A stretch of DNA of 32,201 nt. It comes from an uncultured Anaerolineaceae bacterium (lineage in GTDB: Bacteria; Chloroflexota; Anaerolineae; Anaerolineales; Anaerolineaceae). Shown here piece by piece: positions 1 to 32,201 of this stretch. The stretch is from positions 1 through 32,201 of the forward strand of contig CAYVRH010000001.1 in assembly GCA_964452955.1 (NCBI GenBank). Reading direction: 5' to 3'. A model generated the notes under the pieces. It was not told the DNA's origin. It ran no database searches and saw only the letters and a program-made list of their open reading frames with translations. Both the position numbers and the translations under genes were made by a program. Numbering within the stretch: the stretch's first letter is position 1; every line of letters begins with the position of its first letter.

Positions 1-544
1 TGAGCAATAAACGGATCAGAGCCACACGGCGGCGCTCACCGCCAGAAAGTACTTTAATGGGCGTGTCTCCTGTTGGACAGTTGAGCGCACCCATGGCAAG
101 TTTGAGATTGCTTTCCAAATTCCAGGCGTCCACTTTTTCAAGTTGTTCAGTAAGGCGGGATTGCTTTTCTATCAGCTTGTCAAAATCGGCATCCGGGTCA
201 GAAAAACCTTCATTGACCTTTTCGTATTCATCGAGCAGGTCAGTGATTGGCTTTACGCCTTCTTTGATGATCTCGATAACCGTCTTTTCAGGGTCAAGAT
301 AGGGGTCCTGTTCCAAGAGTCCAACGCTGTAACCTTTCGAGGCGGCAATTTCCCCTATATATTCTTCGTCCTTGCCTGCCATAATCTTCAATAGCGTGGA
401 TTTACCTGAACCGTTCAAGCCAAGTACACCGATTTTCGCACCATAATAAAAACCGAGCGAAATATCCCGCAGTACTTGCTTATTGGGTGGGTAGATTTTG
501 CCCACCCGCATCATTGAATAAATTACTTGTGTATCTGACGGCAT
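1..544 (-). CDS. ettA: Energy-dependent translational throttle protein EttA (ABC-F ATPase). Only the N-terminal ~181 codons are present; the 3' end lies beyond the left window edge.
   Basis: Absent from the ORF track because there is no stop codon in the window. Minus-strand translation from ATG at 544-542 gives MPSDTQVIYSMMRVGKIYPPNKQVLRDISLGFYYGAKIGVLGLNGSGKSTLLKIMAGKDEEYIGE... It has Walker A GLNGSGKST and the ABC signature LSGGERRRVAL at about 14-46. It is collinear with the E. coli EttA N-terminus as I remember it (..MHRVGKVVPPKR..GVLGLNGAGKSTLLRIMAG..). An AGAGGTG Shine-Dalgarno sits 5 nt upstream of the ATG. Confidence 0.92.
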   Translation of the reverse strand, partial: MPSDTQVIYSMMRVGKIYPPNKQVLRDISLGFYYGAKIGVLGLNGSGKSTLLKIMAGKDEEYIGEIAASKGYSVGLLEQDPYLDPEKTVIEIIKEGVKPITDLLDEYEKVNEGFSDPDADFDKLIEKQSRLTEQLEKVDAWNLESNLKLAMGALNCPTGDTPIKVLSGGERRRVALIRLLL

Positions 545-562
545 AAACACCTCTTGATGCGT

Positions 563-571
563 ATTGTAACA
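563..571 (-). promoter_or_regulatory. Candidate extended -10 promoter (TGtTACAAT) for ettA
   Basis: The minus strand reads TGTTACAAT about 18 nt upstream of the ettA ATG, with the SD in between. No convincing -35 is present. This is motif-only evidence. Confidence 0.3.
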
Positions 572-598
572 AAAAAGACAGGTTTTTCGCCTGTCTTT
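571..598 (-). terminator. Rho-independent terminator downstream of tRNA-Pro
   Basis: A perfect 9-bp stem pairs AAAGACAGG (574-582) with CCTGTCTTT (590-598) around a 7-nt loop. On the minus strand the stem runs into a T6 tract (complement of A571-A576), directly after the tRNA 3' end. Confidence 0.6.
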
Positions 599-599
599 G

Positions 600-674
600 T
601 CGGGGCAGGCGGATTCGAACCGCCGACCTCACAGTCCCGAACCGTGCGCTCTAGCCGGGCTGAGCCATGCCCCG
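600..674 (-). tRNA. tRNA-Pro, anticodon CGG; CCA not encoded
   Basis: The minus strand folds by hand into a cloverleaf: CGGGGCA UG GCUC AGCCCGGCUA GAGC G CACGG UUCGGGA CUGUG AGGUC GGCGG UUCGAAU CCGCC UGCCCCG A. It has a 7-bp acceptor stem, U8, GG in the D-loop, anticodon loop UU-CGG-GA with G37, a GGCGG/CCGCC T-stem with a UUCGAAU loop, and discriminator A. Confidence 0.95.
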
Positions 675-684
675 TGGGTTGCAT

Positions 685-693
685 ATTATACCA
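685..693 (-). promoter_or_regulatory. Candidate extended -10 promoter (TGgTATAAT) for tRNA-Pro
   Basis: The minus strand reads TGGTATAAT and ends 10 nt before the mature tRNA 5' end. This fits a very short leader removed by RNase P. Confidence 0.45.
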
Positions 694-718
694 TCAGAAT
701 TGCAAATAAACGCTTCGC

Positions 719-1687
719 TTAATGCTTCTTACTCATTTCGATAGTGACTTTAAGTCGGCCTGGTTTGGCGGCTTCTTCAAAGGCTTGAAGGCCATCGGCA
801 AGTGCATATCTTGCCTGAATGAGGGGCTTCAAATCTACCAAACCCGATTCCATCAAGCGCAGCGCTGGAGCAAAAGGACCGCATCGGGAGCCAACCAGAT
901 GGATTTCATCCACGACCAAACTGGAGAGGTTCACCGAAACATCTCCCGCGAAAGTTGATTTTAAGACCAGTATGCCCCCTGCCCTCACAAGCTGCTTAGA
1001 GGTAGCAAAACCTTCCGCAGAGCCGGTCACTTCAACGACGATATCAGCCGATTTATCGCCCAATTCATGGGCAAAAGCCGAACGGATCCCCAAGCTTTGA
1101 AGCAGTACGGCTGGTTCAGACCTGCGGACCACAACTGTCAAGTCGCAACCACTTAGTTTCAACACCTGGGCAATCAAGATGCCAAGACGGCCAGCTCCAA
1201 CCACATAAACCTTATCTGACGGTTTGATGGCAACTTGCTCAAGAATCTGTAAGGCTGCTGCCAGTGGTTCTGTGAACACTGCCATTTCATCCGGTACAGA
1301 GTCAGGCACTTGTACCAAATTCTGCAAAGGGAGCTTACAAAACTCCGAGAAAACGCCGTTGTAGTTGTAAATCCCCAGCGTCCTGCGTTTTTCGCAGTGA
1401 CCCGTACGTCCCTCCAGGCAGGGCTTGCAATGACCGCACCAGACCGAGATTGTACCCACAACCCGCTTTCCTTCCCATTCTGCCAATCCTGGGGCACGCT
1501 CGACCAGGCCAACAAATTCATGCCCGGGGATGCCGGTAAAGGGATAATAACCTCTGACCATTTCAAGGTCCGTAGAACAAATACCCGCCTGATTTACTCG
1601 AATTAATACTTCACCGGAATCCAGAACCGGTTCAGGGAGATCTTCTCTGAAGCTCAAATGCTTATCTTCCAGCCAAAGCCCTTTCAT
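719..1687 (-). CDS. Zinc-dependent alcohol dehydrogenase family protein (MDR superfamily), 322 aa
   Basis: Catalytic Zn ligand context is GICSTDLEMVRG...GHEFVG. The structural Zn cluster is CGHCKPCLEGRTGHC. The Rossmann motif is VVGAGRLG. I trimmed the start from 1741 to ATG 1687 (MKGLWLED...), which is preceded by AGGAGGAAA and removes the overlap with mutL. Confidence 0.85.
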   Translation of the reverse strand: MKGLWLEDKHLSFREDLPEPVLDSGEVLIRVNQAGICSTDLEMVRGYYPFTGIPGHEFVGLVERAPGLAEWEGKRVVGTISVWCGHCKPCLEGRTGHCEKRRTLGIYNYNGVFSEFCKLPLQNLVQVPDSVPDEMAVFTEPLAAALQILEQVAIKPSDKVYVVGAGRLGILIAQVLKLSGCDLTVVVRRSEPAVLLQSLGIRSAFAHELGDKSADIVVEVTGSAEGFATSKQLVRAGGILVLKSTFAGDVSVNLSSLVVDEIHLVGSRCGPFAPALRLMESGLVDLKPLIQARYALADGLQAFEEAAKPGRLKVTIEMSKKH

Positions 1688-1694
1688 TTTCCTC

Positions 1695-3446
1695 CTAAAG
1701 CGAGCCGGTTCTGCCAAACTGCCGCTCAAGTAATGCAGCACTGAGATGGATCATAGTTGGCCTTCCGTGCGGGCAGGTTCGCGGGGACGTGCTTAATTCC
1801 AACTTCTCAAGCAGTGATTCTTGTTCAGGTACTGACAGAATTTGCCCGGCCTTAACCGCCATGCGTTTGCACACCCGCCCAGCTATCCTGGCTTCGATTT
1901 CTTCTTCCATGGGCGTCTCATCTTCTTCAAAGTCCTGGATTACTGAAAGCACAGCCGCTTTTGGATCGCCCTGCCGGAACAATGCCGGTATGGCACGAAT
2001 GATAAAACTGTTAGGGCCAAATTCCTCAACCTGAAAACCGAGTTCCTGAAAGACAGGTAATTGTGTGGTCAGCACGGCGGCCTTCTCCGGGCTTAAATCC
2101 AGCGTCAGGGGAACCGCGAGGTTCTGCGCAGGTATGCTCGCCGTTCTGAAAGAAGCCATCAGATCATCGAAAAGCACGCGTTCGTGCGCGGCATGCTGGT
2201 CAATCAGATAAAGCCCGTCTGGTCCCTCTGCTATCAAATAAGTGGAGGCCACCTGCCCGATGAGTCGAAGAAGCGGTAAGTGCTCTACAGGCAGAAATTC
2301 TTGCGCAGCGGAATCTTGGGGTGCCTTATGTGCAGGCTCGGTATCACTAACAAATTCAGATCTGCCTATCATCCAATCGGGTGAAAGCTGCTGGTTATTT
2401 GTGCCATATGTCGTGTTTTGTCGGCCCCACAGCGAAACGGGGTTGATTTCAGGAATTGGGGTAAACGCCAATAAACCACGCCGGATGGCGCGCTGCAGGC
2501 CACTGAAGACAAAATCAGCATTTCGAAAGCGAACTTCCGCCTTTGATGGATGCACGTTCACATCCACCTGGTTTGAAGGCAGACTGATAAACAGGATTGC
2601 CACCGGGTAACGCCCTACCATCAACATAGTGTTATAAGCTTTGAGTACCGCTGCCGTCAGGGCTGGGTCTTGTACCCAGCGCCCATTGATGAACAACGTA
2701 ATATCCTTGCGGTTTGAACGCGTCAACTGCAAATTGCTGATGAAACCTTCGATTGCCAGACCCTGGTCAGAAAACTCGATGGGTAATAAGTCTGAGGCAT
2801 CTTGCCTGCCAAAAAGATTGTGCAAGATCTCCTGCTTGCTACCGTTTCCACTGGTCTTGAATAGTGTCTTGCCATCCTGGAGGTAAGTCCAGCGGATATG
2901 TGGATATGCCATTGCATAACGGGTAACCAGGCCGATCACTTGTTTGGTTTCAGTGATATCGCTGCGTAAAAACTTGAGCCGTGCCGGCACATTGTAAAAA
3001 AGGTCTGCCACTTGAATGCTGGTGCCGATGGGTGAACTGGCTGGTTCCACTGGGTCAACAAGGCCACCATCCTCGCTGATTCGGGCTCCGGCATGGCTTT
3101 CAGCTGTTTTTGAGGTAATGGTCAGTCTGGCAACTGAGCCGATTGAAGCCAGAGCTTCACCTCTGAAGCCCAGCGTTCGGATATCGAGCAGATCCTCGGG
3201 CGTGCTGAGTTTGCTGGTAGCATGGCTGGCCAAAGCTAACGCAAGGTCTTCTGCCGCAATTCCAGCGCCGTTATCCTCTATTTGAATTTTGGAACGGCCT
3301 GCGCCCTCAAGAAAAATGCTTATTTCAGTCGCGCCTGCATCAATTGAATTCTCAATCAATTCCTTAACAACAGAGGCGGGGCGTTCAATCACCTCACCAG
3401 CCGCAATCTGATTGGCTACTTTTTCGCTGAGTTTTTTTATTGGCAT
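1695..3446 (-). CDS. mutL: DNA mismatch repair endonuclease MutL, 583 aa
   Basis: The N-terminal GHKL ATPase reads MPIKKLSEKVANQIAAGEVIERPASVVKELIENSIDAGA, DNGAGI, GFRGEAL. The C-terminal endonuclease motif is DQHAAHERVLFD and the Zn motif is CPHGRP. I trimmed the start from 3638 to ATG 3446, because the longer ORF would overlap uvrC and adds non-homologous residues. Confidence 0.95.
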   Translation of the reverse strand: MPIKKLSEKVANQIAAGEVIERPASVVKELIENSIDAGATEISIFLEGAGRSKIQIEDNGAGIAAEDLALALASHATSKLSTPEDLLDIRTLGFRGEALASIGSVARLTITSKTAESHAGARISEDGGLVDPVEPASSPIGTSIQVADLFYNVPARLKFLRSDITETKQVIGLVTRYAMAYPHIRWTYLQDGKTLFKTSGNGSKQEILHNLFGRQDASDLLPIEFSDQGLAIEGFISNLQLTRSNRKDITLFINGRWVQDPALTAAVLKAYNTMLMVGRYPVAILFISLPSNQVDVNVHPSKAEVRFRNADFVFSGLQRAIRRGLLAFTPIPEINPVSLWGRQNTTYGTNNQQLSPDWMIGRSEFVSDTEPAHKAPQDSAAQEFLPVEHLPLLRLIGQVASTYLIAEGPDGLYLIDQHAAHERVLFDDLMASFRTASIPAQNLAVPLTLDLSPEKAAVLTTQLPVFQELGFQVEEFGPNSFIIRAIPALFRQGDPKAAVLSVIQDFEEDETPMEEEIEARIAGRVCKRMAVKAGQILSVPEQESLLEKLELSTSPRTCPHGRPTMIHLSAALLERQFGRTGSL

Positions 3447-3452
3447 GCCGCA

Positions 3453-3458
3453 ATTATA
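3453..3458 (-). promoter_or_regulatory. -10-like TATAAT hexamer 6 nt upstream of the mutL ATG (leaderless geometry)
   Basis: The minus strand reads TATAAT-TGCGGC-ATG. No SD is possible at that spacing. Confidence 0.3.
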
Positions 3459-3482
3459 CCTGTGCGTATTGACAGCTTCAGC

Positions 3483-3488
3483 TAAAAT
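3483..3488 (+). promoter_or_regulatory. -10-like TAAAAT hexamer 6 nt upstream of the uvrC ATG (leaderless geometry)
   Basis: The plus strand reads TAAAAT-AGGTGC-ATG(3495). Confidence 0.3.
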
Positions 3489-3494
3489 AGGTGC

Positions 3495-5352
3495 ATGGAA
3501 ATTACAGACCACGTTAAAGGCATTTTGGCCACGTTGAGCGATAAGCCTGGTTGTTACCTCATGAAGGACGAGAGCCAAAAAATCATCTACGTTGGTAAAG
3601 CCATCAACCTGAAGAATCGCGTACGCCAATACTTCCACTCATCTACGGATCAACCTTTCCGCACGCGTCAAATGGTGTCGAAAATCAGGGACATTGAGAC
3701 CATCATCGTCGGTTCAGAATTAGAGGCCTTAATCCTCGAGATGAACCTGATCAAACAGCATAAACCATTTTTCAATGTGCGCCTGAAGGACGATAAACGT
3801 TACCCTTACATCAAAATTAGCTGGCAGGAGGATTTTCCTCGTTTGATCATCACCCGCAGCATGGTCAACGACGGAGCGCGGTATTTCGGACCCTATACAT
3901 CAGTTTGGGCTGTACATCAGACCCTGGACGTTCTCAGGCATACCTTACCTCACTTGCGCCCGCGAGATTACCGGCAAAGATGAACGCGCATGCCTGTACT
4001 ACGACATCAAACTCTGTTCTGCACCCTGCATAGGGGCTACTACCAAAGCAGAGTACCGCCAGATGATCGACGATCTGTGTAAATTCCTGGAAGGTAGAAC
4101 GGACCCAATTCTAAAGCGCCTTCAGGTGGATATGGCCAAAGCTTCAGAAGAAATGCAATATGAGCGCGCGGCTGCCCTACGAGATCAAATCAATGCCATT
4201 CAGCGGGTACTTGAGCATCAGAAAATTATTTCCAGCGAAACCAAAGACCAGGACGTGATTGCCATGGCGCGTTCCGATAAGGATGCCTGTGTGCAGATCT
4301 TCTTCATCCGTTCCGGCAAAATGATCGGACGGGAGTACTTTGTGCTGGATGGCACCGAGGACAAGCCGAACCAGGAAATCCTGGAGGAGTTTATCAAGCA
4401 GTTTTATTCGCAGGCTGCATATGTACCTAACAAAGTGCTCCTGCCTGAACAAATCGAGGAAGCCCGCATCATCAAGGAATGGTTGAATACCAAGCGCGGC
4501 GGACTGAAGGTGGATATTGCTGTGCCACAACGCGGTGAAGGCAAAGCCTTGGTGAAAATGGCCGCAGAAAATGCCATGGAAACCCTTACTTCCCTCGAAA
4601 ACCGTTGGAAAGCTGACAAAACCAAACAACTGCAGGCGCTGACCGACCTGCAACAAGCGCTTAACCTTTCAGAGCCACCCAACCGTATTGAATGTTATGA
4701 CATCTCAAATACCCAGGGAGTCAACAGTGTTGGCAGTATGGTGGTCTTTGAACAGGGTGTGCCAAAAAAGAATTTGTACCGCAAATTCAATATTAAAACG
4801 GTCGAGGGTCCAGATGACTTCGCTTCCATGGAAGAAGTCTTAAACCGCCGTTTTTCGCGTTACTGGGCAAGCAAGGAAGCTAAAGGCGAACCAGGCGCCA
4901 AGCCAGATCTCAGTTTTGGGATACTCCCTGATTTGTTGATAACGGATGGCGGTAAAGGCCAACTTAGCCGCGCGGTAAAAGTAATCGAAGAGCAACACTT
5001 AACTGATATTTTTAGCGTAGTCGGGTTAGCAAAGCAGGATGAAGAACTCTTTATCCCCGGGAAGATGGAGTCAATCCGCCTGGACGATCATTCGCAGGGC
5101 TTTTATTTAATCCAACGCATTCGGGATGAAGCACACCGCTTCGCGATTACGGCTCACCGCAATAAACGGGGCAAAACCGGCCTGGCATCCAGGCTTGACC
5201 AAATCGAAGGTATCGGCCCTGTTCGTAGAAAAGCTTTATTGAAGGCTTTTGGGTCGATCGAAGGCATCCTGGCAGCAAAACCCGAAGAGCTGACCAAGAT
5301 AAAGGGTATTACAATTACGCAGGCTGAATTTATTCAGTCTCAACTGGAGTAA
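3495..5352 (+). pseudogene. uvrC: Excinuclease ABC subunit C (uvrC), interrupted by a frameshift near 3945-3950. It could be a real pseudogene, a split gene, or an assembly error.
   Basis: Frame A (3495-3983) encodes the GIY-YIG domain (PGCYLMKD..IIYVGKAINLKNRVRQYF) and then degenerates into ..LDVLRHTLPHLRPRDYRQR*. Frame B is open from 3847 and from 3946 reads YLTCAREITGKDERACLYYDIKLCSAPCIGATTKAEYRQMIDD... That continues the Cys-rich region, the UVR domain (YERAAALRDQINAI), the endonuclease domain and the C-terminal (HhH)2 (IEGIGPVRRKALLKAFGS). The total span of 1858 nt is not a multiple of 3. Confidence 0.9.
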
Positions 5353-5353
5353 G

Positions 5354-5488
5354 ATGTCAAAGCAAAATCAAATAAAAAATCGCGCAACCAAATCAAACAC
5401 AGGCACGAATACTGCTTACAAAGCCTTTTTAGCATTCATTGCCATCATTATCATTTTGGCGATGGTGCTTTCAATGGTTAGGTTTTAA
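5354..5488 (+). CDS. Hypothetical 44-aa small membrane protein (below the ORF-track size cutoff)
   Basis: The ATG lies 1 nt after the uvrC stop (TAAgATG). The product is MSKQNQIKNRATKSNTGTNTAYKAFLAFIAIIIILAMVLSMVRF, with a polar/basic N-terminus followed by one ~20-residue hydrophobic helix. There is no SD and no homology that I recognise. Confidence 0.3.
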   Translation: MSKQNQIKNRATKSNTGTNTAYKAFLAFIAIIIILAMVLSMVRF

Positions 5489-5493
5489 GTCGC

Positions 5494-7290
5494 TTAAGAA
5501 CCCTTCCCAAGCCGCGCACGTTCTTCTTCCACCATGCTGTGGTCAAGCTTTTTAACCAGTGGCACTGGTTGGTTGAAGGTTCTGCCGCCCACAAGCTCAG
5601 TCGGCAGCCAGCGATCTGTTTTTCCAGTCAAGCCGGCTTTATAGGTCAGCACTTTATGGGTGCCAAGCTTATCCTCAACGTCATAGGCAGCTGATTCTCC
5701 GAATAAGGGTGAATCGTAATCAAGAATCTGGTTGAGTGTTTCCGAAATATGTGGCAGGAAAGGCGCCAGCATCAGTTTCAGCCAATCAATAGCTTGAATG
5801 GCGGTGAAAACTGATTTTTCAGCTTCGGCCTTATCGGTCTTTATTTCAAACCAGGGTGCGTGTGTATCCAGGTATTTGTTGACTTCAGTCGCCAGGTTCA
5901 TGGCCTCACCCAGGGCAGCCTTCAATTCAACGGCTTCAATCTTTTCAGCAACCGTCCCGAATCCATTCCTTATTGTTGCGAGTAATTCCAGGTCAGAATC
6001 CCTTAAGGACTCTGGCTGCGGAATCTGGCCTTCCCAGTTTTTGTAAGTGAAGGCGAGCACCCGGTTAACAAGGTTACCCCAGGTTGCCACGAGTTCGTTG
6101 TTATTGCGCTGGAAAAATTCTTCCCAATCCCAATCCGAATCCTTGGTTTCCGGCATGGCGGTGGTTAAGTAATAGCGGATTGCATCGGCATCGTAACGCT
6201 CAAGCGCATCCAAACCCCAGATCGCCCAGTTTTTACTGCCACTGATTTTGCGCCCTTCCAGGTTCATAAATTCGTTGGCTGGCACGTTGTAAGGTAAAAC
6301 CAGGTTTTTTGGATCTTCAGAGCCCATGGCGCGATCCAGTTTTTCTTGAATACCGATTAGTTCAGCCGGCCAGGTGACGGCGTGGAAAGTGATATTGTCT
6401 TTTCCGATGAAATAGAAAGACTTTGTCTCTGGATTTACCCACCAATCCCGCCAGGTTTCCGGATTGTCGTTCAGTTTTGCGTATTCAATAACTGCTGAAA
6501 GGTAGCCCATCACCGCCTCAAACCAAACGTAGAGGCATTTACCCTGAAAGTCTTCCAGAGGAACCGGAATGCCCCAATCCAGGTCGCGCGTGATGGAGGT
6601 GGGCTTCAATCCCACGCTTTGGATTTGGCCCAATGATTGGCGTAGCACGTTGGGCCGCCAATAGCTGGCACGATCTTCCAGGAATTTCTGGATCTTCGGT
6701 TCCAACCCTGAAAGGTTCAGATAATAGTGTTCGGTTTCACGTAGTTCCGGCGTGCTGCCATCAATTTTTGAGCGGGGATTGATAAGCTTCTCTGGCTCGA
6801 GCAAACTGCCACATTTTTCGCATTGGTCAGAGCGGGCATCTTCACTCCCGCAAATATAGCAAGTGCCTTCCACGTAGCGGTCCGGAAGGAAGCGGTTCTG
6901 TGCGGTACTGAACCACTGGCGTGAGCTGTCTTTATAAAGATAGCCATTTTCAAGCAGGGATAAAAAGACCTTTTGTGCCACATCAAAATGGTTCTCCGTA
7001 TGGGTGCTGGTAAATAAATCGTAACTGATGCCAAGACGCTCGAAGAGCTCAATGAAGCGCGGGTGGTAATGCTGGTAGACCTCGAGGGGGGTCTTGTTTT
7101 GCGCGTCGGCTTTTACAGTAATTGCCGTGCCATGACTGTCAGATCCTGAAACCACCAACACTTTACGTCCACGCAGGCGATGATAACGGGCACAAATATC
7201 GCCGGGAAGATGAGAGCCAGTGATGTTACCGGCGTGGATATCGGAGTTGGCGTAAGGCCAGGCGATGGCAATCAGAATAGGTTCAGTCAT
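5494..7290 (-). CDS. metG: Methionine--tRNA ligase (class I aaRS), 598 aa
   Basis: The N-terminus AWPYANSDIHAGNITG..ARYHRLRGRKVLVVSGSDSHGTAI aligns with the MetRS HIGH region. The Zn knuckle is CYICGSEDARSDQCEKCG. The KMSKS-region reads LEGRKISGSKNW. The anticodon-binding region contains YYLTTAMPETKDSDWDWEEF. A GGAG SD sits upstream. Confidence 0.88.
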   Translation of the reverse strand: MTEPILIAIAWPYANSDIHAGNITGSHLPGDICARYHRLRGRKVLVVSGSDSHGTAITVKADAQNKTPLEVYQHYHPRFIELFERLGISYDLFTSTHTENHFDVAQKVFLSLLENGYLYKDSSRQWFSTAQNRFLPDRYVEGTCYICGSEDARSDQCEKCGSLLEPEKLINPRSKIDGSTPELRETEHYYLNLSGLEPKIQKFLEDRASYWRPNVLRQSLGQIQSVGLKPTSITRDLDWGIPVPLEDFQGKCLYVWFEAVMGYLSAVIEYAKLNDNPETWRDWWVNPETKSFYFIGKDNITFHAVTWPAELIGIQEKLDRAMGSEDPKNLVLPYNVPANEFMNLEGRKISGSKNWAIWGLDALERYDADAIRYYLTTAMPETKDSDWDWEEFFQRNNNELVATWGNLVNRVLAFTYKNWEGQIPQPESLRDSDLELLATIRNGFGTVAEKIEAVELKAALGEAMNLATEVNKYLDTHAPWFEIKTDKAEAEKSVFTAIQAIDWLKLMLAPFLPHISETLNQILDYDSPLFGESAAYDVEDKLGTHKVLTYKAGLTGKTDRWLPTELVGGRTFNQPVPLVKKLDHSMVEEERARLGKGS

Positions 7291-7330
7291 GAGGGTCTCC
7301 GTCTATTAACTTTTCGAGAATGGATGAATT

Positions 7331-7816
7331 TTACTCTTCAAGGATGATTTTGTTGTCTGTATGTCCGCAATCTTGCAGGTTCAAATTCTGGCCACAAATC
7401 GTGCAGACTCCCTTACAATCGGGCTTACAGACGAAATTGATGGGCAAACCCAGCAGCAGATAGTCCCGAAAAAGCTCTCCCAGATCGATGTAGCCATCAT
7501 CCGGGATGACCAGGTCCGTAGCCTCGCGAACTTTTTCAGTGAAAAAGTAAATTTCTTCGATGGGTGTCGTAACTGAAACCGTGCTATCGCAAAGACAGCG
7601 TACGCATTGTGCGGAAATTTTTCCACTCAGTTGGGCTTGAAACAAAATGCCCTCCTGCACGCGTGAAAAACGGTATTTCACATCCAAATCCCAAACGTTG
7701 AGGTCGGGGTCAATGAAAACTTCGTCAAGCTGAAGTTCTGCATCCCTGGCAAACCCTGAGGGTTTGTTAAGGAGATAGCCAATGTTAGTCTTTAGGGGAA
7801 TGCGTTTCTTTTCCAT
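7331..7816 (-). CDS. yceD: YceD/DUF177 family protein (23S rRNA accumulation protein-like), 161 aa
   Basis: The characteristic Cys motifs are present: CVRCLCD early and CKPDCKGVCTICGQNLNLQDCGH near the C-terminus. The ORF-track start at 7828 is a TTG, so I prefer ATG 7816 (MEKKRIPL). Confidence 0.8.
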   Translation of the reverse strand: MEKKRIPLKTNIGYLLNKPSGFARDAELQLDEVFIDPDLNVWDLDVKYRFSRVQEGILFQAQLSGKISAQCVRCLCDSTVSVTTPIEEIYFFTEKVREATDLVIPDDGYIDLGELFRDYLLLGLPINFVCKPDCKGVCTICGQNLNLQDCGHTDNKIILEE

Positions 7817-7840
7817 GTTCGTGTACAATTACCTGCGCAG

Positions 7841-7849
7841 ATTATAGCA
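7841..7849 (-). promoter_or_regulatory. Candidate extended -10 promoter (TGcTATAAT) for yceD-metG
   Basis: The minus strand reads TGCTATAAT about 24 nt upstream of ATG 7816. This is motif-only evidence. Confidence 0.3.
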
Positions 7850-7860
7850 TGAGAGTGAAC

Positions 7861-8457
7861 ATGGTAAAAATATTACTGGCAAGCAACAATTCTGGTAAGC
7901 TACGCGAAGCCAGAGCAATATTAGCAGCTTCTAGCCTGGAAGTCATCTCGCCTTTAAGCCTTGGAATTTCTTTGGAAGTCCCTGAAATTGGACATACTTA
8001 TCTTGAGAATGCCACGCTGAAAGCCAAAGCTTTTTTTGATGCCACCCATCTTCCCTGCCTGGCAGATGACAGCGGTCTTGAAGTTGAAGCCCTGAATGGG
8101 GCGCCGGGCGTATTTTCTCATCGGTTTTCCGGCTCTGAACTTCACACTGATGCAGAGCGTTGTAAATACTTAATTGAAAAATTGCAACCCTTTCCCAAAC
8201 CCTGGAAAGCTGCTTTTCATTGTTTTACAGTTTTTTATGATGGGGAAATACTGGAATCCAGTCATGGGATCTGTCGGGGTGAAATAAATGAAACCCCCAA
8301 AGGGCATCACGGATTTGGATATGACCCCATCTTCAAGTTGGAAGGTTATTCATTGACGATGGCGGAGGCAGGAGAAACCTTAAAAAACAGCGTCAGCCAT
8401 CGGGCTGACGCGCTAAATAAACTTAAACCTTTTTTGAAATACTACTTCAAGCTCTAG
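7861..8457 (+). CDS. rdgB: Non-canonical purine NTP pyrophosphatase RdgB/HAM1 (dITP/XTP pyrophosphatase), 198 aa
   Basis: The sequence contains MVKILLASNNSGKLREA, LADDSGLEVEALNGAPGVFSHRF, GFGYDPIF and SHRADAL. I moved the start to ATG 7861, which matches the family N-terminus; ATG 7849 is the alternative. Confidence 0.9.
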   Translation: MVKILLASNNSGKLREARAILAASSLEVISPLSLGISLEVPEIGHTYLENATLKAKAFFDATHLPCLADDSGLEVEALNGAPGVFSHRFSGSELHTDAERCKYLIEKLQPFPKPWKAAFHCFTVFYDGEILESSHGICRGEINETPKGHHGFGYDPIFKLEGYSLTMAEAGETLKNSVSHRADALNKLKPFLKYYFKL

Positions 8458-8945
8458 CCTTGCTTATACCCAAAACGCCGCAATAAAGCTTGCCTTTTCC
8501 GAATATCCTCCTCGGTTTCGACACCGAGTGGAGATTGACCATCGACCACGCCCAAAACCCCTCTGCCCACTGGGCTTTCTGCCAAAATTACCTCAACCGG
8601 GTTGGCCGTGGCGCAATAAATATTGCAGACTTCAGAAACACTCTTGACTGCATTCAAAATATTGATGGGATAGAAACCTGATCCAAGAAAAAGGAAGAAT
8701 GTGTGCCCAGCGCCGACAGCCATGGCATTTTCTGCCGCAAGTTCGATCAAGGCTGGATCCGTTCCGGCTGTACGAATTAATCTGTCAGTGGACGCTTCAC
8801 AAAAAGCTAGGCCAAATTTGATTCCTGGAACAGCAGCAACGCACACTTCGTACAGGTCTTCTACAGTTTTAATGAAATGAGATTGTCCAAAGACAAAGTT
8901 CAACTCTTCAGAATTTTTGACATTAACGGTGACTATGTTCATCAT
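8454..8945 (-). CDS. Adenosine-specific kinase family protein (PF04008-like, mostly archaeal family), ~163 aa
   Basis: The product is MMNIVTVNVKNSEELNFVFGQSHFIKTVEDLYEVCVAAVPGIKFGLAFCEAS...GAGHTFFLFL...INILNAVKSVSEVCNIYCATANP..VGRGVLGVVDG.SPLGVETEEDIRKRQALLRRFGYK. This matches my memory of PF04008 proteins (..GQAHFIKTVEDL..PGIKFG.AFCEAS..GRGVLGVVDG..P.GVE..). GGAGG lies upstream of the ATGATG pair at 8945/8942. Confidence 0.6.
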   Translation of the reverse strand: MMNIVTVNVKNSEELNFVFGQSHFIKTVEDLYEVCVAAVPGIKFGLAFCEASTDRLIRTAGTDPALIELAAENAMAVGAGHTFFLFLGSGFYPINILNAVKSVSEVCNIYCATANPVEVILAESPVGRGVLGVVDGQSPLGVETEEDIRKRQALLRRFGYKQG

Positions 8946-8962
8946 GCGCCTCCATTGGCATT

Positions 8963-8990
8963 TTAACATGAACCTTAGTTAGGGTAAAAT
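8963..8990 (+). promoter_or_regulatory. Candidate sigma70-type promoter TTAACA-N16-TAAAAT, ending 6 nt before the ATG at 8997 (leaderless geometry)
   Basis: TTAACA lies at 8963-8968, followed by a 16-nt spacer and TAAAAT at 8985-8990. TTTGGC then precedes the ATG. Confidence 0.4.
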
Positions 8991-8996
8991 TTTGGC

Positions 8997-10055
8997 ATGC
9001 GAAAGAGATGGGCAAGACCCTTAAGCGGTGGCGTGATTCTCTTATTCCTGTTGCTACAGGCTTGCAGCGCAGGGCTGGCGGCAAGACCTCAGCTCACCGG
9101 TGGCAATTCCGGAATGTCCGCCGCTTCCAGCCCTACTCCTTTGCCAACATTTACCCCCACCCCGGCAGCCTTGGGAACCGGTGAAAACCCAATTACATTG
9201 GGTTTGATCGGCTCATGGAACAAACAGGACCAGAAATTGGCCTTGGACCAACTGGTTTTGAATTTACAGCAGGATCTGAACCTCCAATTCGCCTACGAAT
9301 ATTATGCTGGCTATTTTGAACTCGAGGAGTCAATCCTGAACGGCAAGGTTGATTTCACTTTTTTGGGACCCATTGAATATATCATTGGCAAACAAAAAGA
9401 CCTGCTGGCGGCTGGGCTGGTCAGCACCCACGCCGGTGTAAAGTCTTATGGCACCCAATTTTTTGCCCATAAGGACGCAAAATTTCAAGCTTTTTTTGAC
9501 CCAACCACCAACACATCCAACGCCAATCCTGCCAACGCATTACGGCAATTCAATGGCACAAAAGGCTGTTTTATCAGCGAGGATAGCTTGTCCGGTTATT
9601 GGGTTCCCATGGGTTATCTGATCGGTGCGAACATCCCGATCCAGGAACCGGTTTTTACCCAATCCAGTGCGGCCAGTTTGCGCTCACTCTACATCCAGGG
9701 TGTTTGTCAATTCGCGGTCACTTATTCTTCCATTAGCGATCCGCGTACCGCGTCGAATGTGATTACAGATTTGCCGGATATCATGGACAAGGTGCCAATT
9801 ATTTGGGCATCCCCACCAGTAATTCCCAACCACGCCGTTTTTTATTCCAACAGTCTGGCGCTTCCGATGCAGGCAAAGATATCCGAGCACCTCATCCAAT
9901 TCTCCAATACAATTGAAGGACGGGATTTGCTGAGTAAAGCGTTGGATTATGAAATTAATGGACTTTCCGGTGTTCCTGACAGTTTCTACGACCCTCTTCG
10001 TGCTCTTCTGGAGGTACAGGATATTCGCCTTTCCGATTTGCTCGAACTTCCATAG
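8997..10055 (+). CDS. Lipoprotein, PhnD-like (phosphate/phosphonate-type) ABC substrate-binding protein family, 352 aa
   Basis: The signal peptide carries a lipobox-like LLLQAC|S, followed by a Pro/Thr/Ser linker (SSPTPLPTFTPTPAALGTG). The mature domain has PITLGLIG..., VDFTFLGPIEY and DSLSGYWVPMGYL, typical of the PhnD/PF12974 fold. No permease or ATPase gene is adjacent. Confidence 0.6.
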   Translation: MRKRWARPLSGGVILLFLLLQACSAGLAARPQLTGGNSGMSAASSPTPLPTFTPTPAALGTGENPITLGLIGSWNKQDQKLALDQLVLNLQQDLNLQFAYEYYAGYFELEESILNGKVDFTFLGPIEYIIGKQKDLLAAGLVSTHAGVKSYGTQFFAHKDAKFQAFFDPTTNTSNANPANALRQFNGTKGCFISEDSLSGYWVPMGYLIGANIPIQEPVFTQSSAASLRSLYIQGVCQFAVTYSSISDPRTASNVITDLPDIMDKVPIIWASPPVIPNHAVFYSNSLALPMQAKISEHLIQFSNTIEGRDLLSKALDYEINGLSGVPDSFYDPLRALLEVQDIRLSDLLELP

Positions 10056-10057
10056 AT

Positions 10058-10687
10058 ATGCTCAAGAAGATATCCCTTTTTGCTCTAGCTTGCATTCTCT
10101 TCATAGTGGCACTCAATTTCCACGTTTATCAGCAGTCAGCAGCTTACATTTTGCCGACCACCGCAGAAGAAACGTTTCCAGCTGGGATCGTACCTGGGGC
10201 TGGGCTAAATCGGGATAAAACACCAAGCCTGGCATTGAGGGATCGCCTGGACGGTGCGCTTAGATTTTACGCGCAACAGAGAATCAATAAAATCCTTGTG
10301 AGCGGTGATAATCGCTTCGTCTACTACGATGAGCCTACTGCTATGCGCAATTATCTGGTGGAAAAAAGCGTTCCTGCTGCTGATGTGGTACGCGATTTCG
10401 CCGGACAGCGCACCTATGATACCTGTTATCGAGCTAAACACATCTTCGGTTTAGATCGAGTGCTCATTTTTACCCAAAGCTATCACCTTTGGCGAGCGGT
10501 TTACTTATGCCGGGCTTTGGGCTTGGATGCCTATGGAATCGCCGTCGAGCAATCGGATTACATCCCTTCACGCTACCGTTACTGGCTTTTTCGGGAGATC
10601 TTCGCCCGCGTCAGCGCGGTCTGGGATGTCAACATCCGTAAACCAATACCCATACTTGGCGATCCAGAGCCCATCTTTCCGGAATAA
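10058..10687 (+). CDS. sanA: SanA/YdcF (DUF218) family envelope protein, 209 aa
   Basis: An N-terminal TM anchor is followed by SGDNRFVYYDEPTAMRNYLVEKSVPAADVVRDFAGQRTYDTCYRAKHIFGLDRVLIFTQSYHLWRAVYLCRALG. This is collinear with E. coli SanA (SGDN..YNEP..M...L...GV....IVLDYAGFRT.DS..R....F......IITQ.FH..RA..IA) from memory. The start lies 2 nt after the upstream stop. Confidence 0.8.
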   Translation: MLKKISLFALACILFIVALNFHVYQQSAAYILPTTAEETFPAGIVPGAGLNRDKTPSLALRDRLDGALRFYAQQRINKILVSGDNRFVYYDEPTAMRNYLVEKSVPAADVVRDFAGQRTYDTCYRAKHIFGLDRVLIFTQSYHLWRAVYLCRALGLDAYGIAVEQSDYIPSRYRYWLFREIFARVSAVWDVNIRKPIPILGDPEPIFPE

Positions 10688-10721
10688 TCCGATTTTTTCG
10701 CAAGACTAATCTGTTATTGTC

Positions 10722-13169
10722 CTACTTGTCTCCCCAATAGCTGGAGCAATCTTCAAGCGGCGTGAAACCAATCACATTGTCTCCGGGTTTTAGTGTGAAT
10801 AAGGAGACTCCACTGGCAGCTCGTTTGCGCGACGGCGCGTTGGTTATCTGGAAGACCTTGCTGGCTTGCTTGCTAAAGTGGCAAATACCTTTATCAGTCA
10901 GTTTCCCAACTATCTGTGCAGCCACCTGGTCATTCGCAGGCAGCTTCCAGGAAATCACTCCCTGGCCATATCTGCCCTGTACAGGGAACTCATCCGCGGT
11001 TGTACGTTTGGCAAGCCCTTCAGTGGAGATCAAACCCACTTCATCTTTTTCTGAAATGATGCTGGCCCCAACTACATAATCGCCCTCTTTGAGTTTGATG
11101 GCATTGACTCCCGCGGCAACCAAACCCATTGGCCGCACTTCCTCTTCATTGAAGCGAATGGACATACCATTGGCGGTTGTGAGCAGCAAATCCTGCTTGC
11201 CTTCTGTGAGCAAAACCTCAAAAATTTCATCATCTTCGTTGGTTTTTGCCAATACAAAGCTGCTGGCGGAAGCGCCTGGCAATTCGTTTATGGCCGTCCG
11301 TTTGATCATGCCATTTCTTGTGACCGTTGTAACATAATGGCCGTTTTCTTCTTCACGGTTCATTGGAAGACCAAAAACCGCCAGTAAATCATCATTTTCA
11401 GCCAGAGGAGCAATCTTATGAACTCTCGCACCTTCTTCCCCATTTTTTTGGACTGGGATTGACAGCGAATGGATTGCCGCCGCCTTGCCTGAGGCAGTAA
11501 CCAGGTAAACGGTTTGGTGTGAATTGGTTCGCACCAATATCCAGGGCGCTTCTGCCCCACCCAGACGGTTGGTTTGGTCCGCCTCAGTGCGTGAAATTTT
11601 GCCTTTTTCATCAACCTGAACCCAGAAATTTTCCATTGGCATGACATCGGTCTGGGTCAGTAATTGTGAGGCGCTCTCACCTTCACCCAAATGAATGATC
11701 TGAGTGCGCCTTGCATCCGCGTAGCGTTCCCGGATCTCCTTCAATTCACCGATAACCACCTGGCGCATGGCAGATGGCGATTTCAATAAAATATTCAAAC
11801 GTTCAATAGCCGCATTAATGTTGGCGAATTCTTCATCGATTTTCTTGCGTTCAAGTGATGCCAAGCGGCGCAAGGGCATCTCAAGGATGGCATTGGCTTG
11901 GATCTCATCCAGTTTGAAGCGGCTCATCAGGTTTTGACGGGCATCTTCAGTTGTAGCAGACTTGCGGATGATGTTGATGACTTCATCAATATTCTTCAAA
12001 GCGATTTTGAGCGCTGCCAGGATGTGAAGGCGTTCTTGAAAACGCTTGAGCTCGAACATACTTCGGCGCTTCACAACTTCCAGTCGGTGTTCGCAAAAAA
12101 CCTTCAGCGCTTGTTTCAAGGACAGTTTGTGCGGGCTGCCGTCCACAAGTGCCAATAGGTTAATGCCAAAGGTGCTGTGCATGGGGGTTCGCTTGTAAAG
12201 CGTCTTCAACACAGCTTCAGGGTCGGCATTTTTGGCAAGGTCAATCACGATTCGCATCCCCTGACGGTCGGATTCGTCCCGGAGATCTGAGACCCCTTCA
12301 AGCGATCCATCGCGCACGATATCCGCAATGCGCTCGATGAGATTGGCCTTGTTGACCATGTAAGGTAATTCAGTGACGATAATGCGGGTGCGACCCCGGC
12401 TGATTTCCTCAAGACGGGTCCGGGCGCGAATTTGGATCAGGCCATTCCCGCTTCCATAAATTGTGGCCAGGCTTTCAGCTTTTGCATCCTGCAGGATCAT
12501 GCCGCCAGTCGGAAAGTCAGGTCCCTTGATATAGCGCATCAAGTCCTCAACCGTCAGATCGTCCAGCCTATCCCAATGGTCGAGCATCAGCACCAATCCA
12601 TCCACAACTTCCCCAAGATTATGTGGCGGAATGTTGGTGGCCATGCCAACGGCAATACCAGAGGCACCATTCACCAACAGGTTGGGTATCGCGGAAGGCA
12701 GGACAGAGGGCTCTTTGAGAGTGCCATCAAAGTTCTCGGAGAAATCGACCGTGTCCATGTCCAACTGATTGAGGACTTCCATCGCAGGGTTAGAAAGGCG
12801 GGCTTCCGTGTATCGCATGGCCGCGGGTGGGTCTCCATCGATACTGCCAAAATTACCCTGGCCGTCCACCAGGGTGTAGCGTTCAGAAAAATCCTGGGCC
12901 ATACGGGCCATGGCTTCATAGACAGCGGAATCACCATGGGGGTGGTATTTACCCAATACTTCGCCAACGATACGAGCGGATTTCTTGTGCGCCAAATCCG
13001 GCCTGACACCCATATCGTACATGGCGTAGAGGATGCGTCGCTGAACAGGTTTTAACCCATCCCGGGCATCTGGCAGAGCCCTGGAGACAATTACGCTCAT
13101 CGCATAATCGAGGTAGGACTGCTGCATTTCCGTATTAATGTTGATTTTCTTGATCGCTGTCTGATCCAT
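10722..13169 (-). CDS. gyrA: Type IIA topoisomerase subunit A, most likely DNA gyrase subunit A, 815 aa
   Basis: The sequence contains [29 protein letters not shown], the [19 protein letters not shown], the active-site Tyr in [10 protein letters not shown], and a C-terminal beta-pinwheel region. The GyrA-box is degenerate (see findings), so ParC cannot be fully excluded. Confidence 0.85.
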
Positions 13170-13211
13170 AAGGAGACCTATTCTTTGCTGATTTTTCGGA
13201 TATTCGGGGTA

Positions 13212-13220
13212 AATATAGCA
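13212..13220 (-). promoter_or_regulatory. Candidate extended -10 promoter (TGcTATATT) for gyrA
   Basis: The minus strand reads TGCTATATT about 42 nt upstream of the gyrA ATG and downstream of the rpoC terminator. This is motif-only evidence. Confidence 0.35.
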
Positions 13221-13296
13221 TAAACAGCCTGGAAATTGTGCCCCCCTTTATTTGGGCTTGTGTGGAACCGAAAATTGCACGGGAGTTTATTAAATG

Positions 13297-13326
13297 AAAA
13301 AGGAGAGGTTTTTCACCTCTCCTTTT
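13297..13326 (-). terminator. Rho-independent terminator after rpoC
   Basis: AAAAGGAGAGGT (13298-13309) pairs with ACCTCTCCTTTT (13315-13326) around a 5-nt loop. On the minus strand the GC-rich core GGAGAGGU/ACCUCUCC is followed by UUUUUCAUUU. It sits 16 nt past the rpoC stop. Confidence 0.65.
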
Positions 13327-13342
13327 GACTCAGATTTGATAA

Positions 13343-16300
13343 TTATTCTTCGTCGTCGATGGCAGTGTCGACCTCAAGGTCGAAATCGTCAATGTCATGA
13401 TCGAACACGGCATCATCGTCATCCATATCATTGAAGCTATGGTAGCTGCCTTCTTCTCCATTGTTTTCGCGGAGGATACCAGCAATACCATTTTCATCAT
13501 CGAAGCGGCCTGGCACAAAGCCGGTACCAGCTGGGATCAGTTTACCGATAATAACGTTTTCCTTCAAGCCATAGAGCGGATCTTCCTTGGATGCAATCGC
13601 AGCTCCAGCTAACACTTTGATGGTGTGCTGGAACGAAGATGCTGACAGGAAGGAGTCCGTGCTGAGTGAGGCCTTCGAAATGCCTAGCAAAATCTCGACA
13701 AAGCGGGCAGGTTTCTTACCTTCGGCTACCAGGCGGTCGTTGATACGGCGGATTTCAAGGCGGTCCACCAAGTCCTGGGGTAGGAATTCGCTATCACCAG
13801 GTCGGGTAATTTGTACTTTGTTGAGCATCTTGCGGATGATCACTTCAAAGTGCTTGTCATTGATATTCTGACCCTGGGTGCGATAAACCTGCTGGATCTC
13901 TTTCAGGAGATAAAGCTCAGTCTCATTGCGGCCTTTGATCTTGAGGATGGTGTGCGGGTTCAAAGAACCTTCTGTTAGCGGTTCCCCAGCTTCCACTTTT
14001 TGGCCATCTTTCATAATCAGGCGCGCGGTGGTCGGAATCTCATATTCTTCCTTTTCCTGGATTTCATATGAGACGATGACCTTATTGCCTTCTATACGCA
14101 CTCTACCGCCATTTTGCGCGGTAATGCTTGCCTTTTCGTTGACAGCTAACACATCACCAGGGGCAACAACGGTTTCCTCTGAAACTTTGATCTCCCAACC
14201 TTCCATGATTTCGTATGTATCGGAGACCATCTCAGAATTTTCAACTTTTACAGTGCGCAATTCAGAATTCTTTTCGTTTACGATCAAGCGCGCGGTGCCC
14301 TTGATAGCGCTGACCACAGCTTCACCCTTTGGCATACGGCGAGCTTCAAACAATTCTTCCACACGGGGCAGACCGGTTGTAATGTCACCGCCGGCAGCAA
14401 CACCACCGGTATGGAAGGTACGCAGGGTCAGCTGCGTGCCAGGCTCACCAATGGATTGGGCAGCAACAGTACCAACCGCGGCCCCCAATTTGACCATCTC
14501 GTTGCGGCCTAGATCATAGCCATAGCATTTTGCACAAACGCCATGTACCAGTTCACAGGTTAATGGAGACCGAACTTTGATGGTCTTGATGCCAGAGACT
14601 ACAGCTTTACGGGTTAGTTCTTTGTTGAGAACTTCATTGCGTTCAGCAATCACTTCACCACTGGTTGGGTCAATCAGCCTGTCAGCCAGAACACGCCCAA
14701 AAATTCGTTCGCTATAAGGTTGCCCGGCCACATCATCAGCCGCGTTGATATACAAGCCTTCGAGTGTGCCGCAATCTTCATTATTGATGATCTGATCCTG
14801 GGCAATATCAACCAGACGGCGAGTCAAATAACCGGCATCGGCCGTACGCAGAGCGGTATCCGCCAGACCCTTACGCGCACCATGAGTGGAAATGAAGTAT
14901 TCCAGGGCAGTCAGACCTTCACGGAAGTTGGATGAAATTGGCATGGGAATAATACGGCCAGATGGGTCAGCCATCAAACCGCGCATACCCGCCAACTGGG
15001 AAATTGGGCTAAATCCACCCTTCGTAGCACCTGAGTTGGCCATAGTAGCCAAGTTGCCATCGGGGTCAAGATGTTTACGCACGGCATCACCCACTTTTTT
15101 GGTTGTGTCCTGCCATACTTTGATAATGCTTTCGTTTTGTTCCTGCTCGGTCAACAAACCGCGGCGGAATTGCTGCTGAATGTCCTTGACATCCAAAAGG
15201 GCTGTGTTGACAAATTCAACCTTCTCGGGCGGTACGGAAATATCGGAAACTGCCATGGTCGAGCCGGATTGCGTCGCAAAGCGGAAGCCAACTTCTTTAA
15301 TCTCGTCAGCAACGACGGTCGTCTGATCAAGGCCGCAAATATCATAGACATCGGCAATCAGATCGCGGATGCCGCCCTTATCAAGTACCTGGTTGGTAAA
15401 GCGCATTTCAGCAGGTAAGCGATCATTTAAAATGACGCGACCAACGGTTGTCTCAAGGATCCTGGTTTCAACCTGCGGCAGGCGATTATGTTTTTCGTCA
15501 TACCAGGTTTCTGTCCGCAGTTTAATCTGAGTGTGCACATCCACCTGTTTCAACTGATATGCCATAAGAACTTCGTCGATAGACCCAAAGATACGTCCAT
15601 GGCCTTTCAGCTTGTTCTTATTCAACATGGTCAGGTAGTACACACCAAGAACGATGTCCTTCCCAGGGGAAATGATAGGTTCGCCACTGGCTGGCTTGAG
15701 CAAGTTTCTGCTGGCAAGCATGAGTTCGCGGGCTTCTTTTACAGCCGCATCTGAGAGCGGTACGTGAACAGCCATCTGGTCACCATCAAAGTCAGCGTTG
15801 AAAGCTGTACAAACCAATGGGTGCAACTGGATGGCGCTGCCTTCGATCAGGCGCGGTTCAAAGGCCTGGATACCCAAACGGTGAAGCGTAGGCGCACGGT
15901 TGAGCAATACAGGGCGTTGTTTGATGACTTCTTCAAGCACTTCCCAAACTTCAGGGCGATTACGCTCAATAAAGCGTTTGGCACCCTTGATATTGGAGGT
16001 GTAACCATGCTTATCCAGGCCGGCAATCACAAATGGGCGATACAGCTCAAGAGCCATGGTCTTGGGAAGGCCGCACTCAAAGAGTTTGAGGTCAGGACCA
16101 ACAACGATAACTGAGCGTCCGGAATAGTCCACGCGCTTACCCAGAAGGTTGCGGCGGAAACGGCCTTTCTTACCCTTCAGCATGTCGCTGAGTGAACGTA
16201 ATTCACGACGGCCGCGGCGGGAAAGCATGCGCCCGCGCTGTGAGTTGTCAATCAGGGAATCGACGGCTTCCTGAAGCATACGTTTTTCATTGCGGACGAT

Positions 16301-17689
16301 AACATCCGGAGCGCCTAATTCCAACAAACGCTTAAGGCGGTTGTTACGGTTGATCACACGGCGGTACAGGTCATTCAGATCAGAGGTAGCAAATCGACCG
16401 CCATCCAATTGAACCATGGGGCGTAAGTCAGGTGGAATCACAGGCAGAACGGTCAAGATCATCCATTCAGGACGGTTGCGTGAACGTCGGAAAGCTTCAA
16501 CAACCTTTAGACGCTGAGTAGCCTTCTTTCGCTTTTGTTTGCTCTTGGTGGTACGAGCTTCCTGCCAGAGATCCTCTGCCAGAGCATCCATATCGAGTCG
16601 TTTGAGGATGTCATAGAAAGCTTCCGCTCCCATGTCAGCCTTGAATACCTGGCCGTATTTGGATTTTAGATCACGATAATGCACTTCGCTTAAGAAGGTA
16701 AAGGGCTGAAGTTCGTATAACTCGTCGCGTTGACGGGCATTTTCCGTTTTTGTGGCGCCATTGTCTTCATCCAGCTGACCGCGAATGTCTTCCATGACAA
16801 TATCAGTCTTGGCTTTAATTTCGTCTTTTTGGATTTTGATGCCTTCCAGCTGACGGTTAAGCTCAACCTTCAGATCTTTTTCGAGGTCCTCGGTTAGTTC
16901 TTTTACGATTTTCTGAACTTTGTTAACGTGTTTATTGGCAACAATTTCTTCGGCCTCAACCACAGTCACATCGCCACTGTCGGCTTTGTAAACAATTGGT
17001 TTTCGGAATGATTTGCCAATCTTATCCTTGAGTTCTTGTTCGAGGCGCTGCCCTTCAGAAATCATAGGCTCAAACAGGGCCGCAGCTTTCTCATCGTATT
17101 CTTTCGTCAGCGCTTCAGCCTGGGCATCAAAATCTTTTAATTGACGATCACGCGCTTTTTTGACATCCGCGATCTGGGCATTAACTTTTTCGATTAATTC
17201 CCGTTCAGAAACGCTGATTTCATCATCCAGCCGTTTGAGGGCTTTTTGACGTGCATCTTCATCCACATAAGTCACGATGTACTGTGCAAAGTAGAGTACA
17301 CGGTCAAGGTTGCGGCGGGAGATATCCAGCAGGAGGCCTAAATAGGAAGGAATACGGCGGGTGTACCAAATATGTGCAACGGGAGCTGCAAGGTCAATAT
17401 GCCCCATACGCTCACGACGTACAGATGAACGGGTGACTTCCACACCACATTTGTCGCAGATAATTCCCTTATACCGAGGGTTTTTGTATTTGCCGCAGTA
17501 GCATTGCCAATCACGGGTGGGCCCAAAGATGGCTTCACAGAATAGACCGTCTTTTTCAGGTCGGAGACGGCGGTAGTTAATTGTTTCAGGTTTTAGAACT
17601 TCTCCATATGACCAGCTATGAATTGTTTCGGGGGATGCCAAATTGATGCGTAAGGCTTTCATTTCTTTAGTTTCCACTCGTACCTCCAA
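13343..17689 (-). CDS. rpoC: DNA-directed RNA polymerase subunit beta-prime, up to 1448 aa
   Basis: The Zn-binding [15 protein letters not shown] motif, the catalytic NADFDGDQM motif, the bridge helix and the trigger loop ([16 protein letters not shown], with no SI3-type insertion) are all present. The ORF-track start at 17689 is TTG and sits inside a GGAGGT. GTG 17677 (4 nt after GGAGGT) or ATG 17662 ([11 protein letters not shown]) may be the true start. Confidence 0.97.
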
Positions 17690-17713
17690 GTTACAGACGG
17701 TGAATTAATACGC

Positions 17714-17740
17714 AAAAAATCACCGAGAAAATGATCTCAG
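17714..17740 (-). promoter_or_regulatory. Possible hairpin plus U-tract in the rpoC 5' leader (attenuator-like, weak)
   Basis: The minus-strand RNA forms CUGAGA (17740-17735) paired with UCUCGG (17728-17723) around a 6-nt loop, then UGA and U6 (complement of A17714-A17719). The stem is only 6-7 bp including one G-U pair. Confidence 0.2.
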
Positions 17741-17781
17741 CCGATTTTTGGGGTTTTACCAGTTATTCCATGCAAACTATT

Positions 17782-17811
17782 ATTATATGTAATTATAGGA
17801 ACATTTGTCAA
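17782..17811 (-). promoter_or_regulatory. Sigma70-type promoter TTGACA-N18-TATAAT upstream of rpoC
   Basis: The minus strand has a perfect TTGACA (17811-17806), an 18-nt spacer and a perfect TATAAT (17787-17782). It lies in the 135-bp gap between the histidine-kinase stop (17825) and the rpoC start and predicts a ~90-nt leader. Confidence 0.55.
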
Positions 17812-17824
17812 GAAAAATGCTTGA

Positions 17825-20134
17825 TTAAAACAACGTTCTTAACGGAAGGATCAATGTAAAGGTACTTCCCTCACCCAGTTTACTTTGCAGCTCTATTCTA
17901 CCACCATGTTTTTCAGCCACTTCCCTGGCAATTGAAAGACCCAGCCCCTGGCCGCGCATCGAAAAACCGTTAGCTTCTTCAACGCGATAAAAGCGATTAA
18001 ATATTTTTTCCTTGTCCATGAGGCTGATACCTTTTCCGTAATCTTTTACCTGGATGTACGCAAAATCATCATCCTTGAAAGCCGAAATTTCTACAGAGGC
18101 ATCATGGTTGCTAAATTTAATCGCGTTGTCGATAATGTTAAACACCGCTTCCTGAAGAAGTACCCGATCTGCCTGGATAAAATCTGACTTTAATCCAGAA
18201 TAATCAGTGCGCAAAAGTAGTTTTTTCTGATTTGCCTGCAGTGCCAGAACAGAAATGACATCTTCAATCACCTTTCGAATGTCAACTGTATCCAGGCTAA
18301 GCGTTTGCCTGGCATCTAGTTGCTCAAGGCTCAAGAGTTTATGAGTAAGAATATCCATGGTATCCACATTGGCATGGATTTTTTCAAGATATTTCTGTTG
18401 TTCCGGTATCAGCTCCCCAAGGTTTTGCAGCAGTAATAAGTAACCCCGCATTAACTTAAGAGGCGACTGCAAGTCGTGGCTGATATTAGTCAGGAACTGA
18501 ACTTTTTGCTGATCCGTTTCAGATATTTCGGAAGCGTTAATAATCTGGATGACCTTACCCAGTTGGTCTTTGCCAGCCATGATTGGAAAGTAGTTGGCCT
18601 GGTAGAGATTGCTTGCCAATCTGAAGCTGAGCGAAGACGCTGAATCTGAGTTTTGAAGGGCAAAATTGAGGAATTCCTCATTTTCATGAATGCCCGGCAG
18701 GAATGTAAAGAGATTACCATATTGGTCAATGAGCGCATTTGCCCTCTGATTGGCAAATACTACTTTATTGGTCGTGTTGAGCACAAAATGAGCTTGTGGC
18801 AGAGAGTCGATTGCGCTGATCAGCCAGGCTCCCTGATCCGTTACCAAGTTGAGCCGCTCCACCGTGCGCAGCAGAATTGCTGCTCTTTGGCCGACAGCTT
18901 CGTAGAAGCCCGTTTCACGGCTGTTAAAGACATGATTTTCCTGAAAGCCCACCCAGAAAAGAGCTGTTTCTTTTTGAGAGATGTCGTATGTTTTGGCAAG
19001 TAACGATTTTGGCATCTGAAAATCATCGTTAATCCCAAAATACTGCTTTGCTTTGAGGTCGGTTAACATCAGCCTTTCGTCTTTATCAAGACGGTTGATA
19101 AGAATCGCATCCATTGGCGCGAAAATTTCACTCTTTTGGCCGGTAGAATATTTTTCCTTGACGGATGTTGAATTTTGAGCGGCATTCGTACTGTAAATAA
19201 GTAAGCGAGAAGAATCCGCTCCGTAAGCCAATGTAGTTTCCAATAAACTCTGCATAGCTACGTTTCGACTTTCGCTACTATCATCATTTATTTGGATGGA
19301 TAATGCTTTGTTTACCAGGTCCTGCCTGGAGGCTAATTCATCGCGCAAGTCTTTTATCCTGGAAAGTAACACTTCTTCTTGTAATGAAGTGACTTGAATT
19401 GGAGCCGGTAAATCCAAATGACCTTTGGCCAGACTTTCGATGGACCGATTGGCAAAATCAACCACTGCTTTTCTAGAACCTGTCGCCCGAATGAATTTGG
19501 ATGGCAACCACGCTAATGACGAAAACAGATTCACAGCATGGATCAAAAGAATTGACAAAATAAGGGCGGGCAGGCTTGAAATCCAGCTGTTCAAGCTAAA
19601 CTGGACAAGCGGAAATAGGTATCCATCCTTTTCCAGTAACTGCAAAAGGAGCTGAAAGATGAAAATTATAGGCAATAATTCCAAAAAACTAACAGTAAAT
19701 CGCAGTGTTAAACCAGATCGGTTGCCACGTTCTTCCGGTTTACTAAATTTTTGAGCCAGCAAAATCAAGAATGCCCATTGCGTGATAATCGCCAAAATAC
19801 TTTGACCATGCACAGCCATTTGAGTTAATCCAGCAACCAATCCGACAATCAAGGCAGGCAAAAGACCGACTAGTCCCAGGCTTAGAACCGCGGGAAGCAT
19901 GCCGAGTATTGAGAAAAATACTGGATTGGACTCAAATGAACCTGGGATGGCAGGCAACTGAAGTACCAGGTACAGAAAACGAGTAAACAGGAAGGCACTT
20001 GCGAGCAGAATAACAAAAAAGATCCCATTTTGGAGTGAAAGCCTGTTGGGTTGAGCCTGCAGTTTCCGAGTGTAAAAAAGGCTGATCAAGGCGGAAACGG
20101 TCAGAACGATGGCTTGACTCCAGGTAAGCTGCAT
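17825..20134 (-). CDS. Sensor histidine kinase with a polytopic N-terminal membrane domain, 769 aa; no response regulator in the window
   Basis: Residues ~1-215 form about six hydrophobic helices. A central ~330-aa cytoplasmic region looks GAF/PAS-like. The H-box is FLTNISHDLQSPLKLMRGY, the N-box is FNIIDNAIKFS, G1 is VKDYGKGI and G2 is GQGLGLSIAREVAEKHGGRI. Confidence 0.9.
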   Translation of the reverse strand: MQLTWSQAIVLTVSALISLFYTRKLQAQPNRLSLQNGIFFVILLASAFLFTRFLYLVLQLPAIPGSFESNPVFFSILGMLPAVLSLGLVGLLPALIVGLVAGLTQMAVHGQSILAIITQWAFLILLAQKFSKPEERGNRSGLTLRFTVSFLELLPIIFIFQLLLQLLEKDGYLFPLVQFSLNSWISSLPALILSILLIHAVNLFSSLAWLPSKFIRATGSRKAVVDFANRSIESLAKGHLDLPAPIQVTSLQEEVLLSRIKDLRDELASRQDLVNKALSIQINDDSSESRNVAMQSLLETTLAYGADSSRLLIYSTNAAQNSTSVKEKYSTGQKSEIFAPMDAILINRLDKDERLMLTDLKAKQYFGINDDFQMPKSLLAKTYDISQKETALFWVGFQENHVFNSRETGFYEAVGQRAAILLRTVERLNLVTDQGAWLISAIDSLPQAHFVLNTTNKVVFANQRANALIDQYGNLFTFLPGIHENEEFLNFALQNSDSASSLSFRLASNLYQANYFPIMAGKDQLGKVIQIINASEISETDQQKVQFLTNISHDLQSPLKLMRGYLLLLQNLGELIPEQQKYLEKIHANVDTMDILTHKLLSLEQLDARQTLSLDTVDIRKVIEDVISVLALQANQKKLLLRTDYSGLKSDFIQADRVLLQEAVFNIIDNAIKFSNHDASVEISAFKDDDFAYIQVKDYGKGISLMDKEKIFNRFYRVEEANGFSMRGQGLGLSIAREVAEKHGGRIELQSKLGEGSTFTLILPLRTLF

Positions 20135-20136
20135 GA

Positions 20137-20871
20137 CTAAGATCCTTCTTTAGGTCCTCTAAGCTTCAAAGTTTGTTTACGCTCACAGGTCTTATAGTAG
20201 TCGTAAATGACCTCAACTACCTCTTCAACATGGAGCGAATCCGTATCAATCACCAACGCGTCATCCGGAATTACCAGGGGAGCCGTTTTCCGATTGCTAT
20301 CTAATTCATCGCGATGTCTGATCGAATCCAAAACCTGCTGGTAAGTAATCTCCCGCTTCGCGGCTTGTTCTTCTGCAAAGCGACGTTCAGCCCTGACTTC
20401 CTGGGAAGCATCCAGGTAAATTTTACACGGGGCATCTGGTAGTACCACCGATCCGATATCCCTCCCCAGCATGACTATAGAACCTTTGGCGGCGATTTTT
20501 CGTTGTTGCTCGGTCATCGCTTTACGAACTTCCGGATAGGCCGAGACCTCGGAAACCAGGTTGTTCACCTCCGGCTGGCGAATCTGCCAGGTTGCGTCTT
20601 TACCGTCAATCAGGACGTCATTCATGCGGCCATCATCCGATGAAGGCGGCAAAATATCAATATCCACTTTCCAGGCTAAGGCGCTTACACTTGTTTCATC
20701 CCTGTAATCCAGGCCAGTCTGAATGACTACATAGGTGATGGCGCGATACATAATACCTGTATCAAAGCAAACGAACTTCAGCTTCTGAGCCAATTTTTGA
20801 CCGACCGTTGTTTTACCAACCGCCGCCGGGCCATCAATCGCTATCACCATTTTTGGTTTGATCTTTTTCAT
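20137..20871 (-). CDS. cmk: Cytidylate kinase, 244 aa
   Basis: The sequence contains VIAIDGPAAVGKTTVGQKLAQKL (P-loop), FDTGIMYRA and GRDIGSVVLPDA. GGGAGGAAA lies immediately upstream of the ATG. The ATG overlaps the upstream stop (ATGA at 20868-20871). Confidence 0.93.
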   Translation of the reverse strand: MKKIKPKMVIAIDGPAAVGKTTVGQKLAQKLKFVCFDTGIMYRAITYVVIQTGLDYRDETSVSALAWKVDIDILPPSSDDGRMNDVLIDGKDATWQIRQPEVNNLVSEVSAYPEVRKAMTEQQRKIAAKGSIVMLGRDIGSVVLPDAPCKIYLDASQEVRAERRFAEEQAAKREITYQQVLDSIRHRDELDSNRKTAPLVIPDDALVIDTDSLHVEEVVEVIYDYYKTCERKQTLKLRGPKEGS

Positions 20872-22529
20872 TTTCCTCCCGGAAAGAGGGATGTATTTAC
20901 CCAGAGCGTCTTTCGGATATCCACAGTCGGCAATGTTTTGGTTGCGATCATCTGCAGCAACTCAGCAAGAGCATTTTCAGATAGGTTCAAACGCCTGGCA
21001 TAAGTAATGGAAGTTCCCCTATAAGCAGACATCAAGCCGGATTCTGTCAGGCTGTCATTGACGACAAAACCTGGGAGGGGATCAGTCTTGGCTGAATCAG
21101 AATACGCTTTGAATTCCCAATAATCGCCTTTGCTAAGCACACCATCAATCGTGAAGCTATCGATATCAGGATTAATGGCATTGTTGGTTGAAAATACAGC
21201 CAATTCGGTAGAAGTAGGGCTTTCAGGGTAAAGAATTTCTGAATTGCTGAAAAGTAACTGGCTTACAGTGGCATTGTTCCAGGTTTGGGACAAAGAAAAG
21301 CCTAGTGAAAAAAGAGCGGCTACTACGAGAATGGCTGTCTGTAATGCGGGTTTGACCTCAGAAAAGCCCCAACCCAACCCGATCAGGATGTAACTGATCA
21401 AAATCAACCCCAATGCCAATAGCAATGGCAGCAGATCCATCGCGAAATTGAATTCTGATATTAGATTTCGAGCTAACTGGGTGAAGGTCAAAAGTGAAAA
21501 GATGAAGATCACCAGGAAGAAAACAAAAGATATCAAACTCACCGTGCTCACTTTAGCTGAAAGTGATTCTGATTGTGTGATCAGCAATGCAACCTGGATA
21601 ATTAAAAAGGCTTGCAAAAAGATGAATGATCCCGGGAGATAGCTCTGAAGGATTAAGCTCAACAGAAACAAACCAAGGAATATGCTTAGTCCTGATTTCC
21701 AAGAGAGAGAAGTGTTTCCAGATATGGCTCTTCCAAAAGGCAAAAGCAGATAGAGGCTGTAGGTCAGAAGAAGGAAGACCGGTAAAAACCAGAGAAGAGA
21801 TTGACCGCTTTGAATGGCAAACAAATCCACCAATCCGGAGCCAATTCCAGTCAAGCCAGCAGGATTTAGCAGGAAGGAAGTTGAAACAAGAACTCCGCTC
21901 AGCACTGCGCTGATAAAAAAGGATTTGCTCGGACTACAAAAGTCAAAAAGCCCTGAATGCATGGCCTTGCGTTTTGAAAAGTAGAGAAACAGACCAACCA
22001 AGCACATTAGAAAGAGAGCGATCCAGAAGTACTTTCCGGATAAGATTGCCAAGCCAAAGAGGATACCAGCTGCCACTTGTTTACGTTGATGAAGGAAAAC
22101 CAATAGCCAGGCAATAGTACTGGTTGCGAGTATGGGGCCATTGAGTTGTCGGGAGTAAATAAGAAAGATGGGGTCTAGGGCCAAAAGCAATGAAACCCCT
22201 AATAACGCGCTGGCGTTTTTATTTCTTAAGAGTGCGTATGGAATCAGCGTTAGTGAGGCACCAAATAGCGCTGGAATCAGCCTGGCAAAAAGATTACTTG
22301 TGGTACTAATCCAAAACAAAGCTCCTGTCAGCCCGGTGTATAAAGCAAGCGGGGATGAGCTGCTGGTTTGGTGCTTACTGATTTCGAGGGCTTGCCAGGC
22401 CAGATCAGCATCTGCCCTGGTGAATGGTACTGTGTCAGCTACCACTAAACGCAGAAACAAGGCAAATCCAAATATCACCAAGACTATGGGGAATATGTAA
22501 GGTTTGCGTGCCAAGCTTTGGCTATCCAT
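20868..22529 (-). CDS. Polytopic membrane protein, 553 aa, possible GT-C-type (PMT_2/ArnT-like) glycosyltransferase with a C-terminal extracytoplasmic domain
   Basis: About 12-14 hydrophobic helices span residues ~10-440. The first loop FLRLVVADTVPFTRADADLAWQAL resembles the ArnT/PMT N-terminal pattern, meaning a TM helix followed by an acidic loop. The C-terminal ~110 aa are soluble. The start overlaps the upstream stop (TAATG) and the stop overlaps the cmk start. The functional call is weak. Confidence 0.5.
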   Translation of the reverse strand: MDSQSLARKPYIFPIVLVIFGFALFLRLVVADTVPFTRADADLAWQALEISKHQTSSSSPLALYTGLTGALFWISTTSNLFARLIPALFGASLTLIPYALLRNKNASALLGVSLLLALDPIFLIYSRQLNGPILATSTIAWLLVFLHQRKQVAAGILFGLAILSGKYFWIALFLMCLVGLFLYFSKRKAMHSGLFDFCSPSKSFFISAVLSGVLVSTSFLLNPAGLTGIGSGLVDLFAIQSGQSLLWFLPVFLLLTYSLYLLLPFGRAISGNTSLSWKSGLSIFLGLFLLSLILQSYLPGSFIFLQAFLIIQVALLITQSESLSAKVSTVSLISFVFFLVIFIFSLLTFTQLARNLISEFNFAMDLLPLLLALGLILISYILIGLGWGFSEVKPALQTAILVVAALFSLGFSLSQTWNNATVSQLLFSNSEILYPESPTSTELAVFSTNNAINPDIDSFTIDGVLSKGDYWEFKAYSDSAKTDPLPGFVVNDSLTESGLMSAYRGTSITYARRLNLSENALAELLQMIATKTLPTVDIRKTLWVNTSLFPGGK

Positions 22530-25204
22530 TACCTAATACCTGCCATTTTGTTCTCAAAGATCCTGACGGAGTCATAATCAAATGCAAGCGCGAGGTGTTC
22601 ATTGAATTTCTGTTCATTAAGCTTATAGTTGCTCGCTTCAAGCGGCCCAACGTACACATAGCGAATATTATAGCGTGTGAGAATTTCAGCAGCCCGATCC
22701 CAATCAGCCGTAGAGTAGAGTACTTCCAAATCCTTGTACCGCGTGCCCATTTCAACGTCACCGCCACGCCATTGTGATTCGTGCCCAACCCAACCCAAGA
22801 CAGAGGGCATGCCGCTAAATGTCGACGCGTAATTAAAAGTGGAGTACTGCCCGCCATTGTTGGCTTCAGCCAAAACACCCAGAGGGGCTTTGCGAAGCCA
22901 CTTGACTGCTTCGATCTCATCGGCTTGTAGGACACTCTGCATACCGTCCAGAGATGGCAAGCTAATGCTACTGAAGCCGTTTGTCTTTTGCCAGGTCTGA
23001 ACTACCGGATAGATGAGCCCGGCAAGCAAACCAAAAATGATGAAGGCCGAAACTGCAGTTGTCCGATGCCGCTTTATCAAATTAACAACCATAACCAAAA
23101 CAAAAATTACTGGAATGGCTAACACCACGTAATCAAGCGGACTGCTCCCCAAGGGTCCGAGGTTTTGGTTCAAGGTGTTATAGATGACGTCATTACGGTA
23201 TATCCCCATGAATAAGGCGGCCACACCAAGCAAGAAGACCGATACTAAACTGAGGTTGCTAAATAGATTAGGTCGGCCTGCATTCCTTACCAAGCGGATG
23301 GTTGCGTAAGAAGCAACCAAAGACCACAAAATCCAAGCCTGAAAGTAGAACTTGAATATGGTGTTCATTCGATTCGCGAATTGATCTCTAAGAAATATGA
23401 ATTCAGGAATTAACGCAAAGAGTGCTCCCAGGAGGATCAGAAACAGCAAGAAAATTTCGGGGTGTGCTTTTGTCTCTGATTCTGCAATGACAGTTGGCTT
23501 GGCTAATATTTGCTGATTTCTGGCCAGAATTAACGCCAAAGCCAAAAAGATCATAACAGCGACGCTAAGTAATGTAAAAGGATCAGCTAATCTGGCTTGC
23601 AAGGCTAATTGCAGGGCTTCTTGGGCAGAACTTGCCCCTAAACGCATCAGCAAGGTTTGCCCTATCAAATCGATCGTGAGAACCAAGTAGCCAGCGCCCA
23701 AAGTGAATGCTAACCCGAGAACGCTAATTGCGATCGAAATCAGGCCAGCCTTGAGTACAGCCTTAAGGTCGAATTTTTTTATCAGACAATAGCTTAGATA
23801 CGCAAAAATTGCCAGCAACAGTGGTCCGAACATAACCCAAAAATACTTCCCAGCGGTAAAGAAACTAAAACTCGGTAGAATGCCTCCCGCCTGGGAACTG
23901 AAACTTAGAAAAAATGGTAAATAAAGCAGGATGCTGCCAATACCCAAACCAAGGCTAAGCTGTACAAACTGCCAGATACGTCCTCGCCATCCATGTTGAA
24001 GAAAAGAAAAATACACAATACTACACGCAACAAGCACGAGATAAAATGGAAAGTCCCAGGTATTTATGAAGGACAAGCCTCCAAGCGTGATAAGTCCAAT
24101 GGCAAGGTGAATCGGTTCAAGCTCCAGCGAACCAAACCAAGACCGCGCTTTTCCATGCCATCCGCCCAATAAGGCTTCGAAAGCCATTCCTATCGAAAGC
24201 AGGATGAAAGGCATATTCAGGATATGCGGATGGATATCCGCAAGTAAAAAGCTGAACGCGGGAAACTCATCGATAATCTCGATTGGTGAACCAGCAAAAT
24301 TGTGGTCAATCACCGTTCGCGAAGCTGCCCACCAGGTCCAACCTCCCCCACGTAATGGATACCAGGATAAGTTTTTAGGGGCTTCAGTCAACTCCCTCAG
24401 GTTAAGTTTGGACCAAAACTCGGACGCCAAATTACCAAGCCCGTCGTTTGAATAGAACAAGCCACGGCTGTGCAAGACATCAAAGAATCCATGCCAATTT
24501 GAAATTACCAGTAGCATCACAGGTGCCAGTATAGAGGTTCGATACACCCATTCAGGTATTTCATGTTTTACAGAATTCCTTCTGGAGCAAACCAGCAGGC
24601 TGAAAACAATTCCATAAGCCCCTAAAGCAGTCATGGCATACCAATAGGCGGCAATCAGGTTGTACCCAATCTCAGATGCTGTTCCCGTAATGCGGGTTAT
24701 CATGACACCCAGCAGATAGCCGAAATAGTAGTAAGAGATACTGTAGCCACTCAGCCAGGGATCCAGTGGTGGAAAGGATGGTGAGCGTCCGATGGCATTG
24801 ATAAAGGCCATCTCCATAAACTTCTCAGTATTGATGATTTCAGGATTGAACGCACGCAACAAAGCCATCAGGACAAATGCAATGAGAAAGACCCCTTCTG
24901 CCCAGAATATCAAGCGCTGAAAGCTTTTGATTTCATTCCAAATAGTTTGAAAACTGTCTTTCCTGGCCAGTAAAAAGTTAACCGCCAGTAAAATGCCTAA
25001 AGCTACCAATTGGCCTGAAACATCGTTGTGCAACAATCCGAGTGTAACCAACCACCAGAATAAAAACCCCCAAAGCAAGAGCCCCAATGGTTTGGCAAAA
25101 AAGTACCCCTTGCCCGGCAGGCGGCTGAACAATATCCGGCAGAGCGGTAAAGTAACCAAGCCAATTAAGATTGAGAATATCCACCATAAAACTGCCTGGA
25201 TCAT
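22529..25204 (-). CDS. DUF2298 / Chlor_Arch_YYY family integral membrane protein, 891 aa (908 aa if started at 25255)
   Basis: It is highly hydrophobic. The motifs are LPGKGYFFAKPLG, NTEKFMEMAFINA, YYYFG (24719-24733), EFPAFSFLLADIHPH (ADIHPH at 24224-24241), NTWDF (24050-24064) and RMNTIFKFYFQAWILWSLV. The C-terminal soluble domain has VLGWVGHESQWRG and IRYVYVGPLE. I prefer ATG 25204 because it forms an ATGA overlap with the upstream stop. Confidence 0.75.
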   Translation of the reverse strand: MIQAVLWWIFSILIGLVTLPLCRILFSRLPGKGYFFAKPLGLLLWGFLFWWLVTLGLLHNDVSGQLVALGILLAVNFLLARKDSFQTIWNEIKSFQRLIFWAEGVFLIAFVLMALLRAFNPEIINTEKFMEMAFINAIGRSPSFPPLDPWLSGYSISYYYFGYLLGVMITRITGTASEIGYNLIAAYWYAMTALGAYGIVFSLLVCSRRNSVKHEIPEWVYRTSILAPVMLLVISNWHGFFDVLHSRGLFYSNDGLGNLASEFWSKLNLRELTEAPKNLSWYPLRGGGWTWWAASRTVIDHNFAGSPIEIIDEFPAFSFLLADIHPHILNMPFILLSIGMAFEALLGGWHGKARSWFGSLELEPIHLAIGLITLGGLSFINTWDFPFYLVLVACSIVYFSFLQHGWRGRIWQFVQLSLGLGIGSILLYLPFFLSFSSQAGGILPSFSFFTAGKYFWVMFGPLLLAIFAYLSYCLIKKFDLKAVLKAGLISIAISVLGLAFTLGAGYLVLTIDLIGQTLLMRLGASSAQEALQLALQARLADPFTLLSVAVMIFLALALILARNQQILAKPTVIAESETKAHPEIFLLFLILLGALFALIPEFIFLRDQFANRMNTIFKFYFQAWILWSLVASYATIRLVRNAGRPNLFSNLSLVSVFLLGVAALFMGIYRNDVIYNTLNQNLGPLGSSPLDYVVLAIPVIFVLVMVVNLIKRHRTTAVSAFIIFGLLAGLIYPVVQTWQKTNGFSSISLPSLDGMQSVLQADEIEAVKWLRKAPLGVLAEANNGGQYSTFNYASTFSGMPSVLGWVGHESQWRGGDVEMGTRYKDLEVLYSTADWDRAAEILTRYNIRYVYVGPLEASNYKLNEQKFNEHLALAFDYDSVRIFENKMAGIR

Positions 25205-28200
25205 GGTTTCACCTGATAAATACTGGTTTGTCCCGAACTGAACACTTTGTCCCAAAGCAAGCTATCATATTGAGCAAATTTTTCCAACCCAGTGGCTGGA
25301 TAGAAGCGGGCTTCCAATTGTCCAACGACAATATAAGCCACCTTATATTCCTCTAGAAATTGCTTTATAAAGTCCAGATCAGATGTATTGTAAAACGCAT
25401 TGACTGAGTCCACTCGTTCTTGAACACGATTATCCGCCAGAACCGCGTGCTGTTGACGTTGGTGATAATTCCAACCCACTACACCGGGAAGCCCAGTATA
25501 GATGGTAAAGCGGTTACCCCAGCGATATTCATAGGCCTGGCCTTCCAGAATGACCGGGGAACCTTTTACGTTTTCCTGCATCCAAAGGATGGCTTCATAA
25601 TCTTCCTCCAAGTTCATCGCTTGAACTTGTTGCGGGCGTTGGGGGTCCAAATTACCTGGTTCGATATAGCTCGAAGTTTTCATAAAGGCCATCCCATCCA
25701 GTGTGTGTGGAGCATTTCTATCCATACGGTCAGTCATTTTGTCTATGCCTGCCATAATAGGGAAAAAGGCAGCCCCAGCCAATAAGAGGATGAGCGCAAG
25801 TTCAAATAACTGCTGAAATGGCGGCTTCCATTTTTTATGTGCTTTCCATACCAGCATTATGGCAGGTCCAGCGACTAAGGAAAGCAAAATCCAAGCCTGT
25901 AAATAAAGTTTGAAAACAGAATTCTGACGGCCATTATCGCCTTCAGGCCAGATAAGCTCAACAAAAATGGTAAGAAGGAAGGCCGTACCAATGATAAAGT
26001 AAGTTATTCTATTGGAATCTGATTTTTCTTCAGTAATCAAAAGAAAGAGCGCAAGCAAGCAGATGGGGAAAGCATATACAGCCACAACCACTTTCATTAA
26101 TAGCAAAGCCACAAAAGTAAATCCGAGAAATACGCTGGCGATAATTATTTTGTCTTTGTGAGCTGCATACTTTTCTAAGGTAGAAATTCTTGTCTTCTTC
26201 AGCCAGATGTATAGCTGCCACATGAGAAATGCCGCGATAACAAACAGGAATACACCCCAGTGCCCTGTGAAAGATTTCAATGGAGTGCGAGCCCCTTCCC
26301 ATAACGCCACCTTATTGTATCCAGGGCGGAAAAGGTCATTAAAAGGCTTGTACATTACAACGCTTAGCGCGAATAACGATATCGCCGAAATAAGGGCGGG
26401 AAGATAACGCGTGAGTTTCAGCCAACCTGGTTTGATTGGGGGCATATAGCGCAGACCAGTGTACAAAACCACTGCTATAGCAAGTAATGGATAGGTGTAA
26501 AAATCCCAGGTATTGATAGGTTTTAAGGAACCCAATACCAAGCCGCCCAAACCAAAGACCGCGACCATTTTGAAAATGCGTTGTTTTAAGTTCTCTCCAA
26601 AATTCATGCGGGTTTGCAGGAATGAGAGTGCCCAGGCTACCGCCAGAATGGCCACAGGCATAACCATCAAATGGGCATGCAGATCCGCGTACAAAAACGT
26701 GAACATGGGGAATTCAGTGATTGGTTCTCCAGGGATCATGCGGCTGGGTATCCAGTACCAATCCCCCGGGTATAGCGGCAAAGGTGTTTTTTGCAGATAC
26801 TTGATAAGCCCTGAGAAAAAGAAACCAACTTTTTGAAAATATGTTGCCACTGCCAGGTCCGCGCCAGCGGCGCCCAGCTTCTCAAGAGTCTCTTTGAATA
26901 GCCGTATTGCCCCCAGGTTGCCCAGAAAAGCCAGTAATAATGCGGACCAAATGCCTGCCCAGAAAGGCTGGCCGAATAACCTGAATTGCGGCGCTTCCCT
27001 GAGCATACTCTTCAGCAGATTCCAACCAATGCTATAGGCTCCAATGAACACAAGCGCGTACCAGATGGGCAGAATGATGTTATATGCAATGGATGGCACA
27101 ATCCCCAAAAGCTTCACGGGCATCGCCAGGATTACAAAGCCGTAATAGTAATAATTGATGAAATCACCAGCAAACCAAGGGTTATAGGCTGGGAAGATAC
27201 TGCTTTTGAGAACAGCATTGAAGAACGAGAAATCCATCGGTTTCTCGCCACCTTTCCAGGGGTGCCACAAATCCGGGTTCTGATAGCGCACATACAGGAA
27301 AAATGCAAATGCGAGAAGAGAAAGTACTTCTATGAGAAGATATTGCTTCCACAAAAGTTTCAGGTCAGCTAGGAGAGCTTTGCGGGTCAAAAAGGCAGTG
27401 ATGAGATTGATGAAGATAATAATGATCAAAACCAGCAAAATGGTGGTTTTTGTTGCCTGAATTCCGTAATTACCAGCGATGAAAACAAGGTACGCCAGCC
27501 CCAGCAGTGCCGAAATCTTTGAAAACGCGAATCCCTTATCCTTTAAACCGCCCAATGCCAGGCGAATAACAGGGAAATTCAGCCATCCGAACAGGGTGAT
27601 GAAAAGGTAGAGAACAGCTGCGCCAAGGAAGGGTGTACGATTTAATGGGTTTTCCCGGTCAAAAAGTTCATTCCATGTGCCCCCCTCTGTCTGCGTTTGC
27701 AGTTCCTGGGGCGTCAATCGCAGTTGGCTTTGCGGGGTATCGGCAGATTTGAAAGTGTCGGCTTGTTTGGCGGTAATATTGACCACTTTTCCAAGATCGA
27801 CTTGCGCAAAAAGGGCTTTTACCTGATCGAGATTGAAGTTCTCATTTTTACGAAAAACAAGTGTCTTTGGGTGATCATAGACAGAAAATGCCTCTTCAGC
27901 ATACTGGTCATTGAACCTTAAATTGCCTAAATTGGGATAGGAGGTGCCCACATAAACAAGGTCAAAACCCAACCTGCCCAAATTGGAACCCAACTCAGCA
28001 TCGTTATAACAACGCACGATGTCTGTGCCGTCTTCGCAACCCATTAGCTCCTCATAAAACATGGTTGCGAGAGGGTAGCGTTCAGGCACCCGAACAGTCG
28101 TTCCCCAAACCCGGTTGGAACTCATCAGAATGTAATCGCTAAAATTGAGATTATCGAGCATGCGATCCAGTTTGTTCTGATCTTCAGCCCAATATAACTC

Positions 28201-30459
28201 CAGGTTTTTACCTTGGTAGGTGCCGTAAGTATCGCCATAAGGAATGTATCCCACGCGGGAAACAGGCAGTGCATCATCCCAACTGGTCTCAAGCAGGTTC
28301 ACTGGGGCGCTGATGCCAAGGGAACCCTCACCTCTGGTGAGCGCAATTTCAAGCAAAAGCTCCTGCTGGTCCTTTACCTCTAATGCGGGAGAAAAAGTAA
28401 CAACATATCTGTCTCCTGCTCCGTTCTTTGTCTTGAGAAAATCACTTTCAAGCGTTCCCAAACTTACCTGCTCAGGTGTGTTGAGAACGGATAGCCTGAA
28501 ATCGAGCTTTTTACTTGTTGGATTCTGTGAATAGTCCAATAGATGTGGAATTTCAAGTTCCGTGATCGCGCCAATCCCAGTCGTTGAAAACCTGATTTGT
28601 TGAGCGGCGCCAACTCTTATTTGCGCGGTAATGCGAGGAAGGCTAATGGTATGGAAACTGCCATCACTTCTTGGGAAAGAAAGCTGCGGCTCACCCTGGA
28701 AATGTGTCATCGATTGTGGGGCAACCGCTCTAATTTCAAATAGGTAAGTCTCGCCCTTCTCAAAGGGATATAGCGGTAGTTTGAATGACAGTTTACTGGG
28801 AGAGTTTTCATTCTCAGAATACAGTTGAGCTTTTACAGCAGGTCCTAATGTTTGTCTGCCACCGTTGATGAGGAAGACCTCCAGCGTGTAGAGCGAGTTT
28901 TCCTTTAAATTGGCTTCATCCGAAACATTTGGAAGAGTGAGTGAATCCAAATTCTCATTGTCCGATGACTGATAGACAAGATATAAAGGCTCAGTACCTT
29001 GCAAAATTGCGTCCGCTGGGTAGGAGACAGGCAGCTTTTTGATACCTTCGGTAGTTTCATTTGTAAGGGTCAAAGCACCAGGGAGATTCTGGTAGATCCA
29101 TTCGCTGGTGCTAACCCTCGTGAAATCCCTGCTATAGATGCGCGTGAAGGCATATGCCCAGGCCACTGTACCAAGCAAGCCAAGCACGGCCAGCACCCGA
29201 ACCAGCCAAAGCCAAATGGGTGACTGTCCGAATTTCAGGTCTCTCTTCTTCGAAAAAACCTGCACCAATACCCAGGATGCTGAAAGTGCCAGTAGAGGGT
29301 AAATCAGCAGGTAATAGCGCATGGAAGAGGTCCATGAAAGCGATTGCCAGAGGAAATATAGCAATGTCCAAACAATGATTGGAAAATAGAAATAGGTTCG
29401 GCGCTTGATGTTTGTATATAGTTGCCCAAGCAAACCCAACACCGCCAAAACCGCGAAGGGAATTCCCATGCCCCAAACGGCAAGATTGTAGGGGCCAAAG
29501 AAAAATGAACGGCGTGCCCATTGCAGGGCAGGAGGAGAATCAGACAAACCCTTGGACGCTGCTGAAAGCTCCTGCATATTGGAAAGCCATTTCGGATTCA
29601 GGCTGAAATTGAAGAAACTAGGTCCGGTAAATGCATAAGGTTGAAGAACCCGGAATGTAATGAAACTAATGACGCCTGCCAGAGCCATTAAACCAAAGCT
29701 GCGCCAGTATCCATCCACTTCAAGATTCTGAGATTTTGCCTTGAGATACCTTACATAGAGAATTACCGGCAAAAGCAAGGCCAGCGTTACTGCGTTGGCC
29801 TTGGAGGCTGTGGCCATGCCCAGTGCCAAACCGAAAAAGATAAACAACCAAAGCTCTCGTCCACTTACTTTACGTGTTGTAGATAGCGGCGGCAGCATCT
29901 GGATTAAGACACCTGCGTAAATAGTCAGTAAACCAAATGTATTGGTGAAGGTGTCTACCGTCATGAAGTGGGCTTGTTGAATCGGTACAACGCTTAAAGC
30001 ATAGAAGGCTGCTGCTCCAAGCCCCAACCAATCGTTCCAAAGCTTTTTGCCAATAAAAAAGAGCAGAACGATTGTGGTGAGTTCAGTCAGTACGGAGAGC
30101 TGCCTGCCAAGCATTGTAATTGGGTCATAACCGGTCTGCTGCGTAAATTCGCCAATATAGCGGATAATGAATACTGGCAGCGTTCCGTAAACAAAAAAAC
30201 CATAACCTTGATTATGCGGGTTCAACGTGGAAGTTTCAGTATTGAAGTAGTCCTTGAGAGAGTTTACAGGCTGAATGCTGCTCTCCACCATCGATAGAAA
30301 CCGTTCATCCGGGTGCAGATGGGTGCCCATATCCCATTTCAGGTTATAGCTGCGCAATAAGAATCCAACCAAAAGGATAGAAACAAAAATCACCAGTTTT
30401 AGTGATTGTCTCAGCGCAGTTGGCTCAGGCTTTGGGCTAGGTAGTTTGGAACTATCCAT
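25201..30459 (-). CDS. Giant two-module integral membrane protein, 1752 aa. It has an N-terminal GT-C-like module, a ~500-aa extracytoplasmic region, and a C-terminal DUF2298/Chlor_Arch_YYY module with its soluble domain.
   Basis: Module 1 (aa ~60-490 of the track ORF) has HPDERF (30298-30315) in its first loop and GFFVYG (FFVYG at 30184-30198). Residues 492-988 are hydrophilic and beta-rich. Module 2 has LKDKGFAFSKISA, GGEKPMDFSFFNA, YYYYG (27139-27153), EFPMFTFLYADLHAH (26671-26688), NTWDF (26500-26514) and RQNSVFKLYLQAWILLSLV. The C-terminal domain has VVGWNYHQRQQ and VAYIVVGQLE. I trimmed the start from 30597 to ATG 30459 (MDSSKLPSPKPEP), 13 nt after the methyltransferase stop. Confidence 0.75.
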   Translation of the reverse strand: MDSSKLPSPKPEPTALRQSLKLVIFVSILLVGFLLRSYNLKWDMGTHLHPDERFLSMVESSIQPVNSLKDYFNTETSTLNPHNQGYGFFVYGTLPVFIIRYIGEFTQQTGYDPITMLGRQLSVLTELTTIVLLFFIGKKLWNDWLGLGAAAFYALSVVPIQQAHFMTVDTFTNTFGLLTIYAGVLIQMLPPLSTTRKVSGRELWLFIFFGLALGMATASKANAVTLALLLPVILYVRYLKAKSQNLEVDGYWRSFGLMALAGVISFITFRVLQPYAFTGPSFFNFSLNPKWLSNMQELSAASKGLSDSPPALQWARRSFFFGPYNLAVWGMGIPFAVLAVLGLLGQLYTNIKRRTYFYFPIIVWTLLYFLWQSLSWTSSMRYYLLIYPLLALSASWVLVQVFSKKRDLKFGQSPIWLWLVRVLAVLGLLGTVAWAYAFTRIYSRDFTRVSTSEWIYQNLPGALTLTNETTEGIKKLPVSYPADAILQGTEPLYLVYQSSDNENLDSLTLPNVSDEANLKENSLYTLEVFLINGGRQTLGPAVKAQLYSENENSPSKLSFKLPLYPFEKGETYLFEIRAVAPQSMTHFQGEPQLSFPRSDGSFHTISLPRITAQIRVGAAQQIRFSTTGIGAITELEIPHLLDYSQNPTSKKLDFRLSVLNTPEQVSLGTLESDFLKTKNGAGDRYVVTFSPALEVKDQQELLLEIALTRGEGSLGISAPVNLLETSWDDALPVSRVGYIPYGDTYGTYQGKNLELYWAEDQNKLDRMLDNLNFSDYILMSSNRVWGTTVRVPERYPLATMFYEELMGCEDGTDIVRCYNDAELGSNLGRLGFDLVYVGTSYPNLGNLRFNDQYAEEAFSVYDHPKTLVFRKNENFNLDQVKALFAQVDLGKVVNITAKQADTFKSADTPQSQLRLTPQELQTQTEGGTWNELFDRENPLNRTPFLGAAVLYLFITLFGWLNFPVIRLALGGLKDKGFAFSKISALLGLAYLVFIAGNYGIQATKTTILLVLIIIIFINLITAFLTRKALLADLKLLWKQYLLIEVLSLLAFAFFLYVRYQNPDLWHPWKGGEKPMDFSFFNAVLKSSIFPAYNPWFAGDFINYYYYGFVILAMPVKLLGIVPSIAYNIILPIWYALVFIGAYSIGWNLLKSMLREAPQFRLFGQPFWAGIWSALLLAFLGNLGAIRLFKETLEKLGAAGADLAVATYFQKVGFFFSGLIKYLQKTPLPLYPGDWYWIPSRMIPGEPITEFPMFTFLYADLHAHLMVMPVAILAVAWALSFLQTRMNFGENLKQRIFKMVAVFGLGGLVLGSLKPINTWDFYTYPLLAIAVVLYTGLRYMPPIKPGWLKLTRYLPALISAISLFALSVVMYKPFNDLFRPGYNKVALWEGARTPLKSFTGHWGVFLFVIAAFLMWQLYIWLKKTRISTLEKYAAHKDKIIIASVFLGFTFVALLLMKVVVAVYAFPICLLALFLLITEEKSDSNRITYFIIGTAFLLTIFVELIWPEGDNGRQNSVFKLYLQAWILLSLVAGPAIMLVWKAHKKWKPPFQQLFELALILLLAGAAFFPIMAGIDKMTDRMDRNAPHTLDGMAFMKTSSYIEPGNLDPQRPQQVQAMNLEEDYEAILWMQENVKGSPVILEGQAYEYRWGNRFTIYTGLPGVVGWNYHQRQQHAVLADNRVQERVDSVNAFYNTSDLDFIKQFLEEYKVAYIVVGQLEARFYPATGLEKFAQYDSLLWDKVFSSGQTSIYQVKP

Positions 30460-30472
30460 AATGACGCAAGTG

Positions 30473-31273
30473 TTATTTTGTGGCGATAAAGAATGTTTCT
30501 GTTCCGTCTTCGCAATACGGATTCTCAACCAATTGTCGGACTTTCCTAAAAGGTATAAATGGATTTTTAGCCGATGGAAAAAGGATCCATTTGCCAAATA
30601 CTTTCTTGTAAAACAAAGTCAGGATGCCAAATAAGTGGCCGCGTTCCAGCATATGTAATGCCCAAACGGGAAAGTAGTTAAACGATTCTACGTTCGTAAA
30701 GCCTGCTTCCAACAGCCTGGCTTTCCATGTTTCAGGTGTATCCAGATTGACATGCCTGGATATTTTGTTGAAAAATTTTGAGTAAGCTTTAGCCAACTTG
30801 TGTAAACCGATTTTCTGTAATACTTTCATCCCCCAAAGTTCAGTTTTGAACCGCGCATTGGGCACCGCGAAGTAGAACTTACCACCTGGAGCCAGGCAGC
30901 GATGTACATCATTCAGCACATATTGCACATTGGGTATATGTTCAAGGACTGAATTCGAAATCGCAGTTGGAAAGGAATCTTCGGGTACGGGTATCTGGTC
31001 ACCCATTCCTTGGACGAGCAAGCCATAAACCTGGCGCTTGCCCGCTTCCTGTAAGGGTTCCCACCAGGGATCGATACCAAACATGGTTTTCTTTTTCAGT
31101 AAAGCCTGGGCAAAATGGCCGTCCCCCGCGCCAATATCCAAAACAGGTTCTGCCAGGTCTTGCTCTTCGTAAAATCGTTGTTCACAAGCCCGCAGCATAC
31201 CCCGGAAATAGGGCATGCTAAAAAGTTGGCGTCTGCAGATTTGATTCAGTTCCTTTGAATTCAAAGTCACCAT
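30473..31273 (-). CDS. Class I SAM-dependent methyltransferase, 266 aa
   Basis: Motif I is VLDIGAGDGHF. The post-I acidic residue lies in FGIDP. The sequence also contains SNSVLEHIPN and LAPGGKFYFAVPN (Methyltransf_11-like). Confidence 0.85.
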   Translation of the reverse strand: MVTLNSKELNQICRRQLFSMPYFRGMLRACEQRFYEEQDLAEPVLDIGAGDGHFAQALLKKKTMFGIDPWWEPLQEAGKRQVYGLLVQGMGDQIPVPEDSFPTAISNSVLEHIPNVQYVLNDVHRCLAPGGKFYFAVPNARFKTELWGMKVLQKIGLHKLAKAYSKFFNKISRHVNLDTPETWKARLLEAGFTNVESFNYFPVWALHMLERGHLFGILTLFYKKVFGKWILFPSAKNPFIPFRKVRQLVENPYCEDGTETFFIATK

Positions 31274-31278
31274 AAGCG

Positions 31279-32201
31279 TTATATTTTGAATAACTCCAGG
31301 TATTTTTTTGCCACAACTTCTTCACTGAATTCGTTGAGATAGTCAGTCTCGACGTGATAAGCGATTTTGCCTTTTTCAAGAACTTGAATGATCTTCTCTG
31401 CTAAATCGTGCGCGTTGGCAGCTTTAAAGAGCGCTCCTGCACCTGTTTGCGTAACTGGTACGCGAATTCCGGGGGAATCGGAAGCCACCACTGGAGTTCC
31501 CTGCGCGAAAGCTTCGATTTGCACCATGCCAAAAGCCTCGGTTCGATTAGTGCTCGAAACTACCAGCACATCACAAACCGCAAAGAAAGCCTGCAATTCT
31601 TCTTCAGACAGGAATCCCAATTTTTTCCAGTAAGCCGCCTGTGGTTTTATCAAGTTGTCGATGTAAGCCTGGTAAGCTTCCTCACCAACAACACCTTTCC
31701 ACGAGCCGGCATGCAAAACCATCACGTCAGGAAACATTTTGCGGATTTCGGGTAAGGCTTGAACCAGGATTTCATATCCCTTTTCGGAGGCAACCCGCCC
31801 GGATAGCCCGATATAGCGATGATTCTGATCCAAAGCGAACTTCTCACGTAATTGCACAATCGCTTCTTCTTTTACTGGTCGGGGGTTCACCGGCGGCCAG
31901 ACCACTTTTACCTTATCCAGTATGCCTTCAAGTGCAGGGGAGCTATTGGCATAATCCTGGGCTAGTGCGGCAATTGCGTCTGCTTTTTTGAGGGCTAGAC
32001 TATGCAGCCAACGGGTCCCAAGGTAAGGCAGCTGGGAGATAAAATGGCCTTCCTTTTCAAGATCACATTGGTAAGTGACAATAAGACGTTTGCCTTGTAC
32101 CTTAGCCATGGCAGCCAACTGGGCAGATTCAAACTGAGGCAAATGCAAATTCACCACATCCGCCCATTTAATCCAGGGTTTTGCTACTTTGCCCAATCCC
32201 A
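31279..32201 (-). CDS. Glycosyltransferase family 4 (GT-B, Glycos_transf_1); the N-terminus lies beyond the right window edge
   Basis: The C-terminal Rossmann half contains GRVASEKGYEILVQAL, LHAGS and the E-x7-E motif TEAFGMVQIEAFAQGTPVV. The ORF-track 'M' at 32196 is a TTG. The frame stays open to position 32201, so the gene is 5'-truncated by the window. Confidence 0.85.
   Translation of the reverse strand, partial: GLGKVAKPWIKWADVVNLHLPQFESAQLAAMAKVQGKRLIVTYQCDLEKEGHFISQLPYLGTRWLHSLALKKADAIAALAQDYANSSPALEGILDKVKVVWPPVNPRPVKEEAIVQLREKFALDQNHRYIGLSGRVASEKGYEILVQALPEIRKMFPDVMVLHAGSWKGVVGEEAYQAYIDNLIKPQAAYWKKLGFLSEEELQAFFAVCDVLVVSSTNRTEAFGMVQIEAFAQGTPVVASDSPGIRVPVTQTGAGALFKAANAHDLAEKIIQVLEKGKIAYHVETDYLNEFSEEVVAKKYLELFKI

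Follow-up and report, generated by a model that had tools for sequence, protein, structure and literature searches.

A row of genes, all on the minus strand, was analysed in a 32,201-nt stretch of DNA (the window) from an uncultured Anaerolineaceae bacterium. Within the window the row comprises the following features, given in gene order.

31279..32201, minus strand: GT4 glycosyltransferase; 305 of 379 codons (the C-terminal part) lie in the window and the gene runs past its end
30473..31273, minus strand: class I SAM-dependent methyltransferase, 266 aa (PF13489, 72.5 bits; PF08241, 55.6 bits)
25201..30459, minus strand: giant protein, 1752 aa, start ATG at 30459
29050..30459, minus strand: giant residues 1 to ~470, PMT_2/PMT-like GT-C module (motif, and PF13231/PF02366 in homologs)
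27640..29049, minus strand: giant residues ~471-940, soluble region matching no known family
25201..27639, minus strand: giant residues 941-1752, DUF2298/Chlor_Arch_YYY module with C-terminal soluble domain (TIGR03662, PF10060)
22529..25204, minus strand: 891-aa DUF2298/Chlor_Arch_YYY protein (TIGR03662, 442 bits; PF10060, 330.5 bits)
20868..22529, minus strand: 553-aa polytopic protein with a GT-C fold and no Pfam family (AF2 model and Foldseek)
20137..20871, minus strand: cmk, (d)CMP kinase (TIGR00017, 230.5 bits, cutoff 135.55)
17825..20134, minus strand: membrane sensor histidine kinase (HisKA and HATPase_c matches)

Junctions and gene lengths, read directly in the sequence, were all as the first-pass annotation had described. 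Five nt separate the GT4 stop from the methyltransferase start, and 13 nt the methyltransferase stop from the start of the giant gene. The giant and 891-aa genes meet in an ATGA overlap (25201-25204), the 891-aa and 553-aa genes in a TAATG overlap (22527-22531), and the 553-aa gene and cmk in a further ATGA overlap (20868-20871), followed by a 2-nt gap between cmk and the histidine kinase gene. The three membrane proteins together account for 3196 codons (1752 + 891 + 553), in line with the earlier figure of about 3,200. On a longer contig, lepA and a PF03706 gene are tightly packed 5′ of GT4 (a 0-nt gap between lepA and the PF03706 gene, and an ATGA overlap joining the latter to GT4), indicating that the row begins beyond the window. 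Such tight spacing is no special mark of the glycosylation genes: lepA, cmk and the histidine kinase gene are packed just as closely, and spacing alone is therefore no proof of shared function. Within the row, matches to consensus promoters and terminators were not commoner than in shuffled sequence, and the sole perfect TTGACA-18-TATAAT site lies past the row, upstream of rpoC.

Pfam domain matches bore out the assignment of the first two genes as a GT4 enzyme and a SAM-dependent methyltransferase. The window portion of GT4 matched PF00534 (98 bits) and PF13692 (77.6 bits), and the full-length protein (379 aa; longer contig, 2787-3926) additionally matched PF13439 and PF13579. Against NCBIfam, no equivalog reached its cutoff for GT4, with a weak match to the GlcNAc-PG synthase model (E ~1e-12) falling far under that model's cutoff, and the methyltransferase gave sub-threshold matches only. 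The PF03706 gene upstream of GT4 encodes a flippase-like protein that matched TIGR00374 (‘PplT’) with 88.4 bits (cutoff 43.2); it lies just outside the window and was hence absent from the first-pass reading. At the other end of the row, cmk is coupled in translation to the 553-aa gene and probably travels along as a housekeeping passenger, and the histidine kinase gene, syntenic in most related loci, closes the co-directional row.

In the giant protein a PMT_2-like GT-C module is joined to a soluble domain and then to a DUF2298 module, giving the locus four GT-C-like modules of three types. Behind the first transmembrane helix, the N-terminal module carries W42 D43 and an HPDER motif (H49-P50-D51-E52-R53) that is at least 95% conserved among 41 sequences. 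The PMT_2 score of the giant itself (18.4 bits) is under the cutoff of 26.1, and most full-length homologs have precomputed matches to PF13231 and/or PF02366. The N-terminal part did not match TIGR03663, and hhalign gave a probability of 29% for an alignment of its residues 114-240 to positions 78-185 in the 553-aa family. The first half of the soluble region is variable and the second half strongly conserved (WDD ... PERYP ... AEEAFxVYDHPK); the region matched nothing in Pfam or NCBIfam, nor PDB sequences when searched as a profile, and a weak ILEI match (E 0.004) appeared in only two of ten homologs. Residues 944-1751 matched TIGR03662 (457.5 bits, cutoff 300.25) and PF10060 (338.7 bits), and hhalign joined this module to the 891-aa family with a probability of 100% (E 3e-128).

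All three membrane proteins had been proposed to belong to DUF2298/TIGR03662. By score this family takes in the 891-aa protein and, within the giant, only the C-terminal half, both above the 300.25-bit cutoff; the 553-aa protein and the N-terminal half of the giant fall outside it. The 891-aa protein was predicted to have ~18 transmembrane helices followed by a C-terminal alpha/beta domain (residues 741-891), and its AF2 model reached a pLDDT of 84.3 and a pTM of 0.91. In Foldseek searches the best match was AftA, a GT-C enzyme (8if8; E 1.7e-4, prob 1.0). It was the sole significant transmembrane match, with no other GT-C structure among the Foldseek hits, and had low global TM-scores (0.29/0.40) and an rmsd of 16 Å. 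The C-terminal domain matched that of AglB-S2 (3vu0, prob 1.0). According to the AftA paper, AftA has extra N-terminal transmembrane helices and a catalytic acid in its first long outer loop, and it shares an alpha/beta C-terminal domain with AglB and PglB. Comparison of the 891-aa protein, the C-terminal module of the giant and one Firmicute DUF2298 protein identified a conserved set consisting of E127-K128-x-M-[E/D]131, D323-x-H-x-H, N-x-W-D and R612/K618. In the 18-helix model of the 891-aa protein the invariant polar loop residues all fall in predicted outer loops, and K+R account for 12 of 70 residues in the short inner loops versus 5 of 102 in the outer ones. Profile-profile comparison did not connect DUF2298 at the sequence level to either of the other GT-C modules. 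As the first-pass annotation had supposed, a literature search found no paper characterising a DUF2298 member.

The 553-aa protein is a member of a large family, with 1510 clusters at E<=1e-30, for which Pfam has no model. It had no match in Pfam and scored only 19.5 bits against TIGR03663 (cutoff 126). Its AF2 model (pLDDT 85.5, pTM 0.85) had significant Foldseek matches to GT-C enzymes only, the closest being ArnT (5f15; E 1.6e-5, TM 0.49), with ALG9, STT3, EmbC, Pmt1/2 and AftD among the others. The family has near-invariant R27, E/D40, R83, D119 and R127; under the helix assignment made here the protein displayed no charge bias. At the level of the fold, the GT-C proposal for the membrane proteins is borne out for the 553-aa protein and more weakly, through AftA, for DUF2298.

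The first-pass annotation had proposed a glycosylation system. Families, folds and gene linkage agree with this proposal; a polyprenyl-phosphate sugar synthase is absent from the locus (the window and its examined 10-kb flanks contain no GT2-type synthase). What the analysis establishes is the family memberships, folds, conserved motifs, gene order and predicted topology of the 891-aa protein; the catalytic activity, donors, acceptor and product, and a single pathway shared by all the genes, are inferred. On balance, we think it probable that this conserved core-genome locus serves the Anaerolineae envelope as an assembly line for an extracytoplasmic glycoconjugate, with a lipid-anchored glycan (lipoglycan) or wall polysaccharide as the most likely class of product. 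In this model GT4 would transfer a nucleotide-activated sugar to a membrane lipid at the inner membrane face, and the methyltransferase would tailor the intermediate, a role that an FkbM-type methyltransferase or an NDP-sugar epimerase/dehydratase would fill in other lineages. By analogy with gpgSDF and hexSDF, the PF03706/TIGR00374 protein would then carry the glycolipid across to the outer leaflet. Outside the cell the four GT-C-type modules (the PMT_2-like N-terminal part of the giant, its C-terminal DUF2298 module, the 891-aa DUF2298 protein and the ArnT-like 553-aa protein) would extend or transfer the glycan using polyprenyl-phosphate-linked sugars as donors. In each module the conserved acidic and basic residues would face outwards, and the acceptor would be held by a soluble domain on that same side.

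The same GT-C enzymes might instead glycosylate proteins (S-layer or other secreted proteins, O- or N-linked, in the manner of PMT or AglB), with the GT4, methyltransferase and flippase-like genes supplying a lipid-linked glycan donor. PMT/PMT_2 are the families nearest to the giant N-terminal module and the 553-aa family, STT3 and Pmt1/2 are among the structural matches of the latter, the DUF2298 C-terminal domain matches that of AglB, and TIGR03663, the archaeal partner family, has been tied to N- and O-glycosylation in Haloarcula. We nevertheless regard this alternative as fairly unlikely: neither a WWDYG-type nor a DK/MI motif was identified, DUF2298 finds its best transmembrane match in a polysaccharide arabinosyltransferase, and C-terminal domains of the AftA type are, according to the AftA paper, common to many GT-C enzymes whatever the acceptor. 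Moreover, GT4 and UPF0104 pairs have so far been documented for glycolipids, and the locus has no linked gene for an acceptor protein.

The proposed linkage of the membrane proteins to a cytoplasmic GT4 and tailoring enzymes was confirmed by neighbourhood analysis across Anaerolineae. The order flippase-like gene, GT4, tailoring enzyme and GT-C array is kept in ~80 species: 54 of 55 loci with room have the giant immediately upstream of the 891-type gene, 48 of 51 have GT4 upstream of the giant, and a PplT-type gene precedes GT4 in 16 of the 20 that offer room for it. Among related loci with enough sequence, the methyltransferase is upstream of the giant in 38/51 and cmk follows the 553-type gene in 47/55. 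One could argue that the locus holds two unrelated neighbours, in which the PF03706, GT4 and methyltransferase genes make and flip a free, possibly methylated glycolipid, the three membrane proteins do something else, and their adjacency is mere core-genome synteny between lepA and rpoC. The conserved synteny and tight spacing do take in lepA, cmk, the histidine kinase gene and rpoC, and the 80 related loci all belong to a single class, so phylogenetic inertia within that class may explain part of the conservation; GT4 and UPF0104 operons also function without a GT-C partner. We consider this explanation quite unlikely, as tailoring genes (methyltransferase, FkbM methyltransferase, NDP-sugar epimerase/dehydratase) and an additional PMT_2 GT-C gene are swapped or inserted between lineages precisely between GT4 and the giant. 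Furthermore, one locus (L079) has lost the link to cmk yet keeps GT4, the methyltransferase and the PplT-type gene beside the GT-C array, and an analogous archaeal neighbourhood combines UPF0104, a glycosyltransferase and a GT-C protein. Outside Anaerolineae, DUF2298 neighbourhoods are mixed (GT2 in 2/48 and Wzy_C in 2/48 neighbouring proteins at six Firmicute-like metagenome loci); in an independent lineage, a Pseudobutyrivibrio plasmid carries a DUF2298 gene within a polysaccharide cluster.

It is very unlikely that DUF2298 is a non-catalytic partner (a translocator or scramblase of lipid-linked sugars, or a scaffold) with catalysis confined to the PMT_2-like modules: HhAgl23, of the co-occurring TIGR03663 family, is reported to translocate M5GN2-PP-Dol in proteoliposomes, and the TM-score to GT-C enzymes is weak, but DUF2298 has a dense set of invariant residues (acidic, histidine and basic) that is conserved from Anaerolineae to Firmicutes and lies wholly on the outer side, a pattern more in keeping with an active site than with a path for translocation, and a GT-C-type C-terminal domain is present.

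TIGR03662 and TIGR03663 co-occur in Archaea and Chloroflexota. The two DUF2298 modules here are bona fide TIGR03662 members and likewise stand beside PMT-like polytopic partners, once as a fusion; unlike in those pairs, the partners score below the TIGR03663 cutoff (the 553-aa protein) or not at all (the giant N-terminal module). TIGR03663 can no longer count as uncharacterised: it goes by the name Agl23 in NCBIfam and is reported to have a flippase activity, and descriptions of Agl23 associate it with flipping, not with sugar transfer.

The assembly line favoured here also resembles several known systems. In gpgSDF (P. aeruginosa GlcN-PG) and hexSDF (C. difficile), GT4 is likewise encoded with a predicted UPF0104/PF03706 flippase; in contrast to these, our locus lacks a deacetylase, has a methyltransferase or epimerase in its place and runs on into four GT-C modules. 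In Chloroflexi, PplT also occurs in fusion with GT-B domains. The three-component GT-C glycan modification systems GtrA/GtrB/GtrC, ArnC/ArnEF/ArnT and CsbB/GtcA/YfhO (PMC11127046) have a polytopic GT-C enzyme presumed to act outside the membrane with a polyprenyl-phosphate sugar, as proposed here, ArnT being the one closest to the 553-aa model; our locus differs in having several GT-C modules instead of one and neither a GT2 polyprenyl-phosphate sugar synthase nor a GtrA-like small flippase. The archaeal association of UPF0104 (arCOG00899), an AglD-like glycosyltransferase and a PMT/STT3-like protein (Makarova et al. 2015, PMC5898192) provides the same trio, but with a GT2 rather than a GT4 cytoplasmic enzyme and with DUF2298 outside the neighbourhood described.

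PIM/LM/LAM synthesis of mycobacteria would be the formal analogue of the proposed Anaerolineae pathway. There and in arabinogalactan synthesis of mycobacteria and corynebacteria, a cytoplasmic GT4 (PimA/PimB) acts on a membrane lipid, the product is flipped, and several polytopic GT-C enzymes (PimE, MptA/B, EmbC, AftA-D) extend it outside; AftA, the best structural match of the DUF2298 model, resembles it in having extra N-terminal helices, a first long outer loop that bears an acidic residue, and an alpha/beta C-terminal domain. These pathways belong to another phylum and have no detectable sequence homology to our locus, where the PF03706 flippase-like gene is linked and two GT-C modules are fused in the 1752-aa chain. 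Two of the protein families in this probable pathway for a cell-surface glycoconjugate are previously unstudied.

The window stems from a metagenome bin assigned to Anaerolineaceae. Genes of the row lie on the minus strand and are given in transcriptional order, together with the soluble region of the largest product.

Gene row in the window
31279 to window end, minus strand: GT4, 305 of 379 codons within the window
30473-31273, minus strand: SAM methyltransferase, 266 aa
25201-30459, minus strand: giant protein, 1752 aa
27640-29049, minus strand: soluble region of the giant protein (residues ~471-940, ~470 residues)
22529-25204, minus strand: 891-aa protein, 891 aa
20868-22529, minus strand: 553-aa protein, 553 aa
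20137-20871, minus strand: cmk, 244 aa
17825-20134, minus strand: sensor histidine kinase, 769 aa

The giant, 891-aa and 553-aa proteins sum to 3196 codons. Direct reading of the junctions reproduced the spacing described in the first-pass annotation: gaps of 5 nt between GT4 and the methyltransferase and of 13 nt between the methyltransferase and the giant gene, followed by overlaps of ATGA (giant/891, 25201-25204), TAATG (891/553, 22527-22531) and ATGA (553/cmk, 20868-20871). Another 2 nt separate cmk from the histidine kinase gene. On L001, a longer contig with identical genes, the row starts with lepA, beyond the window end, and a 0-nt gap separates lepA from a PF03706 gene. Because tight packing extends into genes of unrelated function, the spacing argues for a long row that is probably co-transcribed, not for shared function. 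Promoter and terminator consensus matches within the row were at background level, and Rfam and tRNA scans detected no RNA gene in this region; the only RNA gene they detected in the window was tRNA-Pro (CGG; 599-674, minus strand). After the row, the 135 nt separating the histidine kinase gene from rpoC include a perfect sigma-70-type TTGACA-18 nt-TATAAT site (17782-17811, minus strand), the sole 12-of-12 promoter match across 15 kb. Downstream of this promoter consensus, inside the rpoC leader, is a hairpin resembling a terminator (17722-17741). The histidine kinase contains a membrane/sensor region of ~430 residues without a Pfam match; its place beside cmk is kept in most related loci, often by a longer protein (~1100 aa). 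Elsewhere in the window, uvrC (3495-5352, plus strand) is split into an ORF encoding the GIY-YIG domain (3495-3983) and one encoding the UVR, RNase H-like and HhH domains (4063-5352). In a three-frame translation the UvrC sequence changes frame at ~3936-3940, where frame 0 (...TLDVLR) gives way to frame +1 (IPYLTCAREITGKDERACLYY...). An insertion of 1 nt fits this shift, and would reflect an error of assembly or a genuine pseudogene.

The three membrane proteins had been proposed to belong to DUF2298. Profile searches bore this out for the 891-aa protein (TIGR03662, 442 bits; PF10060, 330.5 bits) and for giant residues 944-1751 (457.5 and 338.7 bits), all above the curated cutoffs of 300.25 and 27.8 bits, respectively; the 553-aa protein matched neither model, nor any other in Pfam, and is not a DUF2298 member. 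Taken together with the PMT_2-like N-terminal part of the giant protein, these matches give the locus four GT-C-like modules belonging to three types, in place of the proposed three DUF2298 proteins. The 891-aa protein and the giant C-terminal module are paralogs (hhalign probability 100%, E 3e-128). TIGRFAM describes TIGR03662 as hydrophobic proteins or modules, 700-900 residues long, with a YYYxG motif. Among 38 homologs the 891-aa protein's S157-Y158-Y159-Y160-F-G162 is invariant; the giant protein has Y1103-Y1104-Y1105-x-G1107 as a conserved counterpart, and the motif is also found in a Firmicute DUF2298 homolog. The family is large, with >4,600 homologs at E<=1e-10 among the 8,000 candidates of one search.

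The GT-C fold was assessed with AlphaFold2 models and Foldseek for the 553-aa and 891-aa proteins; the match was clear for the former and ambiguous for the latter. For the transmembrane part of the 891-aa model (pLDDT 84.3, pTM 0.91), the only significant matches were AftA chains (8if8; E 1.7e-4 and 1.2e-3, probability 1.0), with low global TM-scores of 0.28-0.40, and no other GT-C structure in the PDB was among them. AftA is the mycobacterial priming arabinosyltransferase. The C-terminal domain resembled the C-terminal globular domain of AglB-S2 (Foldseek probability 1.0, TMt ~0.5), an archaeal oligosaccharyltransferase. The AftA paper describes extra N-terminal helices ahead of the GT-C core, a first long outer loop that consists of two short helices and bears the catalytic acid and a neighbouring charged residue, and an alpha/beta C-terminal domain common to AglB, PglB, ArnT and AftD. 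The same layout is seen in the 891-aa model.

Eighteen transmembrane helices were read off this model. Under that assignment K+R account for 12 of the 70 residues of short inner loops, compared with 5 of 102 for short outer loops, and the C-terminal domain is placed outside. All invariant polar loop residues lie in outer loops or the outer C-terminal domain, and none in inner loops. Comparison of the 891-aa protein, the giant C-terminal module and a distant Firmicute DUF2298 protein identified a core conserved in all three: E127-K128-x-M-[E/D]131, W150, YYY158-160, E313, D323-x-H325-x-H327, N381-x-W383-D384, R612, N614, K618, W805 and H808. The acidic residues E127 and E/D131 fall in the first long outer loop, an orientation backed by the charge bias of the 891-aa protein. 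Judged on the model, this pattern is the one expected of an outward-facing active site. A DUF2298 profile gave only chance-level matches against PDB sequences, and hhalign found no credible relationship between DUF2298 and either the giant N-terminal module or the 553 family. DUF2298 is best described as a likely, but not an established, member of the GT-C superfamily.

The N-terminal module of the giant protein scored 18.4 bits against PMT_2 (PF13231), below the gathering cutoff of 26.1, and most full-length giant homologs (~1600 aa) carry precomputed matches to PF13231 and/or PF02366 together with PF10060. In an alignment of 41 giants, W42, D43 and H49-P50-D51-E52-R53 were conserved directly after the first transmembrane helix. 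A 'DE' loop is typical of PMT/ArnT-type GT-C enzymes, and D51-E52 is most probably the conserved acidic pair of the first long outer loop, of GT-C type. Kyte-Doolittle prediction missed some helices of the giant protein and did not fix its topology. Searches of the N-terminal part (940 aa) found no match to TIGR03663 at E<=0.01 and nothing among PDB sequences. The soluble region has a variable first half and a very strongly conserved second half, containing N-E-S-W-D-D, P-E-R-Y-P, two Cys and A-E-E-A-F-x-V-Y-D-H-P-K; it matched nothing in Pfam, NCBIfam or PDB sequences, and we place no weight on a weak ILEI-domain match found in just 2 of 10 homologs. That the giant protein is a fusion created by assembly error was rejected, as a single ORF of 1600-1850 aa is present in intact related assemblies.

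For the 553-aa protein, a model built from a 30-sequence alignment (pLDDT 85.5, pTM 0.85) matched only GT-C enzymes among all Foldseek PDB matches with a probability of at least 0.9. These included ArnT (5f15; E 1.6e-5, TM 0.49), ALG9, STT3 of yeast and human OST, EmbC, Pmt1/Pmt2, Pmt4 and AftD, and the family sequence profile reached PIG-M at E 0.0027. R27, E/D40, R83, D119 and R127 are kept in the family. E/D40 sits in the loop after the first helix, predicted to be the first outer loop; the helix list for this protein showed no charge bias. The match to TIGR03663 (Agl23, flippase activity-associated protein) covered only residues 15-163 at 19.5 bits, below the cutoff of 126.25; like the giant N-terminal part, the protein falls outside TIGR03663. 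In a 50%-identity library the family comprised 1510 clusters at E<=1e-30 and 5467 at E<=1e-3, and only 2 of 50 sampled members reached PMT or PMT_2 in Pfam. The 553-aa type is thus predicted to be a large GT-C-fold family that is invisible to Pfam.

The window holds only the C-terminal half of GT4. On L001 the full-length protein matched both GT-B halves above cutoff (PF00534, 97.5 bits; PF13439, 52.4 bits), and its start is overlapped by ATGA by the gene that directly follows lepA:

L001:1759-2790, upstream of window position 32201: PF03706/TIGR00374 flippase-like gene, 343 aa (135/88.4 bits; cutoffs 43.2 for TIGR00374 and 33.4 for PF03706, both exceeded)

Conservation was assessed by a scan of species-representative genomes, which gave 80 loci, all from Anaerolineae and including the cultured Ornatilinea apprima and Bellilinea caldifistulae; gene order was counted only where flanking sequence sufficed. 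The giant gene lies directly ahead of the 891-type gene in 54 of 55 loci. By strict criteria a 553-type gene follows in 59 of 69, the remainder being mostly contig ends, frameshifted assemblies or start-codon calls. Linkage to a cytoplasmic glycosyltransferase, part of the earlier proposal, recurs across these Anaerolineae genomes, with GT4 upstream of the giant gene in 48/51 loci; the methyltransferase is upstream in 38/51, and the flippase-like gene precedes GT4 in 16/20. Many lineages have an added FkbM-type methyltransferase. In Anaerolinea-type loci the methyltransferase is missing, and the flippase-like gene and GT4 are instead separated by an NDP-sugar epimerase/dehydratase gene. There is room for one extra gene between GT4/methyltransferase and the giant gene in 43 of 51 loci. 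In every locus checked this gene encodes a PMT_2 GT-C protein of ~720 aa (700-770; PF13231 26.5-36 bits, above the 26.1 cutoff), which the window lineage lacks.

Extra PMT_2 genes between the methyltransferase and giant genes in related Anaerolineae loci
L005:2648-4732
L009:3072-5237
L070:3387-5588
L079:3257-5341

At L079, on an Anaerolineales chromosome, the cmk link is lost, and GT4, the methyltransferase and the flippase-like gene still stand beside the GT-C array. After its 553-type gene, this locus encodes a 1150-aa protein (14898-18350) with a PMT_2 GT-C domain and a C-terminal NHL-repeat beta-propeller.

Outside Anaerolineae, Pseudobutyrivibrio xylanivorans plasmid pNP95 encodes a DUF2298 protein (307 bits) inside a polysaccharide cluster with wecB, two GT2 genes (310-320 aa), a GtrII-type GT-C, a Wzy_C/O-antigen-ligase-family protein, a DegT aminotransferase and sugar epimerases/dehydratases. 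Because six other Firmicute-like metagenome neighbourhoods were mixed (GT2 in 2 and Wzy_C in 2 of 48 neighbouring proteins), we do not claim a universal linkage of DUF2298 to glycan genes. The sole archaeal match in the plasmid collection, from Halarchaeum, runs across the origin of its record, and nothing informative was seen among its neighbours.

The observed family memberships, folds, motifs and gene order, and the outward placement of conserved residues, can be assembled into a putative pathway. GT4 would glycosylate a membrane lipid at the inner face, the methyltransferase or a lineage-specific substitute would tailor the sugar, and the PF03706 protein would flip the glycolipid. Outside the cell, the four GT-C modules would then extend it or transfer glycan, using polyprenyl-phosphate sugars whose synthesis would be encoded at other sites in the genome. 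In its general logic the scheme resembles PIM/LM/LAM synthesis. Operons combining GT4 with a UPF0104 flippase make GlcN-PG in P. aeruginosa, and in C. difficile they make an aminohexosyl glycolipid; fusions of PplT domains with GT-B glycosyltransferases occur in several phyla, Chloroflexi included; and archaeal UPF0104 genes adjoin AglD-like transferases and PMT/STT3-like proteins (PMC5898192). GT4 and the UPF0104 gene are common to this locus and the gpgSDF/hexSDF-type operons, whereas their deacetylase is absent here and the methyltransferase fills the tailoring position. Among the weakest points of the scheme, whose enzyme activities are inferred, is the lack of a linked polyprenyl-phosphate sugar synthase: in contrast to three-component GT-C modification systems, neither a GT2 synthase nor a small GtrA-type flippase was found in the window, L001 or the related loci inspected.

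We tentatively propose, as one possible reading, that DUF2298 is a hitherto unrecognised, catalytically active GT-C family, fused to and arrayed with PMT_2-like modules in Anaerolineae. The resulting machine, with several active sites, would polymerise an envelope lipoglycan characteristic of the class, starting from a methylated glycolipid primer made by GT4 and the methyltransferase and flipped by a PplT-type protein. Such a system would be the Chloroflexota equivalent of mycobacterial LM/LAM, evolved from different families. It is unlikely that the GT-C enzymes instead glycosylate proteins and not lipoglycan or polysaccharide. We give somewhat less credence to two unrelated functions kept together by core synteny. 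Some of the conservation is probably phylogenetic inertia, because all loci come from one class and have lepA, cmk, the kinase and rpoC in common as well; the best argument for one pathway is that sugar-tailoring genes are exchanged within a constant frame. A non-catalytic, Agl23-like DUF2298 is very improbable, even with HhAgl23 reported to translocate lipid-linked oligosaccharide in vitro.

The families are already catalogued in Pfam and NCBIfam, and the logic of cytoplasmic transferase, flippase and GT-C enzyme is established, so that no new principle is involved. In the literature searched, DUF2298 is mentioned in only two papers, neither of them a study of the family, and nothing was found on GT-C in Chloroflexi. 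Within the literature searched, three elements are apparently new: the model-based placing of DUF2298, at the level of the fold, as a likely GT-C family whose outward motifs are defined, the identification of the 553-aa type as a large, predicted GT-C family invisible to Pfam, and the class-wide frame of flippase-like gene, GT4, tailoring enzyme and four-module GT-C array. To our knowledge the envelope chemistry of Chloroflexota is poorly known, and Anaerolineae are abundant in anaerobic digesters and sediments. What is gained is a testable hypothesis, down to individual residues, and since the frame occurs in cultured O. apprima and B. caldifistulae the product could be isolated there. If the hypothesis were confirmed, GT-C enzymes would gain a new family, and the enzymes that make a major surface polymer of these organisms would be identified.

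Follow-up and report, generated by a model that had tools for sequence, protein, structure and literature searches.

A conserved single-chain protein of Anaerolineae as a likely bifunctional extracytoplasmic transferase in a glycan gene cluster

The DUF2298/TIGR03662 proteins ('Chlor_Arch_YYY') are a large family of Chloroflexota and Archaea, and a second architecture class of TIGR03662 has an additional N-terminal region, carries the YYY region twice and includes TPR repeats. The GT-C glycosyltransferases are polytopic enzymes, typically with 8-13 transmembrane (TM) helices, which use C55-P-sugar donors and have a DxD-like motif in a loop on the outside; the large members also bear carbohydrate-binding domains (PMC8035078). 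They include the PMT/PMT_2-type enzymes (PF02366, PF13231), such as ArnT, fungal Pmt1/2/4 and Listeria GtlB/GttB, as well as the large mycobacterial enzymes AftD and EmbA/B/C. For outer domains of the latter kind, a role in binding the acceptor polymer has been proposed (PMC8035078). In multi-component transmembrane glycosylation, a GT-C enzyme works together with a lipid-P-sugar synthase and a flippase (PMC8035078).

Here, we analysed a window, i.e., the whole 32,201-nucleotide stretch of DNA from an uncultured Anaerolineaceae bacterium, which encodes a 1752-aa protein. In architecture and origin, this protein is very probably a conserved single-chain fusion of two distinct membrane-transferase-like families. 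The features of the gene and its neighbours are given below; residue numbers count from the ATG at 30459 (the 'track' numbers of the initial annotation are these plus 46).

25201..30459, minus strand: whole coding sequence of the fusion protein, 1752 aa, with its stop codon at 25201-25203 (ORF listing)
29125..30459, minus strand: module 1, residues 1-445, PMT/PMT_2-like GT-C membrane domain, 11 predicted TM helices, N-terminus inside (Pfam in relatives, AF2, Foldseek)
30301..30333, minus strand: first outward loop motif of module 1, WDxxxHLHPDER (invariant columns, 36 homologs)
28690..29085, minus strand: beta-sandwich domain A, residues 459-590 (all-beta in AF2; homologous to B)
28282..28689, minus strand: beta-sandwich domain B, residues 591-726 (all-beta in AF2; homologous to A)
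27805..28281, minus strand: alpha/beta soluble domain of module 1, residues 727-885 (AF2 secondary structure)
27634..27804, minus strand: linker, residues 886-942, with a conserved GGTWSELFDR motif, running into TM12 (low-pLDDT stretches in AF2)
25747..27633, minus strand: membrane part of module 2, residues 943-1571, DUF2298/TIGR03662 'YYY', 16 predicted TM helices (Pfam, TIGR03662, AF2)
27097..27279, minus strand: outward loop of module 2, residues 1061-1121, NPDLWHPxKGGEKPMDF ... NPWFAGxxINYYYYG (identity, invariant residues)
25204..25746, minus strand: C-terminal soluble alpha/beta domain of the YYY unit, residues 1572-1752 (TIGR03662 coverage, AF2 secondary structure)
22529..25204, minus strand: single-module DUF2298 paralog, 891 aa, downstream (Pfam and TIGR03662)
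20868..22529, minus strand: polytopic membrane protein of 553 aa, conserved, in the same operon and with its start overlapping the paralog stop
30473..31273, minus strand: SAM-dependent methyltransferase, directly upstream (Pfam Methyltransf_23, Methyltransf_11)
31279..32196, minus strand: GT4 (GT-B) glycosyltransferase, cut by the window end (Pfam Glycos_transf_1)

Module 1 shares with the PMT/PMT_2-type enzymes a polytopic arrangement with the N-terminus inside, an acidic motif in the first outward loop and a soluble outer domain past the last TM helix; moreover, PMT_2 and PMT hits occur among its relatives, and its model resembles the ArnT and Pmt4 structures. However, the PMT_2 score of the window protein lies below the Pfam cutoff, the soluble domain is without a Pfam family and split by a duplicated beta-sandwich pair, and another large membrane module follows in the same chain. 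Module 2 with its C-terminal domain corresponds to the single-module DUF2298/TIGR03662 class (full-model match, YYYxG), a member of which lies directly downstream, but here the YYY unit forms the C-terminal half of a fusion. In contrast to the second TIGR03662 class, which the initial annotation had brought in for its duplicated YYY regions, the window protein has one YYY copy (TIGR03662 and DUF2298 match once each), and no TPR family was reported in the Pfam and TIGR03662 searches. Like AftD and the Emb proteins, structures of which are among the Foldseek matches of module 1, the fusion protein combines a GT-C core with outer-face beta-sandwich domains and extra TM helices. Here, however, the extra helices make up a complete DUF2298 unit, whereas those of AftD are not a second conserved enzyme-like family; in addition, the beta domains bear no detectable sequence relation to known CBMs, and an acyl-carrier-protein partner is not indicated.

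Sequence searches of the PDB, with each segment alone and with profiles of both halves, returned nothing meaningful, so structure prediction and Foldseek were needed. In Pfam, PMT_2 reaches 18.4 bits on the window protein (E 0.0026), short of the 26.1-bit cutoff. Among 20 module 1 relatives, PMT_2 was found in 19 at E < 0.01 (best 2e-9), PMT in 10 and DUF2298 in none; several relatives exceed the PMT_2/PMT cutoffs, including P0138 (34.3 and 37 bits) and P0262 (38.5 bits). The AF2 model of module 1 (pLDDT 81) was assigned 11 TM helices, which lies within the GT-C range and agrees with the charge bias. As in GT-C enzymes, a DxD-like acidic motif occurs in a loop predicted to be extracytoplasmic. 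Foldseek related the model to solved GT-C structures (AglB 5.8e-8, STT3 7e-6, ArnT 1e-5, Pmt4 1.6e-5); of the 26 PDB matches at E <= 1e-3, nearly all are GT-C enzymes, Emb, ALG9, DPY19 and AftA included. In the first outward loop, which holds the acidic motif (mean pairwise identity of 66% over residues 38-110), D43, H47, H49, P50, D51, E52 and R53 are invariant across 36 homologs, with HLHPDERF at residue 47 and D51-E52 at nt 30304-30309. The FFVYG motif at residue 88 had been read as a decayed YYYxG; however, no change is seen at F88-T93 among homologs down to 44% identity, indicating a motif that is conserved as such. Module 1 also exists on its own, since standalone proteins of 600-750 aa have just this module and the alpha/beta domain, lack DUF2298 and end just after 'VYDHPKVLIFKK'. 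Many matches of 900-1200 aa from the representative search were left out of this standalone form, because they end exactly at the match end and are probably contig-end fragments.

The central region contains the two beta-rich segments that had been noticed earlier. Residues 463-723 are all-beta in the AF2 model, and domains A and B are homologous (hhalign probability 98.8%, E 6.4e-17, 124 columns); judged by this alignment, the pair is a genuine tandem duplication of ~130 residues each. The pair sits between helix 447-458 and the alpha/beta domain, and its copy number across the family is 0, 1, 2 or 3. In the standalone relatives P0201 and P0224, 'WIYxNIP' runs straight into 'ESxWDD' without an insert. 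These data bear out the suggestion that the first soluble domain has taken up the beta-rich material as an insert. The beta domains are fast-evolving, with mean pairwise identities of 28-33%; the corresponding value is 62.5% for the alpha/beta domain, which carries the motifs ESSWDD, SSNRxWG, RVPERYP and AEEAFSVYDHPK. The segments EKGETYLFEIRAV, KDQQELLLEIALT and SNRVWGTTVRVPERYP lie at residues 567, 696 and 781, respectively, and the linker residues Q923, G927, T928, W929, F933 and N940 are invariant. Neither the beta pair nor the alpha/beta domain could be assigned to a Pfam family at E <= 10. Foldseek showed a weak likeness of the beta domains to generic beta-sandwiches, which is what speaks for the putative carbohydrate-binding role given to them in the initial annotation; among viral structures, the matches were low-TM phage tail/fibre beta-sandwiches.

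Module 2 proved to be a complete YYY unit, as had been proposed: both family models match it far above their cutoffs and end to end, DUF2298 (PF10060) at residues 989-1526 with 338.7 bits (cutoff 27.8, E 8.5e-101, profile 3-488 of 488) and TIGR03662 at residues 944-1751 with 457.5 bits (cutoff 300.25, E 1e-136, profile 2-727 of 727). Conservation along the protein is highest in the outward loop of this module (residues 1061-1121), with 82% mean pairwise identity. The loop contains GGEKPMDF at 1070 and NYYYYG at 1102-1107, where Y1103, Y1104, Y1105 and G1107 of the YYYxG motif are invariant. E1072 is invariant across the homologs and D1076 nearly so, being replaced by E in the paralog; E1072, K1073 and M1075 are kept even in this 27%-identical protein. 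Further invariant residues are D1259, H1261 and H1263 (DxHxH) as well as N1316, T1317, W1318 and D1319 (NTWD), all in loops assigned outside. The C-terminal domain, with VVGWNYHQRQ at 1660, shows a mean pairwise identity of 65.6%, and its only Pfam match at E <= 10 is at chance level. The AF2 model of module 2 (pLDDT 84.7, pTM 0.89) has ArnT as its top PDB match in Foldseek (5f15; E 0.017, probability 0.97, TM 0.26/0.35), besides Pmt4 (probability about 0.7) and unrelated transporters; there was no PDB match at E <= 1e-3. By these matches, module 2 appears only weakly GT-C-like. A conserved acidic loop following a TM helix and predicted to be extracytoplasmic is present as in GT-C enzymes, but after the fourth helix, not the first.

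Topology was derived from the AF2 model helices together with the charge bias (positive-inside rule); a crude hydropathy scan for the number of TM helices was too noisy, and the model helices were used in its place. The K+R content is 21% in loops assigned inside and 9% in those assigned outside. Both soluble regions and all conserved polar motifs, including both acidic loops, were assigned outside. This predicted topology agrees with the initial annotation, which had both soluble regions external. In both modules, a loop predicted to face outward keeps acidic residues that are invariant. Measured by mean pairwise identity, modules 1 and 2 are equally conserved (54% and 53%, respectively).

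The fusion gene lies in a conserved cluster. We compared 84 related loci, which come from different assemblies and about 80 species-level Anaerolineae genomes. In related loci, genes for a flippase-like PF03706 protein (upstream of where the window ends), a GT4 (381-386 aa at full length) and one or more methyltransferases are followed by the fusion gene, at times with a PMT_2 gene in between; next come, in some loci, a DUF2298 paralog and then the ~550-aa membrane protein. The methyltransferase gene is kept at the same position in related loci. Among the 84, a DUF2298 paralog adjoins the fusion gene in about 60, and the 553-aa protein has a homolog in 71. In the window, the ATG of the paralog overlaps the TGA of the fusion gene as ATGA. 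This standalone paralog next door is a further observation on which the fusion reading rests. The 553-aa protein has no Pfam family at E <= 10; it was also considered as a further GT-C but rejected, its match to module 1 being colinear and non-significant (probability 4%). DUF2298 is recurrently fused or adjacent to PMT_2-type GT-C genes in the related loci, and its recurrence near such genes has been recorded before (PMC8756737 appendix). As known from its genes, the cluster resembles multi-component transmembrane glycosylation systems in having a cytoplasmic glycosyltransferase, a flippase-like protein (in related loci) and several outward GT-C-type proteins. It differs in that the cytoplasmic enzyme is a GT4 (GT-B) rather than the usual GT-A, the flippase candidate is PF03706 rather than GtrA or Wzx, and two methyltransferases occur in related loci; inspection of the window and of neighbouring genes revealed no GT-A polyprenyl-phosphate-sugar synthase of the usual kind. 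The cluster is a candidate for one major glycoconjugate of the Anaerolineae cell envelope, an envelope that is little understood.

We infer that the protein is likely a bifunctional extracytoplasmic transferase and probably helps build a cell-surface glycan. The best overall explanation, which we hold with reasonable confidence, is a two-family fusion whose modules both act outside on one such glycan; that both are active glycosyltransferases is a somewhat weaker proposition, falling just short of even. The fusion itself suggests that the PMT_2-like enzyme and the DUF2298 unit work in one pathway. Part 1 is a PMT/PMT_2-like GT-C with 11 predicted TM helices and the invariant D43 and D51-E52 in the first outward loop; its alpha/beta domain, predicted to be extracytoplasmic, carries the tandem-duplicated beta-sandwich pair as an insert. 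Part 2 is the complete DUF2298/'YYY' unit with 16 predicted TM helices, an outward loop with E1072 and the C-terminal alpha/beta domain. In the proposed mechanism, conserved polar sites from both modules would be located on the outer face of the membrane, and the same growing glycan or glycoconjugate would be the substrate of both. The donors would probably be sugars linked to a lipid phosphate, which would be synthesised on the cytoplasmic face and then flipped to the outside: the precursor could come from the neighbouring GT4, the flipping could be carried out by the PF03706 protein of related loci, and the sugars may be modified by the neighbouring methyltransferase. The fast-evolving beta-sandwich pair may hold or measure the acceptor polymer.

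More tentatively, DUF2298 may be a divergent, previously unrecognised branch of lipid-linked-sugar-dependent transferases, fused in Anaerolineae to a PMT_2-like GT-C, so that two outward active sites would act in sequence on a Chloroflexota-specific surface glycan, with the beta pair for acceptor binding or length measurement. If so, the labour could be split as priming and elongation, or as the making of two different linkages. To our knowledge, no natural single chain with two different GT-C-type catalytic modules has been described, and our literature search for such chains found none. Because the fusion occurs in hundreds of Anaerolineae genomes, within a conserved cluster that also encodes a GT4 and methyltransferases as well as, in related loci, a flippase-like protein, DUF2298/TIGR03662 gains a testable context in extracytoplasmic glycan assembly. 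Candidate residues for mutation are D51/E52 in module 1, and E1072/D1076 and D1259/H1261/H1263 in module 2.

A question raised by these findings is whether module 1 is the only glycosyltransferase, with DUF2298 being another outward enzyme or handler of the same polymer, such as a metal-dependent transferase, ligase or hydrolase (using DxHxH and NTWD) or an export or scaffold part. We consider this rather unlikely, even though it fits several observations: beyond ArnT and Pmt4, the structural matches of module 2 are to unrelated transporters and none reaches E <= 1e-3; four of its 16 TM helices are extra N-terminal ones that precede the 'catalytic' loop, unlike canonical GT-C; and the invariant D1259, H1261, H1263 and N1316-D1319 are not classic GT-C signatures. 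Furthermore, functional work on the DUF2298 family was not found in literature searches for DUF2298, PF10060, 'YYY domain' or GT-C in Chloroflexi. On the other hand, the top structural match is still a GT-C enzyme, ArnT, and the most conserved segment is an acidic loop after a TM helix, arranged like the GT-C first loop. The fusion or adjacency of DUF2298 to PMT_2-type GT-C genes (PMC8756737 appendix) is compatible with module 2 being a glycosyltransferase or not.

As to origin, the initial annotation had explained the architecture as a tandem duplication of a [YYY module + outer domain] unit, the first copy of which then diverged and gained inserts. An alpha/beta domain does come after each of the two modules, and the first outward loops can be lined up as that annotation did (WD..HLHP-DE with LWHP..GEK, then F.S..V, SSI.P and NP...G..F.YYG); hhalign returned the same colinear alignment over 61 columns, but without significance (P 0.015, probability 3%). 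Residues 202-405 of module 1 and 1298-1541 of module 2 likewise gave a weak colinear match (P 0.0033, probability 9.7%). However, profile-profile comparison, by which the initial annotation itself would have the duplication judged, and the HMM cross-searches all remained below significance: hhalign probabilities between the modules were 0.4% with a shallow alignment and 9.7% with a deep one (about 230 and 187 diverse sequences), the HMM cross-searches gave E 0.28 and 2.7, and the module 2 HMM had no match on module 1. The end of the central region, previously thought to resemble the C-terminal soluble domain, shows no detectable similarity to it (hhalign probability 0.2-0.3%). The modules also differ in design, with 11 helices and the loop after TM1 in one versus 16 helices and the loop after the fourth in the other, and module 1 does not look decayed, FFVYGT and HPDER being invariant. 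Together with module 1 relatives that match PMT_2 and PMT but never DUF2298, and with a separate family in which module 1 and its soluble domain stand free of DUF2298, the non-significant comparisons point to a fusion of distinct families and make the duplication very improbable. The evolutionary reading is thereby corrected to a two-family fusion with a domain-level duplication, in place of a whole-unit duplication.

Although separate PMT_2-type and DUF2298 genes stand side by side in related genomes, making a false join conceivable in principle, the chance that mis-assembly or a sequencing error created the long ORF is negligible, given the same uninterrupted, stop-free four-part ORF (module 1, alpha/beta domain, module 2 and C-terminal domain) in about 75 of the 84 loci from different assemblies and species, the full-length ORF in >120 database clusters (43-86% identity) and the invariant residues in the junction linker 886-942. 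An artefactual join of two genes is thereby practically ruled out, and the single chain with two polytopic transferase-like membrane modules holds as first described, as do the ORF (25201-30459, minus strand, 1752 aa) and the positions of all the quoted motifs. P0001 is a database protein of 1752 aa nearly identical to the window protein. The open frame on the minus strand spans 25201..30597 in the ORF listing. Starting from the TTG at 30597 (1798 aa), the gene would run 125 nt into the methyltransferase gene; this reading was rejected, also because the homologs begin at the ATG. The ATG at 30459 opens the 1752-aa reading, with the stop of the upstream methyltransferase 13 nt before it, and gene callers pick the same ATG start in the homologs.

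The protein studied here is encoded on the minus strand at 25201-30459 and comprises a membrane module (module 1, residues 1-445), a pair of beta domains, an alpha/beta domain, and a second membrane module with a C-terminal soluble domain (module 2, residues 943-1752). The ORF listing gives an open frame of 1798 codons counted from a TTG (minus strand, 25201..30597); counted from the ATG at 30459, which lies 13 nt past the stop codon of the upstream methyltransferase gene and is the same start codon as in the database homologs, the protein has 1752 aa. The residue numbers of the initial annotation equal the ATG-based numbers plus 46, and each motif quoted there was located at its position, with D51-E52 at nt 30304-30309. 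The closest database protein, P0001 (1752 aa), is near-identical and listed at 100% identity despite a change at residue 41 (window 30337-30339), which is K in the window (NLKWDMG) and E in P0001 (NLEWDMG), a single-residue strain difference.

Module 2 is matched by Pfam DUF2298 (338.7 bits within residues 943-1752) and, end to end over residues 943-1752, by TIGR03662 (457.5 bits versus a cutoff of 300.25), and the protein holds exactly one copy of each. Its AF2 model, built from 21 sequences, was confident (pLDDT 84.7, pTM 0.89). A Foldseek search of this model against the PDB returned no match at E <= 1e-3; the top match was ArnT (E 0.017, probability 0.97), and Pmt4 was far lower in the list (probability ~0.7). 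DUF2298 is therefore GT-C-like only in a very divergent form, if at all, and is represented by no solved structure. Two motifs of module 2 are invariant, D-x-H-x-H at residues 1259-1263 (YADLHAH; window 26683-26697) and N-T-W-D at residues 1316-1319 (window 26503-26514), each in a loop assigned outside. Neither is a classic GT-C signature, and the D-x-H-x-H is a possible metal-binding site.

Module 1 showed a different set of matches. PMT_2 was sub-threshold in the window protein (18.4 bits, E 0.0026); among 20 homologs, it was matched in the module 1 half of 19 (best 2e-9) and PMT in that of 10 (best 6e-10), while DUF2298 was found there in none of the 20. More distant relatives of module 1 exceeded the Pfam cutoffs. 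Modeled with AF2 (pLDDT 81, pTM 0.76), residues 1-942 had 26 Foldseek matches at E <= 1e-3, with AglB (5.8e-8) and ArnT (1e-5) among the solved GT-C enzymes, together with yeast and human STT3, Pmt4, EmbA/C, ALG9, DPY19, and AftA. These profile and structural matches place module 1 among the GT-C glycosyltransferases of the PMT/ArnT kind. The FFVYG of module 1 had been taken for a decayed YYYxG, but both FFVYGT and HPDER are invariant and module 1 is no decayed copy; both membrane modules are conserved to the same degree (mean pairwise identity 53.6% and 52.6%), and the highest conservation in the protein (82%) falls in a loop of module 2.

The initial annotation had proposed an internal duplication of a unit made of a membrane module and an outer domain, and had named beforehand a lack of self-similarity between the modules in profile-profile comparison as the outcome that would refute it. 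With 36 homologs, the hhalign probability was 0.4% between the membrane modules and 0.2% between the soluble domains, and the cross HMM searches between the modules, run on a database of seven sequences, gave E values of 0.28 and 2.7. Deeper alignments (~230 and 187 sequences, from clusters at 50% identity) raised the modules to only 9.7% (P 0.0033; residues 202-405 versus 1298-1541) and left the soluble domains at 0.3%. The duplication was thus rejected on these values of 0.4-9.7%, also as the source of the weak colinear signals, and the supposed likeness of the end of the central region to the C-terminal soluble domain was not recovered. The line-up of the first outward loops stood as far as colinearity over 61 columns in hhalign, but at P 0.015 and a probability of 3%. 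Such colinear signals may reflect, at most, ancient kinship within the GT-C superfamily.

The sequence data instead point to two distinct families joined in one chain. In an exhaustive representative search, the profile of residues 1-942 matched 6906 proteins at E <= 1e-3, including proteins of 600-750 aa that share the HLHPDERF loop, are made up of module 1 and the alpha/beta domain, lack DUF2298, and end just past 'VYDHPKVLIFKK'. DUF2298 likewise occurs in standalone proteins, among them the 891-aa protein encoded directly downstream of the fusion gene, which is 27% identical to module 2. A larger relative, P0219 (2315 aa), carries from N to C terminus a strong PMT_2 match at 190-347, a module-1-like unit from ~757, and DUF2298 at 1514-2089, and so has three membrane-transferase-like modules in a single chain; still larger relatives are P0229 (2434 aa) and P0239 (2445 aa). 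A protein search found more than 120 full-length homologs of the fusion protein (1745-1805 aa, 43-86% identity), the named ones being from Anaerolineaceae or Chloroflexota MAGs, and species-representative genomes, when scanned, contained relatives in 405 stretches, of which the top 80 all come from Anaerolineaceae or Anaerolineales. When all ORFs of 84 related loci were translated and scanned with HMMs for the four parts of the protein (module 1, alpha/beta domain, module 2, C-terminal domain), all four fell within a single ORF, uninterrupted by stops, at about 75 loci, while the other loci look truncated at contig ends or broken by frameshifts; the single chain is thereby borne out, and an assembly fusion of two genes is excluded.

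The central region was modeled (AF2) as a helix (447-458), an all-beta segment (463-723), and an alpha/beta domain (749-884). The "similar endings" remarked on in its two beta-rich segments proved to reflect a true tandem domain duplication, since hhalign shows residues 459-590 to be homologous to residues 591-726 (probability 98.8%, E 6.4e-17). The distance from module 1 to the alpha/beta domain was compared in 220 relatives and measured ~16 aa in 8, 115-200 aa in 38, 200-300 aa in 168, and 300-400 aa in 6, and 0 to 3 copies of the beta domain were detected in relatives with and without DUF2298, which marks the beta pair as a variable insertion in module 1's own soluble domain. This pair is the fastest-evolving part of the protein (28-33% identity); no Pfam family was found for it, and its weak structural matches were phage tail and fibre proteins, neuropilin b1b2, and Cry toxin domains. 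The parallel with AftD (PMC8035078) makes carbohydrate binding a plausible role for the pair. As to topology, the model helices gave 11 TM helices in module 1 and 16 in module 2, and with the N-terminus taken as inside, K+R made up 21% of inside loops versus 9% of outside loops. On this basis, the conserved acidic loop of each module, the central region, the C-terminal domain, and the DxHxH and NTWD motifs of module 2 are predicted to lie outside, in line with the earlier expectation that both soluble regions are external.

The gene order in the window is GT4, SAM methyltransferase, fusion gene, DUF2298 paralog, 553-aa membrane protein, and cmk. Features of the window are as follows.

Genes and junctions in the window
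31279-32201, minus strand: GT4 glycosyltransferase gene, running past the window end (305 aa visible versus 381-386 aa in related loci)
25201-25204: fusion-paralog junction, TGA of the fusion gene and ATG of the paralog sharing ATGA
22527-22531: paralog/553-aa junction, 1-nt overlap by ORF coordinates
20868-20871: 553-aa/cmk junction, 4-nt overlap by ORF coordinates
17825-20134: histidine kinase, grouped with the housekeeping genes
13343-17689: rpoC, housekeeping
10722-13169: gyrA, housekeeping
599-674, minus strand: tRNA-Pro (CGG) gene, the sole tRNA in the window

Because the GT4 gene is cut, the upstream part of the cluster lies outside the window. From the fusion gene through cmk, neighbouring genes overlap by 1-4 nt, which suggests a translationally coupled operon extending into cmk. 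The same cluster occurs at 44-48% identity in three homologous loci, L001, L003, and L004 (those of P0008, P0087, and P0067; ~4000-10000 in each), where a PF03706 (LPG_synthase_TM, flippase-like) gene lies upstream of GT4, and UbiA and GHMP-kinase genes are close by on the opposite strand. Between the methyltransferase and fusion genes, these loci carry an extra Methyltransf_21 gene and a separate PMT_2 GT-C of ~700 aa, both absent from that interval in the window; the DUF2298 paralog is missing from L003. The 553-aa polytopic membrane protein (20868-22529, minus strand) is encoded beside the fusion gene or the paralog in 71 of the 84 related loci and has no Pfam match even at E 10. Its N-terminus is colinear with module 1 ('pfs..EA' versus 'HPDER') at an hhalign probability of only 4%, and the protein could represent a further, strongly diverged GT-C-like protein.

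By analogy, the gene cluster fits the multi-component transmembrane glycosylation logic in which cytoplasmic sugar activation is followed by flipping and outward-facing GT-C transfer (PMC8035078). The fusion protein would then perform two extracytoplasmic steps on one acceptor, during which the beta pair could hold the polymer. We found no paper on the function of the DUF2298/YYY family or on this fusion architecture; the family is already listed in databases under the name 'DUF2298/YYY domain-containing protein', and GT-C enzymes, including those with beta-sandwich domains, are already known. The fusion described here is a conserved chain that joins a PMT_2-like GT-C to a complete DUF2298 unit. 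In Chloroflexi bacterium 44-23, a DUF2298 gene adjoins PMT2/PA14 and PMT2 genes (PMC8756737, appendix 2 gene-neighbourhood table), which is an unfused form of the DUF2298-PMT2 association, with a PMT2 partner carrying the PA14 carbohydrate-binding domain.
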